Positions 1-64,000 of a stretch of 64,000 bases of DNA are shown piece by piece. The stretch covers positions 1,138 to 65,137 of the forward strand of contig JANXMF010000216.1 in NCBI GenBank assembly GCA_025354795.1, written 5' to 3'. The translations under genes and the position numbers were made by a program. The stretch is from Pseudobdellovibrionaceae bacterium (lineage in GTDB: Bacteria > Bdellovibrionota > Bdellovibrionia > Bdellovibrionales > UBA1609). Each line of letters opens with the position of its first letter. Position 1 is the first letter of the stretch. The notes beneath the pieces were generated by a model. The model did not search any database and had not been told where the DNA came from. It was given only the letters and a program-made list of their open reading frames with translations.

Positions 1-647
1 ACATCGTGCGCGTGGCGATTCAAGCGCTGGCGTCAGTGATCGGCGGAACTCAGAGCTTGCACACCAATTCGATGGATGAGGCGCTAGGTTTACCCACTGA
101 AAAGGCCGCGACCATTGCCCTTCGCACCCAACAGATTATTGGCTATGAAACCGGCGTCGCCGATGTCGTTGACCCAATTGGCGGCTCACACTATGTGGAA
201 GCCTTGACGGACGAAATTGAAAAGCGGGCGCTGGAGTACATCGAACGTATCGAAGGACTCGGCGGCGTGATTGCGTGCGTGGAGAGTGGCTGGATTCAAA
301 ATGAAATTCAAAATGCGTCCTACCAGAATCAAAAAGACCTAGAGAGCAAGCGCGAGATCGTGGTGGGTATGAATGAGTTTGTGCAGGACGAGGCCTATCC
401 CACCGATGTTTTGCGCGTTTCTGACAAGGTTTCGCAGGATCAACTCAAGCGCCTAGCGGCGTTTAAGGCGCGGCGCGATCCGAAGGTGACGGCCGCGCAG
501 CTCTTGAAAATTAAGACGGCGGCTCAGGGTACGCAGAATTTAATGCCGGTGTTGATTGAAGCGGTGGAAAATCATGTCACTCTGGGCGAGATTGCCGGCG
601 AGCTGCGACTGGTGTTTGGGTTATTCAAAGAGTCGATTACGCTTTAA
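1..647 (+). CDS. Methylmalonyl-CoA mutase family protein, catalytic barrel domain, 5'-truncated at window edge
   Basis: The ORF is open to the window start. The segments QALASVIGGTQSLHTNSMDEALGLPTEKAATIALRTQQII and DPIGGSHYVEALTDEIEKRALEYIERIE match the conserved C-terminal part of the MCM/ICM (beta/alpha)8 domain. It ends without a B12-binding domain, so it is a split-subunit type. Confidence 0.8.
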   Translation, partial: IVRVAIQALASVIGGTQSLHTNSMDEALGLPTEKAATIALRTQQIIGYETGVADVVDPIGGSHYVEALTDEIEKRALEYIERIEGLGGVIACVESGWIQNEIQNASYQNQKDLESKREIVVGMNEFVQDEAYPTDVLRVSDKVSQDQLKRLAAFKARRDPKVTAAQLLKIKTAAQGTQNLMPVLIEAVENHVTLGEIAGELRLVFGLFKESITL

Positions 648-664
648 CTCACCAAATTCAATGA

Positions 665-1393
665 TCAGGCCCCCATCGGGCGAATAAAAAAATGAATAAT
701 CCACACCGAAGATTCATAGAGCAGGCAAAGCGGCACCAACATCATGATCATGCTCAAGCCATCGGGCGGAGTTAAAATCGCCGCCACTACCGCGAGAATC
801 ACCATGGCATAACGGCGTTTGGCCTTAAGAAAAGCAGAGTCAATCACACCCAGCAATGCCAAAACCATCAGCACCACCGGCAACTCAAAGGCGGCCCCAA
901 AAAGCAACGTCGTCATGGTGAAGAAACTCAAATAGGCATCAATGGTAATCATCGGCTTGTCAACGTCGCCGCCGATGGTGAAAAGATATTCGAACGCCGC
1001 GGGATACACTAGGAAGTAAACAAAACTCACTCCACACATAAAAAGCAAAGTTCCAAAAATAATAAAACCGGCGGCGTAGCGCTGCTCATGTTTATAAAGA
1101 CCCGGCGAAATGAATTTCCACACATGGTAGAGCCAATATGGGCAGGTGAGAATAACCCCGCCGAGCACGCCGACCTTTAAGTGCGCCATAAATTTGTCCA
1201 TCACGCCGGTGAAAACCAGGCCGCCGTTGGGACCTAAGTATTTCAAAACCGGACGGCGAATTATCGAAAGAATCTCTTCCGAAAAATAAACACTGAGTCC
1301 AACGCCGAGAATGATTCCTTGAAAAGCCTTTATCAAGCGATAGCGAAGCTCGGTCAGATGCTCCACCAACGACATTTGTTCGTGCCCGCTCAT
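665..1393 (-). CDS. tatC: Twin-arginine translocase subunit TatC
   Basis: 242-aa polytopic membrane protein. The N-terminal SLVEHLTELRYRLIK motif and six hydrophobic segments are typical of TatC. Its start forms an ATGA overlap with the upstream Tat gene. Confidence 0.9.
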   Translation of the reverse strand: MSGHEQMSLVEHLTELRYRLIKAFQGIILGVGLSVYFSEEILSIIRRPVLKYLGPNGGLVFTGVMDKFMAHLKVGVLGGVILTCPYWLYHVWKFISPGLYKHEQRYAAGFIIFGTLLFMCGVSFVYFLVYPAAFEYLFTIGGDVDKPMITIDAYLSFFTMTTLLFGAAFELPVVLMVLALLGVIDSAFLKAKRRYAMVILAVVAAILTPPDGLSMIMMLVPLCLLYESSVWIIHFFIRPMGA

Positions 1394-1641
1394 GTTTTCG
1401 GATCCTCGGGCTTATCCACTGGGGGCGGAATTTCTTCAGGCGGCGGGGGCGGCTCCAGTTTGCGTTCAAGATCGATCTTCAAATGATTGGTCAACGAGCT
1501 TTGAATGTCCGAGGTCGCCCGCTTCCACTCATTCAAGAGCCGGGCGACCGTGCGCGCGACTTCGGGCAGTTGCTCAGGACCGATAAAGACCAAAACGATA
1601 ACCGCGAGCAAAATAAGATGGGTGAAGCTGAGTCCAAACAT
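1390..1641 (-). CDS. tatB: Twin-arginine translocase TatA/TatB family protein (TatB-like)
   Basis: 83 aa. MFGLSFTHLILLAVIVLVFIGPEQLPEVARTVARLL is a single N-terminal TM helix followed by the GPxxLP hinge and an amphipathic helix. It is translationally coupled to tatC. Confidence 0.75.
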   Translation of the reverse strand: MFGLSFTHLILLAVIVLVFIGPEQLPEVARTVARLLNEWKRATSDIQSSLTNHLKIDLERKLEPPPPPEEIPPPVDKPEDPKT

Positions 1642-1688
1642 GAGTCAACGGTAACAGGTTCCATTTTAAAACTCAAAGGGGATCGAAG

Positions 1689-2309
1689 CTACATCTTATG
1701 GACTTTTAGTTTGGCGAGATCGTGGCTGAGCAGTCCCTTTTCGAGCAACTGCTCTTCGGCTAATCGCGAGCCGGTGGACATGTAGCGCTCATAAAGTTTG
1801 AGTAAGTCTTCATTGGACTGAATCATCGACTCCTGGCTAATGTAAGTCAAAACATCGACGAAGGCTGGAAAACGCTGTGAATATTCGCTATAAACTTGGG
1901 CGAGATTCTCGTCACTCGCCGAGCTCGAAAGCGCGCCATAGGCCACGCCTCCCATATCGACGTAGTAATCAATGTCGACGATCTTGCGGCTGAGTGAGTC
2001 GCCAAAAAAACCGCTTATATAAAGACTGCTGTCGCCGAGACGCTTGAGCAGTTCCACCCGAATAGCGGTGGGGGCATTCTGTGCACGCAAATACATTTCC
2101 GCCAAAGTGTCGTGGCGCGAGCGGCCGGCTTCATCTTCGCTGGTGAAAAGATTGCTCGAAAACATAAAGTGTTGGAGCAGATCGACGAGATAATTGCGTG
2201 ACAGGGGCAGCGGGCGGAATTTTAGCCGCTCAAAGGCCTGCTCCACTTGATCGATAAAGAAATCGCGGGGCGATTCCATCACTAATGTCGCTGCAAATTT
2301 ATGACTCAT
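1689..2309 (-). CDS. Hypothetical protein (predicted all-helical, cytoplasmic)
   Basis: 206-aa ORF in the same orientation as its neighbours. I recognised no family. Confidence 0.55.
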   Translation of the reverse strand: MSHKFAATLVMESPRDFFIDQVEQAFERLKFRPLPLSRNYLVDLLQHFMFSSNLFTSEDEAGRSRHDTLAEMYLRAQNAPTAIRVELLKRLGDSSLYISGFFGDSLSRKIVDIDYYVDMGGVAYGALSSSASDENLAQVYSEYSQRFPAFVDVLTYISQESMIQSNEDLLKLYERYMSTGSRLAEEQLLEKGLLSHDLAKLKVHKM

Positions 2310-2520
2310 ATTGAGTCGCTCCTCCTTTAATAGGCTGTCTTAAAGGTTCGGCTGGCCCTAGGCATTATCTTAGCGCAATTTTGAGAAACTTAAGGGTTCC
2401 TCATCCGAAAGACCAGTCTTGCACGCGAATTACTAGCAAAACTGCAATGTTCCCCTGGGAGTGAATTATGTAGTGGATAACGAAGACTTATGGAGCCACT
2501 TGCCTGACCGACCACTGCCC

Positions 2521-5163
2521 TTAAACACTCATCGCGATCTGCGCATTCCCATCCGCCGCCGCATCTATCCACGGCGCCTGTGGTCCCACCAAAGAAGTCA
2601 CCGCCGCCTGCGAAAAAATCTGCTGCGCCAGTTTCATGATCTCGTCTGAAGTCACGGCGCGGATGCGTTCGGCGAAATGATATGTTTCGAGGTAATCAAT
2701 ACCGTAAATATGATCAAACAAGATCGCCGAGCTGATGCTCGAGTTCTTCTGCAGCTCAATATCGTGCTTGCCGATGAGATAGCGTTGCGCGCGGCTGAGC
2801 TCCGCGGCCGCAACCGTCACATTTTTTAATTTGTCGAATTCCGTGTGCATCATTTCGATGGCCTTAGCGGATTTCTCCGGCGAACAACCGATGTAAGCGC
2901 CAAAGTATCCGCCCTCCAAGCCTTCCATGCGCATCGGCGAAACCGAATACGCTAGTGATGCTTTGTCACGCAACTCGAGAAACAAACGCCCGCCTTGCCC
3001 GGCGAGAATCGCTTGAGTTACCTGCAGGGTGTAGCGGTTGGGGTCTTTGAGTTGCAAGCCCGGGTAACCAACCAAAATATGGCTCTGTTGTTTCGCGCTC
3101 TGCTGAAAAATCGCCACAGCTTTTTTGGGAAAGGGAATCGGAAAAACCTGGCTCTTACCCTCGCCTGGGCGCAGATTGCCGAGCGCGTCCTCGACCATTT
3201 GCTTCAAAACCTTGGGCTCAAACGCGCCCGCAGCCACCAGTGTCAAGCCCGATTTCTTTTGATAAATATCGCGTACGGACTGAGCGCTGAGATTGGCGAT
3301 CGTGGCTTCGTCGCCATAGGGGTCGTGCCCGTAGGGATGATCACCGAACATCGCTTTCATAAAGGCCAAGATGCAAAGCTGCGCGGGGTTGTCTTTGCGC
3401 AATTTGATGTGTTCCTGCATCGACTTGATTTCGCGCTGCACGGCTGTGTCTGCAAAATGCGGCTCGGTCAATGTGTGAAAAAACATGGCCATCATATCGG
3501 TCGCGAAAGGCTTAAGACAAGACATCGAAAGACCTTCGGAGTTTCTGCCGCCAAAGGCAGAGAGACTAGCGGCCATCGCGTCGATGCGCGCATTCATTTC
3601 CATTTCGCTGAGCGGACCCGCTCCCGAGGTCCACACTCGCGAGAGCAGCTCAGTGGTACCTTGATTGGTCTTGGTCTCTAATCGCGAACCGCCGAGGCTT
3701 GCGCAACGCAAGCTCACCGAAGGCGTGTCAAAACTAGGACGCGTGATCAGGGTGATACCGTTGGCCAATGCGAATTTTTCGACCCCGTCATGTAAACCAG
3801 CGGGTTTTTTAAAACTCCAGGAAACTCGGGGACCGCGCGTCGGCCGGGTGGTTTTTGCATCGGACACTTTAATCCCCGCAAGCGCGCGAAAATCGATCAT
3901 CCACTTTTTGGCGAGAGGCGTGATCGTTTTTTCTTTGGCGGGCGTCATAATCACTAACGACGCCACTTTGGGATTCAAATACTTTCGTGCTACCGCGCGC
4001 ACATCCTGCACGGTCAGGCTCTGCACCTGCTTCATAAAACGCTCAAAATATTTTGGCTCACCAAAGAGATCCTGGTAATGACCATATTTTCGCGCCAGCC
4101 CATCAACGGTCTCAAGACTGTAATACTGTTCGCTGGCGATATTGGTCAGGGCCTTTTGCAATTCTTCCCCACCCACGGGTTCAGTTAAAATTTTCTGGAT
4201 CTCATCGAGCATCGCGCTCATCGTCGCGGCGAAATCCTTGGCATTTAGGGAAAGTGACAACGCCATAAAACCGGGATCACGCGCCACAAACACACTGCTG
4301 CCGGCAAAGTTCACCAGGTGCGAATTCATGCGCAAGCGTTGATTCAAACGCGAACTTTCGCCTTGACCAAAGACCAGCGCGAAAACTTCTAGTGCTGCAA
4401 TGTCTTTGTGCGCCGCCCTTGGCACCGGGAACGCAAGGTGCACGATAGTCTCTTCGAACGGCGCGGTCTTGACAATAACCGCCGACTTTTTTCCCGCGAC
4501 CTCAGATGCCCGCTTCACCGCTCGTAACTTATTTTGTTTATAGCCGGCGAAGTACGTCTCGATTTTTTTCTTCATGTCGCCGGATTTGAAATCACCGGCC
4601 ACAATCAACGTCATGGTCTTAGGATTATAGCGCGAGTGAAAGTAATTCAGGATGGTCTTGCGCGACACCGTCTTAATGTTTTTATCGTAGCCGATGACAG
4701 GAATTCCATAAGGATGTTTTTTATACATGGTCTCGAACAACAGCCGGCTTGCTTGGCGGTGCGGACTGTCGTTTGAGCGCTTAATCTCCTCGATAACGAC
4801 TTCGCGCTCGTTGTTGATCTCGCCCTCATCGAATTCTGGGAAGCCCATCATTTCGGAGATTACGTCCAAGCCTACGTTTTGGAATTCTTTGGAGATGGTG
4901 ACGTAAAAAACAGTCTGGTCAAACGAAGTGTAGGCGTTGAGCTCACCACCCGCGGCTTCGACCGCCGAAGCGATCTGGCCAACCTTGAATTTGCGGGTGC
5001 CCTTAAACACCAGATGCTCGATGAAGTGACTGATGCCTTCCTCGCCCTTTTTCTCGTCCGCGCTTCCAGTCTTCACCCACATTTGAATGGAGAGCACCGG
5101 ACTCTTATGGCTTTCCACTAGAAGGACGCTGAGGCCGTTTTTCAGTTGATATTTCTTAAACAT
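2521..5163 (-). CDS. Peptidase M16 (pitrilysin/insulinase) family zinc protease, two fused M16 modules
   Basis: 880 aa. The inverted zinc motif HFIEHLVFKGT (HxxEH) lies near the N-terminus. A second M16-like half begins around residue 450. Confidence 0.9.
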   Translation of the reverse strand: MFKKYQLKNGLSVLLVESHKSPVLSIQMWVKTGSADEKKGEEGISHFIEHLVFKGTRKFKVGQIASAVEAAGGELNAYTSFDQTVFYVTISKEFQNVGLDVISEMMGFPEFDEGEINNEREVVIEEIKRSNDSPHRQASRLLFETMYKKHPYGIPVIGYDKNIKTVSRKTILNYFHSRYNPKTMTLIVAGDFKSGDMKKKIETYFAGYKQNKLRAVKRASEVAGKKSAVIVKTAPFEETIVHLAFPVPRAAHKDIAALEVFALVFGQGESSRLNQRLRMNSHLVNFAGSSVFVARDPGFMALSLSLNAKDFAATMSAMLDEIQKILTEPVGGEELQKALTNIASEQYYSLETVDGLARKYGHYQDLFGEPKYFERFMKQVQSLTVQDVRAVARKYLNPKVASLVIMTPAKEKTITPLAKKWMIDFRALAGIKVSDAKTTRPTRGPRVSWSFKKPAGLHDGVEKFALANGITLITRPSFDTPSVSLRCASLGGSRLETKTNQGTTELLSRVWTSGAGPLSEMEMNARIDAMAASLSAFGGRNSEGLSMSCLKPFATDMMAMFFHTLTEPHFADTAVQREIKSMQEHIKLRKDNPAQLCILAFMKAMFGDHPYGHDPYGDEATIANLSAQSVRDIYQKKSGLTLVAAGAFEPKVLKQMVEDALGNLRPGEGKSQVFPIPFPKKAVAIFQQSAKQQSHILVGYPGLQLKDPNRYTLQVTQAILAGQGGRLFLELRDKASLAYSVSPMRMEGLEGGYFGAYIGCSPEKSAKAIEMMHTEFDKLKNVTVAAAELSRAQRYLIGKHDIELQKNSSISSAILFDHIYGIDYLETYHFAERIRAVTSDEIMKLAQQIFSQAAVTSLVGPQAPWIDAAADGNAQIAMSV

Positions 5164-5179
5164 AATCTAAATACCTTCT

Positions 5180-6325
5180 ATGAGACTTTCGGTTTATGTA
5201 CATATCCCCTATTGCCTGCAGCGCTGCCGCTACTGCGACTTCACCACCTTTGAGCAATCTGAGATCATGCCGCCACAAAAATATGTCGACATGGTTTGCG
5301 CCGAGATCCGCAGTCGCCAATCGTTTTGGCCTGAGCGTGAGCTCGCGACACTTTACTTTGGCGGAGGCACGCCCAGCCTGCTTTCGTCAGACCTGATTGT
5401 AGCCATTTGCCAGGAACTTGCAAACGTGGGTTTTCAGCGCGACGAGACCTGTGAAACCACTATCGAAATCAATCCGGCCACGCTCACGGAAGAAAAGCTG
5501 ACGGGTTACCTGCGTGCCGGCTTCAATCGCTTCAGCGTTGGCGCTCAGACCTTTAACGACGCTCTGCTCAAGATGTGCGGGCGCAAACACAATGCTTCTG
5601 ACACGCGCGATACTCTGCGCCTGCTCAAGAGATACCAGCTCAACTACTCTTTTGATCTACTTTTCGCGCTGCCGGGGCAAACTTTGCAAGATCTAAAACT
5701 AGACCTTGAAGATGTGGCGGAGTTCGCGCCCAACCATTTAAGCGCCTATTGTCTCACGGTGCCAGAATCCCATCCGATGAGTCTTGGCCGACCTCCCGAA
5801 GATGAACAAGTCACAATGTTTGACTGCATCGAGGACTCGCTCGCGCGGAACGGGCTGCTAAAGTACGAGATTTCCAACTTTGCGCGGCCGGGATTTGAAT
5901 CTCGCCACAATCTGGCTTATTGGCGCGACATCAGCTACTGGGGGATCGGCCTGAGCAGTCACTCTTACGCACGCGACTTTGGCAACTATGGCATGCGCTT
6001 TTGGAATCCGAAGGCACTGCCTGAGTACGGCGGACAAATACTTCAACCGGATTTGCCGCCTGCACAGCGAGAAGCACTTGCGGAACATGAGTCTCTGACC
6101 GATTTTTGCCACATGTCTTTACGAATTAAACTGGGCCTGTTTGAAGGGGCCTTGCGCGCTAAATTTCCGCGCTCAATCGCGACTGTTCTCCCGCGCCTGG
6201 AAAAGTTGGTCGAGCAAGGCCTTATCGCCGCAATTCCGACGGGATGGACGCTAACTCAGCGCGGCGAACTACTCAGCAATTTGGTTTTTGGCGAACTGAC
6301 TTTTCTAGCGGACGCGTTGGGTTGA
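5180..6325 (+). CDS. hemW: Radical SAM haem chaperone HemW (HemN-like, oxygen-independent coproporphyrinogen oxidase family)
   Basis: CLQRCRYCDF (CxxxCxxC) lies at the N-terminus, followed by the GGGTPS motif and a HemN C-terminal-like domain. 381 aa. Confidence 0.85.
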   Translation: MRLSVYVHIPYCLQRCRYCDFTTFEQSEIMPPQKYVDMVCAEIRSRQSFWPERELATLYFGGGTPSLLSSDLIVAICQELANVGFQRDETCETTIEINPATLTEEKLTGYLRAGFNRFSVGAQTFNDALLKMCGRKHNASDTRDTLRLLKRYQLNYSFDLLFALPGQTLQDLKLDLEDVAEFAPNHLSAYCLTVPESHPMSLGRPPEDEQVTMFDCIEDSLARNGLLKYEISNFARPGFESRHNLAYWRDISYWGIGLSSHSYARDFGNYGMRFWNPKALPEYGGQILQPDLPPAQREALAEHESLTDFCHMSLRIKLGLFEGALRAKFPRSIATVLPRLEKLVEQGLIAAIPTGWTLTQRGELLSNLVFGELTFLADALG

Positions 6326-6358
6326 CAGAGTCTTCTTAGGCCACATACTGTTCACATC

Positions 6359-6865
6359 ATGAGCGACGATAATAATATAGAAAAGGCCGAAACGCCCGAA
6401 GAGCCCAAAGCAACCGAAAACCTGGGCGAAGAGTTGGCGAAGGCAAAAAAAGATTACCTCTATTTGCTCGCGGAATTTGATAACTACCGCCGCAATGCCG
6501 TGAAGGAACGCTCCGATTTGCTTAAATTTGGCAGCGAGCGCTTTGTGCGCGAGTTCCTCAACGTCTACGACAATTTCGAGCGTGCGCTAGAAACCGAGGT
6601 CACCGAGGAGAATTTCACATCCTTCCGTGATGGAATCGGCTTGATCCAGGCCGAGATGAAAAGCCTGCTACTACGCTTTGCGGTCGAAGAAGTGGACTCC
6701 ATTGGTAAGCCTTTTGATCCATCCAAGCACGAAGCTTTGGGCAGTGAACCAAATGCTGAGCTTCCGGCGGGTCACATCGCCCGGGTGTTTAAAAAGGCGT
6801 ATAAAATGCACGACAAGTTGATCCGCCCGGCGCAAGTGACGGTGACCGCGCCCGCCAAAAACTAG
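6359..6865 (+). CDS. grpE: Nucleotide exchange factor GrpE
   Basis: 168 aa. The segments YLLAEFDNYRRNAVKE and GKPFDPSKHEA are GrpE signatures. Confidence 0.9.
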   Translation: MSDDNNIEKAETPEEPKATENLGEELAKAKKDYLYLLAEFDNYRRNAVKERSDLLKFGSERFVREFLNVYDNFERALETEVTEENFTSFRDGIGLIQAEMKSLLLRFAVEEVDSIGKPFDPSKHEALGSEPNAELPAGHIARVFKKAYKMHDKLIRPAQVTVTAPAKN

Positions 6866-6874
6866 GAGTCGCGC

Positions 6875-7882
6875 GTGGCTAAAAAGGACTTCTATAGCGT
6901 GCTCGGCGTCTCGCGCCAAGCCAGTGGCGACGATCTCAAAAAAGCTTTCCGTAAGCTCGCCATGAAATACCACCCGGACAAAAATCCCGGCGATAAAGCT
7001 GCAGAAGATCGCTTCAAAGAAGTCAATGAAGCCTACGACACGCTCTCGGACGCGAAAAAGCGGCAGATCTATGATCAATTTGGCTTTGCAGGACCGCAAG
7101 CCTCAGGCCCGGGCGGGCCCTTTCGCGGTGGCGGTTTTGGCGGAGGATTTCCCGGTGGCGGCGCGGGCGGATTTGACCCACGCAGCGGCGCCGGACCCGA
7201 AGCTTTTCAAGATATTTTTAGCGACCTCTTTGGCGAAATGTTCACGGGTGAACCCGGGTCCGGCGCGGGAAAGCGGGGCTTTCGCCAGGAACGCGGCGCC
7301 GATTTGCGTTACACCCTCAACGTTACCTTGGAAGAAGCCGCTACGGGTTGTGAAAAGCGTATCAGTTTTGTGCGCCACCGCGGCGGCAAGGAAGACACCG
7401 CCAAACTCTCAATCACCGTGCCCGCCGGAGTCAAAGCCGGTCAGCGCCTCAAGCTGCGCGGCGAGGGCGACAGCCCGACGGCGCAGGCCAAGCCCGGCGA
7501 TCTTTATGTCATTGTCAATTTTCATGAACATATTTTGTTTAAGCGCAAGGAAAACGACGTGCTGATGGAGCTGCCGATCTCGTTTGCCGAAGCCCTTCTG
7601 GGGGTGAGCGCTGAGGTTCCGACTTTGACCGGAAAGGCCTCGCTCAATGTTCCTCCGGGAACCCACCCCGGGCAAATTTTTCGCCTCAAAGGCAAAGGGT
7701 TCCCGAATATGGGCGGCTATGCTCCCGGTGATATGTTGGTGAAGGTGGTGATTGATGTTCCCAGCGCATTGTCGGAAGAGGAACGCCAGACAGTGGAGAA
7801 GTTGCGCAAAGTGGCCGGCACCTCCACGCTAGTGGTCGAATACAAAGAAAAAATGAAGCGCCTATTGCAGACGAGGTCCTAA
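6875..7882 (+). CDS. J-domain co-chaperone, DnaJ class B / CbpA-like (no zinc-finger domain)
   Basis: GTG start. [11 protein letters not shown]...[10 protein letters not shown] is a J domain with the HPD motif. A G/F-rich linker and C-terminal substrate-binding domains follow. The four CxxCxGxG repeats are absent. Confidence 0.85.
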
Positions 7883-9880
7883 ATGAAAATGCAGCTGTGG
7901 TTCACTCTCCTAATTTTTCAACTGTTATTATCGTGCGTTTCGGCGCCTAAGAAAAACCCGCCCGTGGTGGCTTCCTACGATGCCAAAAAAGAATTGGCCC
8001 AGGTGCAAATTGAAATCGCCGCCGGCAGTGACAAGCGCGCGGTGCAAAAATTGCGCAACATTATCGCGAAACATCCGCGTAGTGACGTCGCCGACGATGC
8101 TACCATTCAGCTCGCGCGCTACTACTATCACAAGAGCATGTTTGAACCCGCTTATCAGGCGTATATCAGCTTGGTCAATTCGGATGTATTTAGTCCGAAC
8201 GAAAGCGAAGCTTTACTCGGTGCCGCGCGCTGTCTGAGCAAACTCGGCCGCTTGGACGAAGCCTTGGCACTCAATGCGCGCGGCCTAAAGATCGTGGGCC
8301 TGTCGCCAAGCTTTCAGTTGGAATTCCATAAATTGCGCTATTCGATTCTCACCGCACTTGGGGATCGCGTCGATGCACTCAAGACTTTGGCCTTTATTTA
8401 TGATCACGAGCCCAACGCTGAAATCAAGGTCAACGCGCAAAACCGCGCCAGCGAGATCGTCAATCGCTATCTCAACCAAACCGACTTGGAAAAAATCACC
8501 GACAATTCCGATTTCGGCTTTGTACGTGCGACCGCCGCTTATCGTCTGGGGACGCTGCGCTTGCAAGGCAAAGACATCGATGGCGCGCGCACCATGTTCA
8601 CGCACGCCCGCGACTGGGGTCAAGGGACGCTGAATGCGCAACAAGCAGAGAACTATTTGGCTCAGATCGAATCGCGACGCAAAGTGGATCCTTACGCTAT
8701 CGGCGCGGTGTTACCGCTGACCGGAAAGCACGCGCCCGTCGCCCAAAAAACGCTCAAGGGTCTTGAATTGGGTTTAGGAATTTACGGCAAAGAGCGTTCG
8801 CAATTTAAATTGGCGTTAACCGACAGCGAAGGTACTCCCGAAGGCGCGCGCCACGCGGTTGAGCGCCTGCTCGCGGAGGACAGCGTAATCGCCGTGGTCG
8901 GAAGCCTTTTGAGCCGCACAGCTACCGCTGTCGCTAGCAAAACCGAAGAGCTCGGAGTGCCATCGATCGCGCTGTCGCAAAAGTCGGGTCTTACGGAAGG
9001 CGGCACTTATGTATTCCGCAATTCCGTCACCGGCGAAATGCAAGTGCGTGAGCTGGTGCGCCTGGCGATGGACCAGTTAGGCTACAAACGCTTCGCCATT
9101 CTCTATCCCAACGATTCGTACGGCGTCGAATACGCCAATTTGTTTTGGGACGAAGTCTTGACTCACGGTGGCACCATCAGTGGAGCGCAGATCTATAGCC
9201 CGGAGGAAACCGATTTTCGCGCCCCCATTCGCCGCCTAGTGGGAACTTACTATGTCGAGGATCGCAAAGCAGAGTATCAAAATCGCGTGCGCGAGTGGTT
9301 TACAAAGCAAAAGTCACTGAAAGGGCGCAATTCACCGCCTGATGATTTGCTGCCGCCGGTGGTTGATTTTGATGCGGTATTTATTCCCGACAGCCCGAAA
9401 GCGTTGGGCCAAATCGCACCGATGATGGCCTACCAGGGCGTAAATAGCGCGCGTTTACTAGGCACCAATATTTGGAACAGTGCTGAGCTGCTGCGTCGGG
9501 GCCAGAAAAATGTGGAGAATGCGCTTTTTTTCGACAGCAATCTCACCGCCGATCCGGCCTTTAAGTCCTCGCACTTTTATCAAGAATTTAAGAGGGTTTA
9601 TGGCGACGAACCCGGTCTATTCGAGGCGCAAGGTTATGAGGTCGGGGTGCTGCTGCGGCAACTGATTACCGGCGGACAAACCACGCGTATCGGTTTAGCT
9701 CAGGGCTTAGCCAGCCTACGGGAATACAAGGGTGTCTCGGGACCTATGTCAATGAATGCCCAGCACGAACTGGTGCGTCCGCTCACCCCGCTGGTGGTTA
9801 ATCAGGGCGCCATTGTGGCCTGGAATGCCGGCTTCGAAGGTGTGCCCGCTTCGAGCAAACAAAAGGGTAGCAAAAAATAA
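7883..9880 (+). CDS. Lipoprotein with N-terminal TPR-like domain and C-terminal type I periplasmic-binding fold (LpoA/LppC-like, possible penicillin-binding protein activator)
   Basis: Signal peptide with lipobox LLLSC. The helical repeat region spans roughly residues 60-260. It is followed by AIGAVLPLTGKHAPVAQKTLKGLELG...VIAVVGSLLSRTA, which is typical of the LivK/LppC-type fold. Confidence 0.55.
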   Translation: MKMQLWFTLLIFQLLLSCVSAPKKNPPVVASYDAKKELAQVQIEIAAGSDKRAVQKLRNIIAKHPRSDVADDATIQLARYYYHKSMFEPAYQAYISLVNSDVFSPNESEALLGAARCLSKLGRLDEALALNARGLKIVGLSPSFQLEFHKLRYSILTALGDRVDALKTLAFIYDHEPNAEIKVNAQNRASEIVNRYLNQTDLEKITDNSDFGFVRATAAYRLGTLRLQGKDIDGARTMFTHARDWGQGTLNAQQAENYLAQIESRRKVDPYAIGAVLPLTGKHAPVAQKTLKGLELGLGIYGKERSQFKLALTDSEGTPEGARHAVERLLAEDSVIAVVGSLLSRTATAVASKTEELGVPSIALSQKSGLTEGGTYVFRNSVTGEMQVRELVRLAMDQLGYKRFAILYPNDSYGVEYANLFWDEVLTHGGTISGAQIYSPEETDFRAPIRRLVGTYYVEDRKAEYQNRVREWFTKQKSLKGRNSPPDDLLPPVVDFDAVFIPDSPKALGQIAPMMAYQGVNSARLLGTNIWNSAELLRRGQKNVENALFFDSNLTADPAFKSSHFYQEFKRVYGDEPGLFEAQGYEVGVLLRQLITGGQTTRIGLAQGLASLREYKGVSGPMSMNAQHELVRPLTPLVVNQGAIVAWNAGFEGVPASSKQKGSKK

Positions 9881-9951
9881 CCGATTCTTAAGCAGCCTCT
9901 GTCCTACTTGGAACCGAGCGCCTGCTCGGGCCAACGAATCAGGAGGAGGCC

Positions 9952-10311
9952 ATGTTGACCAAGACGGTGATTTCCGCGTGTAAAGAGAAATTGTTGACCA
10001 TCAAATTCGAGTTGCTCAACCGGGTGCGCTCGGAATTCCAGAACCTGCGCGAACGTGAGGTGGGCGGCGATGAAGCCGACCAGGCCGTCTCCATGCTCGC
10101 GGAGAGCCGCAGTTTTTTTACGCAAATGCGTCTGCGCTCACAGCTGGTTGAGATTGAATCGGCTCTGGCCCGCATAGATGCCGGCACCTACGGCACCTGT
10201 GAAGAGACCGACGAGCTGATCGAGCCCGAGCGCCTGCTCGCGCTGCCATGGACACGCTTGAGCTTTGAAGGGGCTGAGATTCGCGAGACCGCGGCCGCGA
10301 GACGCGGCTAA
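9952..10311 (+). CDS. DksA/TraR family protein with degenerate zinc finger
   Basis: 119 aa. A coiled-coil region is followed by IDAGTYGTCEETDELIEPERLLALPWTRLSFEGAE. This aligns with the DksA C4 finger, but only one Cys is retained. Confidence 0.65.
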   Translation: MLTKTVISACKEKLLTIKFELLNRVRSEFQNLREREVGGDEADQAVSMLAESRSFFTQMRLRSQLVEIESALARIDAGTYGTCEETDELIEPERLLALPWTRLSFEGAEIRETAAARRG

Positions 10312-10312
10312 T

Positions 10313-11383
10313 TTATTTTCGTGCAATGACCATGAAGCGTGAAAATTTAAAACCGGAAGCGTAAGCGAACTTCTTGCTGCCCGAAAAATAAATTTCGCGG
10401 CAAGGATAGCGGCCGAGCAAATCGTCGGGCGAAGTGAGCTGCACGACGTGGTCATGATTCGCCATATCGGTGCCCTGAAGCACCACTGTGATTCCTTCGG
10501 GCACCCGCTCCCACCAGGTTGTCTCGGCCAGGTGTTCCAGCGCGCAATTGATCACAATCTGCGCCGGCGGCGAATGATATTTTTCGGGCTCGCTGTAGTT
10601 CAGGCTGTGAATGTCGTGGCAAAGCGCTTTAAATTTCCAGTCCTGCCACTCCCAGGTGTTGAGAAACTGGTCGGCCGTCGCCACTGCGCGGGAGTCGATA
10701 TCAAATGAGCGGATTTTAGCGATGTTCAGGCGCTCGCGCGCGAACAATAAAAACGGCAAAAGCCCGTTCCAGCCACACAGGTGCCACACCACCTGATGCG
10801 GCAAGCTCCGCTCACCGACCACCCGTTCCAGTTCCTGGCAAAGCCACAGCTTGGAAACGATTTGCCCCGATGAAAACGCGTCGGGATCAAAAACATTTTG
10901 CGGCGGTGGCTGAAAAATCGCATAGCAATTGGGCCCAGGCACGAAGTGCTCAAAAGTCCATTCGCCAACTTTCAGAAAACCCACGCGTTGATAAAAATCC
11001 AAGTTGTCCTGGCGGGGCGCGGTCCAAAAGAGTTTGACCGCGGGATGAAGCGCCATCAAGTTTTGCAACAAAGCGCGACCCAAACCTTTTCCCCGGCGCC
11101 CGGGAAGCACGATCAACCCGCGAAGGCGAAAAGTGCCGTCACCGGTCTCAAAGCCGCTCACCGCGCCGACCAATTCGTCACCGTCATAGGCGCCCAGAAA
11201 ATGAACCTGCTTTTCAAGTAGCGACGGCTCTATGCCGCCGCCAAGTTTGATCGCACTGACGGGTAAGATCGGATCCGTCCGCAGCGGCCACAGCTGCGTC
11301 TTCCACAGCGGGAGTACGCTTGCAAAATCGATACTTTTGTAGATGAAATTCACCCCCACATATGGTGGGTCTTTGGTGGACAA
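10313..11383 (-). CDS. GNAT family N-acetyltransferase fused to a Rossmann/methyltransferase-like C-terminal domain
   Basis: The acetyl-CoA binding motif is LIVLPGRRGKGLGRALLQNL. The C-terminal half (VWHLCGWNG...IRSFDIDSRAV...INCALEH) resembles a class I SAM-dependent fold. The TTG start is uncertain. Confidence 0.65.
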   Translation of the reverse strand: MSTKDPPYVGVNFIYKSIDFASVLPLWKTQLWPLRTDPILPVSAIKLGGGIEPSLLEKQVHFLGAYDGDELVGAVSGFETGDGTFRLRGLIVLPGRRGKGLGRALLQNLMALHPAVKLFWTAPRQDNLDFYQRVGFLKVGEWTFEHFVPGPNCYAIFQPPPQNVFDPDAFSSGQIVSKLWLCQELERVVGERSLPHQVVWHLCGWNGLLPFLLFARERLNIAKIRSFDIDSRAVATADQFLNTWEWQDWKFKALCHDIHSLNYSEPEKYHSPPAQIVINCALEHLAETTWWERVPEGITVVLQGTDMANHDHVVQLTSPDDLLGRYPCREIYFSGSKKFAYASGFKFSRFMVIARK

Positions 11384-11466
11384 GTCAACGCTGAAATCCC
11401 ATTCTCAAGCGCGCTGACTCCGACTAAATATTTTTTACTTACGCTGATGATGTGCCACTGGCCCCC

Positions 11467-12214
11467 TTACAAAAGTTGCTCCAACCCTGGGTGCGTGAGT
11501 TGGTGATGGGCTGGTTTACTTTTTGGATCCTTTGCGGACTCTTTCGACTGAGGCCATATCTGAAAACGCCCGCTGCAACTGAGCCATCTTAGCGCCAAGG
11601 CATAGAGCGGAAAAAACTGTATCTTGAAGACATTCAAGCTATCAAACCCATCTTTCACACCAATCACTGGATCTACTGTGCGGACAACATGCGTGCCGAA
11701 GAGGCGGTCCCAGATACAAAGCAGTGCCCCGAAATTTTTCTTAATATACGGCTCATTGTAGGCATGATGCAGATGATGTGAAGCTGGAGTGACAAATGCA
11801 AGATTAAGGATGGGAATGCTGCCAATAAACTCAGTGTGGATGAAATTCTGATAAGCGTTGGGGATTGCAAACGCCTTTCCCGCGATCTCGGCCCCGAGGG
11901 GACTGAAATGCAAAAAATCATCGTCGAAAAGATCGAAGACGCTGACCTTGTCGAGTACCTCCCGCAATGCCCGACGCAGAGACAAGAAAACCACCCCACT
12001 CGGGCTGGCGCAAGAGGTTGGAACTTTTCTTAAGCTCGTGAGCGATCGAGGTGGTGAGTAAGAGTGAGCCGATGCCCAGATTGGGCCGGGCCTCGAGTAT
12101 ATCTTCGAGCTCTGACCCCCCGAGTCCGAGCGCGGAGACCCCTAAAGCCAAAGTTGTCCCTAGAAAGGTTCGTCGCGATGGAGCCATTCCATATTTGAAA
12201 TGACTGAGCTGCAA
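11467..12214 (-). pseudogene. Probable degraded fatty acid hydroxylase / sterol desaturase family gene (frame-disrupted, eroded His boxes)
   Basis: ORF 11467-11994 carries the C-terminal family motifs HFSPLG, FIHTEF, and VTPASHHLHHAY...NFGALLCIWDRLFGTH. The expected N-terminal HxxxH and HxxHH boxes are missing. The N-terminal part lies in a different overlapping frame (11918-12214) that begins with a twin-arginine-like MAPSRRTFLGTTLALGVSALG. Confidence 0.35.
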
Positions 12215-12727
12215 TGAGTCAATGCCTTGAATCGCGGCTCTTTCCTGCGCCTCACGCTGGCCAACGTGACGAACATCAAAGCCTTTCCTTGCGCTGCACT
12301 ATTGCGGTTTTCAATCTCTTCATCAATGACGCCTCCTTTCAAGCGGTGATGAATTCGGTGCGCATTCGCTGAACGCGGCTTAAGCGAAAAAATTCGTAGC
12401 TAAACCAAATTTATTTTGCAAATAGGGAATTTCGCAGTGATACCAGATCACCGCCGCGTTGCGCGCGCGAAGGGGATTGGCGCTAAAGGCGTGCCACGAA
12501 TACGGAGTTACCGCGAATGCCAAAAGCCGATTGTTGAGCGGCGCCACCTTTCATCTTTGTCGTCGCCATGGCGAAATCCTCCTCAATTCCCTTGCAAATG
12601 GCAAGCGCCAAAAAGCCGTGTGTTTTAACGCTCGCTATTAACGTTTGAAATTGAAACGCCAACGTAACATTTCTCGTTGACCTTCGTCTTAAATTGACCC
12701 GGAGGGGTCGCGTTTCACTCGATACCC

Positions 12728-14212
12728 ATGATAATATTGAGCAATAACGTCTCTCTCTTTAAAAACGGGTTGTGCGTGATTCGGCCTCAGCAACATCTTG
12801 GGACTTCGGGATATTCGCTTGTTGAAGTCATGGTGGTGGTTGCGGTTATGACCGTGGTGGCACTTGGCGTCACCTCCATTCTGCAAAACATTACGGTGGC
12901 AACAACCACACAAAAATACACTTCTGAAACCAGCAACTTTAACGAAGAGGTTCGCGCCCTACTCGCCGACCCCGAAGCTTGCCGACGAACTTTTACTAGT
13001 GCGCCTATCGTTTTGGCCTCTCCCATCAATGCGGTCATCAACCAATTGCGCGACGGGCTCAACAATGTGGTGGTGGACACGAACGTCCCGGCCACTGGAG
13101 ATTACGGCGACAACTCCGGCCGGCTGACGAAGATGGTGATCGATACCTATCAAGACACCACTCCTGGCTACGGAGTGGCGGAGTTTCGCCTGTTTTACAC
13201 TCCCAGAGGGGCCGTGCAAGGCACCAGACCTCTCGCTCGGCTCATCATGCTGCAGACTCATAAGAATGCTGGCAACGCGCTCGATCGTTGTGTGCAATTG
13301 GCGAAAATGAGCGATGGCATTTGGCAAATCGTTCCCGCCAACATGCCGTTTGATTCTTTTTTTAGTGGCGGGGCTCTCGGCATTGGTACCACTGCGCCGG
13401 TTGCCGATTTGGATGTACGCGGTCAAGTCGCGTGGGGCGACTCGCTCGGCTCCCTTAGCGTGCTAAACAGTGACCAAGGCGGAAGTATCGAACTGGGAGC
13501 GCCCGACTTAGTCACCAACCCCGTAGCGGTGGCACTGAACGAGCAGCCGGCGATCAACTTTCACTATGGCTATAACGTCATGCCTGGACCAGATGTGCAA
13601 ATTGTCAACCAGACGGCGGTTGATCTCGCCGTGTACACCACCAACGCAGGTCGGGTGCAGGTGGCCAAATTTAATGCACAGAATGGTTTCAACCCATACT
13701 ACATGTCGGTCAACTCGCCAGCTGGGGCGGGTGCGCATAAGCGGCTCGACGTCAACGGTCCGGTGAATCTTTTAGGCGGCGCAAGGTTTTTTGCCGACTA
13801 CATACCCATTTGCTCGGCCGCCGGCTGTGTGCGCATTTCCGATATGCGCCTCAAAGAAAATATCAAACCGTTGAAAAACTCGCTTGCGGCAATTGATAAA
13901 CTCCAGGGCGTGACTTTTGATTGGATTGATCCCGTAAAGTACACCCCGCGAACCCAGGTGGGGATGATCGCGCAAGAGGTTGAGAAAGTTTATCCCGAAG
14001 TGGTGCAGACCGACGGTCTCGTCGGCTACAAATCAATGACTTATGACAATCTGGTCGCACCCGCGATTGAGGCGATAAAAACGCTCTACGAGAATGCCAC
14101 TGGTTTAAAGGCGCGGGTGGACGCGCTCAAAATTAAAAATAAAAAACTGGCGCAAGAGAACGCCGAAATCCAACGCCGCCTCGAGGCTTTGGAAAAGAAA
14201 GTGGGTCGGTAG
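12728..14212 (+). CDS. Type IV pilin-like / tail-fibre-like protein with C-terminal Peptidase S74 intramolecular-chaperone domain (paralog 1 of 3)
   Basis: Prepilin-type motif LGTSG|YSLVEVMVVVAVMTVVALG with Glu at +5. Cys pair C85/C188. Fibre motifs GALGIGTTAPVADLDVRG and QGGSIELGAP..INFHYG. S74 module from ISDMRLKENIKPL (Ser371/Lys376) through GMIAQEVEKVYPEVV, ending in a coiled coil. The start codon and leader length are uncertain. Confidence 0.8.
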   Translation: MIILSNNVSLFKNGLCVIRPQQHLGTSGYSLVEVMVVVAVMTVVALGVTSILQNITVATTTQKYTSETSNFNEEVRALLADPEACRRTFTSAPIVLASPINAVINQLRDGLNNVVVDTNVPATGDYGDNSGRLTKMVIDTYQDTTPGYGVAEFRLFYTPRGAVQGTRPLARLIMLQTHKNAGNALDRCVQLAKMSDGIWQIVPANMPFDSFFSGGALGIGTTAPVADLDVRGQVAWGDSLGSLSVLNSDQGGSIELGAPDLVTNPVAVALNEQPAINFHYGYNVMPGPDVQIVNQTAVDLAVYTTNAGRVQVAKFNAQNGFNPYYMSVNSPAGAGAHKRLDVNGPVNLLGGARFFADYIPICSAAGCVRISDMRLKENIKPLKNSLAAIDKLQGVTFDWIDPVKYTPRTQVGMIAQEVEKVYPEVVQTDGLVGYKSMTYDNLVAPAIEAIKTLYENATGLKARVDALKIKNKKLAQENAEIQRRLEALEKKVGR

Positions 14213-15787
14213 ATGACCAACTTTCAAATTAAACATAGGGCAGCCGGATTTTCACTTATCGAAGCCATGGTCGTGGTGGTGGTCGTTGCCGTCATGGCTC
14301 TTGGGGTCGCCACTCTCTCGCAAAATATCTCGACCACCGCGGCCACTCAGAAATACCTGGTCAATACCAACAATTTTGCCGAAGAGATTCGCGCGCTACT
14401 CAGCGATCCCGCCAATTGCCAACAAACTTTTACCAGTGCTCCCGTAAATCTCGCCGCACTCCCGGTGGGCATTGCCAACGTGCAAGATTCCGCCGGCACC
14501 ATTCGCTACGATACCGCCCTAGGAGCGAATGCCTATGCGGATCGCGCAGGCACATTCACCAGCATGACCCTGGATCAATACAACGATGGGGGCGCCCCAT
14601 TACTTTACGGCACCGCACGCCTCACCCTGATCTTTAGCGCGACCGCGCAAGTTCCTATCAATGGTGGCCAGGCAATCAAGAAGACCATTTTATTGCAAAC
14701 GCACCGAACGCCTGGCTTCATTGTCGATGGCTGTGTAGCTTTGTCCCATATGCAAAGCCGCGTGTTCAATGCGGGCGCCCGCATCGACGAGCGGGTGACC
14801 GGTGCCGCCTGGCAAAACATTATTAATACAACTGACGCGTTTTACAATACGGGCCGGGTGGGGATAAATCTAGGGGTCGATGCCTTCGGAGTTCCCTTAG
14901 CGCCCGCGTATCCGCTCGAAGTGAGGCGAGCACTGGCGGCAGCTTCAGTCGCCTCGCCTGTCATCGCTTGGGGCGATCCCGTGGGTGGTCAAAGTCTGTT
15001 GACTTCCGTGGGAGGCGGAACCATTGAACTGAATGGCTCCCTCCCGGCCGTAGCACCTGCGGTTCCGAGTACGCCTTACGTCGATTTCCACTTTGGAAAT
15101 GGCGCTCCGGAGCAGTTCAATGTTCGGCTCCGCAACACGGCGCGGGGTCGTCTCACCATGGCGAGTGCAACCAAAGCAAGCATCGCCGAATTTCTAACCG
15201 GCACTCACCCTCTCGCCCCAAATCCGAACACCGGGACCCTGATTATCAACGGCACTCCCCTCGACATCTCGACTTACAATCCCTTCTACGCGATGGAAGT
15301 CCGCGGCGATCTCAATGTCAATGGTACGCTTTTCGTATCCAATAATCCCCTGGCTAGTTGCACCAACGCCGGTTGCACCGGAGCCTCCGACATTCGCTTG
15401 AAGAAAAACATCAAACCCCTGACCAATTCCCTCGAGCAGATCTTGCAACTGCGCGGAGTCAGCTACCAGTGGAAAGACAAAGAGCGCTTTGGCAAAGGTC
15501 CACAAATCGGGTTTATCGCCCAAGAGGTTGAAAAAGTTTATCCCCTCCTAGTAGAGACCGACCCGCGTAGCGGCCTCAAATCCGTCAACTATAGCCATAT
15601 GATTGCGCCGGCCGTTGAAGCCATCAAACATTTGCACACCAATTTGATGCGTCTGGAAAGTAAATCGGAACAATTGAGCGCGGATGACGAGCAATTGGCA
15701 CTCGATAATTCCGAACTCAAGAAACGTATTCTGGCGCTCGAAGAAAAAGTGCGCACCCGCAAGGCTGTAGCTCGGAGGAAAAAGTGA
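14213..15787 (+). CDS. Type IV pilin-like / tail-fibre-like protein with C-terminal Peptidase S74 intramolecular-chaperone domain (paralog 2 of 3)
   Basis: The ATG directly abuts the paralog 1 stop. Prepilin-type motif MTNFQIKHRAAG|FSLIEAMVVVVVVAVMALG. Cys pair C69/C174. Fibre motifs GGGTIELNG...PYVDFHFG. S74 module ASDIRLKKNIKPL (Ser392/Lys397)...GFIAQEVEKVYPLLV, ending in a coiled coil. Confidence 0.85.
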   Translation: MTNFQIKHRAAGFSLIEAMVVVVVVAVMALGVATLSQNISTTAATQKYLVNTNNFAEEIRALLSDPANCQQTFTSAPVNLAALPVGIANVQDSAGTIRYDTALGANAYADRAGTFTSMTLDQYNDGGAPLLYGTARLTLIFSATAQVPINGGQAIKKTILLQTHRTPGFIVDGCVALSHMQSRVFNAGARIDERVTGAAWQNIINTTDAFYNTGRVGINLGVDAFGVPLAPAYPLEVRRALAAASVASPVIAWGDPVGGQSLLTSVGGGTIELNGSLPAVAPAVPSTPYVDFHFGNGAPEQFNVRLRNTARGRLTMASATKASIAEFLTGTHPLAPNPNTGTLIINGTPLDISTYNPFYAMEVRGDLNVNGTLFVSNNPLASCTNAGCTGASDIRLKKNIKPLTNSLEQILQLRGVSYQWKDKERFGKGPQIGFIAQEVEKVYPLLVETDPRSGLKSVNYSHMIAPAVEAIKHLHTNLMRLESKSEQLSADDEQLALDNSELKKRILALEEKVRTRKAVARRKK

Positions 15788-17256
15788 AATCGTTAAGACC
15801 CTCCGGTTATTCATTGATAGAATTGTTGGTGGTGGTGGCGATCTCCTCGATAGTCGCGCTCGGTGGAGCGGCTTTGATCCAACGCACCATGACCGCCACT
15901 TCTACCCAGCAACTGCATACCAACGCGGCGGATTTCAAAGAAGAGTTGCGCGCCATGCTCAGTCGCCCCGATGCGTGTTTCAATTCCTTTGGCGGGATTG
16001 TACTCAACGGTGCGACCGATCAACTCTATGCGGCTCTGAACGACGTCGACGGCCTTCATCCGCTGCAAAAGTCTTATATCTCGAATGCAGGCGGGGCGGT
16101 TTCCACCGCGAATCCCATTGAAAATACTTTGAATACTCAAGTCACCCAGTTTCGCCTGCTTAACTATCAGGATCTTCCCAACGTCCCCTCCTATGGCATC
16201 GCCACCCTGCGGATGCTCGTCAACACTCAAGCCCAGGTGGATGGTTCGCAAACACTCACGCGCGACATCGTCATCCGCACGAAAAAGGATGCGGCCAATG
16301 CTTTGGTCTACTGTGTCGCTCAAAGCAAAACGCTGGGGACCATCTGGCAACAGGCGCCAGCACCCAACAATACCGATCTGATTTTCAACGGCGGCGGCGT
16401 TGGCGTCGGCGCGCCTGTTCCGGGGGGCATTCCCTTGAATGTGAGCGCAAGAACCGCGGGCAGTTGGACGCTTGGGTGGGGCGCGGTTGGGGGCGCAACC
16501 CAAAGTGCTTTTATCAATGATCAGGGCGGCTCGATTGAACTGGGCGCTCCCGCCACTCCCTTAACTCCGGCGCAGAACACCGTTGCCAATGGTGCACCGT
16601 ATGTGGACTTCCATACCCCGTCCGCTCCCGCAGTGGATTTCAACATGCGCATCCAAAATAAAGCAGACCAAGTTTTTACCGTGGACTTTCCCTCGGGTGG
16701 AGCCCCGCAGGAGATTGCGCGCTTTCAAGGCAACCTCGGTTTCTCGCAGTTGGGTGTAGGGCTCACGCCATCAGCGGCCTACACGGTCGATGTGGCGCCT
16801 CACATGAATCTCGAAACTGGACTCTTTATCAACAACGTACAGGTGCTCGGCTCCACTGGGCCATGGCCACCCATTTCCGACGCGCGGTTAAAAGAAAAAG
16901 TAAAGCCGCTGGTGGATCCGCTCGGGCACTTGCTAAAAATCCAAGGCTACAGTTTTGAATTTAAGGACAAGGTCCGATTCACTAAGGATCCGCAGATTGG
17001 CTTGATGGCCCAAGAGGTGGAGAAGGTCTACCCCGAAATAGTCATCAACGACAATAGCTCAGGGTTCAAATCAATGACATACGACCGGCTTTTGTCTCCC
17101 CTCGTTGAATCTGTTAAATCTATTTACACGTCGCTCACCGACCTTGAAGGTCAGGTGACCGAACTGGTGGAAAAGCACCGAAAATTGAAAGAAGACAACT
17201 TCGCGTTTAAAAAACGCCTAACGGCACTCGAACAGCAGCTCGCGCAACCTGAATAG
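15784..17256 (+). CDS. Type IV pilin-like / tail-fibre-like protein with C-terminal Peptidase S74 intramolecular-chaperone domain (paralog 3 of 3)
   Basis: The GTG start overlaps the paralog 2 stop (GTGA) and GGAGGA lies 6 nt upstream. Prepilin-type motif MKSLRPSG|YSLIELLVVVAISSIVALG. Cys pair C65/C177. Fibre motifs QGGSIELGAP...PYVDFHTP. S74 module ISDARLKEKVKPL (Ser365/Lys370)...GLMAQEVEKVYPEIV, ending in a coiled coil. Confidence 0.85.
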   Translation: MKSLRPSGYSLIELLVVVAISSIVALGGAALIQRTMTATSTQQLHTNAADFKEELRAMLSRPDACFNSFGGIVLNGATDQLYAALNDVDGLHPLQKSYISNAGGAVSTANPIENTLNTQVTQFRLLNYQDLPNVPSYGIATLRMLVNTQAQVDGSQTLTRDIVIRTKKDAANALVYCVAQSKTLGTIWQQAPAPNNTDLIFNGGGVGVGAPVPGGIPLNVSARTAGSWTLGWGAVGGATQSAFINDQGGSIELGAPATPLTPAQNTVANGAPYVDFHTPSAPAVDFNMRIQNKADQVFTVDFPSGGAPQEIARFQGNLGFSQLGVGLTPSAAYTVDVAPHMNLETGLFINNVQVLGSTGPWPPISDARLKEKVKPLVDPLGHLLKIQGYSFEFKDKVRFTKDPQIGLMAQEVEKVYPEIVINDNSSGFKSMTYDRLLSPLVESVKSIYTSLTDLEGQVTELVEKHRKLKEDNFAFKKRLTALEQQLAQPE

Positions 17257-17271
17257 CAACACGGAACGTAC

Positions 17272-18954
17272 GTGAAGAAACTTAGTATCGCAAAAAATCT
17301 AGCGCTCGCTTTGGTCGCGCTGACCCTCCTTCTCAACGCTGTGTGGGCGGGTTACCATTCGTTTTGGACGGATTCGGAAATGTGGGCGGTGATTTCGGTG
17401 CGTTCAATGTTCGCCACTACCGGTGAATATAACGGTGCCGTTAAACCACTCTTGGATTTTCTGCTGTGGGTGTGTTTTCAAGCGGCCGAGCATTTGGCGG
17501 TCCACCCGATGTTCACCGCGCGCGCGCTCTTTGCCCTCAACGAACTTTTGACCGTGGGCTTGTTTTTTTATCTGTGCCGGCGCTTGAGCCAAAGCCGGGG
17601 CCTGGCTTTTTTAATCACGCTGCTGCTGGTTTCAAACTCATTTTTCATCAAGCGCTTTTGTCATGTGCGCTCCGATTTGCTCATCACCAATTTTCTACTG
17701 CTCCTCTGTTGGCTACAGGACACCCCACGTTGGCAGCGGGCCTCGAACACTGTGCGCCTCGGTTACGTCATGCTTTTCACGCTTGTGGCAATAACCGTCA
17801 CACCAAAAGCCGTACTGCCTTTTGCGCTATGGACCCTGGCTTTTGCACGCTCCGAGCTACGCCAAACCTTTGCTGGTCGTCGCGGCCTGATTTTGATTGG
17901 GGCGGGATTGTGGATGGCGATCGCCTATGCCAGCTGGAACTGGCAAGCCTTACGTTTTTTATCACTTTCATTGGCCACCACCGCCGAGCACGCGTATTTC
18001 GGCGCGTACCGCTTCCAGCATGTGGGGCGCTTTATAAGGGAAAATGCCGTGATTCTCGCGGTATTTGCATTCAATCTTTACCTGCTCATCCGCCGCGCGC
18101 AGGTGCAAAGGCCCGAATATTTTGTATTCGCGAACCTGGTATTGATCGAGCTCCTGTTCTATCCCGACCGTCTGCCTTTTTTTATCGCCGCCCTCATTCC
18201 GTTTTGGCTGCTACCGCTCAGCTGTGCAAAAGATTTCTTGGCGCGCATCCTGGCGCGGCGTCGGCTTTACGCCGCAACACCATACATAATTTTAGTTTAT
18301 GGGATGATCAATCTCGGGCTTTGGAGTTATGTGGTCGAGACCTTTCATACCAGCGATGAACAGGAAGAGATCGTCACCTGGCTCGAGGAAGCACGGGTGC
18401 CGTTGAGTACCCTGGTGGTGTATGACCCGGTCGGACTCATGCCGTTTTCTCCCTCGCTCAACTGGTTTGTCGGGCCTGACGAAATTTGGAACTCGATAGT
18501 GCTCTTAAAACTTGAAGCAGACCCTCCCGCGGTGATTTTTTTCACCATGCGTCTGTTTTTATTGGGCACGGAATTTTTGGATTTCCTACAGGCAAACTAT
18601 TGGTCCGATGGTCACGGGATTTTTATTCGTCGCGTGCCCTTTCCGACTGAAACCACGCCGTTCAATTGCGCGACCCTCAAAGACTTTGTTCTTAAAAACT
18701 GGCCGAAGGCCACCGCAGCCCCGCAACGCATTTACTACCTTAACGCGTTGAATAAGGCGGGCGAATCATTGGAAGTGCCCGGCAGCGAAGTGTGGCGGGA
18801 AGAGGCTCGCGGTTTCCGCTGGACCGATCTCGCTCGCTGTAAAGATTTGCGCCTTCCCAAAGACCTGGCGCGCCTGGACGTGCTGCCTGCGCGGCTCGTT
18901 AATCCCACCCACTTAGAACTATCTACGTCGTTTCGATTTGATCCCGAGTACTAG
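17272..18954 (+). CDS. GT-C fold membrane glycosyltransferase, ArnT/PMT_2-like
   Basis: 560 aa with about 10 or more hydrophobic segments and a C-terminal soluble domain of about 190 aa. The first loop FWTDSEMWAV...VKPLLDFLLW...ARALFALNELLTVGLFFYLCRRL matches the DE...KPPL...R pattern of ArnT/PMT-type enzymes. Confidence 0.6.
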   Translation: MKKLSIAKNLALALVALTLLLNAVWAGYHSFWTDSEMWAVISVRSMFATTGEYNGAVKPLLDFLLWVCFQAAEHLAVHPMFTARALFALNELLTVGLFFYLCRRLSQSRGLAFLITLLLVSNSFFIKRFCHVRSDLLITNFLLLLCWLQDTPRWQRASNTVRLGYVMLFTLVAITVTPKAVLPFALWTLAFARSELRQTFAGRRGLILIGAGLWMAIAYASWNWQALRFLSLSLATTAEHAYFGAYRFQHVGRFIRENAVILAVFAFNLYLLIRRAQVQRPEYFVFANLVLIELLFYPDRLPFFIAALIPFWLLPLSCAKDFLARILARRRLYAATPYIILVYGMINLGLWSYVVETFHTSDEQEEIVTWLEEARVPLSTLVVYDPVGLMPFSPSLNWFVGPDEIWNSIVLLKLEADPPAVIFFTMRLFLLGTEFLDFLQANYWSDGHGIFIRRVPFPTETTPFNCATLKDFVLKNWPKATAAPQRIYYLNALNKAGESLEVPGSEVWREEARGFRWTDLARCKDLRLPKDLARLDVLPARLVNPTHLELSTSFRFDPEY

Positions 18955-21900
18955 TTGCCTAATAAAGCCGGCGTCAATATGTTCAAAACGCACATGAAGA
19001 TTGAAAGAACCAAAGCTGTACTTAGCGTGGTCGTTCCCACCCATCAGCGGCCGCACTGCGTGCGGCGTTTACTTGTCAGTCTGGCGCGCCAAACTTTGCC
19101 CAGCACCGATTTCGAAATTATTCTGGTGAGCAATTTTATCGAGCCTCGGCTGCAAAAAATCGTGGACAAATGGCGCGCGGCCACCGGGCACAGGATTCAA
19201 CTCTTGGTGGCAGGGCAACTCGGGGTCAATCGCGCGCGCAATTTGGGCCTTCGTCACAGTGACGGCGAAGCCGCGTTGTTGCTCGACGATGATTGCTATC
19301 TTCCCGATCCCAAATATCTTGAGGCGTTGCTGAAGGTGCACGCCCAGACTCCCGGGGTGTTGGCGGTGGGCGGGGCTTATCTCGATTCGCCGGAATTGGG
19401 TGGCGCCGGCACTTACTACAACCTTCATTGCAACCAATGGCTCGGCGGCGATGAGGCCCACGCCCGCTTGACCACGCGCCTGCTTGGCGGCGCGGTCTCG
19501 TATAAAATGCCACCACTGCGCGCCCATGGACTTGGTTTTGATGAAGCCATTCCCTATGGCGGTTCGGAAACGGAATTTCATGATCGCTTGGTGGCGGCGG
19601 GCTTCCAACTGATGTTCCACCCACGCTTGGCCGTGGTTCACGCTTGCCACATTTCCACAATAACTCTACTGCGTAAAGCTTATCGCCAAGGCGAGGGTCA
19701 CGCGCGTATAGGAAAGAGCGCTGCGTCGGAAGCGGATCAAAAACCGCGGCGGCGTTCTCTCCATCAACGGGTCTACGCGCGCGGCTTTACTCTGGGCGAA
19801 AAATCCTTTGCGCGCACAAAAGCACCGAGCGGCGAGCGCACGATCTACTGGCTTTATTTTTTTTCGCTGCTGCGGGTGCTGCAGCAGTTGGCATTGGTGC
19901 CGCTGCGAGCGGCGGGTGGTGCGGTTTTTTGGAGCGCTTATAGGCTGCTCTACCGCATTGGAGGAATCGCCTGGGCGCTGACCGTCAAAACCTATTGGAT
20001 TATCTATCCAGTCCCGCGGCATATCTATTGGAGCGCGGTTCGCGCTAAGGGTTTGGCGCGCACCCTACTCAGCAAAATTTATTGGCGGGTGTTGAGGCCG
20101 CACCGACTGCTGGCGCGGGCTACGCAAATGTATTGGACCTTTTATCCTGTCACTTATTATTTGAAATCGGGTGGCTGGCGGCGGCCGCTCGAGTTGCTGC
20201 GGCTCAAGATGCCGCTGACGTATCCTGCGTTTGAAACTTCGGGCCCTCCGCGCTGGACGCTTCGCTATCACGAGGAATTCCGCTCCTGGTCGGAACTTTA
20301 TGTGCGCACTGTGGCACTCGACAGCCCGTGGTTTCATAAAGCCGACGAGGTTCGGCAGAGTGGCTTGCAACCGCAGCTGAATTTCGCAGCCTCGCAAGAG
20401 ATCGTTACTGCTGAATTGGACGTGGAAATCTGCGTGAACGTAAGGGTCTCGCAAATGGCTTCAATGCACGCACAAATCTTAGAGCGCTTGCGACGCTGCG
20501 AACGCAAACTCGGACTCTGTTTCGTTTTGGATGCCCGGCCGCGGCCGCGGCTCCTCGCGGATTTTTTGAGTGCCGCCCGCCAATTGCCACAAGTTGAGTG
20601 GTTTTCGCTGGAGATGTCGCTGGCGGGTATTTTAATTCCTCAGTCCGGCTTCGAAGCCTTTCGCCGCTTTCATATTTTTTCCCGCGCGTGCGAACATTTA
20701 AACCTCCCTTGGCGACCCCATTACAAGGTGGAACCGCCGGTGTGCCTATTGGCGCTCGAGCATCCGGCGCGTTTCACACCGGCTTACTTGTCCGCGGCCG
20801 TGGCTCCCATCGTGTCGGTGATCATTCCCCACCATTGTGATCTCACCTATTTAAGGGCGGTGCTAGCGTGCTTCTGCCGGCAGAATCTACCGCGTTCGGA
20901 GTTTGAGATTTTAATTGTCGACAACGGAGTCGCCGCGGATCTTGCGGCGCCGGCCGATGCTGCGCACCTGATCGCCGATTTTTCCGAACTCAATCTCGCG
21001 TTACACACCCTCGAATCCACCAGTGCGGAACTCTTCCTGTCCGGCCACGCGCGCAACGTCGGACTCAAGCATGCCAAAGGCCGAATCATTCAGTTCATGG
21101 ATTCGGACATTCTTTTTGGCGAGAACTTTTTGCGCGAGCTGATTGCGCGCATGGAAACTTGCGATGTGGTCATGGCCAAGCGCTCAATGTTGCGCGAAGG
21201 TTGCCGGCCGGGCGACCCTGCCGGCGTCCAAGAGACGGATTTTTATCAGGAGAATGAATACTGGGAAAATTTCAAGAGCGCAGTCCACTGGATCGATCTC
21301 GCGGACCATTGGAAATACGCCTGCACCTATTGTTTAGCGGTGAAACGTTCCGTCCTTGCGCTCTCGGGCCCGTTTGATCCGGAATTCACCATGTACGGCT
21401 TCGAAGATGTGGATCTGGCGTTTCGCTTATTCAAACAAAATGCGCGGTTTGGCTTTGCCCAGTCGTGGGTCTTGCATCTCTTCCCCAGCCGCGACAAGCA
21501 CAATTATCATGTCAACGAAGCCCGGCGCGCGCGGGCCCTGCAGCTCTCCGCCCTGACGCTGTTTAAGCTGCGCCCCGAAAAGCTGACCTTCATACTCTGC
21601 CAAACTTATTTTGCGCCGACGTTGCAACAGTGGTTGCAACAGGCAGCACCTCGCCTACTCGGCAAACGCAAGCATGTTGTGGCGCCGCCCGCAGTGGAGC
21701 GCAGCTCCGCTGGAATTTCGATTGTGATTCCATGTCTGAATGAGGAGCGCACCATCGCGATCGCGGTCGATCAAGCTTTTGCGGCGCTGGAAAAGTGCGG
21801 TGGGGGCGGCGAGGTGCTCGTGGCCGATAACGGCAGCGACGACCGCAGCCGCGAAATCGCTCGCCGCCATGGCGCGCGCGTGGTCTCGTGCCCTGAGCGG

Positions 21901-22386
21901 GGCTATGGCGCCTGTTTGCGCGCCGGGTTACACTCCGCGGCGTTCGAGTATTTGGCCATGGTCGACGCCGATCTTTCCTATCCGTTGCTTGAACTGCCAA
22001 ATTTGATTGCGGAAATCGACAAGGGCTGTGATTTTGTTTTGGGCAATCGTTTGCGCGGCTTGATTGAGCCACGCGCCATGCCGTGGTTGAATCGTTATGT
22101 CGGCACTCCGGTGCTGTCGTGGATTTTGCGCCGGCTCTACGCCCTTCCGACCTATGACTGCAACAGTGGTATGCGCGCCTTCACCCGTTCGCATTTTTTA
22201 GCGATGAATCTGCGCAGCTCGGGCATGGAGCTCGCGTCTGAGATGCTGGTGCGCGTGGCGCAACTGAACTTACGCTATGGCGAAGTCGCGATTTCTTTTC
22301 ACAAAGATCAGCGCCGCGGAAAATCGCATTTGAATCGCTGGCGTGATGGCTGGCGACACTTGCGCTTGATTTTACGCAACCCCTAA
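18955..22386 (+). CDS. Multidomain glycosyltransferase with three GT2 (GT-A fold) domains, the last DPM1/ArnC/GtrB-like
   Basis: GT2-1 is LSVVVPTHQRP...LLLDDDC. GT2-2 is IVSVIIPHHCD...FMDSDIL. GT2-3 is ISIVIPCLNEERTI...VADNGSDDRS...AMVDADL. A hydrophobic YW-repeat linker spans residues 296-412. Alternative ATG starts exist at 18979 and 18994. Confidence 0.8.
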   Translation: MPNKAGVNMFKTHMKIERTKAVLSVVVPTHQRPHCVRRLLVSLARQTLPSTDFEIILVSNFIEPRLQKIVDKWRAATGHRIQLLVAGQLGVNRARNLGLRHSDGEAALLLDDDCYLPDPKYLEALLKVHAQTPGVLAVGGAYLDSPELGGAGTYYNLHCNQWLGGDEAHARLTTRLLGGAVSYKMPPLRAHGLGFDEAIPYGGSETEFHDRLVAAGFQLMFHPRLAVVHACHISTITLLRKAYRQGEGHARIGKSAASEADQKPRRRSLHQRVYARGFTLGEKSFARTKAPSGERTIYWLYFFSLLRVLQQLALVPLRAAGGAVFWSAYRLLYRIGGIAWALTVKTYWIIYPVPRHIYWSAVRAKGLARTLLSKIYWRVLRPHRLLARATQMYWTFYPVTYYLKSGGWRRPLELLRLKMPLTYPAFETSGPPRWTLRYHEEFRSWSELYVRTVALDSPWFHKADEVRQSGLQPQLNFAASQEIVTAELDVEICVNVRVSQMASMHAQILERLRRCERKLGLCFVLDARPRPRLLADFLSAARQLPQVEWFSLEMSLAGILIPQSGFEAFRRFHIFSRACEHLNLPWRPHYKVEPPVCLLALEHPARFTPAYLSAAVAPIVSVIIPHHCDLTYLRAVLACFCRQNLPRSEFEILIVDNGVAADLAAPADAAHLIADFSELNLALHTLESTSAELFLSGHARNVGLKHAKGRIIQFMDSDILFGENFLRELIARMETCDVVMAKRSMLREGCRPGDPAGVQETDFYQENEYWENFKSAVHWIDLADHWKYACTYCLAVKRSVLALSGPFDPEFTMYGFEDVDLAFRLFKQNARFGFAQSWVLHLFPSRDKHNYHVNEARRARALQLSALTLFKLRPEKLTFILCQTYFAPTLQQWLQQAAPRLLGKRKHVVAPPAVERSSAGISIVIPCLNEERTIAIAVDQAFAALEKCGGGGEVLVADNGSDDRSREIARRHGARVVSCPERGYGACLRAGLHSAAFEYLAMVDADLSYPLLELPNLIAEIDKGCDFVLGNRLRGLIEPRAMPWLNRYVGTPVLSWILRRLYALPTYDCNSGMRAFTRSHFLAMNLRSSGMELASEMLVRVAQLNLRYGEVAISFHKDQRRGKSHLNRWRDGWRHLRLILRNP
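19840..20190 (+). repeat. Coding tandem repeat: aromatic-Trp(-Arg) motif units inside the triple-GT2 protein
   Basis: The units are RTIYWLYFF, KTYWIIYPVPR, HIYWSAVRAKGLARTLLS, KIYWRVLRPHRLLARATQ and MYWTFYPVTYYLKSGGWRRP, with irregular spacing of 11-18 aa. Confidence 0.6.
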
Positions 22387-23156
22387 AAACGCCAATGCCT
22401 AGCCAAACCACGGACCACAAAAATACCCAGGGTTGCCGAGGCACGAAGACGATTGAGCTTTTCCCTCTGGCGATAAATAATCCAAGTTTCGCGCAAACTG
22501 CGCCATTTGTCGGATCCGCGCGAACCCAGAACAATGCGGTAGCGCACCAAATCTTGCTGCAAACCGATGCATGAACTTCCGCCCTGGAGTAGCGACAACC
22601 ACAGGGCGAAGTCCTCGCACCCCATCTCGGGAAAACGTACCTTTCCCACCCGCCGCCGATTCAACATCACGCTCGAGCACAGGATGCAGTTCTGCTGCAA
22701 GAGTCGCTGATAGGAAATCCGCGGCGGTACCGAGAGCACGCGCCCGACGCGCACGCCCCCGGTGTCGATACGGCGAAAGCTAGTGCTGCAGAACCCACCC
22801 GCCGCGCCTTCTAAAACTCGCACCTGGCGCGCGAGTTTTTCCGGCAACCACACATCGTCGCTGTCGAGAAAAGCAATGTAGTCGTCCTCGGCGTTTTCCA
22901 ACCCACAGTTCCGCGCAGCACTTACGCCTGGACTCGCAGCCGTCAAGACCCGAATGCGCGGGTCGCGCCGGGCATAGGCGTGGGCAATAAGGCCGGATTC
23001 ATCGCCGCTCAAAGGATCAAGAATTAAGTAAAGCGTCCAGTGTGGATAAGTCTGTGCGCAAACCGAGTCGATGGTTGCCGTTAAAAAGCGTGCGGCGTTA
23101 AATACCGGAGTGAGAATCGATACCGGCGGCGAACTCGGAAATTTTACTTTCGACAT
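22383..23156 (-). CDS. Glycosyltransferase family 2
   Basis: MSKVKFPSSPPVSILTPVFNAARFLTATIDSVCAQTY...FLDSDDVW shows the GT-A nucleotide-binding start and a DxD motif. The long ORF extends to 23204; the ATG at 23156 was chosen. It overlaps the upstream gene by about 59 nt. Confidence 0.8.
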   Translation of the reverse strand: MSKVKFPSSPPVSILTPVFNAARFLTATIDSVCAQTYPHWTLYLILDPLSGDESGLIAHAYARRDPRIRVLTAASPGVSAARNCGLENAEDDYIAFLDSDDVWLPEKLARQVRVLEGAAGGFCSTSFRRIDTGGVRVGRVLSVPPRISYQRLLQQNCILCSSVMLNRRRVGKVRFPEMGCEDFALWLSLLQGGSSCIGLQQDLVRYRIVLGSRGSDKWRSLRETWIIYRQREKLNRLRASATLGIFVVRGLARHWRF

Positions 23157-23982
23157 AGTAGGGCCTCTCCGCAAATTGCATCCAGAGGCGGTTGGCGCGC
23201 ACAACCGCCGCGTAGAGCACGACCAAAGCGATCACAGTCGGATTTTTTTCCGCCCACAGATGGTGCCAAACCGTAGCGCCCGGCCCGTGCGCGGGCCGCG
23301 AAGGCGAGCGGCCGTGAAGCCGCGCCCGTTGAAAAAACGCAAGCAAGGAATGACCGCAGTGATGGTAAACAAAAAGCTCCGGCAGGTGCTGAATGCGAAT
23401 GCCATGACGCCTAAGATTTTCGCACAGGTCCAATTCTTCACCGCCAAAAAAGTGCTGCAGCGAAAACGGAAAGCTGCGACCTGCAAAAGCCATCTTCGGC
23501 AGTAAAATATTTCCCGCTAGCGCCAGGGGTTGAGGCGCATTGAGATGCGCCTTTAACCACAGATTCGCCATGGAATTATAGGCCCGGCGCAACACCCCAC
23601 TGTTTTCCGGTGAACGATAAAAACCCGCATAGGCGCTGGTGCCGCGGGTAAAGCGCATGCTCTGTGCAAAATAAGCTAAAAAACCGTCGGGCAACTCGCA
23701 GTCTTCGTCGAGAAAATAAACCATGGACCCGCGCGCTTCGTGGTAAAGACGATTGCGCAGTTCAGAGAGATTCCCGCCCTCGCTGTGTATCCAGCGTAGC
23801 GCCGGAAAGTTTTGCAGCAACGCGGGCGGCATGGATTCCAGAGTGTTGGGACTCCCCACTAAGACTTCATAACTGACGCCATGCTGCGTTTGATTTTGCA
23901 AACTGGTGAGAAGGCGAAAGAGGTGGGTATAGACGGCCTGCGAGGAGATCGCGATGCTCACGCTTACCTTTGGCATCGCCAA
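23098..23982 (-). CDS. GT2-like glycosyltransferase, paralogous to the first domain of the triple-GT2 protein
   Basis: KVSVSIAISS...YEVLVGS...VYFLDEDCELPDGF. The segment FGGEELDLCENLRRHGIRIQHLPELFVYHHC parallels YGGSETEFHDRLVAAGFQLMFHPRLAVVHAC in the 1143-aa protein. Confidence 0.7.
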   Translation of the reverse strand: MAMPKVSVSIAISSQAVYTHLFRLLTSLQNQTQHGVSYEVLVGSPNTLESMPPALLQNFPALRWIHSEGGNLSELRNRLYHEARGSMVYFLDEDCELPDGFLAYFAQSMRFTRGTSAYAGFYRSPENSGVLRRAYNSMANLWLKAHLNAPQPLALAGNILLPKMAFAGRSFPFSLQHFFGGEELDLCENLRRHGIRIQHLPELFVYHHCGHSLLAFFQRARLHGRSPSRPAHGPGATVWHHLWAEKNPTVIALVVLYAAVVRANRLWMQFAERPYYVESKISEFAAGIDSHSGI

Positions 23983-24053
23983 TTCCCATCCCCCTTTAGA
24001 GAAATTCCACCGACCACTTTGTTACTACAGCCACTGGACTGGCAACAAGTATT

Positions 24054-24596
24054 TTAAACGCCTTGGTCCTTCGAGCGTAAAATGCGTGTGCGAATCTGAA
24101 ACTTAATGAAGAAACAGATTTTAATGGAGGGTGTGCTCAGGCGCCGATGGGTTTCAGGAAAATAGCCGCGAAACCACACCATCGGATTTTTTAAAATCGC
24201 GAGCAACACTCTGAAACGCCACAAATTACCGCGAACCGTAACGAATGGCCACAGCAGCAAGGCCTGCACGCGCCAGAGGTGGCTAGTTAAAAGGCGCCAC
24301 GGGATTTGGATCCGCCAAAAATTACTCTTTACAAAAGTGAGGGGCCAGAGCACCCCTATTCGCAATCGCCAAAGATGACCTTGGATCAAAAAAATCGGCC
24401 GTCGGAGCTTCCACCCCAGAAGCCGCAGCCGCCAAAGATTCCCGGCCAAAAACACGACCCCGAGCTTGAGCCGCCAGCGGTTGGCTTTGAACTCAAAAAA
24501 CGCTCGGTCGATTTCGCACAACGGGATCCGGCGTTTCCACAGCCCCACCTTCGCCCGTAAATACAACTGGCGCAGACGCAGCTGTCGGTTATTCAT
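24054..24596 (-). CDS. Small basic Trp/Arg tandem-repeat protein (function unknown)
   Basis: 180 aa. Its ATG lies inside an ATGAATAA overlap with the radical SAM stop, which indicates translational coupling. It has about six units of the form x(N/H)(L/F)WR(L/I/V/F)(R/Q). Confidence 0.6.
   Translation of the reverse strand: MNNRQLRLRQLYLRAKVGLWKRRIPLCEIDRAFFEFKANRWRLKLGVVFLAGNLWRLRLLGWKLRRPIFLIQGHLWRLRIGVLWPLTFVKSNFWRIQIPWRLLTSHLWRVQALLLWPFVTVRGNLWRFRVLLAILKNPMVWFRGYFPETHRRLSTPSIKICFFIKFQIRTRILRSKDQGV
24168..24488 (-). repeat. Coding tandem repeat, WR motif units with 14-21 aa spacing
   Basis: The units are KANRWRLKLGVVFLA, GNLWRLRLLGWKLRRPIFLIQ, GHLWRLRIGVLWPLTFVKS, NFWRIQIPWRLLTS, HLWRVQALLLWPFVTVR and GNLWRFRVLLAILKNPMVWFR. 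They are visible on the + strand as recurring CGCCA(A/C/G)A. Confidence 0.65.
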
Positions 24597-25968
24597 TCCT
24601 CAGCCTTTGCACTTCACAGATTTGGAAAAACTGTTGAAATTCTGGGAACTCATGCAGAAAATTCAAGCCCCGTCGCTCTTCCAACCTGCGAATACCGCGG
24701 GCAAAAAGGCAGCGGGCCCACTGAATTCTCTTGTCGCTAGTGTCGGCGTCGTGGTTGATGGCTTCGCCCATGCTGCGCACGTAGTTTGAGTACTCCGCCC
24801 AGTTCTGGCCCCATTTGGGGCGGGCGCGAAAATAGCTGTAATCCGACTCATGGTGTACCAAGCGCTCGGCTGTCGCAGCTAGGTGATTTTTGAAATCGGG
24901 CGTGAGGATCTCTGGCGCTAGCCACAGCGGATAAATGACTGAGTTTTCAATAAATGGAATGGATATAGCGAAGCGCCGACGCAGTGGCGCGAGAAAATCG
25001 ATGAGAGCGGCAAAACTCGTCACGCAGAGAGTGTTGATCGTCGCGGAAACGGAAACTTGGGAGTGCTGAATGCGCCTCTCCAAAAGCGTGAGAAGATTTT
25101 CCTCGAAGCGCGCCCATTCGAGACCGAAACGGATGAACTCCGCACGCTTGCCGACCGACTCCATCGACAGATCGATCAGGCAGATGCGGCCGCCACGGCC
25201 GAGAAGCTCCAATACCTCAAGTAGTCTTTCAAATAACTTAGGTTTACAATTCAAATTGGTGACGATTCTTAGGCGACAGCGCACATTGCCGTGCAGTTCG
25301 AGGAGGCGATGAGTTTTGAGCAAGAGCTCGGGAAAATCCGCGTGCATGGTAGGTTCCCCGCCTACAAAACTCACGGTCTTCAAGCCGCCGGCCACCGTCG
25401 TGAACCAGGCCCAATAGGTGTCGGTAAAACCCGCGGGCGCCTGGGCGTTTTCCCAATCGTAGTCGGCCTGATTCATTCCCCCGTATTGCAAATCTTCTTG
25501 CATCCAACGCGATGAATTCCCCCGCCAACAGTAAACACATTTTAGATCACAGAGGTTGCCGAGCTGAACTTCTAAAAAAGGAATGGCGCTAGCCTTCAGC
25601 GCGCGGGCGCCGGCATCCAGGCGCAGCGGATCGGCGCCCTTGAGGCTCTTTAGCACGTTTTGCGCACCGATGCGGGGCGAAGGCTGGCCCGAACTCTCAG
25701 CCTTCCAACACGGCGAGCAATCGGGATGACGAGTGCCCTTAAACATTTCCAGCCGACGATCGAGCAAGTATTGATTGTTGAGAATGCTGTCGGTGCCAAA
25801 GTCTCCCACGTCCTTCGCCGTCACCCGGTAATGGGGAACGCGGCAGCAAGTGCGCACGAAACCCTTAGTCAAATCGATGGTCGGCTGATTCCATCGCAAC
25901 TCGCACAACGTGTCCTCAGGAAGGCCTTGGACACAAAGAGAGCCATCGGGTTTGTATTGGTCCAACAA
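24589..25968 (-). CDS. Radical SAM enzyme with N-terminal Cys-rich extension
   Basis: FLEVQLGNLCDLKCVYCW is the CxxxCxxC cluster motif at residues 139-146. VSFVGGEPTMH is a GGE-type SAM motif. The N-terminal 90 aa carry C12, C22, C41-C42 and C84xxC87. Confidence 0.8.
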   Translation of the reverse strand: MLDQYKPDGSLCVQGLPEDTLCELRWNQPTIDLTKGFVRTCCRVPHYRVTAKDVGDFGTDSILNNQYLLDRRLEMFKGTRHPDCSPCWKAESSGQPSPRIGAQNVLKSLKGADPLRLDAGARALKASAIPFLEVQLGNLCDLKCVYCWRGNSSRWMQEDLQYGGMNQADYDWENAQAPAGFTDTYWAWFTTVAGGLKTVSFVGGEPTMHADFPELLLKTHRLLELHGNVRCRLRIVTNLNCKPKLFERLLEVLELLGRGGRICLIDLSMESVGKRAEFIRFGLEWARFEENLLTLLERRIQHSQVSVSATINTLCVTSFAALIDFLAPLRRRFAISIPFIENSVIYPLWLAPEILTPDFKNHLAATAERLVHHESDYSYFRARPKWGQNWAEYSNYVRSMGEAINHDADTSDKRIQWARCLFARGIRRLEERRGLNFLHEFPEFQQFFQICEVQRLRNE

Positions 25969-26043
25969 TTCTCAACTCGGGGTGAGGGTTGCAAATCCAT
26001 TGGGGAGCCTGCTTGGAGGCAGGGAAATTGTCAAACACCTATC

Positions 26044-26433
26044 GTGCCCTTGATTTCAGCTGCATTCATCGCTAAATTTTTTACTGTGCATACCGTTTGG
26101 CAAAGACCTTTTGAGCGTCTCGGCAGCTTGATTGAGCTGCATTCCGGCAAGAATGCGGACGCCCCTTCCTTGCGCGCGGCCGTGGACCGGCGCCAGCTGG
26201 AGTTGCAGCATGTGGGAATGGAACCGGGTGATCTCGCGCTATTGGTGCATGGCAACAGCATTGCTTTTTTTATCGATCTACTGGCAATTTGGGCGCTGGG
26301 TGGCTGCGCGGTGCCGCTCGATCCCAAATCGATGCCGCGGGAAGTGGAAAATATTTTGCGCCACACCCGCGCGCGCGCTTTATTCTTGGCGCGGCCGAAC
26401 CCGTGGTTGTTGCGGGCAAAGGTTTGGTGCTGA
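26044..26433 (+). pseudogene. N-terminal remnant of an AMP-dependent synthetase/ligase (adenylate-forming enzyme)
   Basis: GMEPGDLALLVHGNSIAFFIDLLAIWALGGCAVPLDPKSMPREVENILRHTRARALFL matches the N-terminal region of class I adenylate-forming enzymes. The frame stops after about 130 aa. There is no room before lon for the remaining roughly 400 aa. Confidence 0.45.
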
Positions 26434-26788
26434 CCCAGCGGCGAGAATTCACCAAGTTGTGGTTGGAATAAGCAATCGTTTGCGCGCAAAGAAAACCCAC
26501 CCTGAGCGCTCCCGCTAGAATCAAAAGCCATTTGTAAACCATGTTTCCCTCTCATCACCAGCTTTGCACAGCCTTAGTGACCTGTGCATGGCTGACCGCA
26601 CAAGTGAAAACATAGGCTCATTTTAAGAATCGGCTTGGGACTCACGGCCAGGAAAGGTCTTAATGAGCGATTACGAGGCTATTTTCCAGACCAAATGCAC
26701 GTGCTTCCTTCTTAAAGCCCTTAATTCACATAGCCGAGAAGTATCACACGAGTAAGCCACTTTCTCGCGCCCTAAGCGGAGGCAGCAA

Positions 26789-29191
26789 ATGAGTTTTGAC
26801 GACAGAGCACTAGAAATTCCCGAATCGCTACCCATGTTACCGGTTCGCGATATTGTTGTGTTCCCATACATGATTCTCCCCTTATATGTGGGCCGCGAGT
26901 CTTCGATTCGAGCGGTGGAAGAGGCGTTAGCGAAAAATCGCCTGATCTTTCTGGCTTCCCAAAAGGAAATTACCGAGGAGAATCCCTCCGAGAACACGAT
27001 TTTCCGCACCGGCACCATCGCCATGATCATGCGCATGCGCAAATTGTCCGACGGTCGCGTGAAGATTCTGATTCAAGGTGTAAGTAAGGGCCACATCAAG
27101 AAATTCAATAAGTCCGAGCCCAATTTTGAAGTCGCCATCGAAAAAATCGAAGAAACACCGCTCACCGCAAGTTCTGAATTCGAAGCCATGATTCGCAATG
27201 CCAAAGAGCATCTGGAAAAAATTATCGCCCTCGGGCGCATGCTTTCGCCCGATATTCTCTTGGTGCTCGACGACGTCACCGATCCGGGCCGCCTCGCGGA
27301 CCTGATCGCCAGCAATCTTGGCCTCAAAGTTTCCGACGCGCAAAAAGTGCTCGAAACTTTCGATCCCAAAGCGCGCCTGCTGATGGTGAATGAACTTCTC
27401 GCCAACGAACTCGAAGTGCTGCAGATGCAAGCCCGCATCCGCTCACAAGCCAAAGATGAAATGTCCAAGAGCCAGCGCGAGTATTTCCTGCGCGAGCAAA
27501 TGCGTGCGATTAAAAATGAGCTGGGTGAAAACGACTCCAAGACTGAAGAAATGGAAGAGTTGCGTGAGCGCATTGTCAAAGCCGCGATGCCCGAGCATGT
27601 GCAACTGGAAGTCTTAAAGCAACTCGCGCGTTTGGAGCGCATGCACCCTGATGCCTCCGAAGCCAGTATGGTGCGCACTTATTTAGACTGGATGGTCGAT
27701 CTCCCGTGGTCCAAAAAAACTACCGACAGCCTCGACCTCAATCGCGCCAAGAAAATTCTCGACGAAGACCACTACGATCTGCAAAAAGCCAAAGACCGCG
27801 TGCTCGAATTCCTCGCGGTACGTAAATTGAAAGACAACACCATGAAGGGCCCGATCTTATGTTTCGTAGGTCCCCCCGGCGTTGGCAAAACATCTCTCGG
27901 TAAAAGCATCGCGCGTTCGATGGGCCGCGAGTACTTTCGCATCGCACTCGGCGGCGTGAAAGACGAGGCCGAAATCCGCGGTCATCGCCGCACCTATGTC
28001 GGCGCCATGCCCGGAAAAATCGTGCAAGCACTCAAGCAGGTGAAGACCAACAACCCGGTCATGGTGCTCGACGAAATCGATAAATTGGGCTCGGATTTCC
28101 GCGGTGACCCGTCGGCTGCCATGCTTGAAGTCCTCGATCCTGAACAAAACCACTCCTTCCGCGACAATTATCTCAACGTCGACTTCGACTTAAGCAACGT
28201 GTTGTTTATTGCTACCGCCAATGTGTACGAGAATGTGCCGCCGGCGCTGCGTGACAGAATGGAGACTATACATATCAGTGGTTACACCGATTCCGATAAA
28301 CTCTTGATTGCGCGCGCCCATCTGGTCTCGCGCCAGATCGAAGCGAACGGCGTGACCCCGGAACAGATTTCTTTTGCCGACGATGGCCTGAGCTATCTGA
28401 TCACGCACTATACCCGTGAAGCCGGACTGCGCAATCTTGAGCGCGAAATCGGTTCACTGTGCCGCAAAGTCGCTAAGAGATTTGTCTTTGGCCACATCGA
28501 ACCCATTGTGATCAATGCGCTGACGGTGCCAGAACTGCTCGGCCCGCCGCGCTTCTTAAAAGAAGAGCGGCTCAAAGAAAACCAAGTGGGCATTTCCACC
28601 GGCCTCGCCTGGACTCAGGCCGGCGGCGAAGTGCTTTATGTGGAAGCGCTCAAAATGCGCGGCAAAGGCGGACTGATCCTCACCGGACAACTTGGCGACG
28701 TGATGAAAGAATCGGCCCGTGCGGCGTGGTCCTATGCCCGAGCTCACTACGAAGAGCTTGGCATCGATGAAGATTTCTTCGATATGTACGAAGTGCACAT
28801 CCACTTGCCCGCAGGCGCCATTCCTAAAGATGGGCCCTCGGCGGGCGTGACGATGGCGACTGCGTTGATCAGCTTGATGACGGACGTGCCGATTCGGAGA
28901 GACATTGCGATGACGGGCGAAGTGACACTCTCGGGTCGCGTGTTGCCCGTGGGCGGAATTCGCGAAAAAGCCCTCGCCGCCATGACACACGGTGTGACCA
29001 ATATCATTTTGCCGATTGCCAATCAAAAGGATATTTCCGACATCCCCGAGGAGTTTAAGAAAAAACTAAACTTCGTGTTTGTCGAAAATCTGGATGAAGT
29101 TCTCTCGATGGCGTTCGATAAAAAAGCGGCTAAGCCGAAGCCAAAAGACAAGCCTCTCAAAAAGCCAAAGGCGCCGGCCGCCGCCGCATAA
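26789..29191 (+). CDS. lon: ATP-dependent protease Lon
   Basis: 800 aa. It has the LON N-domain, Walker A GPPGVGKTS, and the protease motif PKDGPSAGVTMATAL. Confidence 0.95.
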   Translation: MSFDDRALEIPESLPMLPVRDIVVFPYMILPLYVGRESSIRAVEEALAKNRLIFLASQKEITEENPSENTIFRTGTIAMIMRMRKLSDGRVKILIQGVSKGHIKKFNKSEPNFEVAIEKIEETPLTASSEFEAMIRNAKEHLEKIIALGRMLSPDILLVLDDVTDPGRLADLIASNLGLKVSDAQKVLETFDPKARLLMVNELLANELEVLQMQARIRSQAKDEMSKSQREYFLREQMRAIKNELGENDSKTEEMEELRERIVKAAMPEHVQLEVLKQLARLERMHPDASEASMVRTYLDWMVDLPWSKKTTDSLDLNRAKKILDEDHYDLQKAKDRVLEFLAVRKLKDNTMKGPILCFVGPPGVGKTSLGKSIARSMGREYFRIALGGVKDEAEIRGHRRTYVGAMPGKIVQALKQVKTNNPVMVLDEIDKLGSDFRGDPSAAMLEVLDPEQNHSFRDNYLNVDFDLSNVLFIATANVYENVPPALRDRMETIHISGYTDSDKLLIARAHLVSRQIEANGVTPEQISFADDGLSYLITHYTREAGLRNLEREIGSLCRKVAKRFVFGHIEPIVINALTVPELLGPPRFLKEERLKENQVGISTGLAWTQAGGEVLYVEALKMRGKGGLILTGQLGDVMKESARAAWSYARAHYEELGIDEDFFDMYEVHIHLPAGAIPKDGPSAGVTMATALISLMTDVPIRRDIAMTGEVTLSGRVLPVGGIREKALAAMTHGVTNIILPIANQKDISDIPEEFKKKLNFVFVENLDEVLSMAFDKKAAKPKPKDKPLKKPKAPAAAA

Positions 29192-29194
29192 ACA

Positions 29195-29764
29195 GTGTGG
29201 CGTTTGCTGTGGCTTTCCACTCTAATGCTAGGGCCCTTCACCTGGGCCACTTCTTTTGAAAGCTCCAAGCGCCGCTGCGCGGACGGCGTCGGCAAAGCCT
29301 GCTACGACTATGCCTTTCGGCTCCCGCGCCGGACGGACCCCGCTCAACAGCGAGTATTTATGGATTACATCAATCGGGCCTGTGCGCTAGGTTTCAAGAC
29401 GGCGTGTAAAACCAGCACCGACATCAACATGCGACCAAAAAAATCGCAAAAACGCAAAGCCGGCTATTATGACAATGCCTTTCACGGCCAATGCTTTGGC
29501 GATTCCGATATCTATCAAGCCGAGTTCACCCCTATCGTAATTTCCGCCACTCTCGTTCGCGGGCAAAGAATCTCACATATCAAAGTCAACTCCTACTGGA
29601 TACAGGTCGGGCTAAAGGAAGATGACATTGTTATGCGGGTAAACAATAAAAGTTTCAATACCGTCGCCGAGATTCACTCCGCCCTACGCGCCACCCATAA
29701 AAAATTTGCGTTTGAAGTCGAGCGAGAAGGCTCCCTGATCACACTTTGGTACAATTGCTTTTAG
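29195..29764 (+). CDS. Secreted Cys-containing protein with C-terminal PDZ-like domain
   Basis: GTG start 3 nt after the lon stop. Signal-like WRLLWLSTLMLGPFTWA. The C-terminal VGLKEDDIVMRVNNKSFNTVAEIHSAL resembles a PDZ carboxylate-binding region. Confidence 0.5.
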   Translation: MWRLLWLSTLMLGPFTWATSFESSKRRCADGVGKACYDYAFRLPRRTDPAQQRVFMDYINRACALGFKTACKTSTDINMRPKKSQKRKAGYYDNAFHGQCFGDSDIYQAEFTPIVISATLVRGQRISHIKVNSYWIQVGLKEDDIVMRVNNKSFNTVAEIHSALRATHKKFAFEVEREGSLITLWYNCF

Positions 29765-29772
29765 GGTCGGCC

Positions 29773-30213
29773 TCAAACTTCAAGACCCAAATCAAAATCC
29801 AACCGGGGCTGCAAATTCTTAACCCGGTTGTTTTCATCCTCAAGGACGCGGACCAATGTTTTTAGGTCCGCGACCTCGTCCTTGAGTTGTAGTATTTGTT
29901 CTTCCTTCTCCTGAAGGATCAAGGAATAGGCCTTTTTGATTTCATTCAACAGGCCCTGAGTTGTACGCCAGAACTGGTCGGGCTCGGAATCTGTAGGTGG
30001 TGGGACCTGGGGCTGAGAATTGACCTGTGTTGGGGGGGCAATGGTCTCAGTGTCAGGGCTCACCAGCAGAAGCGGGCCATCCTTGAGCAGATACTTACCG
30101 TCGGCAAACTTGTACTCTATTTCGCCCGCCTTAATGCGCCGGCGTAGAGTCGACATGCTCACTCGGTACTTGGCTGAGTATTCCGTTAAGGGTAACCAAT
30201 TCTGAGTGTTCAA
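29773..30213 (-). CDS. Helix-turn-helix (excisionase/MerR-superfamily type) DNA-binding protein with C-terminal coiled coil
   Basis: LPLTEYSAKYRVSMSTLRRRIKAGEI is the HTH. A Pro/Gln-rich linker follows. EEQILQLKDEVADLKTLVRVLEDENNRV is a heptad pattern. Confidence 0.6.
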   Translation of the reverse strand: MNTQNWLPLTEYSAKYRVSMSTLRRRIKAGEIEYKFADGKYLLKDGPLLLVSPDTETIAPPTQVNSQPQVPPPTDSEPDQFWRTTQGLLNEIKKAYSLILQEKEEQILQLKDEVADLKTLVRVLEDENNRVKNLQPRLDFDLGLEV

Positions 30214-30355
30214 CTACTCTCCCTATGATTACTCAAAATTTAGCACACTAAGTGCTTATGTAAAGGGCCGGTGACTAATCACGTTTAAAACTGGGCATAG
30301 GCCCTGTGACCAAGGTCTAAAGGCCAGTTCCCGGTTTGACTACCCGTCAATTTTC

Positions 30356-31600
30356 TTGGTTGAATACTCAAGCTTCAGGTACAGTGATTACGTGCGGTTA
30401 TCGGAGAAAAAGAAGATTGCTTTGGTGCTAAGCGGAGGTGGAGTCAAAGCCGCCGCCTTCCACATTGGCGCTTGCCTTGCACTGCGTGAAAAGGGTTTTA
30501 AGTTTGGCGGAGGCAGCGCCGCCAAAGATCGGCTTACGTTTGAGGGCAAGCCCCTAACGATTACGGTCTATGTTGGGTCAAGCGCCGGCTCGGTGGTCGC
30601 AGCGTTTCTGGCCAGTGGTCATTCGCTCGACGCAATTATCGGTGCCTTTACCCGTGGCGCCGGGCTGACCTCACTTGCTCGAAATCAAAACACCGAGGAG
30701 TCGTATCTTAAACCGATCACCTACCGTGATCTTTTTGCACTCAATGTCGGGGCGGCTTCCCCTATTCGCCTGTTGCCAAAACTTTTTCGCCGGCGCTTGA
30801 ATATTTCTGGCGGGCTTGAGGCCCTATTTAAGGAAGCCTTTAAAATCAATGGCGTTTTTAGCACCCGCAATATTGAAAAGTACATCAGCACCCATGTGAA
30901 TAGCGAAAATGATTTTAAACAGCTCGGCGCGGAGCTCTACATTGTAGCGACCCAGCTCAATCACTCACGCAAGGTGGTCTTTGGCCCCTACCCCGAAACC
31001 CAAAAGTTTAAGGAAATCAAGTACTGCAACTACGCCAAAGTAAGCGATGCCGTAGCCGCTTCGGCCGCTCTTCCGCCCTTTTTCGCGCCCTATGGCATCC
31101 GCAATCTCCAAGGCAAAGAGATCTTCTATTTTGACGGAGAGATCCGCGACACCCTCTCCACTCACGTCGCAGCCGACCAAGGCGCGGATCTGGTCATCGC
31201 GTCCTATTCGATTCAGCCTTATCACTACAATCAGGAGATGGGTTCGCTGCACGAGTACGGCATGCCGCTGATTTTCAACCAAGCACTTTACCAAGTGGTG
31301 CAACAGAAAATCCAGTCGAACATTAAACACCAGCAAAGTGTGCGCGGTATTATTCAGTCGGTGCAGGGCTATATGCGCGAACAAGGTCTAGGCGAAGAAC
31401 ACATTGCTAAGCTTACCGATATTTTGGTCACCAAGACCGCTTTCAATCCAGCGGTCGATTATATTTACATTCATCCAAGTCCTCAGGATCATGAGTTTTT
31501 CTTTTACGATCACTTTTCGCTGAATCCTAAGGTTCTCGGAGGGATTGTGCGGACTGGATTTAAGGCGGCGATGAATACGCTGCGGGCGTTTAATATCTAG
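30356..31600 (+). CDS. Patatin-like phospholipase
   Basis: VLSGGGVKAAAFHIG is the oxyanion GGGxK/R motif. GSSAGS is the GxSxG nucleophile. A DGE-type Asp motif (YFDGEI) is present. The start is TTG. Confidence 0.8.
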   Translation: MVEYSSFRYSDYVRLSEKKKIALVLSGGGVKAAAFHIGACLALREKGFKFGGGSAAKDRLTFEGKPLTITVYVGSSAGSVVAAFLASGHSLDAIIGAFTRGAGLTSLARNQNTEESYLKPITYRDLFALNVGAASPIRLLPKLFRRRLNISGGLEALFKEAFKINGVFSTRNIEKYISTHVNSENDFKQLGAELYIVATQLNHSRKVVFGPYPETQKFKEIKYCNYAKVSDAVAASAALPPFFAPYGIRNLQGKEIFYFDGEIRDTLSTHVAADQGADLVIASYSIQPYHYNQEMGSLHEYGMPLIFNQALYQVVQQKIQSNIKHQQSVRGIIQSVQGYMREQGLGEEHIAKLTDILVTKTAFNPAVDYIYIHPSPQDHEFFFYDHFSLNPKVLGGIVRTGFKAAMNTLRAFNI

Positions 31601-31843
31601 GGCTGAGCGCAGTTCTCGCAAAAGTGGACCCGTTCCCGCACTCGATGACTTAGATCTCTTCAGGATGAAAGTCCCTACCTTAGGCCTTGAACACGTTGGG
31701 GCGCCTAAGAGTAACTGCTGTAAAAGCTCAAGAGCCAGCCGCACTAATTGCAAACCCCGCAAAGCTAGGCCGAAAACCAGTTTAGCTAACTCCAAAAAAC
31801 GCCGAATCGTACTCAACTTTGGCAGTCTTTTAGATTTAGACAT
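31388..31843 (-). CDS. Hypothetical small basic protein (uncertain; its 3' end would overlap the convergent patatin gene)
   Basis: A very strong SD (GAAGGAGG) lies 6 nt upstream of the ATG at 31843. The N-terminal 45 aa are Leu-rich and amphipathic. The remainder is low-complexity and runs 213 nt into the patatin gene. Confidence 0.3.
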   Translation of the reverse strand: MSKSKRLPKLSTIRRFLELAKLVFGLALRGLQLVRLALELLQQLLLGAPTCSRPKVGTFILKRSKSSSAGTGPLLRELRSALDIKRPQRIHRRLKSSPHNPSENLRIQRKVIVKEKLMILRTWMNVNIIDRWIESGLGDQNIGKLSNVFFA

Positions 31844-32014
31844 TTTGAACCTCCTTCGTAAAAAAGGGATTCAACTCAAAAGCGAGAACGGGAGTCAGAC
31901 TCGCCTTTGTGCATTTTGGGGCCCGCGTCCCTAGCGAATTTGGCTTAAGATGAAGATTTTGAGCGTCCGGTTGAACGCGGCCTCAGAAACGAATTCCGAG
32001 CGTTTCTCAATTAG

Positions 32015-32908
32015 TTAAGATCTGATCAACGTCCAAGTGAGCTCATGCCGATTGCAGGTCAAATGGCGCAGCCTGCTTCCCGCAATCTTTAAAAACTCCC
32101 TAGCTATTTCATGATTGGTAGGGGCCTGAAACTTCAAGGTGCAAACAAAATTAGTGGCAAGGCCGGCGCTCAACCAGTTTTGCACCAGTTGCAATAGCCT
32201 CTCGGGATAACAAATCACATCTGAAAAAAGCCAATCCACTTTGCCTACGGCTTTAGGATCTAGCGCAAACGCACTCTCATTAATAAACTTCACGCGTTTA
32301 GACCACGGCACCGACTGCGCGAGCGCCGCCTTATCTACGCTGACCACCTCACATCCAAGCTGATCCAAGACCCAAGTCCAGCCGCCGGGGCTGGAGCCCA
32401 AGTCCAATACCCGCGCGCCCTTGGCGGGCAGCGATTCCAATATAAAAATCTCCCACAACTTCAAATAGGCGCGCGACGGCGGTTCGACTTTATTCTCGAC
32501 AAAACCCACCTCGCCGTCCGGAAACGGGCTGGAACACTCCGCCGAATAAAGCATTTTGTTAGTATCGAGCAGCGTCCACGCACCTAGCGACGCCCTCGGG
32601 GCTGGGGCTGGAAATACTTGCGCCTTAAACCGAATCGTTGGCAATTGCTGTTCAATCAAACTGGCGCGGCGGTGAGACGTCAAGCCGGGGTGCAATTTCC
32701 AATTGCGCTGGACCGCGCGCAATTCTTTGGCTGCGGAAGCAATGGATGTAAATTCGATCAGTTTAGGTGCCCGCCAAATATTTTGCGCCCATACCGGCTC
32801 GAAGTCGCCCTCGTACAAAAATAGCCGGCCGTGACGTTCGCGCAAATTCTCGCCCAGCTCCTCGATCAAAGGGCGCTCAAGGTCACGAGGCGCAACCGCA
32901 ACCTTCAA
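32015..32908 (-). CDS. rlmM: RlmM-like (FtsJ family) SAM-dependent rRNA 2'-O-ribose methyltransferase
   Basis: VLDLGSSPGGWTWVLDQLGCEVVSVDKA and VDWLFSDVICYPERLLQLVQNWL...FVCTLKF parallel RlmM motifs. The N-terminal domain is shorter than in E. coli. Confidence 0.7.
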   Translation of the reverse strand: MKVAVAPRDLERPLIEELGENLRERHGRLFLYEGDFEPVWAQNIWRAPKLIEFTSIASAAKELRAVQRNWKLHPGLTSHRRASLIEQQLPTIRFKAQVFPAPAPRASLGAWTLLDTNKMLYSAECSSPFPDGEVGFVENKVEPPSRAYLKLWEIFILESLPAKGARVLDLGSSPGGWTWVLDQLGCEVVSVDKAALAQSVPWSKRVKFINESAFALDPKAVGKVDWLFSDVICYPERLLQLVQNWLSAGLATNFVCTLKFQAPTNHEIAREFLKIAGSRLRHLTCNRHELTWTLIRS

Positions 32909-34387
32909 TTAGAAAACCTGCGACACCGAAGACAGCATCGCCTGATAGACCGGCTCCGCGGCCAAGCCACACGCCACCACCAGCAGGCCTAAAAACGCCA
33001 CCGTGAAATAGCTTAGCGGGCGCAAGCGCAAAACCCCGCGCCTGAGCAGCGGTTCTTCCATATACATCGCGACCACCGGTCGCAAATAGTAAAATACGCT
33101 GATCACACTTCCGACCACGCCCCAAACCGCAAGCCAAACCAGGCCCTGTTTGATCGCCGCTGAAAAAATAAAAAACTTACCGAAAAAACCCAGCGTTGGT
33201 GGAATTCCCGTGAGGCTCATAAGCAAAATGCTCATGGTCAGAGCCACCCACGGCTTCTCGCGCGCCAAACCTTTCAAGTCCTCGAGGGTGAGATCGGCAT
33301 CGGCATGAGGTTCAAGAATATGTAAAACTCCAAAGGCGCCGGCCGTCATGATCGAGTAAGAAAAAATATAAAACATCACTCCGCCCGCGCCCAACATACT
33401 CGAACCGCCAATCCCCGCGGCCACCACGCCAATCATGACATAACCCGAATGAGCAATACTCGAGTACGCCAGCATGCGCTTTAAACTTTTTTGCCGAAAG
33501 GCGCCCACATTGCCAACCAAAATCGTGAGCGCGATCAACCATTGGAGCACATCCACGAACGGCCAAAACTTCTCCACCGTAAACGCCTGTGAAGCCACCA
33601 GCCGCAAAAAGAATGCGAGCGAGACCGCCTTCACGCCGGTCGCCATAAAAGCTGTGAGCGGGGTCGGCGCCCCTTGATAAACATCGGGCGCCCAGGAGTG
33701 AAACGGAAAAACTGCGATTTTGAAACAGATGCCCACTAACAATAAAACAAAGCCTAAGAGAAAGAGTCGGTTGGTCGCCAGTAAATTCGGCGAGGCTTGC
33801 AACAGGTCCGGCAGATAAGTCGAGCCCACCGTGCCGTAAATAAAGGAGATCCCATAGAGCATAATGGCCGAAGCAAAGCTGCCTAAGATAAAATACTTAA
33901 ACGCCGCCTCTTTCGACAGCTTCTCTTCCATACTCATGGCAATGAGCACATAGAGGCTCAGCGAAAAAAGCTCGATGCCAACAAACGTCACGATCAAATC
34001 ATTGGCCCAAACCACCGTGAGCATGCCAATCGCAGCGTTCAGGGTTAAAAACGTCGCCTCGGTAAATTGCCCCGGATTGGTGGAATAGCTGTCGCGCGCG
34101 AACGTCAGCGCTACGGCAGTGACCAGCAAAACGATGAGTGTGGTGCAAAATGAAATGCCATCAAACACCAAGGCGCCGTCAAAGGCCGAGCGCGCGACGC
34201 CCAGCATCGATAAGGTAAAACCTGCCGCCACCACAATCCCTACGTAGGCGTAGATCAAGGTGGCAAAAGAATTCTGCTCCTGATTTCCGCATAACACCTT
34301 GATCAGCAGCGGAGTGCAGCTGGCGACAAACAGCGCGAGTGCCGGCGCGACTAGCAAAAAATCGATCAGGCTAAAAGCGACTTGCAT
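32909..34387 (-). CDS. nuoN: NADH-quinone oxidoreductase subunit N
   Basis: 492-aa antiporter-like polytopic protein in the last position of the nuo operon. Confidence 0.85.
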   Translation of the reverse strand: MQVAFSLIDFLLVAPALALFVASCTPLLIKVLCGNQEQNSFATLIYAYVGIVVAAGFTLSMLGVARSAFDGALVFDGISFCTTLIVLLVTAVALTFARDSYSTNPGQFTEATFLTLNAAIGMLTVVWANDLIVTFVGIELFSLSLYVLIAMSMEEKLSKEAAFKYFILGSFASAIMLYGISFIYGTVGSTYLPDLLQASPNLLATNRLFLLGFVLLLVGICFKIAVFPFHSWAPDVYQGAPTPLTAFMATGVKAVSLAFFLRLVASQAFTVEKFWPFVDVLQWLIALTILVGNVGAFRQKSLKRMLAYSSIAHSGYVMIGVVAAGIGGSSMLGAGGVMFYIFSYSIMTAGAFGVLHILEPHADADLTLEDLKGLAREKPWVALTMSILLMSLTGIPPTLGFFGKFFIFSAAIKQGLVWLAVWGVVGSVISVFYYLRPVVAMYMEEPLLRRGVLRLRPLSYFTVAFLGLLVVACGLAAEPVYQAMLSSVSQVF

Positions 34388-34399
34388 AACTTAGTTCCT

Positions 34400-35911
34400 C
34401 TACTCTTCCAAATTCAGTTCATAGTGTCCGCGGTGTTGCACAAAGTTTTCCACGCTCGACTTGGACCAGTTTAAAAAATCGTTAGGAAACAGTCCCATCC
34501 AAAAAATGAGAATCACAAATGGTGTGAGCACACACAGCTCGCGCGCACCGATATCAAAGCCTTCGCCATGGTGCTCGCGGATGACCTTGCCCTCGGCGCC
34601 AAAAAATACTCGTTTGACCGCCCACAACATATAGACCGCGCCTAAAATCACGCCCAGCACCGCCAGCCCGCCAAACACCTGATGGCTCTGAAAGGTGCCG
34701 AGTAAAATCAAAAATTCGCCGATAAAGCCATTGGTCAGAGGCACCGCAATGCTGGAAAAGGTGACCAGCAAAAACGCGATGGTGAAGAGCGGAGCGACCT
34801 TGGCCAAGCCGCCATAATCGCCGATCTGCCTGGTGTGAGTCTTCTCATAGATCATGCCTACCAACAAGAACAGCGCGCCCGTGCTCACTCCGTGGTTTAG
34901 CATCTGATAGAGCGCTCCGGTCGCGCCATATATATTGAAGGCAAACAGGCCGAGCATCACATAACCCATATGTGAGACTGACGAATAGGCCACAAGTTTT
35001 TTCAAATCTGGTTGCACCATCGCCACCAAAGCGCCGTAAATAATTCCCACCACTCCGAGCAGCAAGAAGAGCCACGACCATGACTCAACCGCAGCCGGGA
35101 ACATTGGCAGCACAAAACGCATAAAGCCATAGGTCCCCATTTTTAACATCACTGCGGCCAGGATCACGGAGCCCGGAGTGGGCGCTTCCACGTGCGCATC
35201 CGGTAGCCAGGTGTGAAACGGGAACATCGGCACCTTAATCGCGAAAGCCAGAGAGAATGCAAAGAACAGCAACGTCTGGGTACTCAGGAAGGTATTGCCC
35301 ACAAACGGGATCTGCAAATGATAAAAGTCCAAAATGCTGGCGCTCATGGTGCCCGACTGCTCTTGAGTCATAAAAATCAGCGCGATAATCGCTAGCAGCA
35401 TAAAGAGCGAGCCGGCCATGGTGTAAATAAAAAACTTCATGTTGGCATAGAGGCGCCGCGGGCCGCCCCACACGCCGATTAAAAAATACATAGGAATCAG
35501 CGAGGTTTCAAAAAACACATAGAACAAAATCGCGTCCATGGCTAAAAACGTGCCGAGGGTGCTGGTGAGTAAAACAAAAATCGCGAGGTGAAACGCGCGC
35601 ACCCGGCTGGTGATACTGCGCCAACTGCCCAACACCACCAATGGCGTGAGAAAAGTCGAAAGCAGCACCAACCAGAATGAAATCCCGTCCACGCCCACAA
35701 AATAATTGATGCCAAAAGTCGGCACCCACGACGCGTGCTCGACCAATTGCAGCGTCGCCTTTTGCGGATCAAAGCGATAAAACAAAACACAGCTGAATAA
35801 AAAATGGAGCACGCTCAATAACAGCGCACTCGGACGCACCCACCGCTCAGGCACCAGCGCCAACACCAGCGCGAAAACCAGCGGCAAAAAAATCAATAGA
35901 CTGAGAAACAT
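34400..35911 (-). CDS. nuoM: NADH-quinone oxidoreductase subunit M
   Basis: 503-aa antiporter-like subunit with the FAIKVPMFPFHTWLPDAHVEAPT motif. Confidence 0.9.
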   Translation of the reverse strand: MFLSLLIFLPLVFALVLALVPERWVRPSALLLSVLHFLFSCVLFYRFDPQKATLQLVEHASWVPTFGINYFVGVDGISFWLVLLSTFLTPLVVLGSWRSITSRVRAFHLAIFVLLTSTLGTFLAMDAILFYVFFETSLIPMYFLIGVWGGPRRLYANMKFFIYTMAGSLFMLLAIIALIFMTQEQSGTMSASILDFYHLQIPFVGNTFLSTQTLLFFAFSLAFAIKVPMFPFHTWLPDAHVEAPTPGSVILAAVMLKMGTYGFMRFVLPMFPAAVESWSWLFLLLGVVGIIYGALVAMVQPDLKKLVAYSSVSHMGYVMLGLFAFNIYGATGALYQMLNHGVSTGALFLLVGMIYEKTHTRQIGDYGGLAKVAPLFTIAFLLVTFSSIAVPLTNGFIGEFLILLGTFQSHQVFGGLAVLGVILGAVYMLWAVKRVFFGAEGKVIREHHGEGFDIGARELCVLTPFVILIFWMGLFPNDFLNWSKSSVENFVQHRGHYELNLEE

Positions 35912-35919
35912 CTCTTACC

Positions 35920-37848
35920 TCACAACAACACGACGGTCATAATCACCACGACCCCAAGAGCCATGTACAAGGCGTAACTTTGGGTTTTTCCATTTTGTAC
36001 GGTCTTCACGAAGGCGGCCAAGCCCGACACCAGATCGCCGGCGAAATAGGTGGCCTTGTCGATAAAATTAATATCGATGTAGAGCCACAGCGCCTTCGAA
36101 CCTTCGACCAGGGGGCTGATCAAACGCGCGAAATAAAATTCGTCGACGTAATATTTATTGTATACGGCCTGGTAAACTGGACCTAGCATTTGTGCGATCT
36201 GCTTAGGCAGCTGCGGACTAAACAAATAACATATAAACGCGAGGCCCGACGCAAGGCCCGCCAGCGCGACTGAAATTCCCATGAGCGACATTTCTACGAT
36301 CGCGCCCCCGTGGCCTTCGCCAAGCTTCGCGGTGACCGGCTCTAGCCAATGTTCAAAAATCCCCGCCGGCACTCCCGGTAGGATTCCCGCGAGCACGTGA
36401 GGAATTCCAAGCCAGCCCCCCACCACCGACAGAAAGCCCAGCACGATCAAAGGAATCGTCATCGTCGGGGGAGACTCATGCGGGTGCACGTCCTGACCAA
36501 AGCGGCTCCTACCCCAAAACGTCAGGGCCATCAAACGGGTCATATAAAACGCCGTCATGGCCGCCGTCACCGCGCCTACAAACCAAAGATATTTAGAGCC
36601 CTGCGGGCTCGAATAGGCTTGCCACAGAATTTCATCTTTGCTAAAAAATCCCGCAAACGGTGGGATGCCGATAATCGCCAGCCAACCAAACAAAAACGTC
36701 AGATGGGTGATCGGCAAATATTTGCGTAAGCCCCCCATCTTGCGAATGTCTTGCTCTTCATGCATGGCATGAATCACCGAGCCCGAACCCAAGAACATCA
36801 GTGCCTTAAAAAACGCATGGGTCATTAGGTGAAACTGCGCCGCCGAGAAGGCGCCGACTCCGACAGCCAAAAACATATATCCGAGCTGCGAAACCGTCGA
36901 ATAAGCCAAAACCCTTTTTATATCCCACTGGGTGATGCCAATCGAAGCGGCCACCAGGGCCGTGAGCGCGCCAACCCATGCAATCACACCCATCGTCAGC
37001 GGCGCCATCACCAGCACATGGCTCATGCGCACAAAAAGATAAACCCCCGCGGTCACCATCGTCGCCGCATGGATGAGCGCAGAAACCGGAGTCGGGCCCG
37101 CCATGGCGTCGGGCAGCCACACGTAGAGTGGGATTTGCGCAGATTTGCCGGTGGCACCAATAAACAAAAACAGTGTAGCAAGAGTCAGTGGACCGCTCCA
37201 GCTCATTTCCGCCATCTCGGGAATCAAATTGGCGAGGTCGGCATAATTCACACTATTGTATGTAAAAAACAAAATAAAGATGCCGATTAAAAACCCGGCA
37301 TCACCGATGCGGTTGGTGACAAAAGCCTTCATCCCGGCTGCGGCCTTTTGCCCGTCCGTAAACCAAAATCCAATCAACAAATAGGAGCACAGGCCCACGC
37401 CCTCCCAGCCGACAAAGGTGATCAACAAGTTATCGCCCAGGACCAGCACCAACATGTTGAACAAAAACAAATTTAGATAGGCAAAATATTTGGCGGGGCG
37501 CTCGTCGTGGGACATGTAGCCTACGCTAAATAAGTGAATCAGGCTGCCCACGCCGGTGATAATCAAAATCATCACCACGCTAATTTGATCGACCACAAAA
37601 CCAAATGGCACCTGAAGATTTCCAACTGTGATCCAATCAAAGAAGCGCGTCGCCAACACTCGTGACTCCGGCGGCATCTTCAGCAAGTCAAAATAAAGCA
37701 TTAGCGAACAAATAAAGCTGGTGGCTGCCGCGCCCGTCGCGACCGCCCCCGCCACCACCGCATTGTGCGAGCGAAAGCGCACGCCATTAAATAAGAAACC
37801 CAGAAGTGGAGCAATGAGCAGAGTTAAAATTATCAGCGCATGATTCAT
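35920..37848 (-). CDS. nuoL: NADH-quinone oxidoreductase subunit L
   Basis: About 642 aa. It has the GKSAQIPLYVWLPDAMAGPTPVSALIHAATMV motif and a long C-terminal lateral-helix region. The ATG at 37848 lies 1 nt after the nuoK stop (the long ORF starts at 37869). Confidence 0.9.
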   Translation of the reverse strand: MNHALIILTLLIAPLLGFLFNGVRFRSHNAVVAGAVATGAAATSFICSLMLYFDLLKMPPESRVLATRFFDWITVGNLQVPFGFVVDQISVVMILIITGVGSLIHLFSVGYMSHDERPAKYFAYLNLFLFNMLVLVLGDNLLITFVGWEGVGLCSYLLIGFWFTDGQKAAAGMKAFVTNRIGDAGFLIGIFILFFTYNSVNYADLANLIPEMAEMSWSGPLTLATLFLFIGATGKSAQIPLYVWLPDAMAGPTPVSALIHAATMVTAGVYLFVRMSHVLVMAPLTMGVIAWVGALTALVAASIGITQWDIKRVLAYSTVSQLGYMFLAVGVGAFSAAQFHLMTHAFFKALMFLGSGSVIHAMHEEQDIRKMGGLRKYLPITHLTFLFGWLAIIGIPPFAGFFSKDEILWQAYSSPQGSKYLWFVGAVTAAMTAFYMTRLMALTFWGRSRFGQDVHPHESPPTMTIPLIVLGFLSVVGGWLGIPHVLAGILPGVPAGIFEHWLEPVTAKLGEGHGGAIVEMSLMGISVALAGLASGLAFICYLFSPQLPKQIAQMLGPVYQAVYNKYYVDEFYFARLISPLVEGSKALWLYIDINFIDKATYFAGDLVSGLAAFVKTVQNGKTQSYALYMALGVVVIMTVVLL

Positions 37849-37849
37849 T

Positions 37850-38176
37850 TCAGCCTCGAAGATGTTCAAAAAAGCGGATATTCACTTCATGAAATTTCTT
37901 ATAAATGGCGACGGCCAACGCTAAACCCACGCCGGCTTCCGCCGCGGCGATGGTCATCACAAAAAACACCATTATGTGGCCATTGAGATTTCCGCTCTCT
38001 TTGGAAAAAGCGATGAACGAAAGATTCACCGCATTCAACATCAGCTCGATGCCCATTAACATCACAATAACGTTTTTACGCATCAGCACGGCGATCATCC
38101 CGAAAGAAAACAAGATGCCGGACAGAAAAATATAATGGGCCAAACCGATATGCAGAAAGTTGTCAGCGCTGAGCAT
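37850..38176 (-). CDS. nuoK: NADH-quinone oxidoreductase subunit K
   Basis: 108 aa with three TM helices. The MGIELMLNAVNL motif contains the conserved Glu. Confidence 0.9.
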   Translation of the reverse strand: MLSADNFLHIGLAHYIFLSGILFSFGMIAVLMRKNVIVMLMGIELMLNAVNLSFIAFSKESGNLNGHIMVFFVMTIAAAEAGVGLALAVAIYKKFHEVNIRFFEHLRG

Positions 38177-38687
38177 GAGTGCCTCCCCGAATGCGCGAAA
38201 CCGCGACCACGCCGACCGCCACCACCAGTAGCAACAGTCCCAGCGCCTCGAACGCGAATAAATATTTGGTGTAAAGCAAAAGCCCCAGCTGGCGGGTCAC
38301 ATCCGCCGGCGCCCGCGCAGCCTCGACCGGCTTGTCTAAAATCGCCACCGAACTATTGGCCGCGCCAATCGCCAGCCCCGCCAGCAACGCCGCGGACATC
38401 ACCTTGAGGCCGCCAGAGAACAGCCCCTGACTAAAAGCCCGAATCTCCGCCTTCAAATCAAACAGCATCAACACCATCACAAACAAAACCATCACCGCGC
38501 CGGCATAAACGATCATCTGTACCCCGGCGATAAACTGCGCGCCTAGATTAAAAAACGCCGCCGACAAACCCACCATGGTCAAAACCAAATAAAGTGCCGA
38601 GTGAATCGGATTAGGAACCGTGATCGTCTGAAACGCGAAGTAAATCAGAAAAATAGCGAGGGCATAAAACCCAATGGCTTCCCACAT
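38163..38687 (-). CDS. nuoJ: NADH-quinone oxidoreductase subunit J
   Basis: 174-aa membrane protein positioned between nuoH and nuoK. Confidence 0.85.
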   Translation of the reverse strand: MWEAIGFYALAIFLIYFAFQTITVPNPIHSALYLVLTMVGLSAAFFNLGAQFIAGVQMIVYAGAVMVLFVMVLMLFDLKAEIRAFSQGLFSGGLKVMSAALLAGLAIGAANSSVAILDKPVEAARAPADVTRQLGLLLYTKYLFAFEALGLLLLVVAVGVVAVSRIRGGTHAQR

Positions 38688-38690
38688 GAC

Positions 38691-39884
38691 TTAGCCTCCC
38701 CAAGGATGGCGCATAACCAAAATGATCACGGCGGTGACAACGGTATTCAGCAGCGCCCACGGCAACATCTTGCGCCAGCCGAGATCCATCAATTGATCAT
38801 AACGAAAGCGCGGAAGCGTCCAGCGCACCCAAATAAAAATCCACAAAAAGAACACGATCTTGGTCAAAAACACCACGTGCAAAAGTAAAGCGCCAAGCAA
38901 ACTCACAGCCGTCGAAGTCGTGCTCCAACCCATTAAGCCCGCGATCGGAGCCATGATCTTCGGCGCGGTCTCGGGGGTTAGCCACGGATAGACCGTGTAC
39001 CCGCCAAAATAAAAAATCACCATTAGCGCCGAGGCCACGAGCATGTGGCCATATTCGCCGATAAAGAACATATTGAACTTAAAGCCCGCGTACTCGGTAT
39101 GGTAACCAGCCACCAACTCACCCTCAGCTTCGGGCAAATCAAATGGTAAACGGTTTGCCTCGGCAAACATTGCTGAAAATAAAATCACCGCACCGAGAGG
39201 TTGATAGAAAATGCCCCAGTTGGGCAGAACGCTCCACTCCACCTTGTGCCCGAGAAACGCGAAATTCAACGGCGCGCTCTGCGCCGTCACGATCTCGGAA
39301 AAGCTAAAGGTGTTAAATAGCAAGATCACGCCCACAATCGCCAGGCCCATTGCCAACTCATAGCTGATCGTTTGAGCGCACGCCCTCAGGGCACCGTAGA
39401 GCGCATATTTATTATTGCTGCCGTAACCAGCGAGTAAAACCCCAAACGCGGCCAAAGACGATATTCCGAGGACAAAAACTATTCCGATACCGATTTCGTA
39501 GGATTGAAATTTGAAAACATACGGACCCCAGTGCTGGCCAAGCATTGAAAACGCCTCGACATTCACCGGCATCGACAGCGGAATGGCTCCAAACGCCAAT
39601 GCCGCGGGAATCATCGCCACCACTGGCGCCAAATAAAACAAAAAGGGGTAACCGCGCTCGGGAATAAACTCTTCCTTGGTCAAAAATTTTATCGCATCGG
39701 CCAGGAGCTGCATCAGCCCCAGCGGACCGACTCGGTTGGGGCCAAAACGATTCTGAATGTATGCGGATCCGCGCCGCTCCACCCACACCAACAGCGGCAC
39801 GATCTGCACCATCATCAGAAATATGGCGACCATTTTGGCGAAGTTAACGCCGACCTCAAACGCATCTGTTCCCATTATTCCCAT
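38691..39884 (-). CDS. nuoH: NADH-quinone oxidoreductase subunit H
   Basis: VERRGSAYIQNRFGPNRVGPLGLMQLLADAIKF is the NuoH/ND1 signature. An alternative ATG at 39875 forms a TAATG junction with nuoA. Confidence 0.9.
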   Translation of the reverse strand: MGIMGTDAFEVGVNFAKMVAIFLMMVQIVPLLVWVERRGSAYIQNRFGPNRVGPLGLMQLLADAIKFLTKEEFIPERGYPFLFYLAPVVAMIPAALAFGAIPLSMPVNVEAFSMLGQHWGPYVFKFQSYEIGIGIVFVLGISSLAAFGVLLAGYGSNNKYALYGALRACAQTISYELAMGLAIVGVILLFNTFSFSEIVTAQSAPLNFAFLGHKVEWSVLPNWGIFYQPLGAVILFSAMFAEANRLPFDLPEAEGELVAGYHTEYAGFKFNMFFIGEYGHMLVASALMVIFYFGGYTVYPWLTPETAPKIMAPIAGLMGWSTTSTAVSLLGALLLHVVFLTKIVFFLWIFIWVRWTLPRFRYDQLMDLGWRKMLPWALLNTVVTAVIILVMRHPWGG

Positions 39885-40246
39885 TCCAAGGCTTTAGATT
39901 TGACTTCCCAAAACAGACCGAAAATAAAAATCGCTAAAAAGAAGCTCATCGCCCCCAATATATAGAGGCCAAAGCCGTTGGCGATAAAATCGCCGTAGGT
40001 GAGTGCCCACGGATACATGAAAATGATTTCGATATCGAATAGAATGAACAAGATCGCCGTCAGATAAAACTTGATCGAAATTTTGGTGGAGCCGGAAGTG
40101 TCTGACGGAAGGCCGCACTCATAGCTTTCGCCTTTCACGGCGTCGGGGCGTCCCTTCTCACTGATCAAGCTTGAGATCCATAGCAAAGCCACGCCAAAAA
40201 TAATGACGAAAACGGCCAAGACGAGCACGGGCAATAGTTGCGACAT
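39875..40246 (-). CDS. nuoA: NADH-quinone oxidoreductase subunit A
   Basis: 123 aa. YECGLPS...FDIEIIFMYPWA is the NuoA/ND3 signature. Confidence 0.9.
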   Translation of the reverse strand: MSQLLPVLVLAVFVIIFGVALLWISSLISEKGRPDAVKGESYECGLPSDTSGSTKISIKFYLTAILFILFDIEIIFMYPWALTYGDFIANGFGLYILGAMSFFLAIFIFGLFWEVKSKALEWE

Positions 40247-40337
40247 CGGGTCTCCACAAGTAGGATGCAGAAACGTTTCTTTTGGTTATAAATTGCCGTT
40301 GTTTCAAATCCAAGAACGAAGGTTGGCGCGGTGGGTT

Positions 40338-43300
40338 ATGTTTGAGCATTTACCGTGGAAAATTGAAAACACCCTAGACCGGTTTTTGCGCGGGCGCGAG
40401 CCGACTCTGGATATTGTTGGAACCGACTCAACGACCCTGTTGGCGGGCCTCTTAAGTCTGCCGAAGGTGGCCTTGAACGAGCGCCCCCACCTGGTTTTGA
40501 CCGGCAATTCTGTCAGTGCCGAGCGCATCGTGCGTTCACTAAAATTTATTTCCCCAAGTGCCTCTCCTCACGTTCTGCCCAGCTTTGACGTAGGCGTCTA
40601 CTCCGGGCTCTATCCGAATCGCCGGGTCATCGCCGGCCGCCTCAGTTGGCTGTGGAAGGCGCAAAACGCCAAGCCCGGAGATATTTTCATCGCCCCGATT
40701 GAGGCCCTGATCCAACGGACCCTGCCCTACAACACTTTAGCCCGGCGGGCATTTTGTCTACACCGCAACGATGTTTTGCCGGCGGAATTCACTGCTAAGC
40801 TTGAAGCCCTCGGCTACGACAATGTGCCCATCGTGGAGGATGTCGGGACTTTCTCCATTCGCGGCGGCATGGTCGACGTATTTTCGCCAGCACATCCGAA
40901 TCCGGCACGGCTCGAGCTCTTTGGCGACATTATTGAATCGCTGCGTTTCTTTAATGTGGAAAACCAGCGCAGCCTGGACGAAAGTCACACCACGCTCGAG
41001 GTCATTCCCGCGCACGAAGTGCTATTCAGCGACGAGAATCGGCAAAAGGCCGCAGCCCGCTTTAAAGCTTCGTTCGCAGGCCGACCCGTCGATCGCGAGG
41101 AATCTGCTTCACTATTACATCAATTGGTACAGGGCCAGTATTTTCATGGCGTCGAATTTCTGCTCGCTTATTTTTATGATACGCCCGCACTTCCGGTCGA
41201 ACACTTCAACACCTCACTCAACGTGTGGCGCCTCGATGGCTTTGAGTTAGAACGGCAATACGACCAGCTTATGGCCGAAGCCAAAGGCGAGTACGCCTCC
41301 TCGGAAGAGCAAATCGTGCGCCCGCTTTTGAACGAAGTGTATTCCTCGTTTGACCACGTGCAGTTTCCCCCCGACAGCCAAACTCTGAGCCTCAACAAAG
41401 TGCGGCTCGGTGATGCGGAGAGTGCGGTGCTGCCATTGTCCACTTCGGACCTGCAGGAGGTCGCGAGCGCCGCGCGCGCCCTGGCCACCCAGGCCCATGA
41501 GCTCGCGGATTTTTTAAATAAAAAAATCAAGGAATGGAAGAATCTCGGCTACAGCATTTTTATTTCGGTAGCCACGCAAACTCAAGCCCAACGCCTGCGC
41601 CTGATGCTGGAAAGGTCCGAGATCACCGCTGCGCAAGTGGACGCCGCCGACTACGCGTGGGATGACTGGACCGATCAACAGCGCGCAAACCCCAACCTTA
41701 TCCACATCGTCGAACGCTCGGTCGGCGAAAGTCTGCGGTTTTCCGAAGAACATATGATCATTTTGCGCGAAGAAGATATCTTCGGCAATAAACGCGCCCG
41801 CGCCGAATACAAATCCAGCGGCACGCTCGAAAAGCGCGCCCACGCTTTCAATTTCGGCGATCTTAAAACCGGTGATTTGGTGGTGCACAAACTCCACGGC
41901 ATCGGCGTATTCGAAGGCCTTAAAGTCATGCCCATTCAGGGCATCGCCGCCGAATTTATTCAGATTAAATACAAAGACAACGACCGCCTCTACCTGCCAG
42001 TGTACCGCGTTCATCTGATGCAGAAATATTCCGGCCCGCAAGCTGGAACCATGATCGACAAATTGGGCGGACCCGGCTGGGAAAAAACCAAAACCAAAGT
42101 GCGCGCTCACCTGCGCGACGTGGCCGCCGAGCTCCTGGAAATTTATGCAAAGCGAGCCGTCGCCGAACGCCCTGCATTTTCACCGCCGGGTCCGGACTAC
42201 CTGGGTTTTGAAGCCGTGTTTCCCTACCAAGAAACCGACGATCAACTGCGCGCCGTCCGCGACGTCTTAAGCGATCTGCAAAAACCCCATCCCATGGACC
42301 GCCTAGTGTGCGGCGACGTGGGCTTTGGCAAAACCGAAATCGCCATGCGCGCGGCCTTCGCCACAGTCCATGACCACAAGCAAGTCGCCATCATTGCCCC
42401 AACCACCGTGCTCACATTTCAGCACGTTGAAACTTTTAAAAAGCGCTTTGCCAAATGGCCCTTCGTCATTCGCTCGCTGAATCGCTTCGTGTCGAAAAAG
42501 GAAGTCACCTCCACCCTCAAGGACCTGCGCGAGGGCAAGGTAGATATTTTGATCGGCACTCACCGCATGCTCAGTCAAGATGTGCAGTTTAAAAACCTGG
42601 GCCTGCTGGTTGTCGACGAAGAGCAACGCTTTGGCGTGAAGCACAAAGAACGCTTACGCAAAATGAAAGCGAGTCTCGACACCCTGGCTATGTCGGCCAC
42701 TCCCATTCCGCGCACTTTAAATCTAAGCCTCGTCGGCATCCGCGATCTCAGTCTGATCAACACGCCACCGGTGGATCGCCTGGCCACTCGCACCTTCGTA
42801 ACCAAGTTCGACAAGGACGTGATCCGCAAAGCCATCACCAGCGAAGTTGCCCGCGGAGGTCAGATTTATTTTATTCACAACCGCATTCAAAGCATTTACG
42901 ATCTCGCCGACCAACTCAAAGAAATCGTTCCCGAAGTCCGCTTCAAGGTGGCGCACGGACAAATGGAGGAAGGTGCGCTGGAAAAAGTAATGGTCGAGTT
43001 TTTTCACCATGAGATCGACATGTTGGTGTGCACCACCATCGTTGAATCTGGAATGGACGTGGCGTCCGCCAACACTATGTTTATCGACAACGCTCAACAG
43101 CTCGGGCTCTCGCAACTTTATCAATTGCGCGGCCGCGTCGGTCGCAGCAAAGAGCGCGCCTATTGTTACCTGCTAATTCCCAACCACCGCCGCTTGGAAA
43201 AAGACGCCCAAGAGCGTCTGCGCATCATCCAAGAAAACACCGCACTCGGTTCCGGCATTCGCATCGCTCAATACGATCTAGAGCTGCGCGGAGCCGGCGA

Positions 43301-43853
43301 TATTCTTGGCGAAGAGCAGGCCGGACACGTCAACGCCGTCGGTTACGAACTCTATCTCGAGCTGCTCGAAGAGGCCGTGCGCAACGCCAAGGGCGAAGCC
43401 CCGCTCGATGCCGATGTGGAACCTGAGATCAATCTGCGAATCCCCGCCTTGATTCCCGACACTTATATTTCGGATCTGCGCGTACGCTTGGCCTACTATA
43501 AATCGCTGTCCGAAATCGAAAAGCCAGAAGACATCGACCGTATCGAAGACGAACTGCGCGACCAATTCGGCAAAATCCCAGATCAAGTCCTGAATTTAAT
43601 GGGTCTGATGCTAATTCGCAAAATGTGCAAGGACCTCAGTGTGCGCGATCTCTCGGGCGGCGAAGCCACCATCACTCTCGCGTTCACCGAGCACACTAAG
43701 CTCCCGCCCAAAAAAGTGATTGAGCTCACTGCCCGCAGCAATAAAAAGTATTCGATCACGCCCGACAATCGCCTGCGCGTACGCATGAACGAAATCACGT
43801 GGCCGCGCATTCACGATGAACTGACGTATTTAAAAAGCCTGTGCAATCTTTAA
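40338..43853 (+). CDS. mfd: Transcription-repair coupling factor Mfd
   Basis: It has a UvrB-homology N-terminus, an RNAP-interaction domain, the helicase motifs GDVGFGKTE and DEEQRFG, a TRG motif and a C-terminal D7 domain. The ATG at 40338 was chosen because the long ORF start (40203) overlaps divergent nuoA. Confidence 0.9.
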   Translation: MFEHLPWKIENTLDRFLRGREPTLDIVGTDSTTLLAGLLSLPKVALNERPHLVLTGNSVSAERIVRSLKFISPSASPHVLPSFDVGVYSGLYPNRRVIAGRLSWLWKAQNAKPGDIFIAPIEALIQRTLPYNTLARRAFCLHRNDVLPAEFTAKLEALGYDNVPIVEDVGTFSIRGGMVDVFSPAHPNPARLELFGDIIESLRFFNVENQRSLDESHTTLEVIPAHEVLFSDENRQKAAARFKASFAGRPVDREESASLLHQLVQGQYFHGVEFLLAYFYDTPALPVEHFNTSLNVWRLDGFELERQYDQLMAEAKGEYASSEEQIVRPLLNEVYSSFDHVQFPPDSQTLSLNKVRLGDAESAVLPLSTSDLQEVASAARALATQAHELADFLNKKIKEWKNLGYSIFISVATQTQAQRLRLMLERSEITAAQVDAADYAWDDWTDQQRANPNLIHIVERSVGESLRFSEEHMIILREEDIFGNKRARAEYKSSGTLEKRAHAFNFGDLKTGDLVVHKLHGIGVFEGLKVMPIQGIAAEFIQIKYKDNDRLYLPVYRVHLMQKYSGPQAGTMIDKLGGPGWEKTKTKVRAHLRDVAAELLEIYAKRAVAERPAFSPPGPDYLGFEAVFPYQETDDQLRAVRDVLSDLQKPHPMDRLVCGDVGFGKTEIAMRAAFATVHDHKQVAIIAPTTVLTFQHVETFKKRFAKWPFVIRSLNRFVSKKEVTSTLKDLREGKVDILIGTHRMLSQDVQFKNLGLLVVDEEQRFGVKHKERLRKMKASLDTLAMSATPIPRTLNLSLVGIRDLSLINTPPVDRLATRTFVTKFDKDVIRKAITSEVARGGQIYFIHNRIQSIYDLADQLKEIVPEVRFKVAHGQMEEGALEKVMVEFFHHEIDMLVCTTIVESGMDVASANTMFIDNAQQLGLSQLYQLRGRVGRSKERAYCYLLIPNHRRLEKDAQERLRIIQENTALGSGIRIAQYDLELRGAGDILGEEQAGHVNAVGYELYLELLEEAVRNAKGEAPLDADVEPEINLRIPALIPDTYISDLRVRLAYYKSLSEIEKPEDIDRIEDELRDQFGKIPDQVLNLMGLMLIRKMCKDLSVRDLSGGEATITLAFTEHTKLPPKKVIELTARSNKKYSITPDNRLRVRMNEITWPRIHDELTYLKSLCNL

Positions 43854-43873
43854 GCCACGCCTTCTAGTGCAGG

Positions 43874-44662
43874 CTAGAATTCAACTCGCAAACCCGCGGC
43901 CCAGCTCACATCATTGCCAACATCGGGATCTTTTTTGCCCTGCGAAGTAAAGTACTTGCGCGCATCCGTGTAAACATAAGTGCTTTGCATATGCGACTCC
44001 TCATGGGAAGTCCGCGCGGCCCTCTTGTCGATCCAATCGATCTGATAGGCACAGCCGGCGTTGATGTAGGGCGCGACTTGGGTGTTGCCATTGAACGAAT
44101 TTCCCGCCAATCGCTCATGATAAATCATGGTGTAGGCGCCCGCGGAGGCGTAGGGAACCACATAGGGTTCGGCCCACAGTGTGTCCAGATAAACGGACCC
44201 GCCGACACGAATCGGATTTAAGCTCAAGGACGAATTCACAAGAGCCGGATCGGAATTGGTGTTTGAAAAAAAACTTCCCGCAACTTCAATGCCAATGCTG
44301 CCAAAGCTGAAATTGCGTTTGACCGCGACTTGCAACTCGAGGGTCGGCGATTGCGGCACACCATATACGCGTCGATAATTTTCAATCGAAAAATTGGGTT
44401 GATAATTGAGCGGCTCGTAGGCGTCGTAGTCCACGCCAATCAGTAGTCCCCAGTGCGTGCGGCGTTCGCGGTAACTCTGCAGCTTGTACTCGCCATCGAC
44501 TTTGCTGACGATCACGCTCGCCTGCTCAACATACACCAAATGTTTTTGAATCAGCGTTTCGGCATCGGGCTCTTCCTCGGCGGCATTCAGGGCCGGTGGC
44601 AAAATGCCGATATATAGGAGAACTATGAGCCATGAGGGGAGCGGCCGAAACCTTTGGGACAT
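43874..44662 (-). CDS. Putative outer-membrane beta-barrel protein
   Basis: Signal peptide MSQRFRPLPSWLIVLLYIGILPPALNA. Alternating beta-strand-like pattern. C-terminal ...AAGLRVEF with a terminal Phe. Confidence 0.55.
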   Translation of the reverse strand: MSQRFRPLPSWLIVLLYIGILPPALNAAEEEPDAETLIQKHLVYVEQASVIVSKVDGEYKLQSYRERRTHWGLLIGVDYDAYEPLNYQPNFSIENYRRVYGVPQSPTLELQVAVKRNFSFGSIGIEVAGSFFSNTNSDPALVNSSLSLNPIRVGGSVYLDTLWAEPYVVPYASAGAYTMIYHERLAGNSFNGNTQVAPYINAGCAYQIDWIDKRAARTSHEESHMQSTYVYTDARKYFTSQGKKDPDVGNDVSWAAGLRVEF

Positions 44663-44698
44663 GCCTTGAGTATACCGAAAAGCGGCGAAACCCATGAG

Positions 44699-46324
44699 AT
44701 GACTTGTAAAATCTCCTCTTTTGTCGCGGGCATTATTTTCCTAGCCTTCAGTCTGGCGACCGACGCCGAGCCCCTCACTGACCCCTATGAACATTTGACC
44801 GCCGCCCAACGCGTCGGCCAGGTCTTTATCTGGACCTATGCGGGAACCAGTTTTTCGCCGTCAATTCAGTCGTGGCTTGAGAAATACCAGCCCGGAGCGC
44901 TAATTGCCTTTTCGCGCAACATTAAAACACCCGCACAAATCGCTAAACTAAATGCGGAGACGCAAAAGTTCGCTCTTAGTAAATTGAAAACTCCGCTGTT
45001 TTTGATGATCGATCAAGAGGGCGGAACCGTGACTCGGCTCAAAACTTCGGTGCCGATGCCCAGCGCGTTGGCACTTGGGCAAATGGCCGACGTGGAATTT
45101 ATTCGCCGCTATGGCAAGGCCAACGCCACCCTTCTTCACGACATCGGCTTCAACGTCAATCTGGCTCCGGTGCTAGATCTCTCCAATCCCGAGCGCGGCA
45201 CTTTTATCGGCAATCGCGCGTTCGGTGACGACCCCGAAACCGTGGCCAAAATCGCGGCCGCCTACGCTGAAGGCCTAAACTTAGGCGGTTTAATTCCCAC
45301 CGCCAAGCATTTTCCCGGCCACGGCGGAGTGGTGCAGGACAGCCACCACACTACGCCGCAAAAACTATCCAACTACCAGGAGCTCGCCGACAAAGACTGG
45401 GTCCCCTTTGAAGAGTACGCCCAGGCCGAATACCCGCGCGCGCTGATGATGGCACACTTGGCGTTGCCTAATATCGATCCGTCAGGCGAACCTTCGACCT
45501 ACTCCCACGTGTTAATTCAAGATTTTCTGCGCGGCAAACTGAAGTATGATGGCCTAGTGATCACCGATGATTTGGAAATGGCGGGGGCCTCGGCCGACAT
45601 GGACATTGGCGAACGCGCGGTGCGTGCGTTCTTAGCCGGCAATGATATGCTGATGCTCGCGGGCTCTCCCGCCCATCAAAAAAAGGCCTACACGGCCATG
45701 CTCAAAGCAGTCAAATCGGGGCGAATTCCAGTCGCGCGCCTCAAGGAAAGCGTCACCCGAATTCTAAGCTACAAAGATAAAATGAAAATCGGCGCGTTTA
45801 AATTCAATTCCGAAAAGGTCAAAGTGTCGGTCGCAAGGCTGGAAAAACTCTCACGCCGGGTGCTCCAGCGCAATTTACAAAAATCGGTAGAAGGGCAAAC
45901 TGCCCGTTGGCCCGAAATCAAGAGCGACACGCAAGTACTACTCCTCAGTTCCGACCGCCGCTTCTACGAATCCTTTATGACGTCATTTCGCGACCATGGG
46001 AAAAGCAAGTTTTTCCAACTCGCTCCGCAAACACTCAACTCGGTGGTTGCAGAATTAGCCAAGCCCGAATACCAGGTAGCCATTTACTACGCCACGGGAA
46101 CGCAAACCGCGCATTGGCTTGAGCACCTTCCGCCTGAATTGCGTGCCAAAACAATTGTGGTAAATGCCAACCAGTCCGGTGACGTGGAAAATCAGAATTC
46201 ATTTTTGTCGGTGCTCAACATCAACACCTTGAATTTCGAAAGCGGCGCGGCCCTGGGTGACGCCCTAATTTCCCATGAAATGCGCATGCCTGCCAGTGAG
46301 CCTGACGACACTGAGGACTACTGA
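44699..46324 (+). CDS. Glycoside hydrolase family 3 (NagZ-like beta-N-acetylhexosaminidase), exported
   Basis: Signal peptide MTCKISSFVAGIIFLAFSLATDA. The motifs are MIDQEGGTVTRL, KHFPGHGG and VITDDLEM. An extra C-terminal domain of about 200 aa is present. Confidence 0.8.
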   Translation: MTCKISSFVAGIIFLAFSLATDAEPLTDPYEHLTAAQRVGQVFIWTYAGTSFSPSIQSWLEKYQPGALIAFSRNIKTPAQIAKLNAETQKFALSKLKTPLFLMIDQEGGTVTRLKTSVPMPSALALGQMADVEFIRRYGKANATLLHDIGFNVNLAPVLDLSNPERGTFIGNRAFGDDPETVAKIAAAYAEGLNLGGLIPTAKHFPGHGGVVQDSHHTTPQKLSNYQELADKDWVPFEEYAQAEYPRALMMAHLALPNIDPSGEPSTYSHVLIQDFLRGKLKYDGLVITDDLEMAGASADMDIGERAVRAFLAGNDMLMLAGSPAHQKKAYTAMLKAVKSGRIPVARLKESVTRILSYKDKMKIGAFKFNSEKVKVSVARLEKLSRRVLQRNLQKSVEGQTARWPEIKSDTQVLLLSSDRRFYESFMTSFRDHGKSKFFQLAPQTLNSVVAELAKPEYQVAIYYATGTQTAHWLEHLPPELRAKTIVVNANQSGDVENQNSFLSVLNINTLNFESGAALGDALISHEMRMPASEPDDTEDY

Positions 46325-46719
46325 TTTTCCAATGCGGCCAGACGCGCACTCGCGCGCGCGAGCTTATGCTGAAATTTTGCGATTTGATCCGGCTGCAAAA
46401 TGGGCTCAAGCAATTTCGTTTTAGCGACCTTCAACGCCGCTTCGGCGCGGGCGCGGTCGATTTCTTCCAGCGACTCGGCGGTTTCCGCCAAAACCACTAC
46501 GCCTTCGGGGTTCACCTGGCAGTAGCCCCAGCTCACAACCACCGATTCCACTTTGTCTTTAATCCGATATTTCAAGATACCGGTGGCTAAAGTGGTTAGG
46601 AGCGGTGCATGGCCCGGCAAAATATCCAATTGTCCTTTAAATCCGGGCACGGTCACTTCTTCCACTTCTGTGTCCGTGACCAGTCTCTTATCAGGCGTAA
46701 CTAAGTTCAAAACAAACAT
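46318..46719 (-). CDS. atpC: F1 ATP synthase subunit epsilon
   Basis: 133 aa in the last position of the atp operon. LDILPGHAPLLT motif. Confidence 0.9.
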   Translation of the reverse strand: MFVLNLVTPDKRLVTDTEVEEVTVPGFKGQLDILPGHAPLLTTLATGILKYRIKDKVESVVVSWGYCQVNPEGVVVLAETAESLEEIDRARAEAALKVAKTKLLEPILQPDQIAKFQHKLARASARLAALENQ

Positions 46720-46727
46720 TCGTACCT

Positions 46728-48149
<1,422 letters not shown>

Positions 48150-49031
48150 TTAGCCTTTTAATGCTTCTGCGCCGCTCGTGATCTCAATCAATTCGGTTGT
48201 GATCGAAGCTTGGCGAAGTTTATTGTAAGTCAAAGTCATGGACCGAATCATTTCACCAGCGTTTTTCGTAGCGCTCTCCATCGCTGCCATGCGCGCGCCA
48301 TGTTCGGCGGCGACACTCTCGCTCATGGCGCGATAGACCTGCACCGAAAAATGTTTTTTGAGCAAATCGTCAATGATGAGCTCCGGCGCCGGTTCAAAAA
48401 TCATATCTTTGGAGAACGGTTTTTTGCCATCGTCGGCCTGACGGGCGTTGCTCAGATCCACCGGCAGCAGGCGCTCACATTTAAGCTCTTGGGCGATGGC
48501 CGATTTGAATTCGTTATAGATCAAATAGACCGCGTCATAGCCGCCATCAATAAAACTCTCCATCAAACGATCCGCCACTCCAGCGGCCAGTGAAAAGGAA
48601 ATCTCTCGGGCCAAATTCAAAATGGTGTCGATGCCGGCCAACTTGCGCGCCCGGAAAAAGTCAGCGCCCTTGCGGCCGACAAACAGCAAGTCCATCTGCG
48701 CAAAATTTTTCTGGTTTTCCAAATAAAACCTATGCGCAAAACGATTGAGATTGTTATTGAAGCCGCCCGCCAAGCCGCGATCGGAAGTCACCACCACCAA
48801 AAGCACCTTCTTGGGATTCTGATTGGTACTCAAAAGCGGGTGGCGCACGCGATGGGTGACCGCGATGTCCGCGATCATCGCCAGAATCTGACGTGCGAAC
48901 GGACGTAGATTGATAATATTCGACTGCGCCCGCCGCAGCTTCGCGGCCGAAACCATTTTCATGGCGCGCGTAATTTGCTGCGTGTTTTTCACGCTCTGAA
49001 TGCGCAGCCGGATGTCCTTTAAATTGGCCAT
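48150..49031 (-). CDS. atpG: F1 ATP synthase subunit gamma
   Basis: MANLKDIRLRIQSVKNTQQITRAMKMVSAAKLRRAQ is the canonical N-terminus. Confidence 0.95.
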   Translation of the reverse strand: MANLKDIRLRIQSVKNTQQITRAMKMVSAAKLRRAQSNIINLRPFARQILAMIADIAVTHRVRHPLLSTNQNPKKVLLVVVTSDRGLAGGFNNNLNRFAHRFYLENQKNFAQMDLLFVGRKGADFFRARKLAGIDTILNLAREISFSLAAGVADRLMESFIDGGYDAVYLIYNEFKSAIAQELKCERLLPVDLSNARQADDGKKPFSKDMIFEPAPELIIDDLLKKHFSVQVYRAMSESVAAEHGARMAAMESATKNAGEMIRSMTLTYNKLRQASITTELIEITSGAEALKG

Positions 49032-49037
49032 ATCCCG

Positions 49038-50564
49038 TTACTTCTTTTGCGTCGGTCTAAAGACAGCTTTGAATTCTTCCAAAGCGCCCTTCAGATCGCG
49101 TTTTAGTTCATCGTCCAACTGCTTCTTCTCGCGAATAGTGGTCAGCACTTTACTGTACTTGGTGTCCAGGAACTCCATCAGCTCCTTTTCGTAACGGCGC
49201 ACGTCGCCTTCCGGCAAGGCGTCTAAGTAACCATTAGTCGCGCCCCAAATCATCGCCACTTGTTTTTCCACCGCGCAGGGGGAGTACTGTGCCTGTTTTA
49301 ACATTTCGACCAAGCGTCGGCCGCGCGCCAACTGGTTTTGCGTGGCCTTATCCAAATCCGAAGCAAACGCCGAGAAGGCTTCGAGTTCGCGGAACTGCGC
49401 GAGCTCCAACTTCAACGTTCCCGCAACTTGCTTCATGGCTTTGATCTGTGCGTTTCCGCCCACCCGCGAAACTGATTTTCCCACGTCCACCGCGGGACGA
49501 ATGCCTTTGTAAAACAGACCGCTTTCCAAAAAGATCTGTCCATCCGTGATGGAGATCACATTGGTCGGAATGTAGGCGGCAATATCGCCGGCTTGAGTTT
49601 CAATGATCGGCAAGGCGGTGAGTGAGCCCGCCCCCTCTTTGTCACTCAGCTTAGCGGCACGTTCGAGCAGGCGCGAGTGCACATAGAACACGTCGCCGGG
49701 ATAAGCTTCGCGACCCGGAGGGCGGCGGAGCAACAACGACAACTGGCGATAAGCTTGCGCCTGTTTGGTCAAATCATCATATATTATGAGAGCGTGACGA
49801 CCACTATCGCGGAAGTGCTCGGCCATAGTGCAACCCGCATAAGGGGCCAAGAATTGTAGCGGAGCCGGCTCCGAAGCACTGGCGGAAATGACCGTGGTGT
49901 ATTCCATCGCACCCGCCGCACGCAGTTTTTCAACCACCTGTGCAACCGTCGATTTTTTCTGTCCAATCGCCACATAAAAACAAAAAACGTTTTGGCCTTT
50001 TTGATTGATGATCGTATCGATCGCGATGGCGGTCTTTCCTGTTTGGCGGTCACCAATGATTAACTCACGCTGACCGCGGCCGATCGGAATCATCGCATCA
50101 ATCGATTTGATTCCAGTTTGCAGGGGCTCATGAACACCCTTGCGCGCCAAAATCCCGGGAGCTTTGATTTCAACAATACGTGAGTGTTCAGTCTTGATCG
50201 GACCGGCCCCGTCGATCGGCTCGCCCATCACGTTCACAACCCGACCTAAAAGGGCTTCGCCCACCGGCACCTGCACGATTTTCTTTGTGCGCTTCACGGT
50301 GTCGCCTTCGCGAATGTCGCGGTCATTACCAAAAATGACCACGCCCACCGAGTCGGCTTCCAAATTCAAAACCATGCCCGTGATCTGGTTGGGGAACTCA
50401 ATCAACTCACCGGCCATCGCCTTATCGAGGCCGTAAACCCGCGCCACGCCGTCACCGACCGAAAGCACGCTTCCGGTTTCGCTCACCTCAATGGCTTTGT
50501 TGTAATTTTTGATTTGCTCTTTTAAGACCCGGCTAATTTCGTCGGCGCGAATATTAGTTTCCAT
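49038..50564 (-). CDS. atpA: F1 ATP synthase subunit alpha
   Basis: Walker [10 protein letters not shown]. 508 aa. Confidence 0.97.
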
Positions 50565-50578
50565 ACGAAGGGATGCTC

Positions 50579-51127
50579 CTAGTTCGTTTCTCGTGTTAAT
50601 TGCTCATTCATTCGATTCAAATGCGCGGCGAGAGAGTCATCAAAGGTAAAGCTGCCCACCTCGGCCACCAATCCGCCGAGTAAGTGCGCATCTTCTTTGT
50701 AGCTGAGAATCACCTGTTTCTTGGTCGCGCGTCCCACCAGAGTCTCGATGCGCTTGCGTTCTTCGGGGGCTAGCACCGTCGCGGATCGCACTGTTCCGCG
50801 CGTCACGCCGTGGGCCTCATCCGCAAAATTCTGATAGGCCACCAGAATGTCATTGAAAACCGCAAGGCGGTTTTTCTTAGCCACCAGCAAAATAAAATTT
50901 TTCAAGACCTGAGGAACACTCAAGGTTCCCAATAATTTTTCGAATGCCGCCACCTTTTCACTGGGGCGAACTAGAGGCGAAAACAAAAAGCTGGAAACGC
51001 TGGCGTCGCTCGAGATGGCGTGACTGATAACACGCATCTGCTCGAAGATGACATCCTGTTCACCGCTCTCCTTTGCCAGCCCATAAAGAGCTTTGGCGTA
51101 ACGCTTGGCCAAGAGTGTGTTTTTCAC
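50579..51127 (-). CDS. atpH: F1 ATP synthase subunit delta (OSCP)
   Basis: 182 aa. [14 protein letters not shown]-terminus. It sits between the b and alpha genes. Confidence 0.85.
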
Positions 51128-51678
51128 CGGTTCACCAATTCAATTTTCTGGGCGAATTCATTTTGCAGCTTCTGCTGATCACTGCTGCCTAGGCTGTTTT
51201 GAAGTTTTTCGCGCGAGCTGTGAAGTGCCTGCTGCAATAGTTCGTGGCGCAATTCAATTTTCGCCTTTTCCAACTCCACCGTAGCCGTGCGCTGAGCCTC
51301 TTGCGCAAGTTTGGCGGAAATGGCTTTCGCTTCATGTTCCAGGCGGCCGCGCAAGATATCGGCCTCTTCGCGCGCCCGCTGTTCGCCCTGCTTGGCGCTT
51401 GCCTCTAACTTGGCCAGCTTATCTTTAATTTGCACATTGGTTTTCTCAGCTTCGCGCGCGGCAGTCTCGGCGCGGTCGACGAGCTCCTTATATTCAGTCG
51501 CACGCTGAGCAAAATGTTGCTTCAAGCTATTGCGTAGCAAATAGACCAGCAGTCCAATCAAAAGCGCCAGGTTAAGTGCTTGCACCCAAATGTTGGCCCA
51601 CGGAATCACAAGCTCTTCGGCGTGTTCGGCGCCATGCTCTTGCGCCCACGCGCTTACAATTAAAAAAAGCCACTTCAT
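51124..51678 (-). CDS. atpF: Fo ATP synthase subunit b
   Basis: A single N-terminal TM helix followed by a long charged coiled coil. 184 aa. Confidence 0.8.
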   Translation of the reverse strand: MKWLFLIVSAWAQEHGAEHAEELVIPWANIWVQALNLALLIGLLVYLLRNSLKQHFAQRATEYKELVDRAETAAREAEKTNVQIKDKLAKLEASAKQGEQRAREEADILRGRLEHEAKAISAKLAQEAQRTATVELEKAKIELRHELLQQALHSSREKLQNSLGSSDQQKLQNEFAQKIELVNR

Positions 51679-52157
51679 ATCTCGAGATCCTTGCCAATTA
51701 GTTGCCGGTTGATCAATTGCGACACGCCGGCCACTTCTTTGCTGAGCTGAGCTTTGACTTCGGCGATTTGCCTTTGCAAAACCTGGCGCGAGTTTTCAAT
51801 CGCGTTGCGACCCTTGGCGCGGGCTTCGCTGACCAGCTGGTCATATTCCTGCGTGGCCTTCACCCGGGCGGCGTCGTAGATCTCGCGAAATCGATCGTTG
51901 GCCTGCTGAGCACGCGCGCCGTACTGGACTTCCAGATCACGCGCTTCAGAAATATAGCGTTCGGCCAGCTCGGTGCGCCCTAACGTGCGTTCGCGACGCT
52001 CGACGAAGGCTGCATAATAGGGTGCAAACAAGAAATATTTGAGGATCGCAAACACAAGCAAAAACAAACCAAGCTGTATAAGGAGGGTGGAATTAACCCC
52101 CAACTGTACAAATAGATCCATGAGAAATGGCGTCCTTAGGTATGGTGAAGTCGCCAA
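51675..52157 (-). CDS. Fo ATP synthase subunit b' (second b-type subunit)
   Basis: A single TM helix (LIQLGLFLLVFAILKYFLF) followed by a charged helix. The start may be the internal ATG at 52121. Confidence 0.75.
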   Translation of the reverse strand: MATSPYLRTPFLMDLFVQLGVNSTLLIQLGLFLLVFAILKYFLFAPYYAAFVERRERTLGRTELAERYISEARDLEVQYGARAQQANDRFREIYDAARVKATQEYDQLVSEARAKGRNAIENSRQVLQRQIAEVKAQLSKEVAGVSQLINRQLIGKDLEI

Positions 52158-52187
52158 ATGTATATTCGACTTGAGGGGCTGTGTAAA

Positions 52188-52535
52188 TTAATTCTTCGGC
52201 ATATATGAAGCGCCCTCAAAAACGACGCCTTCATCGATGCGCAAGGACGGGGTCGTGACCGTCCCCTGGAAAATGGCCGGAGGATGCATAATCACACGTC
52301 GCCGCGCGAAAATATTGCCTTTGACCGCACCGCTAATAATGATCGTCTCGGCCTCGATCTGCGCCTCGACTTGGGCGCCCGGATTGATCACTAGAGTATC
52401 GTTGGTGAAAATTTCGCCGCGGAAGTGCCCGCCAATACGAACCGTGCCCTCAAAAGTCAGGCGTCCGTCAAATGACGCGCCCTTTTCAAGCAGGGCAGTG
52501 ACGCTTCCTCCATGTGCTTCTATTGCTGTGTCCAC
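52188..52535 (-). CDS. Bactofilin (polymer-forming cytoskeletal protein)
   Basis: 115 aa. The repetitive beta-helix pattern is FDGRLTFEGTVRIGGHFRGEIFTNDTLVINPGAQVEAQIEAETIIISGAVKGNIFA...FQGTVTTPSLRIDEGVVFEG. The GTG start overlaps the parB stop by 16 nt. Confidence 0.85.
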   Translation of the reverse strand: MDTAIEAHGGSVTALLEKGASFDGRLTFEGTVRIGGHFRGEIFTNDTLVINPGAQVEAQIEAETIIISGAVKGNIFARRRVIMHPPAIFQGTVTTPSLRIDEGVVFEGASYMPKN

Positions 52536-53515
52536 GATTCCCTCAAGCGGTCGGCGAGTTGGTTGAGTTCCGCGTCCGAATAAAATTGAATCTGAATTCT
52601 TCCCTTACCCTGAGTGTAGTCCAAAATCACCTTGGAGCCGAGCAACTTTTGTAGCTCTTCGCGCAAGTGCTCAGCCATTTGTGAGCGCAGCTCTTCGTCG
52701 GCGGTCAAAGGTACCGGCGGGGCGCTGCGACTGCGTACCACCAATTTTTCCAGAGTGCGCACGCTCAGCTTTTCCACATTGGTTTTGTGCGCGAGGCTTT
52801 CTTGCAACTGGGCATCTGCCACGGATAGCAGGACCTTCGCCTGGCCAAGCGATAGAAGGTTTTCGGAAACCATCTGCCGCACCCGCGGTTGCAGCTGCAA
52901 CAAGCGCAAAACGTTGGCCACCGTGGCGCGGTCCTTGCCCACCTTTTGCGCCAAATCTTGCTGGGTTAAGTTATACTTTTTTATAAGGAAATCGTAAGCT
53001 TCGGCTTCCTCGATGACATTTAAGTTTTCGCGCTGAATGTTTTCAATCAGGGCCAACTCGAGCACTTCCTGATCTTCCGAGTCCTTAACAATCGCAGGAA
53101 TTTCTTGCAACCCGGCCAATTGTGCCGCGCGCCATCTGCGCTCTCCGGCAATAATTTCGAAGTTTCCGCTGACCCTTTGTCGCACCAAAATGGGTTGGAT
53201 TACGCCCTTTTCGCGAATTGACGCGGCCAACTCGTGCAAAGGTTCGGGAGCAAAGATGCGCCTCGGCTGCTTCGGATTTGGCTCGACTTTCTCAATCGCA
53301 ATTTTCCAAATGCGCAATTGATTTGGAACATTCGTGGCTGTCGGCGCAGGTTCCAGTTTCTCAACGGGGGGTGCTACCGGCTCAGCTGTCGCAGGTACAA
53401 AGTCTGGGGGCGCTTTGGCAAATGCTCCCTCGTTTGTCGAACCCAGTAGACTGCCAAGACCTCGGCCCAATCCCTTACCCTTCGTGTTTTTTTGCGGCTG
53501 CATGGATTCAGACAT
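52520..53515 (-). CDS. parB: Chromosome partitioning protein ParB
   Basis: The motifs are KGLGRGLGSLL, the arginine patch IIAGERRWRAA, an HTH region and a C-terminal dimerisation domain. The ATG at 53515 overlaps the parA stop (the long ORF starts at GTG 53524). Confidence 0.9.
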   Translation of the reverse strand: MSESMQPQKNTKGKGLGRGLGSLLGSTNEGAFAKAPPDFVPATAEPVAPPVEKLEPAPTATNVPNQLRIWKIAIEKVEPNPKQPRRIFAPEPLHELAASIREKGVIQPILVRQRVSGNFEIIAGERRWRAAQLAGLQEIPAIVKDSEDQEVLELALIENIQRENLNVIEEAEAYDFLIKKYNLTQQDLAQKVGKDRATVANVLRLLQLQPRVRQMVSENLLSLGQAKVLLSVADAQLQESLAHKTNVEKLSVRTLEKLVVRSRSAPPVPLTADEELRSQMAEHLREELQKLLGSKVILDYTQGKGRIQIQFYSDAELNQLADRLRESWTQQ

Positions 53516-54350
53516 AAATTTCACTCTCCTGCCCCGAGTCTGACGCTACGACCTGAGCGGGAGTGGACTCGCTCTCTTTGTGGCCGTAGACGCGCCCATC
53601 CAGCTCCTCGGCAAGCTCTTTATATTTTTTGGCGCCTATGGACTTTGGATCGTACTGAAAAATTGTTTGGCCGTGGCTAGGCGCCTCACTCAGACGTACG
53701 TTGCGAGGAATAATGGCAGAAAATACTTTTTCCGCAAAATGCGATTGGATTTCCGCGACCACCTGGTGGCTAAGATTATTGCGGGCATCGAACATCGTCA
53801 GCACGATGCCCTCAATCCTTAGGTCGGTATTTAAACTTTTTTTGATTAAACCGGCGGTGTTGAGCAGCTGGCTCAGGCCCTCAAGTGCATAGTATTCACA
53901 CTGGAGCGGGACTAAAAAGGTTTCGGCCGCAGATAGCGAATTCACGGTAAGAAGCCCTAGGCTTGGCGGACAATCTATCAATATATAATGATATTTTCCA
54001 CTCACCTCGCGCAGCGCAGACTTTAGTCGATATTCGCGCTGAGGCATGTCGACCAGCTCGATTTCGGCCCCAACCAAATCTGGATTGGCTGGCACAATAT
54101 CCAGATTTTTTATCTGAGTACTCTGGATAGTCTCGTGGATACTCTTTTCGCCAATCAAAACCTGATAAATGTTGTTGTCTTGATTTTCATATCTCTTGAC
54201 ACCAAGCCCACTTGACGCGTTACCCTGTGGATCCATGTCTACGATCAAAACTTGCCTACTCATTTCGCTAAGCGCCGCAGCCAGGTTGACCGACGTAGTG
54301 GTTTTTCCCACTCCACCCTTTTGGTTTGCCACGCATATAATTCTAGCCAT
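53508..54350 (-). CDS. parA: Chromosome partitioning ATPase ParA (Soj)
   Basis: MARIICVANQKGGVGKTTT is the deviant Walker A motif. About 280 aa. Confidence 0.92.
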   Translation of the reverse strand: MARIICVANQKGGVGKTTTSVNLAAALSEMSRQVLIVDMDPQGNASSGLGVKRYENQDNNIYQVLIGEKSIHETIQSTQIKNLDIVPANPDLVGAEIELVDMPQREYRLKSALREVSGKYHYILIDCPPSLGLLTVNSLSAAETFLVPLQCEYYALEGLSQLLNTAGLIKKSLNTDLRIEGIVLTMFDARNNLSHQVVAEIQSHFAEKVFSAIIPRNVRLSEAPSHGQTIFQYDPKSIGAKKYKELAEELDGRVYGHKESESTPAQVVASDSGQESEIYV

Positions 54351-54457
54351 CCCCCTCACCCATTTCCGCTCTGATCACTAGCTTTTTCATTCTGAAACTC
54401 AATGTTTTCAGGAACTTTGCCGATTGTTCCATGTAGAGCAAAGGGAGTCCAGCCAAA

Positions 54458-54970
54458 ATGATGCGTTCCATAGTCTACGTCATCGCCCTGTTTTTGTTTC
54501 TGCAACTCAGCGGATGCAAAAAAGAGGATCCGAACCCAGAGCTGCTTGATCCAATTTTCAAGGATCTCGACAAGCGCGCTTCGGACTATCAGAAGAGTTT
54601 GGACGAAGAGATCAAACATCAAGCTGAAATTCGCGTGGCGCTTGAAAAGGCTGAGCCAAACACTCTGGATTTTAAAAATGCCCGTCGAGATATGAAAAAA
54701 TCCCTCACCCTGTCTTTGGATTTCGAGCAAAAAGGTCGTTATTTTCAGATTCGTGCGAAACGTCGACTATTCACGGATAGAATAGCTTATAAAGCGGCCT
54801 TCGCAAAGAACGAGCCCTGGCCCGATCCGCGTGAATACTCTGACTATCAGGTGAATATGCGGCTACAAGATGTGCCCAGAAACTGGAATACTCGAGTACC
54901 CAAACTCCAAGATAGAATAGCCAATGCTAGAAAACCGGCGGCGGAGAAAGAAAACCCGAAGGAAGAATAA
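54458..54970 (+). CDS. Hypothetical lipoprotein
   Basis: MMRSIVYVIALFLFLQLSGC is a signal peptide with lipobox LSGC. AGGGAG lies upstream of the ATG. The mature part is charged and helical. Confidence 0.65.
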   Translation: MMRSIVYVIALFLFLQLSGCKKEDPNPELLDPIFKDLDKRASDYQKSLDEEIKHQAEIRVALEKAEPNTLDFKNARRDMKKSLTLSLDFEQKGRYFQIRAKRRLFTDRIAYKAAFAKNEPWPDPREYSDYQVNMRLQDVPRNWNTRVPKLQDRIANARKPAAEKENPKEE

Positions 54971-54984
54971 GTTCCACGTGGAAC
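54971..54984. promoter_or_regulatory. Candidate parS centromere site (perfect 14-bp palindrome GTTCCACGTGGAAC)
   Basis: It matches the core of the parS consensus tGTTNCACGTGAAACa, with the GTTCCAC half-site on both arms. It lies about 0.6 kb from parA, in the 15-bp gap between two convergent genes. Confidence 0.5.
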
Positions 54985-54985
54985 T

Positions 54986-55690
54986 TCAGGTTTTCTGAGT
55001 AAGTACGACCGCGCGGCGCGCCTGACTAACCGGAAAGGTATATTCTCCCAATAAACTAGGAGTCCATATCGAAATAAGCTGAGAGGGCAGCTCGGCGATC
55101 TCTTTTGACCAACTGCTGCCCTTCATGTGCACGAATTGACCCCCGCGAGAAAAAATCTTGTTAAAACTTAAAAGATTTTTAGAAATCGACGCTACCCCTC
55201 GCGAAATTGCAAACTCCATTCCGGTTGTCGTAAGCTCTTCAAAGCGGGAAGTGATCACACGCACATTTTTCAATTCCAACCTGCTCACACAATGCTTAAG
55301 AAATTCACCCTTGCGGACGTCGCTATCCACTAAAACATACTCTTGCTTCGGATCCATAATCGCGAGCACAAGGCCCGGAAATCCATTTCCAGAGCCGATA
55401 TCGTAGCGCGTGGGGGCCCCAGGAATTTTCATCAAAATTTCTGCAAATAAGATGCAATCGGCAAAATGGGTCTCATCCGCATCGCGCTCCGTGCCCTTTG
55501 AGATTAGGTTCAATTTGGCATTGAATTTGAGCAACTCGAAATGAAAGGCCTTAAGCTTAAGCCCAACATCGGAAGGCAAATTAGGAAACCAAGCGGGAAT
55601 TCGCCACAAAGCGTTACCGTCTTTCGGTTGACTTTGTTTGGGCGGCGAAGACTTTGGAGGCGGCGAATATCGGCCTTTCAAGTTGGACAC
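54986..55690 (-). CDS. rsmG: 16S rRNA (guanine527-N7)-methyltransferase RsmG (GidB)
   Basis: [18 protein letters not shown] motif. It lies downstream of mnmG with a 13-nt overlap. Confidence 0.85.
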
Positions 55691-57549
55691 TCCTTGGCCG
55701 AACGGCCTTTCAAATAAACAATAATGGCTTGGATTGCCGAAGGGTTTACGCCACTAATGCGTTGAGCCTGACCCAGGGACCGGGGACGAATAGACGTCAG
55801 CTTCTCAACTTCCTCTCGCGACAATCCGCGAATCAATGAATAGGACAGGTCCATTGGTAAGTAAATATCTTCCATTTTACGTGCCATTTCGATCATTTCG
55901 TTTTGACGGCGAATGTACCCAGAGTACTTCAATTGAATCTCAACGGGGACGTACACGGCTTCATCCTCATCGGGGTCAATTCCAAAGCACGAAAGATCTA
56001 GACACGAAATCTCATCGCGGCGAAGTAAGTCAGCACAAGTTGTGGGCTTTAGAATAACTGGCGTATTGAGTTCAGCCAGTTTACGCAGGGTTTCGGCATT
56101 GGGGACCAGGACTTTTGACTGAAGCGAATGAAGCAGCTCTTGCTGGCGCAAAAGAAGGCTGTTCAAATGGTCATAGTCATGACTACTCAACAAACCAAAA
56201 CTAAATGCCAATTCTGCTAAACGCTCGATAGTATTGTCTTCGCGCAAAACTAATCTGAACTCAGCACGTGATGTCATCATGCGATAGGGTTCCTTCGTTC
56301 CTTTGGTGACGAGGTCGTCCACCAGCACTCCCATGTAGGCCTGATCTCGGCGCAAAATTAGCGGCTCGTGCTCAACGTTCTTTAACGCCGCATTAGTGCC
56401 CGCCAAAAGTCCTTGAGCGGCCGCCTCTTCGTAACCGCTGGTGCCGTTGATTTGGCCGGCAAGATAAAGCCCGGGGATTAATTTTGTTTCCAGCGTGTGA
56501 ACAATCGCGTTGGGCTCAATGAAATCATATTCCACCGCGTAACCCGGCCGCAAAATACGCACATTTTCCAAGCCCGCAATAGTGCGCAAAAACTGATATT
56601 GAATGTCTTCAGGCAGGCTCGTCGAAATTCCCTGCAAATAAATATAATTTGTCGAAAGGCCTTCGGGCTCGAGGAAAGTCTGGTGACGGTCTTTGTCGGC
56701 AAAGCGCGTGACCTTGTCTTCAATACTGGGGCAATAGCGTGGGCCAATACCCTCAATCACGCCCATAAACATCGGCGACTTGTCCAAGTTTTTGCGGATG
56801 ATTTCGTGGGTAGCCTCGTTGGTGTAACTCAGGTGGCACGCCACTTGGGGCAAAGCTAAGGTTTTTGGGCTGCGAAAACTAAACGGCATAAACTTTTCGT
56901 CGCCCCATTGCGGGGTTGTCTTGCTCCAATCGATACTGTCGCGGTCCAGGCGCGCCGGTGTCCCGGTTTTCAATCGCGTCACTTGAAAGCCATGCTCACG
57001 CAGCTGTTCGGCAATGCCGCGCGTGGCCTTATCTCCTACGCGCCCGCCCGGGGTTTGCGTTAAGCCCAAATGCATTATGCCGTTCATAAAAGTGCCCGTG
57101 GTAATCACCACGGCGCGCGCGGAAATGGCGACCCCGTCGTCCGTTATCACTCCGACACAGACACCGGCTTCGAGACGCAGAGACTTCACTTCGCCATTGA
57201 GCAGGCTGAGGCCTGGCCGCTGCAGTTGTCTACTCATAAACTGGCAATATAGATCTTTGTCACATTGCGAACGGGAGCCACGCACCGCTGGACCCTTGCG
57301 CGCGTTGAGGCGTTTGAACTGAATGCAGGTGGCATCCGCGGCTTGCGCCATCGCGCCGCCAAGAATGTCAATTTCGCGCACCATATGGCCCTTGCCCAGG
57401 CCGCCGATGGAAGGGTTGCAACTCATGTAGCCGATGCGGCCTAAATTGGTGGTGATCACCAGGATGCGCTGACCAAGGCGCGATGCTGCCAATGCGGCTT
57501 CTACTCCCGCGTGTCCTGCACCGACCACAATGACATCAAAACTTTCCAT
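55678..57549 (-). CDS. mnmG: tRNA uridine 5-carboxymethylaminomethyl modification enzyme MnmG (GidA)
   Basis: [18 protein letters not shown] is the FAD-binding start. 623 aa. Confidence 0.95.
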
Positions 57550-58950
57550 TTATTTACCCAGACAAAATTCGCGAAAAACCCGGTCCATAACCTGGTCGTC
57601 AAACACTAAACCTAAAACTCCGTAGAGTGCCTGCAGCGCGGTTTGAAGTTCCAGTGCAATCAGGTCGGGACTTTCTTCCATATGCATAAGTGGAACAGCT
57701 TTTTCCAAACTTTCCTGCGCGCGTTGCAAGCCATTGAACTGGCGAGCATTGCTGACGACGGCGCAGTCTTCAGCCAGCTCTGCGCGCACGCGGCCACCAA
57801 GCCACTGGCGCAATTCGCTTAAGCCTTGACCGGTGGTGGCACTCACCGGCAGCACAGCTAAGGCATGATCGTAGGTGCTCGCTATGCGATCCGCAACTAA
57901 ATCAATTTTATTCACCACTACGGCGGTTTTACCCCACGGGATCGCCGCAAAATATTCATTTTCGACCAGACTCTCAGTGGCGTCCACGACATAAAGCACG
58001 AGATCAACGTCGCTGAGCCGCGCCACTGTGCGCGCCACCCCGATTTGTTCAATCGCATCCGTGCTCGCGCGTAAGCCCGCGGTGTCGATTAAGGTCACTT
58101 GCGCGCCCTCCATGGAGAGTTCGACTTCGATAAAATCCCGCGTGGTGCCGGCGATCGGCGTAACAATCGCGCGCTCGGCGCCCGCTAGTGCATTGAGAAG
58201 GCTCGACTTGCCCACGTTGGGTTGACCAGCCAAAGCCACTCGAAAGCCGTCGCGCAAAATTAAACCCTGGCGATAACTCTTCAATATTTCGCCTACCAGC
58301 CGCAACAATCCTTCCACTTGCTTCGCCAGTTCGCCCGGCGGCGTGAACACAATATCCTCGCTGGCAAAATCAATGCCTGCCTCAAGATGAGCAATAGTCC
58401 AAGTTAGCCCGTCGGCAATACGCTTGAGCGCTTGTGAAAAATCGCCCTGGAGCTGGCGCAGCGCCACCTGTGCCGCGCGCGGCGAGCGGCTCTCGATCAG
58501 GGCGAGCACACTTTCAGCCTGCACCAGATCAATGCGGCCATTCATAAAGGCGCGCGCCGTGAACTCACCGCGCTCGGCGGGCCGGGCTCCCGCCTCACAG
58601 AGATTGCGCAAGATTTCGTCAACCAGGATTTGGCTGCCATGACAGGAAATTTCAAAACTGGTTTCGCCAGTAAAGCTGCGGCCTTCGGCAAAATAAGACA
58701 CCAGCACTTCGTCGACGGGCTGATCGCCGTCCAAGCGCTTTAAAAAGCCGTAGTAGATTTTATGCGATTCCAATTCTTTGGGTAGGAAGGCAGCGATTTT
58801 GCGCGTGATTTCGCCGGCCCGAGCTCCGCTGATTCTGACTATCGAGATGGCCCCAATCCCGTGCGCCGTTGCCAGCGCACAAATTGTCTCGGAACCTTTA
58901 TCGATTGCCGAAGGCCTCATCGGGGCTGTCATACTCCTCATTCCCGCCAT
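57550..58950 (-). CDS. mnmE: tRNA modification GTPase MnmE (TrmE)
   Basis: G-domain motifs GQPNVGKSSLLN and DTAG, with the C-terminal CLGK. The start is uncertain (Met codons at 58950, 58941, 58932 and 58920). It overlaps the jag 3' end. Confidence 0.9.
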   Translation of the reverse strand: MAGMRSMTAPMRPSAIDKGSETICALATAHGIGAISIVRISGARAGEITRKIAAFLPKELESHKIYYGFLKRLDGDQPVDEVLVSYFAEGRSFTGETSFEISCHGSQILVDEILRNLCEAGARPAERGEFTARAFMNGRIDLVQAESVLALIESRSPRAAQVALRQLQGDFSQALKRIADGLTWTIAHLEAGIDFASEDIVFTPPGELAKQVEGLLRLVGEILKSYRQGLILRDGFRVALAGQPNVGKSSLLNALAGAERAIVTPIAGTTRDFIEVELSMEGAQVTLIDTAGLRASTDAIEQIGVARTVARLSDVDLVLYVVDATESLVENEYFAAIPWGKTAVVVNKIDLVADRIASTYDHALAVLPVSATTGQGLSELRQWLGGRVRAELAEDCAVVSNARQFNGLQRAQESLEKAVPLMHMEESPDLIALELQTALQALYGVLGLVFDDQVMDRVFREFCLGK

Positions 58951-59458
58951 TGTCGTTTTCTTTAATAGGATAAATTTTGATTTTCTTAAAATGACCTTCG
59001 CCGATGGAGCGACTCTTCACCCGACCATCATCGGCAAGGTACTGATGAATGACTTTGCGGTCTTTGGGCGGCAGGGCGCGAAAATAGACCGATTTGCCTT
59101 TGGTCAAAGCAATATCCTTGAGCTTGTCGGCCAAAGCGATAAGCGCTTCGTTGGCGGTCTCGCGAAAATTGGCGCAGTCGAGATTGACGTTGATACCGTC
59201 TTCCGGCGTTTGGTGTTGGAGGGCGCGGCGGACATAGAGTTGCAGGGCGTCCAGCAGTTGGCCTTCTTTCGAAGTCAGAAGTTCCTCGTCTTTACCGGAC
59301 AGATTCACTAAATAAGAACCGTCCTCAAGCACCTTCACGTCGTAAGACAATTCAAGCTGAGCCAACTCGATCAAACGCCCCAAAACATCGTCGATCAGAC
59401 CCTCGGGGCCCTCCGCTTTCTTCTTTTTTCCGAATAATTTTCCGAACAGTCCCGTCAT
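58898..59458 (-). CDS. Jag/KhpB-like RNA-binding protein (KH + R3H domains)
   Basis: 186 aa. The R3H region is LPPKDRKVIHQYLADDGRVKSRSIGEG. It holds the conserved position between yidC and mnmE. Confidence 0.8.
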   Translation of the reverse strand: MTGLFGKLFGKKKKAEGPEGLIDDVLGRLIELAQLELSYDVKVLEDGSYLVNLSGKDEELLTSKEGQLLDALQLYVRRALQHQTPEDGINVNLDCANFRETANEALIALADKLKDIALTKGKSVYFRALPPKDRKVIHQYLADDGRVKSRSIGEGHFKKIKIYPIKENDNGGNEEYDSPDEAFGNR

Positions 59459-59482
59459 ACCTTCTCCTATTTCTGCCCAGTC

Positions 59483-61069
59483 CTAGTTGCTGGCAACTAC
59501 TGGGGATTGCTTCATAAAGTAAGTCTGTTGCGCCACACTGAAAACGGCTCCTACCAACATGTAGAGAGTCAGCCCACTTGGTAATGAAACCATAAAAAAA
59601 GTAAACATCAATGGCATCATCAAAAGAATTTTGGCCTGCGCCGGGTCCATCGTGTTTGGCGTTATTTTCTGTTGCACAAACATAGTGAGACCCATCAAAA
59701 CCGGCAAGATGTAAAACGGATCTTTTAAAGAAAGATCGTGGATCCATAAGCCAAAGGGAGCCTGGTAGAGCTCAATGCTGTTCCCGAGCACCTGATAAAG
59801 GGCGATAAATATTGGAAATTGCAGCAGAACCGGGAGGCAGCTCCCGACCGGATTGACCTTGTGGGCTTTCATTAGCGCCATCATCTCGCGCTGTTGTTTG
59901 GCTTGGTCATCTTTATATTGTTCGCGCAGGGCCTTGATTTGGGGCTGAATGGCCTGCATCGCACGCATGGATTTGTAGGAGTAAATATTGACCGGCAAGA
60001 CCAAAAGCCGCACCACCACCGTCATACAAATAATGGCGATGCCCCAATTTCCCACCATTTCGTAAAATGCCCGCAATAGATCCAAAATATGGCGGCCAAT
60101 CCAGTTGAAAAAACCAAAATCCACCACGTGCGCCAAGTTTTCATCCACGTCGCGCAAAAGCACCAACGACTTCGGGCCCACAAAAGCACTATAAGCTAAC
60201 TCAAAATTGATCGATCGATTCAACACTGGATATTGCAGCAATAGGTCCGCGGCCTTACCCTGATGATTCAGCTGGGCTTTGGCATCAGGCATGATGGATG
60301 ATTTGTCGACAATCGCCTGAGTGAAAAACTGCGAACCCACTGAGGCCACCTTGACCCGGCTCCACGACTTTTGCACATCGTCCTTACCAAAAGCGATGCG
60401 ATCCTTGGTGTCGGCGTAGTCGATGTAGAACTCTTGCTTTGCAAATTGCGGTTGCAGTAGGTTGCCGCTTGCAACGGGCTCGACTTCTTCGGTCATTGCC
60501 GTAGTTAGGCCTACAAACATATCGTCCGCGCCCTCAGCCACAACTTTGAAATTGAGCAAGTATTTATCGGGAATCACTTCCATGGTTTTGGTCACATGAA
60601 TATTGCCGATTGTCGCACGCCCTACGAATAAAGTTGGATTGACTTGCTCCACTTGAAATTGCAGGCCCTCGCTGCGTCCTAAGAGGCGCGTTTCCAGCGG
60701 CAACATATTTTCTTCCGGATGGCCCAACTCGACGACTTCGCCACTGCGGCTCTTATACTTCAAGATGCGAAACGTTTTGATGCCCATTCCGCGCGAGGAG
60801 ATATCGAACGTCAGAGTGTCACTTTCAAAGTGAGTCAATTTTTCGCTGGCGGGCCTTGCTGGCATGGGCGCCTCAGGGGTCACGTCCCTAACCGCTACGC
60901 TCGGTGCGGCCGTGATCAGAGACGTTGACGACACGATGGCTTTGCGACCAGAGGTGGCGTCTGGATATTTCTTTTGCATGTACATTTGCCAACCGACAAA
61001 CGTCAGGCCGACGAGCAATACGGCCATTAAAGTACGGGTGTCTAAAAAACTTTGATTTTCGTTATTCAT
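59483..61069 (-). CDS. yidC: Membrane protein insertase YidC
   Basis: 528 aa. It has an N-terminal TM helix, a large periplasmic domain and the C-terminal 5-TM 60-kDa insertase core. Confidence 0.92.
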   Translation of the reverse strand: MNNENQSFLDTRTLMAVLLVGLTFVGWQMYMQKKYPDATSGRKAIVSSTSLITAAPSVAVRDVTPEAPMPARPASEKLTHFESDTLTFDISSRGMGIKTFRILKYKSRSGEVVELGHPEENMLPLETRLLGRSEGLQFQVEQVNPTLFVGRATIGNIHVTKTMEVIPDKYLLNFKVVAEGADDMFVGLTTAMTEEVEPVASGNLLQPQFAKQEFYIDYADTKDRIAFGKDDVQKSWSRVKVASVGSQFFTQAIVDKSSIMPDAKAQLNHQGKAADLLLQYPVLNRSINFELAYSAFVGPKSLVLLRDVDENLAHVVDFGFFNWIGRHILDLLRAFYEMVGNWGIAIICMTVVVRLLVLPVNIYSYKSMRAMQAIQPQIKALREQYKDDQAKQQREMMALMKAHKVNPVGSCLPVLLQFPIFIALYQVLGNSIELYQAPFGLWIHDLSLKDPFYILPVLMGLTMFVQQKITPNTMDPAQAKILLMMPLMFTFFMVSLPSGLTLYMLVGAVFSVAQQTYFMKQSPVVASN

Positions 61070-61347
61070 ATTCCATCCTTCTGGGGAACCGGATCATAAC
61101 CAAATGGTCCAAGTGGGCGACAGCGGAGCAAGCGGCGCAGCGAGAGCCCAAAGGCCTGCGCCACCGAATGGGTTTGAAAGGCCTGCTGGGCATAACAAGC
61201 GCAACTTGGCTCGAAGCGACACACCCCGCCCACTAAGCCCGACAATGTCGAGCGATAGACCGCCAAACAAAACAGCGCCGTCCCACGCACGACGTCGCTA
61301 GCGATGACGCTCCAATTTGCCCACCATCTTGTCCATAGTTTCATCAA
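61066..61347 (-). CDS. yidD: Membrane protein insertion efficiency factor YidD
   Basis: CRFEPSCACYAQQAF...RLLRCRPLGPFGYDPVP is the YidD signature. The true start may be the GTG near 61293, just after the rnpA stop. Confidence 0.8.
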   Translation of the reverse strand: MMKLWTRWWANWSVIASDVVRGTALFCLAVYRSTLSGLVGGVCRFEPSCACYAQQAFQTHSVAQAFGLSLRRLLRCRPLGPFGYDPVPQKDGI

Positions 61348-61657
61348 ATTCCTTATGGCTTACCCGCGCATAAAAACCCGCGGCCTGCCGTTTAAAAATC
61401 AAATTCATATCTAAACTTGGCTGTTGTTTTGCGGTCCAAGCGCGCAAATACTCCCGGCCCCAGCGCTTAAAGCGATTGCGCAAAACCGCGCCACCTATCT
61501 GACGGGGAATCGTCCATCCGCAGCGCAGTTGCTCTAAGGGAGTTTTTTGCATATTCACCAGAAGCCAAGAGTTGACGTGAAAGCTGGTTCCCGAAGTCTT
61601 AAGACGGAGAAAGTCCGCACGTCGCGACAACGAGCAAAAGCGCCGCTTATTTTCCAC
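61298..61657 (-). CDS. rnpA: Ribonuclease P protein component
   Basis: 119-aa basic protein with the RNR-like motif [13 protein letters not shown], immediately downstream of rpmH. Confidence 0.85.
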
Positions 61658-61799
61658 CCGTCTTCACACTCAAGCTCTTGCGGCCCTTAGCGCGGCGGCG
61701 GGATAAAACTTTGCGGCCTGTCTTGGTGGCCATACGGGTGCGAAATCCATGAGTCTTTTTTCGTCTTTTTCGACTGGGCTGATATGTACGCTTTGGCAT
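61647..61799 (-). CDS. rpmH: 50S ribosomal protein L34
   Basis: [45 protein letters not shown]. The ATG at 61799 was chosen inside the longer ORF. Confidence 0.95.
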
Positions 61800-61998
61800 T
61801 CTTAATGTCTCCACTTGATTAACGACCTGACGCGCCAATAAAGCACATTGCTAAATTTGCAGTCAAGCTGGCTGGTCTGCGCATTACTATCAATTTTCAC
61901 TGTAAATACACGCTAATTCCGCGCCTGTTGAGTGTTAATTGCTTAAATCGCTGGCATCTCCACTCTGTGTCAGTGGTCGGTCTAGCCCATTCAAATCA

Positions 61999-62027
61999 TT
62001 GAAACTTTTATTGGCCGGTGCTAATTA
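61999..62027 (+). promoter_or_regulatory. Possible sigma70-type dnaA promoter (TTGAAA-17 nt-TAATTA)
   Basis: The -35 TTGAAA is at 61999-62004 and the -10-like TAATTA at 62022-62027. The perfect DnaA box lies about 10 nt downstream. Confidence 0.3.
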
Positions 62028-62036
62028 CGACTCCTC

Positions 62037-62045
62037 TTATCCACA
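62037..62045 (+). promoter_or_regulatory. DnaA box, perfect consensus TTATCCACA
   Basis: Exact 9-mer lying 21 nt upstream of the proposed dnaA GTG start, in the position expected for autoregulation. Confidence 0.7.
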
Positions 62046-62065
62046 ATTTGGCGGGGGGGGCCCGG

Positions 62066-63472
62066 GTGAACCTGCAACAGAACCCACATCAAGATTTTTG
62101 GCAGCAAATCAAGAACAGCTTGAAGTCCAAAAATCAGAACAATAAACCTCTGCAAATGTGGTTTGATCCGACCACCTTGATTGGTGTCGAAGACCGCAAA
62201 TCGGGGCGCTGCTTTATGCTAGGAGTGCCGACGGAACTGCATAAATTTTGGCTGTCGCAAAATCTGCTGGAAAGAATTTGCTCTGAAATATCAGCACTTT
62301 ACCAAAATCCTTTTCAAATCGAGTTGTTGGTGACGGGCCAGGAAAACCTCGCCCTTTCGGACAACCTACAGCTGCAATTGGACACCCCACCGGCAGCCGG
62401 TGTCGAAACTGGGGTGGTGGCCAGCAGTTTTGGTTCGCAGCGCGATATGCTCAATACCGATTATACGTTTTCAACCTTCGTAGTGGGCCGCAACAACGAG
62501 TTTGCCCACGCGGCTTCGTTTAGCATTGCCGAAAATCCCGGCAAGGAAAATTACAATCCCCTCTTTATATGTGGACCGACAGGAATGGGTAAAACCCATT
62601 TATTAAACGCCGTGGGCAACCATATTCGCATCGGTTTTCCCCACCTGCGCATTCTTTACGTTTCGGCTGAGCGTTTCTTAAATGAGTGCATCTCAAGTAT
62701 TCGCCGTAACGAAATGGATAAATTCAGGGTGCGTTACCGCGATCAGTGCGACGTCTTGCTGATGGACGACATTCAAATTCTGGGGCGCGGTGAGGCCGTG
62801 CAGGAAGAGTTTTTCCATACCCTAAATGATTTCTTTGAAAAAGATCAGCAGGTCATTGTGGCCTCGGACCGCATGCCGAAAGACATTAAGGGCCTTGAGG
62901 ACCGCATTCGCACGCGTTTGGAATGGGGGTTGATCGCCGACATTCAAATGCCCGATATTGAAACTCGCGTGGCAATTCTAAAATATAAATCGGAACGCAA
63001 GAGCATTATGTTGCCCAATGAAGTGGTAAGCTATGTCGCGCGCATTTCGAAGCGTTCGATTCGTGAACTTGAAGGCAATCTTAATAAAGTGAAAATGTTT
63101 TCGGAGTTACAGGGTTTGCCGATCGATTTGGAGTTAGCTAAGCGCGTACTCTCCACTCATGACGATATCGCCACCATCACCATCGACGACATTCAAAAAT
63201 TGGTATCGGATCATTACAAAGTGCGGCTTCCCGACTTGAAATCCAAGACCCGCACTCGGCCGCTCGTGGTGGCGCGTCAAGTGGCCATGTGGTTGGTTAA
63301 AAAACATCTGGATCGGTCATTAGTCGACATCGGTCGATCGTTCGGTGGCAAGGATCACACCACCGTAATGAACGCCTTGCGTCGAATCGAGGATCAACTG
63401 AACAAGGATTCGGAAATCAAGCGTGATGTCGAAGATTTAGAGAGCCGTATCCACAATATCACAGGAGTGTGA
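62066..63472 (+). CDS. dnaA: Chromosomal replication initiator protein DnaA
   Basis: It has Walker A GPTGMGKTHLL, the AAA+ box LLMDDIQ and the DNA-binding signature in domain IV (KDHTTVMNALRRIE). The GTG at 62066 is preferred over the GTG at 62018, because the latter would place the promoter-like element and DnaA box inside the CDS. Confidence 0.93.
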   Translation: MNLQQNPHQDFWQQIKNSLKSKNQNNKPLQMWFDPTTLIGVEDRKSGRCFMLGVPTELHKFWLSQNLLERICSEISALYQNPFQIELLVTGQENLALSDNLQLQLDTPPAAGVETGVVASSFGSQRDMLNTDYTFSTFVVGRNNEFAHAASFSIAENPGKENYNPLFICGPTGMGKTHLLNAVGNHIRIGFPHLRILYVSAERFLNECISSIRRNEMDKFRVRYRDQCDVLLMDDIQILGRGEAVQEEFFHTLNDFFEKDQQVIVASDRMPKDIKGLEDRIRTRLEWGLIADIQMPDIETRVAILKYKSERKSIMLPNEVVSYVARISKRSIRELEGNLNKVKMFSELQGLPIDLELAKRVLSTHDDIATITIDDIQKLVSDHYKVRLPDLKSKTRTRPLVVARQVAMWLVKKHLDRSLVDIGRSFGGKDHTTVMNALRRIEDQLNKDSEIKRDVEDLESRIHNITGV

Positions 63473-63473
63473 A

Positions 63474-63525
63474 TGTGGATAATGTATAACCCTGTGGATT
63501 GGGTTGTGGATTCAAATGTGGATTC
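63474..63525 (-). promoter_or_regulatory. Cluster of four same-orientation DnaA boxes
   Basis: TGTGGATAA at 63474-63482 is a perfect reverse complement of TTATCCACA. The others are TGTGGATTG (63493-63501), TGTGGATTC (63505-63513) and TGTGGATTC (63517-63525). A further 8/9 box, GTATCCACA, lies at 63447-63455 inside the dnaA 3' end. Confidence 0.75.
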
Positions 63526-63653
63526 AAGTTATGGGGATGTTTTGCTAAGTTTCTAGTGAGAAGGCAGTGCGACATGTCCACGGGGAAAGATAAGTGTAAA
63601 CGGATATTTAAATAGCAAACCGGGAAATCTACACCCCCTACTGCTACTGCTAG

Positions 63654-63684
63654 ATTTATATATATATAAAAGAAGAGAATTAAG
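63654..63684. promoter_or_regulatory. AT-rich candidate DNA unwinding element
   Basis: The sequence ATTTATATATATATAAAAGAAGAGAATTAA lies about 130 nt from the DnaA-box cluster. Confidence 0.5.
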
Positions 63685-63742
63685 GGCGCTAAATTCAGAA
63701 AAAAGACGAAGTGGCAAAAAAGAAGGGATTCAGGAGGAAAAG

Positions 63743-64000
63743 ATGAAACTCACGGTCGAAAAGAAAGACCTATTGAACGTGATCAGTCGGGCGCAAAACA
63801 TTGTTGAAAAACGCAACACCATGCCGATCTTGGTCAACGTATTGCTCGAAGCTTCAGGTCAAGGTCTTAGGGGCTTTGCCACGGATTTGGAAGTGAGCTT
63901 AACCGACGAAATCGCGGCGGCTATCCATGCGCCGGGCAAAGTCGCGGTGAATGCCAAAAGTTTATTTGAAATTATTAAAGAACTGCCCGACGGTAAAATC
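63743..64000 (+). CDS. dnaN: DNA polymerase III beta sliding clamp, 3'-truncated at window edge
   Basis: AGGAGG lies 6 nt upstream of the ATG. MKLTVEKKDLLNVISRAQNIVEKRNTMPILVNVLLEA is a typical DnaN N-terminus. The ORF is open to the window end. Confidence 0.9.
   Translation, partial: MKLTVEKKDLLNVISRAQNIVEKRNTMPILVNVLLEASGQGLRGFATDLEVSLTDEIAAAIHAPGKVAVNAKSLFEIIKELPDGKI

Follow-up and report, generated by a model that had tools for sequence, protein, structure and literature searches.

Three adjacent genes in a 64,000-nucleotide stretch of Pseudobdellovibrionaceae DNA (the window) encode proteins that begin with a prepilin-type signal, continue through a head and a fibre body and end in a Peptidase_S74 domain. 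We judge the chances to be about even that each gene specifies a modular minor pilin whose product is a homotrimeric adhesin fibre that stands on three pilin helices and probably forms the tip of a type IV filament. The tip placement is one that we infer by analogy, from the precedent of the CofB and TcpB trimers. The pilin-S74 architecture itself turns out to be common in metagenomes.

The genes lie on the plus strand at 12728..14212 (ORF1, 494 aa), 14213..15787 (ORF2, 524 aa) and 15784..17256 (ORF3, 490 aa), the positions and lengths given in an earlier, sequence-only reading of this DNA. The coupled junctions that it described are also present, namely TAG followed directly by ATG (14210-15) and, at 15784-87, a GTGA overlap in which the GTG start of ORF3 overlaps the ORF2 stop and is preceded by GGAGG about 8 nt upstream. 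ORF1 comprises a leader (aa 1-28, with predicted cleavage after G28), a pilin-like helix and head (about aa 29-198, 12812-13321), a fibre body (aa 199-370, 13322-13837) and an S74/IMC module with coiled coil (aa 371-494, 13838-14209). The same plan holds for ORF2, with its leader (aa 1-12), head (aa 13-199, 14249-14809), fibre body (aa 200-391, 14810-15385) and S74/IMC with coiled coil (aa 392-524, 15386-15784), and for ORF3, where these parts occupy aa 1-8, aa 9-187 (15808-16344), aa 188-364 (16345-16875) and aa 365-490 (16876-17253). The start of ORF1 is ambiguous: the ATG at 12728 gives the 28-aa leader, in-frame TTG 12770 or GTG 12776 would give one of about 12-14 aa, and the database gene call begins at Met35, thereby losing the signal. 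Pairwise identity within the trio is lowest in the fibre region (29-32%) and highest in the S74 core (53-58%), and the fibre bodies, which contain indels, are of unequal length (172, 192 and 177 aa). The three paralogues show no sign of recent gene conversion, the 39-nt stretch coding for the signal is their sole direct DNA repeat, and no inverted repeats hinting at a shufflon-type switch were found. Promoter and terminator scans returned nothing above chance level.

The class III signals sit where they had been read, as YSLVE after G28 in ORF1, FSLIE after G12 in ORF2 and YSLIE after G8 in ORF3, each followed by a hydrophobic stretch, and these three ORFs are the only ones in the window with such a signal. 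Curated HMMs bear out the N_methyl call. PF07963 scores the three proteins, in gene order, at 21.1, 26.3 and 26.1 bits (cutoff 21.2) and TIGR02532 at 18.8, 15.6 and 24.7 bits (cutoff 16.3); each protein is thus above at least one curated prepilin cutoff and was called marginal on the other model. When the N-terminal profile was compared with PDB sequences, 10 of 10 matches were type IV pilins; the head-only profile found no relative there. The Cys pairs of the head (85/188, 69/174 and 65/177) are as the sequence-only reading listed them, and its suggestion that they fit folding outside the cytoplasm agrees with the invariance of the pair across 103 family representatives. An AF2 model of the ORF2 head (core pLDDT 70-84, mean 66.7) predicts a 54-residue N-terminal helix (9-62) followed by four long antiparallel strands. 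Foldseek of this model against the PDB gave nothing significant, the best matches being NTF2-like or VirB8-like (E ~0.02) and the top 50 containing no pilin. Within the wider family, a recognisable Gly-led hydrophobic N-terminus is found in 126 of the 145 best representatives, and among these 126 position +1 is F in 47 and position +5 is E in 54, statistics that lend support, at the level of sequence, to a genuine pilin-type role. Many head-family members carry S, T or Q in place of Glu at +5, so that in part of the family the N-terminus could be a mere membrane anchor.

At the other end of the proteins, the Peptidase_S74 call is upheld by PF13884, with E = 9e-19, 1e-20 and 5e-14 (67.9, 74.1 and 52.8 bits, gathering score 22) for ORF1, ORF2 and ORF3. 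The motifs SD(M/I/A)RLK and G(M/F/L)(I/M)AQEVEKVYP occur at the places previously reported, the Ser-Lys dyad is intact in all three (S371/K376, S392/K397 and S365/K370), and all 26 aligned sequences have the S, D and K of SDxxxK. In the ORF2 IMC model, pLDDT is above 90 over residues 190-320, and Foldseek matches it to the MyRF ICA (7DC3, E 1.2e-5, TM 0.67) and also to 3GW6 and 3GUD. The S74 assignment is further supported by the SDxxxK dyad and by a predicted fold like that of the MyRF ICA and the endosialidase IMC. Where S74 domains have been characterised, they act as folding caps which cleave themselves in a single turnover and then leave the mature fibre (PMC10769870).

Between the head and the cap, the fibre motifs GALGIGTTAPVADLDVRG, QGGSIELGAP and P(Y/A)(V/I)(D/N)FH were located as described. 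A repeated fibre unit, SDxIWQ...GNVGIGTxxPxxxLxVxG, is common to the trio and to the MAT fibres of Bdellovibrio. Fibre-body profiles match the MAT crystals of Bd2133, Bd1334, Bd3182 and Bd2439 (8OND, 8OML, 8OJN, 8OL4 and 8ON4 being the PDB entries found), with E-values from 5.5e-17 to 6.5e-5 for profile A8, which includes the three sequences of the window, and from 1.8e-17 to 1.7e-7 for the family profile A7. Profiles containing the fibre body also match MyRF, and the units that make up the fibre body are those of the Bdellovibrio MAT fibres and of MyRF. Phage families cover only aa ~305-496 of the trio proteins, except phrog_1980, whose match extends N-terminally as far as aa 192 in ORF2 and aa 159 in ORF3; the C-terminal region is also matched by 24 viral contigs, at aa 304-514 only. 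All these phage families and viral contigs leave the N-terminal helix and the greater part of the head uncovered.

The head-only profile A4, searched exhaustively by HMMER, defines an unannotated family with at least 1,069 cluster representatives; a word-indexed search with it had found nothing, the query proteins included. An S74 domain is present in 50 of the 103 scanned representatives; other tips are lectin, YadA-like and HINT, and one relative ends in an H-type lectin domain. The pilin-S74 fusion is thus not rare, although a first full-length homologue search had made it seem near-unique, which the HMMER figure shows to be misleading. The only named relative is from the Pseudobdellovibrionaceae, and among the matches listed in a genome-contig search with profile A3 there was only an unrelated pilin N-terminus from a Steroidobacteraceae MAG. 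Close relatives have a single pilin-S74 gene, which makes the trio a lineage-specific duplication; other family members stand alone. The sequence-only reading did not recognise the architecture as characterised, and in this it is right; the architecture had, however, been noticed, as a survey of modular pilins by Raynaud et al. in 2021 ranks IPR012902-IPR030392 as the sixth commonest architecture, with 29 proteins, and also lists YadA-like-S74 variants (PMC8179133). That survey took the S74 module to be a peptidase and did not examine it (PMC8179133). Beyond it, we found no literature on the pilin-S74 fusion itself.

The earlier statement that the window contains no pilus machinery genes holds in a scan of almost all its non-nested ORFs of at least 150 aa (all but 6-647, 26031-26558, 51124-51678, 51675-52157 and 58898-59458). 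Neither pilus or T2SS machinery, nor a prepilin peptidase, nor a major pilin was found in the window or beside any relative examined. Housekeeping genes surround the trio (GrpE, DnaJ, Lon, nuo, atp, dnaA), there are no phage genes in the 64 kb, and no tRNA is present; the gene context is thus supported as chromosomal, near the replication origin, and not prophage.

The sequence-only reading ended at 17256, and a conserved membrane-protein partner lies just past that point. This gene (17272..18954, plus strand), which starts 15 nt after ORF3, encodes a 560-aa polytopic membrane protein of an orphan family, with at least six hydrophobic segments in its first ~320 aa, a C-terminal domain of ~240 aa and no match in Pfam, NCBIfam or PDB sequences. 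Its family shares the invariant motifs SFWTDSE-W, FYPDR-P-FIA, VYDP-GL and NYW-D--G. Four loci have the partner as a conserved neighbour, and in three of these a multi-GT2 protein accompanies it. Its homologues directly follow a single pilin-S74 gene in L033/L034 (43% identity) and in L036/L037 (29%, E 5e-56), and in L039 (34%, E 6e-98) the homologue stands among other, unrelated prepilin-type genes, a setting that supports a genuine pilin-type role for the trio. The gene of similar size downstream of a HINT-domain variant (L035) is not a partner homologue. A metagenome scan for the partner gene was at first empty, and a degenerate DNA pattern made by hand then found one locus. Directly after the partner gene comes a 1143-aa protein with three GT2 glycosyltransferase domains (18955..22386, plus strand), which is 37% identical to its L039 homologue and whose last GT2 domain resembles polyprenyl-phosphate sugar synthases. 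A block on the minus strand at 22383..25968 then holds further GT2 genes (22383-23204 and 23098-23982), an ORF of 180 aa and a radical SAM gene with a twitch domain. L033/L034 has a block that matches it by gene order and Pfam content only, and whether this block is part of the system is uncertain.

These data can be arranged into a candidate pathway. The preprotein would enter the inner membrane so that its body faces the periplasm. As the class III signal suggests, a prepilin peptidase would cut off the short basic leader after Gly, and, given the invariant Cys pair, the head disulphide would form on the periplasmic side. By homology to endosialidase, T5 pb1, MyRF and Bd3182, the S74 chaperone domains of three identical chains would associate and make the triple fibre fold, and the Ser-Lys dyad would then cut at S371, S392 or S365 so that the cap leaves. 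Each chain of the mature trimer would measure ~340-380 aa, and the trimer, with three pilin-type helices as its base, would most likely be the first three subunits (the tip) of a type IV filament whose machinery is encoded elsewhere, displayed as an adhesin or receptor-binding device like the CofB and TcpB homotrimers. The three old tandem duplicates would probably provide three alternative homotrimeric tips of different specificities. The membrane partner and the multi-GT2 enzyme probably modify, perhaps glycosylate, the pilin-like proteins or help to assemble them, and this is the weakest step.

The closest functional precedents are CofB of the ETEC CFA/III pilus and TcpB of the Vibrio cholerae TCP, homotrimeric type IVb minor pilins at the pilus tip that act as assembly initiators and as adhesion or receptor platforms (PMC6048534, PMC8179133). 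Like the proposed trio, they consist of a pilin module followed by beta-rich homotrimerising domains, and CofB shares its terminal H-type lectin domain with one relative in the trio's family. The likeness is one of function only: past the N-terminal helix there is no sequence homology, both proteins are absent from the PDB matches of the trio profiles, they trimerise without a cleavable chaperone, whereas the trio is predicted to use a self-cleaving S74 cap, and their genes lie inside pilus operons, whereas the trio stands apart from any pilus operon. PilB and PilC of Streptococcus sanguinis (PMC8179133) share with the trio an N-terminal IPR012902 motif and a grafted module, but their modules (vWA, lectin) are monomeric, unlike the proposed trimer. 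In K1F endosialidase, T5 pb1, S16 gp37, GA-1 gp12 and MyRF, the C-terminal domain is like that of the trio in sequence and fold; their N-termini, on the other hand, serve virion attachment or belong to a transcription factor, where the trio has a pilin-type helix and head. The MAT fibres Bd3182 and Bd2133 (Caulton et al. 2024, PMC10769870) have the same fibre unit and an SDxxxK S74 cap, and their family, like that of the trio, is a mosaic of S74 and non-S74 tips.

It is this last kinship that gives rise to a tenable, if doubtful, alternative, in which the proteins are MAT-like surface fibres outside any filament, the prepilin-like N-terminus is an inner-membrane anchor or an export/sorting signal, and the trimer stands on the cell surface or across the periplasm, as MAT adhesins do on the Bdellovibrio predator surface. 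The homologous fibre units, the mixed tips (PMC10769870) and the Pseudobdellovibrionaceae origin of the named relative all suit it, as do the many members without Glu5 or with only a plain hydrophobic N-terminus, the lack of pilus genes nearby in any locus, and a head that, like the MAT N-terminal domain as reported (PMC10769870), has no matching fold in the PDB. MATs, however, are described as 900-1150 aa proteins with a Sec signal peptide of ~20 aa and a conserved beta-rich N-terminal domain of ~130 aa (PMC10769870), whereas the trio proteins have 490-524 aa, a class III signal and an alpha/beta head, a contrast of N-termini drawn from the MAT description only. The trio also retains the full G(F/Y)SL(I/V)E signal and passes curated prepilin models, its modelled helix of 54 residues is of pilin-like length, and the partner gene occurs beside other prepilin-type genes as well. 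A peptidase effector borne on a pilus, which is how the 2021 survey read the S74 module (PMC8179133) and what the InterPro domain name implies, is very improbable and was rejected: S74 here is C-terminal, after fibre units, as in the characterised caps, which cleave themselves once and are shed from the mature fibre (PMC10769870).

The stoichiometry and the origin of the fibres can be weighed in the same way. To our knowledge, every characterised S74 fibre is a homotrimer; for this reason, and because relatives have a single gene, the fibre bodies are only 29-32% identical and unequal in length, and no recent gene conversion is seen, we favour three homotrimers, one of the two arrangements that the sequence-only reading had considered. 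The other, one obligatory 1:1:1 heterotrimer, which that reading had put first, would suit the translational coupling of the genes, their similar overall lengths and the heterotrimeric nature of known tip complexes such as GspI-J-K, yet we regard it as unlikely, since relatives at 29-43% identity have one gene followed by the same partner and other head-family members are stand-alone genes. PHROG tail-fibre families and the 24 viral contigs would make the genes look like tail-fibre remnants of a prophage or tailocin, but the viral matches leave the head uncovered, and this origin was rejected as scarcely credible given the lack of a phage tail module or any tRNA and the housekeeping neighbours.

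If the preferred reading of a trimeric, pilin-anchored fibre is carried to the family, its 1,000 or more relatives might, tentatively, form a widespread and unrecognised class of type IV filament tips, in which a phage-style receptor-binding trimer, folded in the periplasm by a disposable S74 cap, is mounted on a retractile pilus and serviced by its dedicated orphan partner and a glycosyltransferase, the three pilin helices together being the assembly-initiating tip. On this view the database label "pilin plus S74 peptidase" would need correction, and there would be a second, independent route to a trimeric pilus tip, one that uses a phage tail-fibre folding cap and bears on how general the trimeric initiator tips of the CofB/TcpB type are. 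In Bdellovibrio-like bacteria, such tips would tie the MAT-type fibres of prey recognition physically to type IV pili. The large, unannotated family of head domains with its swappable tips, which the analysis defines together with the orphan membrane protein, provides candidates for the coupling of recognition at the cell surface to type IV filaments, both in these bacteria and in others from the environment.

The three plus-strand genes that the sequence-only reading had described as chimeras of a prepilin-type N-terminus, a fibre body and a Peptidase_S74 cap lie exactly where it placed them, ORF1 at 12728-14212 (494 aa), ORF2 at 14213-15787 (524 aa) and ORF3 at 15784-17256 (490 aa), with abutting TAG and ATG codons between ORF1 and ORF2, and a GTGA overlap, preceded by GGAGG about 8 nt 5' of it, between ORF2 and ORF3. 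The class III signals are also as claimed, YSLVE following G28 in ORF1, FSLIE following G12 in ORF2 and YSLIE following G8 in ORF3. Both N-methylation models matched, Pfam N_methyl at 21.1, 26.3 and 26.1 bits for ORF1, ORF2 and ORF3 (gathering score 21.2) and TIGR02532 at 18.8, 15.6 and 24.7 bits (cutoff 16.3); each product therefore clears at least one curated prepilin model, and we regard the prepilin-type N-terminus as established at the level of sequence. No further class III signal was detected across the window. The start of ORF1 is ambiguous (12728-12830), being either the ATG at 12728 or an in-frame TTG at 12770 or GTG at 12776, which would give a leader of 12-14 residues, a more usual size. 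In the public gene call for ORF1 (P0133, 460 aa) the start is placed at Met35 and the prepilin signal is missed, so automated annotation may count too few proteins of the pilin-S74 architecture.

Beyond the signals, the head cysteine pairs (85/188, 69/174 and 65/177), the fibre motifs GALGIGTTAPVADLDVRG, QGGSIELGAP and P(Y/A)(V/I)(D/N)FH, and the S74 motifs SD(M/I/A)RLK (at 371, 392 and 365) and G(M/F/L)(I/M)AQEVEKVYP were all reproduced. Pfam Peptidase_S74 matched with E = 9e-19, 1e-20 and 5e-14 (ORF1, ORF2, ORF3), and SDxxxK keeps its S, D and K in all 26 aligned sequences. When ORF2 residues 205-524 were modelled with AF2, pLDDT exceeded 90 across the S74 domain and the long terminal helix, and the S74 part resembles the intramolecular-chaperone domains of MyRF (7DC3; E 1.2e-5, TM 0.67), endosialidase (3GW6) and GA-1 (3GUD); the model is poor in the fibre part, a result to be expected with a single chain of a trimer. 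A CxxxxC pair stands 4-9 residues N-terminal of the predicted cleavage Ser in ORF1 (C362/C367, 13811-13828) and ORF2 (C383/C388, 15359-15376), is absent from this position in ORF3, and would end up at the extreme C-terminal tip of the mature fibre after cleavage.

The three paralogues share 35-39% pairwise identity overall, distributed unequally: 44-50% in the leader and hydrophobic helix, 30-39% in the head, 29-32% in the fibre body, 53-58% in the S74 core and 34-38% in the coiled coil. The sole DNA-level repeat among the genes is a 39-nt signal-coding stretch, so the copies are old; the same comparison shows no recent gene conversion, and a search for inversion repeats at the trio found none.

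The AF2 model of ORF2 residues 2-225 (core pLDDT 70-84) opens at the N-terminus with an unbroken helix of 54 residues, continues with a second, short helix and four long strands running antiparallel, and ends in a disordered linker; as modelled, this arrangement is a pilin topology. The model had, however, no significant Foldseek match in the PDB; a head-only profile matched no PDB sequence, and neither Pfam nor NCBIfam has a model for the head. An initial word-indexed search gave the impression of a near-unique fusion. An exhaustive HMMER search with the head-only profile, the pilin helix being left out, recovered at least 1,069 cluster representatives with E <= 1e-3, 406 of them with E <= 1e-10, one of the relatives being from a Pseudobdellovibrionaceae MAG. 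Family proteins are about 180 to 820 aa long, the head always starts at around residue 35-50, and both head cysteines are invariant across the 103 representatives compared. The majority of N-termini are of class III type, with a Gly-led hydrophobic start in 126 of the 145 best representatives; among those 126, +1 is Phe in 47 and +5 is Glu in 54, with Ser, Thr or Gln at +5 in many others. A Pfam scan of 103 representatives found Peptidase_S74 in 50 and N_methyl in 30, along with End_tail_spike twice and YadA_head, H_lectin, Gly_rich_2, HINT and Peptidase_G2 once each. The alternative-tip members P0144 (8142-10172 of its locus, L035), P0124 and P0121-P0123 have as tip a HINT domain (intein-like), an H-type lectin or Cys-rich repeats, and in many of this group Gln, Ser or Thr replaces Glu at +5.

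The fibre body connects the trio to the mosaic adhesive trimer (MAT) fibres of Bdellovibrio. The family profile and the fibre-plus-S74 profile, which includes the three window sequences, match the Bd2133 crystal structure (8OND) at 1.8e-17 and 5.5e-17, and also those of Bd1334 (8OML, 8ON4), Bd3182 (8OJN) and Bd2439 (8OL4), as well as the MyRF structure; one relative, P0206, matches MAT crystal structures as a single-sequence query. The MAT alignment spans a repeated unit, SDxIWQ...GNVGIGTxxPxxxLxVxG, found in the window proteins immediately C-terminal of the head. PHROG tail-fibre families align almost exclusively to residues ~305-496, except phrog_1980, which reaches back to residue 192 in ORF2 and 159 in ORF3, and 24 IMG/VR loci align to residues 304-514 only. 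None of these matches spans the N-terminal helix, and none takes in most of the head. By sequence homology, a MAT/phage-type fibre with a self-cleaving trimerisation chaperone as its cap can be taken as established.

The assembly of these parts is more conjectural. Prepilin peptidase would process the N-terminus, and folding and cleavage would take place in the periplasm. As between the heterotrimer and the three homotrimers that the sequence-only reading had proposed, we infer homotrimers, because the relatives are single genes, the fibre bodies are unequal and divergent, and every characterised S74 fibre is, to our knowledge, a homotrimer. On the model of the CofB and TcpB homotrimers (PMC6048534, PMC8179133), the three pilin helices may form a type IV filament tip. 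The frequent loss of Glu5 in the head family would also be consistent with a tip position, GspK being a parallel case. The main rival to a filament tip is a MAT-like surface fibre in which the N-terminus serves solely as an anchor or sorting signal. Among PDB sequences, a helix-plus-head profile matches type IV pilins only (geopilin at 6e-4, then PAK pilin, TcpA, MshA and PilA). Neither pilus nor T2SS machinery turned up in the scanned ORFs of the window, a set covering all but five small ones (150-213 aa).

Downstream, at 17272-18954 (+), lies a gene for a 560-aa polytopic membrane protein that has at least six hydrophobic segments and ends in a domain of about 240 aa; Pfam, NCBIfam and PDB sequences gave no match for it. 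Its homologues (550-580 aa; L033 10225-11877, L036 8680-10419, L039 3431-5146 on the minus strand) share the invariant motifs SFWTDSE-W, FYPDR-P-FIA, VYDP-GL and NYW-D--G, and in three lineages the gene stands directly 3' of the pilin-S74 gene or genes, whereas in a fourth its neighbours are other prepilin-type genes. The closest relative of the trio, P0138 (42% identical to ORF2), is one gene, not a trio, and is followed by a 550-aa partner homologue (43% identity) and then by a multi-GT2, GT2 and radical-SAM block (L033/L034) that resembles the window block in gene order and Pfam content. The window block comprises a plus-strand multi-GT2 gene from 18955 (1143 aa; three GT2 domains, the last resembling polyprenyl-phosphate sugar synthases) and, on the opposite strand to 25968, two GT2 genes, a 180-aa ORF and a twitch-domain radical SAM gene. 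The more distant P0200 is also a lone gene, with a 579-aa partner homologue 4 nt downstream (29%, E 5e-56, full length); its surroundings differ, with RNase R and GroES/EL and without GT2 genes. In the fourth lineage (L039), homologues of the partner (34%, E 6e-98) and the multi-GT2 protein (37%) accompany three prepilin-like genes, at 5110-6807 (+; 565 aa, rich in Cys, Pro and Thr, N_methyl score below cutoff), 9576-10373 (-; 265 aa, pilin-like by eye only) and 10377-11234 (-; 285 aa, above the curated N_methyl cutoff); none of their products matches S74, and the 565-aa and 265-aa proteins, tested for the head, both lack it. Neither the partner nor pilus genes were found near other family members, among them P0150, P0206, the HINT variant and the relatives of Gln5 type. 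Since pilin glycosyltransferase genes can adjoin pilin genes, the partner and GT2 module may, by analogy, glycosylate the trio proteins.

The window is ordinary chromosome close to the replication origin, with hemN-like, grpE, dnaJ-like, lon, nuoH-N, mfd, atp operon, parAB, rsmG, mnmG, mnmE, yidC and dnaA genes and a cumulative GC skew minimum at 60-62 kb; parB, parA, rsmG, mnmG, mnmE, yidC, a gap of about 950 nt and dnaA (at 62018) occupy 52500-64000. No tRNAs, Rfam families or phage genes were found within the 64 kb. The stretch upstream of ORF1 (11467-12727) holds a minus-strand ORF that covers just the C-terminal half of the fatty-acid hydroxylase profile and so may be truncated, and then some 500 nt of non-coding DNA up to ORF1, in which a promoter scan gave no match exceeding chance. 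Elsewhere, a PDZ protein (29195-29764) resembles, below threshold, the GspC of deltaproteobacterial type II secretion, and 43874-44695 matches the MXAN_2562-family outer-membrane barrel below the curated cutoff; both hint weakly at a diderm host with affinity to Myxococcota or Bdellovibrionota.

The sequence-only reading had not recognised the architecture as a characterised one. It was already listed by Raynaud et al. in 2021, where IPR012902-IPR030392 ranks sixth in frequency among modular-pilin architectures, with 29 proteins, and YadA-like-S74 variants also appear; the S74 entry was taken there as a peptidase and not worked on further (PMC8179133). We found no functional account of the fusion in the literature searched, and the architecture is therefore catalogued but uncharacterised. 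Its related known kinds are the modular or trimeric minor pilins and the MAT fibres. New here are the reading of pilin-S74 proteins as trimeric fibres, the recognition of how large and how mosaic the head family is, the finding that the fibre body is homologous to MAT fibres, and a conserved orphan partner of the pilin-S74 genes.

Follow-up and report, generated by a model that had tools for sequence, protein, structure and literature searches.

What do two glycosyltransferase genes directly downstream of three genes for pilin-like proteins modify? The question is raised by a 64-kb stretch of DNA from a Bdellovibrio-type bacterium, which we analyzed as a whole and refer to as the window. An earlier note on this DNA had proposed dedicated periplasmic glycosylation of the fibre proteins, in analogy to the pilin glycosyltransferase TfpW of Pseudomonas aeruginosa. 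Combining structure prediction, family searches, and a comparison of gene neighborhoods across relatives, we consider it fairly probable that the two gene products form a dedicated periplasmic glycosylation module for the pilin-like proteins, and we weigh this reading below against three others.

Gene Arrangement

The three pilin-like paralogs, the presumed acceptors, lie on the plus strand at 12728..14212, 14213..15787, and 15784..17256. Each matches the Pfam families N_methyl and Peptidase_S74 and carries a prepilin motif, GYSLVEVMV in paralog 1. The first glycosyltransferase gene, encoding 560 aa, starts with GTG at 17272, 15 nt past the end of paralog 3 exactly as the earlier note had it, and ends at 18954 on the same strand. 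The second, an open reading frame of 1,143 aa (18955..22386, plus strand), has its listed TTG start at 18955, abutting the stop codon of the first; its true start is probably the ATG at 18979 or 18994. The gaps from paralog 1 to the second glycosyltransferase gene are 0, –4, +15, and 0 nt, an operon-like spacing. The 64-kb window encodes no type IV pilus machinery, T2SS machinery, or prepilin peptidase.

A Predicted GT-C Fold in an Undescribed Family

The 560-aa protein had been described as an ArnT/PMT-like GT-C transferase, to be checked by family models and by structure. The family models found nothing, as a scan against Pfam and NCBIfam with E values up to 0.1 returned zero matches to the protein itself, while the structural comparison bore the claim out. 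An AlphaFold2 model built from a 120-sequence alignment reached a pLDDT of 93.1 and a pTM of 0.92, and a Foldseek search of the PDB ranked ArnT first (5f15/5ezm; E 6.7e-6, TM 0.46–0.48). The top 21 matches were exclusively GT-C enzymes (ArnT, STT3, AftB, ALG12, PglB, DPY19, ALG9, AftA, and Pmt), all at probability 1.0, with TM-scores of 0.38–0.50 for the top 20 and 0.27 for Pmt1 at rank 21; non-GT-C proteins matched with a probability of at most 0.2. Some relatives are within reach of the family models: of 76, 12 matched PMT_2 (best E value 8.8e-10), three PMT, and one each DUF2142 and Glyco_transf_22. Judged by the predicted model, the protein is a GT-C-fold glycosyltransferase, and it represents an undescribed ArnT-like family with 431 cluster representatives at 50% identity. 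All organism-labelled loci of the family that we recovered come from metagenome-assembled genomes of Bdellovibrionales or Bdellovibrionota.

The helices of the model fit an 11-TM topology with the N terminus inside, as expected of GT-C enzymes with their 7–13 TM helices and cytoplasmic N terminus, and in line with the positive-inside rule: lysine and arginine make up 18 of 57 residues in the predicted cytoplasmic loops vs. 9 of 100 in the predicted periplasmic ones. The predicted membrane domain spans aa 1–358 (17272–18345) and is followed by a periplasmic alpha/beta C-terminal domain (aa 359–560; 18346–18951). The peptides quoted in the earlier note, FWTDSEMW (aa 31–38), KPLLDFLLW, ARALFAL, and YLCRRL, are all present and, being conserved in the family, are not chance resemblances. 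The conserved polar residues (D34/S35/E36, K58, R133/S134/D135, and T177/P178/K179) all map to the predicted periplasmic side, placing the first-loop DSE motif where it had been expected. In alignments of 76–120 family members, E36, R133, and D135 never vary, and at least 90% of the sequences keep S35, W38, K58, R84, T177, P178, K179, P302, and F303.

Several motifs align with ArnT. The acidic motif W-x-D34-S35-E36-x-W directly follows TM1 in predicted periplasmic loop 1; its D34-S35-E36 codons (17371..17379, plus strand) are in register with "PDET" of Escherichia coli ArnT and encode a putative catalytic base or metal site, with D34 invariant only among the five closest sequences. The loop-2 motif R133-S134-D135 (17668..17676, plus strand), in which neither R133 nor D135 varies across 120 sequences, aligns with ArnT D158: it falls on "LD" of the Cupriavidus metallidurans enzyme in a profile-vs.-PDB alignment and on "VLD" of the E. 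coli enzyme. The full register pairs DSE with DE, VKP with EKP, RSD with LD (D158), and RLPFF with KLPGY (Y345). A comparison of the family profile with the ArnT sequence gave no significant similarity (E 0.18 with the profile, 1% probability in hhalign). ArnT, which is the closest solved structure, modifies a lipid and not a protein, an observation that speaks against protein glycosylation.

A Fusion of Three GT2 Domains

The following gene had been said to end with a GT2 domain of the DPM1/ArnC type. The terminal domain is real and of that type; the count was too low, as the 1,143-aa protein contains three Glycos_transf_2 stretches and not one. In relatives, the fusion corresponds to two genes, one for a double-GT2 protein of 877–936 aa and one for a GT2 protein of 235–255 aa, the length of the stand-alone orthologs of domain 3. 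Domain 1 (aa ~20–250; 19012..19704), with a DDD motif, resembles EpsD, MftF, and TarS (NCBIfam MftF 1e-43 and EpsD 2e-42, both under the cut-off; PDB TarS 5tze, 5e-11). It is followed by a basic-aromatic region (aa ~295–420; 19837..20214) with six [YF]W motifs at aa 298–393 and a single weak hydrophobic segment; a comparable region is found in the homolog at locus L011 (loci of relatives carry L numbers), and it is a probable membrane-interface anchor. Domain 2 (aa ~612–900; 20788..21654), with a DSD motif, matches Pfam Glyco_tranf_2_2 and Glyco_trans_2_3 and is TuaG/HfsG-like in NCBIfam. All domains are on the plus strand.

Domain 3 (aa ~915–1141; 21697..22377) has a DAD motif, and the peptides ISIVIPCLNEERTI, VADNGSDDRS, and VDADL quoted earlier lie in the last 230 aa. 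Its NCBIfam matches are AglJ (4e-32), dolichyl-P hexose transferase (4e-25), PpgS (4e-15), and ArnC (1e-13); in the PDB it matches ArnC (2e-11) and PfDPMS (7.5e-9), and it is 26% identical to E. coli ArnC (BLASTP E 1e-15). Going by sequence, it belongs to the ArnC/DPM1-type, AglJ-like polyprenyl-phosphate sugar synthases of GT2. The NCBIfam equivalog cut-offs that would assign a sugar specificity are not reached (AglJ 111.8 vs. 325; ArnC 51 vs. 529). There are no hydrophobic segments past aa 915, and domain 3 thus lacks the C-terminal TM helices found in ArnC and GtrB. Nothing else in the cluster is as well conserved: domain 3 shares 62–67% identity with stand-alone genes in L001, L002, L013, and L015, and in L010 a weaker relative (28% identity) immediately precedes the GT-C gene.

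Since ArnT is the top structural match of the GT-C protein and ArnC the top solved-structure sequence match of domain 3, the pair could be an ordinary system for adding aminoarabinose to lipid A, placed beside the fibre genes by chance. The likeness extends to the aligned DE, (E)KP, xLD, and KLPxY positions of ArnT (GT83), although the phosphate-binding Tyr of ArnT is Phe in the 560-aa protein. The cluster contains no homologs of arnA, arnB, arnD, or arnE/F, unlike the E. coli operon; the GT-C protein matches neither the PMT_2 nor the ArnT model, domain 3 stays far below the ArnC cut-off, and the linkage to pilin-like genes described below is kept in 12 of 14 loci. We regard this explanation as very improbable.

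A second comparison is with O-mannosylation by Ppm1/DPM1 and Pmt (GT39) in actinobacteria and eukaryotes, in which a DPM1-type synthase without TM helices of its own likewise serves a GT-C enzyme that modifies Ser/Thr of secreted proteins at the outer membrane face of the synthase's membrane, and some relatives of the 560-aa protein match Pfam PMT and PMT_2. Unlike Pmt, the protein has no MIR domains and no Pfam match of its own, and it is apparently dedicated to adjacent pilin-like substrates instead of general secretory proteins.

Neighboring Glycan Genes

Past the fusion lie four genes on the minus strand. The first two are convergent with it and encode GT2 enzymes: a TuaG-like protein (22383..23204; Pfam GT2 6e-27, TuaG 1e-60 but under the cut-off) with 50–55% identity to counterparts in L001, L002, and L013, and, by family scans, an EpsD/MftF-like protein (23098..23982) with 46–49% identity in the same three loci and ~30% in L004 and L023. 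They are followed by a 180-aa protein with five basic-aromatic "LWR" repeats and no family match (24054..24596) and by a twitch-domain radical SAM enzyme (24589..25968; NCBIfam NF033640, 216 bits vs. a cut-off of 170) with 49% identity in L011 and 33% in L002. Given the two extra GT2 domains, the two convergent GT2 genes, and the radical SAM gene, a single sugar is probably too simple a picture of the glycan. A set of five GT2 domains plus one radical SAM enzyme resembles a polysaccharide or complex-glycan pathway more than a one-sugar system, which counts against the module reading. A search for flippases over 9.9–26.8 kb of the window found no GtrA-, ArnE/F-, MATE-, or Wzx-like protein, and the cluster likewise yielded no initiating phosphoglycosyltransferase.

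This gene content bears on two alternatives. The GT-C enzyme may decorate a nonprotein glycan in the periplasm, in the manner of Gtr or GT136 systems, and this glycan could be an LPS O-chain or another surface polysaccharide made by the neighboring GT2s; the pilin-like proteins would then be partners that bind, export, or are embedded in the glycan, and not acceptors. The five GT2 domains include TuaG-, EpsD-, and TarS-like ones, the double-GT2 architecture recalls bifunctional polymerases (chondroitin synthase is among the PDB matches), and S74 domains usually end glycan-binding fibres (PMC10769870). The GtrA/GtrB/Gtr* and GT136 systems (Kelly et al. 2024, PMC11127046) similarly combine a polyprenyl-phosphate sugar synthase with a periplasmic GT-C enzyme, and the characterized bacterial three-component systems mostly modify glycans and not proteins; they differ in having a flippase, not found here, and in acting on O-antigen, whereas the likely acceptor here is a pilin-like protein. 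Opposed to a nonprotein glycan is that the clusters lack Wzx/Wzy, an ABC exporter, Wza/OPX, an initiating transferase, and a ligase, and the gene neighborhoods discussed below point the same way. We hold this alternative to be unlikely, if still a serious one.

Alternatively, the GT-C protein could act en bloc as an oligosaccharyltransferase like PglB or STT3, both among its top structural matches, with the many cytoplasmic GT2 domains building a lipid-linked oligosaccharide for transfer to the pilin-like proteins, possibly at a conserved N-I-T/S sequon that closely follows the membrane helix. Such a sequon, NIT or NIS, is found at mature positions ~26–28 in paralogs 1 and 2 as well as in the homologs from L001 and L002; it is missing from paralog 3 and from an entire second family of pilin-like partners. 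The lack of a diphosphate-forming initiating transferase and of a flippase also weighs against en bloc transfer, as does the agreement of best match and motif register with ArnT, which uses a monophosphate donor, and the most conserved partner being a synthase of the monophosphate-sugar type. We consider it improbable.

Conserved Linkage to Pilin-Like Genes

The co-occurrence of the gene pair with pilin-S74 fusions in other genomes, which had been suggested as a test of fibre glycosylation, turned out positive and broader than expected, as it extends to a second pilin-like family. Of the 14 informative loci, 12 have a gene with a prepilin motif directly adjoining the GT-C gene (the window, L001, L002, L004, L008, L011, L013, L015, L018, L019, L020, and L023); the motif had 22 occurrences in forward and 0 in reversed sequences (168,113 aa). 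L006, the most distant relative examined, has neither pilin-like nor GT2 neighbors, and L010 has no pilin-like neighbor. The order of pilin-S74, GT-C, and GT2 genes is retained in the closest relatives, while in more distant ones the GT-C gene is divergent from a neighboring, unrelated pilin-like protein of 560–625 aa. The similarity between the two partner families is limited to the N-terminal helix. The GT-C gene keeps closer to pilin-like genes, and more widely so, than to any GT2 gene, and in L004 and L023 it lies beside three pilin-like genes and one small GT2 gene only, both of which disfavor a nonprotein glycan as the acceptor. As the GT-C relatives are nearly always found beside a pilin-like gene, the pair most likely sugar-coats the fibres.

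Ser/Thr-rich stretches after the N-terminal helices had been named as candidate acceptor sites. They lie within an enriched segment just after the membrane helix: at mature positions 23–45, Ser/Thr account for 6–9 of 23 residues in 12 of the 13 listed GT-C-adjacent pilin-like genes, across both partner families, vs. 2–3 of 23 in nonadjacent small pilin-like genes. The enrichment is only suggestive of an acceptor role. In a canonical type IV pilin the stretch would fall in the alpha1 helix, where we know of no glycosylation position.

Discussion

Because the GT-C fold, the topology, the synthase type, and the synteny with pilin-like genes all held, the module proposed in the earlier note, analogous to TfpW, gains support from comparative genomics, with the acceptor indicated by gene neighborhood only. 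The reading builds on fold, topology, conserved motifs, domain families, and synteny with two unrelated pilin-like families; as to donor and acceptor, the attachment site, and how the sugar is flipped, we infer the following scheme. Domain 3, held at the inner membrane face by the basic-aromatic middle region, would transfer sugar from a nucleotide sugar to polyprenyl phosphate, as its family suggests. The lipid-linked sugar would reach the periplasmic leaflet through a separate flippase or through the GT-C enzyme itself, as proposed for TfpW. The GT-C enzyme would then pass the sugar to the pilin-like proteins, the acceptors indicated by the conserved neighborhood, while the prepilin helix still holds these in the inner membrane, and the Ser/Thr-rich segment just outside the membrane would be a likely attachment site. 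Building or tailoring the glycan may fall to the remaining four GT2 domains and to the twitch radical SAM enzyme, and the fibres would mature afterwards through their S74 chaperone/protease domains.

Among known systems, TfpW of P. aeruginosa group IV strains, whose gene directly follows pilA, is a GT-C enzyme predicted to cross the membrane 11 times from a cytoplasmic N terminus; it has an acidic motif in loop 1 and ends in a periplasmic domain. By these described features TfpW and the 560-aa protein are alike in being encoded beside a pilin or pilin-like gene, in the periplasmic acidic motif, and in the periplasmic C-terminal domain; a lipid-phosphate sugar donor made by separate enzymes would be a further likeness, and both systems lack an obvious flippase. 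TfpW is similar to the Emb/Aft arabinosyltransferases and has a TPR C-terminal domain, whereas the 560-aa protein is closest to ArnT and has a mixed alpha/beta one. Its donor, decaprenyl-P-Araf, comes from DprE1/E2, in contrast to the ArnC/DPM1-type synthase, four more GT2 domains, and radical SAM enzyme found here; neither the D-Araf donor pathway (DPPR synthase, DprE1/E2) nor a TPR domain was detected among the window genes scanned. The pilin-like neighbors are also distinctive in their length of 490–625 aa and, in some, the terminal S74 chaperone domain. The MAT fibres of Bdellovibrio bacteriovorus (PMC10769870) share the S74 chaperone/protease end with its SDxxxK motif and the Bdellovibrio-type hosts, and differ in that a signal peptide and a beta-rich N-terminal domain, itself conserved, take the place of the prepilin N terminus; the text describing them contains no word starting with "glycos."

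A more far-reaching version of the module reading would have the GT-C protein found a new CAZy-level family, apparently restricted to Bdellovibrionota and made up of protein glycosyltransferases dedicated to unusually large pilin-like proteins, which in this lineage would combine a type IV pilin anchor with an S74 trimerisation module of the phage-tail-fibre kind, yielding a glycosylated, pilus-machinery-dependent trimeric fibre on the predator cell surface with a glycan tailored by the radical SAM enzyme. We put this forward tentatively, as a conjunction that is rather doubtful in full.

To our knowledge, only a few GT-C enzymes glycosylate proteins in bacteria, the known ones being Pmt, PglB, and TfpW. 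Our analysis describes a new sequence family in Bdellovibrionota that combines a predicted GT-C fold, undetected in the window protein by Pfam and NCBIfam models, with a specific link to pilin-like genes. If the fibres are glycosylated, pilin-specific GT-C enzymes would be known from two independent cases, and recognition as a new CAZy family would be likely. Pseudomonas pilin glycosylation reportedly protects against pilus-specific phages, and for this reason glycosylated fibres would also matter for understanding how predatory bacteria construct and mask the surface fibres that may contact their prey.

Results

Operon Layout and Pilin-Like Proteins

The window, with a GC content of ~53%, comes from a bacterial chromosome; its genes include grpE/dnaJ, lon, nuo, atp, and parAB-gidA-mnmE. 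At 46728–61069 (–), atpD/G/A, parB/parA, and mnmG with mnmE are grouped, an arrangement typical of an origin-proximal region. Five tightly packed ORFs on the + strand, separated by successive gaps of 0, –4, +15, and 0 nt, encode three pilin-like paralogs (12728–14212, 14213–15787, and 15784–17256), a 560-aa membrane protein (17272–18954, here called GT-C), and an 1143-aa protein (18955–22386). The earlier note had located and described these genes correctly, and every peptide motif that it quoted was found in its place. A scan for promoters and terminators gave uninformative counts, at the level of shuffled sequence.

The three tandem paralogs (12728–17256, +) combine a prepilin N-terminal methylation motif (G|YSLVE, G|FSLIE, and G|YSLIE) with a C-terminal Peptidase_S74 chaperone/protease domain, in which the SDxRLK motif is intact and a coiled coil forms the terminus. 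Such pilin-S74 fusions are rare, with N_methyl present in 2 of the best 120 S74 matches. The S74-terminated fibres recall the MAT fibres of Bdellovibrio, but the latter carry a signal peptide and, in place of the prepilin N-terminus, an N-terminal domain that is beta-rich (PMC10769870); the text of that paper contains no word beginning with "glycos". Type IV pilus machinery and a prepilin peptidase are not encoded within the window.

Fold and Family of the 560-aa Protein

The 560-aa protein matched no model in Pfam or NCBIfam. An AlphaFold2 model based on a five-sequence alignment reached a pLDDT of 53 and was set aside with no fold search done on it, while 120 sequences gave a pLDDT of 93.1 and a pTM of 0.92. 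A Foldseek search of the latter against the PDB placed ArnT at the top (5f15/5ezm, E 6.7e-6, TM 0.46–0.48), followed at probability 1.0 by STT3/OST, AftB, ALG12, PglB, DPY19, ALG9, AftA, and Pmt; unrelated transporters appeared only at a probability of at most 0.2. The model thus bears out the proposal, made originally from the sequence, of a GT-C transferase, and the protein is a GT-C-fold enzyme nearest to ArnT. Its sequence family goes unrecognised by current models. When 76 members were scanned one by one against Pfam, PMT_2 was matched by 12/76 (best 8.8e-10), PMT by three, and DUF2142 and Glyco_transf_22 by one each, all of these being GT-C families.

Across family alignments of 76–120 members, E36, R133, and D135 are invariant, and conservation is 90% or higher for S35, W38, K58, R84, T177, P178, K179, P302, F303, and P310. 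Sequence comparison with ArnT did not reach significance, either as profile against the PDB or with hhalign against Escherichia coli ArnT; the family profile aligned weakly (E 0.18) in a sensible register, and the alignments served for motif register alone. In the former, RSD(135) falls on the "LD" of ArnT (D158) and "RLPFF" on "KLPGY" (Y345), and in the latter "DSE" falls on "DE", "VKP" on "EKP", and "RSD" on "VLD". The model helices give a topology of 11 helices with the N-terminus inside, K+R making up 18 of 57 residues in cytoplasmic loops versus 9 of 100 in periplasmic ones. In this model-derived topology, all conserved polar residues would lie at the periplasmic face and the C-terminal alpha/beta domain of ~200 aa would be periplasmic.

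The word-indexed homology search returned only five family members (four relatives), also when run with a profile of 76 sequences, while an exhaustive profile HMM search through 1.84 billion representatives recovered 431 with E ≤ 1e-3, 175 of them with E ≤ 1e-30. The apparent rarity of the family is an artefact of the low sensitivity of the word-indexed search (5 proteins versus 431 representatives). The named source organisms are Bdellovibrionales or Bdellovibrionota MAGs.

The Triple-GT2 Protein and Its Surroundings

The 1143-aa protein had been described as ending in a GT2 domain of the DPM1/ArnC type. The terminal domain is of that type, but the protein has three GT2 domains and not one: an EpsD/MftF/TarS-like domain 1 (aa ~20–250, DDD motif), a TuaG/HfsG-like domain 2 (aa ~612–900, DSD motif), and the domain already spotted, domain 3 (aa ~915–1141, DAD motif). 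At the family level domain 3 is matched best by AglJ, dolichyl-phosphate hexose transferase, PpgS, and ArnC, and at the level of solved structures by ArnC and Pyrococcus DPMS; its identity to E. coli ArnC is 26% (E 1e-15). Its scores fall far below every equivalog cut-off, and so no sugar can be assigned. Unlike ArnC and GtrB, domain 3 has no C-terminal membrane helices.

In the relatives, the counterpart of domain 3 is a stand-alone gene of 235–255 aa. With 62–67% identity it is the best conserved gene of the cluster, compared with 37–43% for the double-GT2 part, to which it is fused in the window sequence only, among the loci compared. In a relative's locus, L002, the domain-3-type gene and the end of the double-GT2 gene share 14 nt (14601–14614), and in the window the in-frame fusion lies at 21600–21700. 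The fusion may be genuine, or it may reflect an assembly difference of a single base. Domains 1 and 2 are separated by a basic-aromatic "YW" repeat region almost without a classical hydrophobic segment, and six "[YF]W" repeats lie ~11–27 residues apart at 19837–20214 (+), in the middle of the protein.

Downstream, two GT2 genes (22383–23204 and 23098–23982, both –) are convergent with the operon, followed by a 180-aa unannotated ORF (24054–24596, –) with five "xLWRxR" repeats ~14–21 residues apart and a twitch-domain radical SAM enzyme (24589–25968, –; NF033640, 216 bits versus a cut-off of 170). The "[YF]W" region and the repeats of the 180-aa ORF matched no family and resemble amphipathic repeats of a membrane interface. 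The 1143-aa ORF and the convergent GT2 gene overlap at their stop codons, by 4 nt. The longest-ORF calls of the two convergent GT2 genes (22383–23982, –) overlap by 107 nt (23098–23204), and an internal ATG ("MSKVKFPSS...") is the probable start of the downstream one.

Related clusters also contain homologs of both convergent GT2 genes and of the radical SAM enzyme, and radical SAM enzymes, including the twitch-domain family NF033640, occur together with GT-C in most of the longer related loci (e.g., L013 11750–15488; L002 5509–7787 and 18492–21653). They may act on a sugar or on a Cys-rich protein. In L013 and L015, three consecutive ones lie between GT-C and the DPM1-like GT2, and L002 additionally encodes a B12-binding radical SAM enzyme, a methyltransferase, a sulfotransferase, and 2OG oxygenases.

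The many GT2 domains bring in another reading, that GT-C decorates a polysaccharide built by them and that the fibres are its partners and not its acceptors; we consider this unlikely, although the most credible of the alternatives. No polymerase or exporter was found around the operon. The ORFs of at least 100 aa at 22.3–26.8 kb and upstream include no flippase and no initiating transferase. That GT-C, with PglB among its structural matches, acts as a PglB-like en-bloc transferase seems improbable.

Conserved Linkage to Pilin-Like Genes

We searched all retrievable loci that encode a family member for genes homologous to those of the window and for prepilin motifs. Retrieval with a 20-sequence alignment gave three genome loci and six metagenome loci, and L021 and L024 were left out of the count as too short to judge. 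A total of 168,113 aa in stop-free frames contained the prepilin motif 22 times, and the reversed sequences did not contain it at all.

Co-occurrence with pilin genes was the key test of the earlier proposal, and GT-C was paired with a pilin-like gene in 12 of the 14 informative loci, window included, a figure that describes these loci and not the whole family, because locus retrieval depends on exact peptide patterns. The partners belong to two unrelated families. In the two closest lineages (L001 and L002/L003, GT-C 42–44% identical), the order is pilin-S74, GT-C, double GT2, DPM1-like GT2, and convergent GT2s, with the radical SAM genes of L002/L003 further out. In nine others (L004, L008/L017, L011, L013, L015, L018, L019, L020, and L023), with GT-C 26–37% identical to the window protein (L015 and L023 not directly compared), GT-C lies immediately beside a divergently oriented gene for an unannotated 560- to 625-aa protein with a clear prepilin motif. 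In this second family the C-terminus is Cys-rich ("YYTCR...CC..G.C") and the helix is followed by a conserved stretch, "SQ[FY]S[TS]x[FY]"; its gene (L013 8230–10173, L011 8340–10037, L004 5135–7009, L020 468–2261, and L023 4043–5815, all –) always adjoins the GT-C homolog divergently. Often it comes with a pair of smaller pilin-like genes, ~270 and ~250 aa long, and one or two are present in L004, L011, L013, and L023. The window encodes no homolog of the second family, and this family has no similarity to the pilin-S74 proteins outside the prepilin N-terminal helix.

Ser/Thr account for 6–9 of the 23 residues after the hydrophobic helix in 12/13 of the GT-C-adjacent genes listed, in both partner families; two nonadjacent small pilin-like genes have 2–3 of 23 (whole proteins, 11–21% Ser+Thr). 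The enriched segment contains the stretches that the earlier note had proposed as candidate acceptor sites and could lie within reach of the GT-C active site, which is a lead and not evidence.

Among the 14 loci, only L006 and L010 have no pilin-like neighbour. In L010, which comes from a Bdellovibrionota MAG, the genes directly upstream of the GT-C homolog encode a GT2 and a DPM1-like GT2 ("SIIIPCLNEERAI...") (8297–11686). This synthase–GT-C neighbourhood without a pilin-like gene gives independent support for the pairing of donor synthase and GT-C. An ordinary ArnC/ArnT system for lipid A, which the pair and the ArnT-like fold bring to mind, is scarcely credible and was rejected: the other arn genes are missing and the pilin linkage is conserved, both of which contradict it.

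Discussion

Glycosylation of the pilin-like proteins is the most economical reading of the module. The DPM1/ArnC-type synthase would charge polyprenyl phosphate at the cytoplasmic face, the lipid-linked sugar would be flipped across the membrane, and GT-C would move the sugar onto the membrane-anchored pilin-like proteins at the periplasmic membrane surface.

TfpW is the precedent for a pilin-adjacent GT-C. It is encoded directly downstream of pilA and has its N-terminus in the cytoplasm, 11 transmembrane helices by prediction, an acidic motif in loop 1 that is essential, and a C-terminal domain in the periplasm; its donor is lipid-linked and no flippase has been identified. Its Araf pathway and TPR domain, however, are absent from the window system and the 560-aa protein, respectively. 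Generic three-component periplasmic glycosylation systems have been described (PMC11127046), but the canonical system has a flippase and the window cluster does not. The 560-aa protein likewise escapes the ArnT/PMT_2 sequence models and lacks an Arn operon. It is thus a GT-C at the level of fold but falls outside every described family.

While the globular partner differs between two unrelated families, the prepilin anchor is constant, which argues that GT-C recognises a membrane-anchored pilin-type substrate. By analogy, the 560-aa protein is a putative protein glycosyltransferase of the TfpW or Pmt type in its mode of action and a member of no described family.
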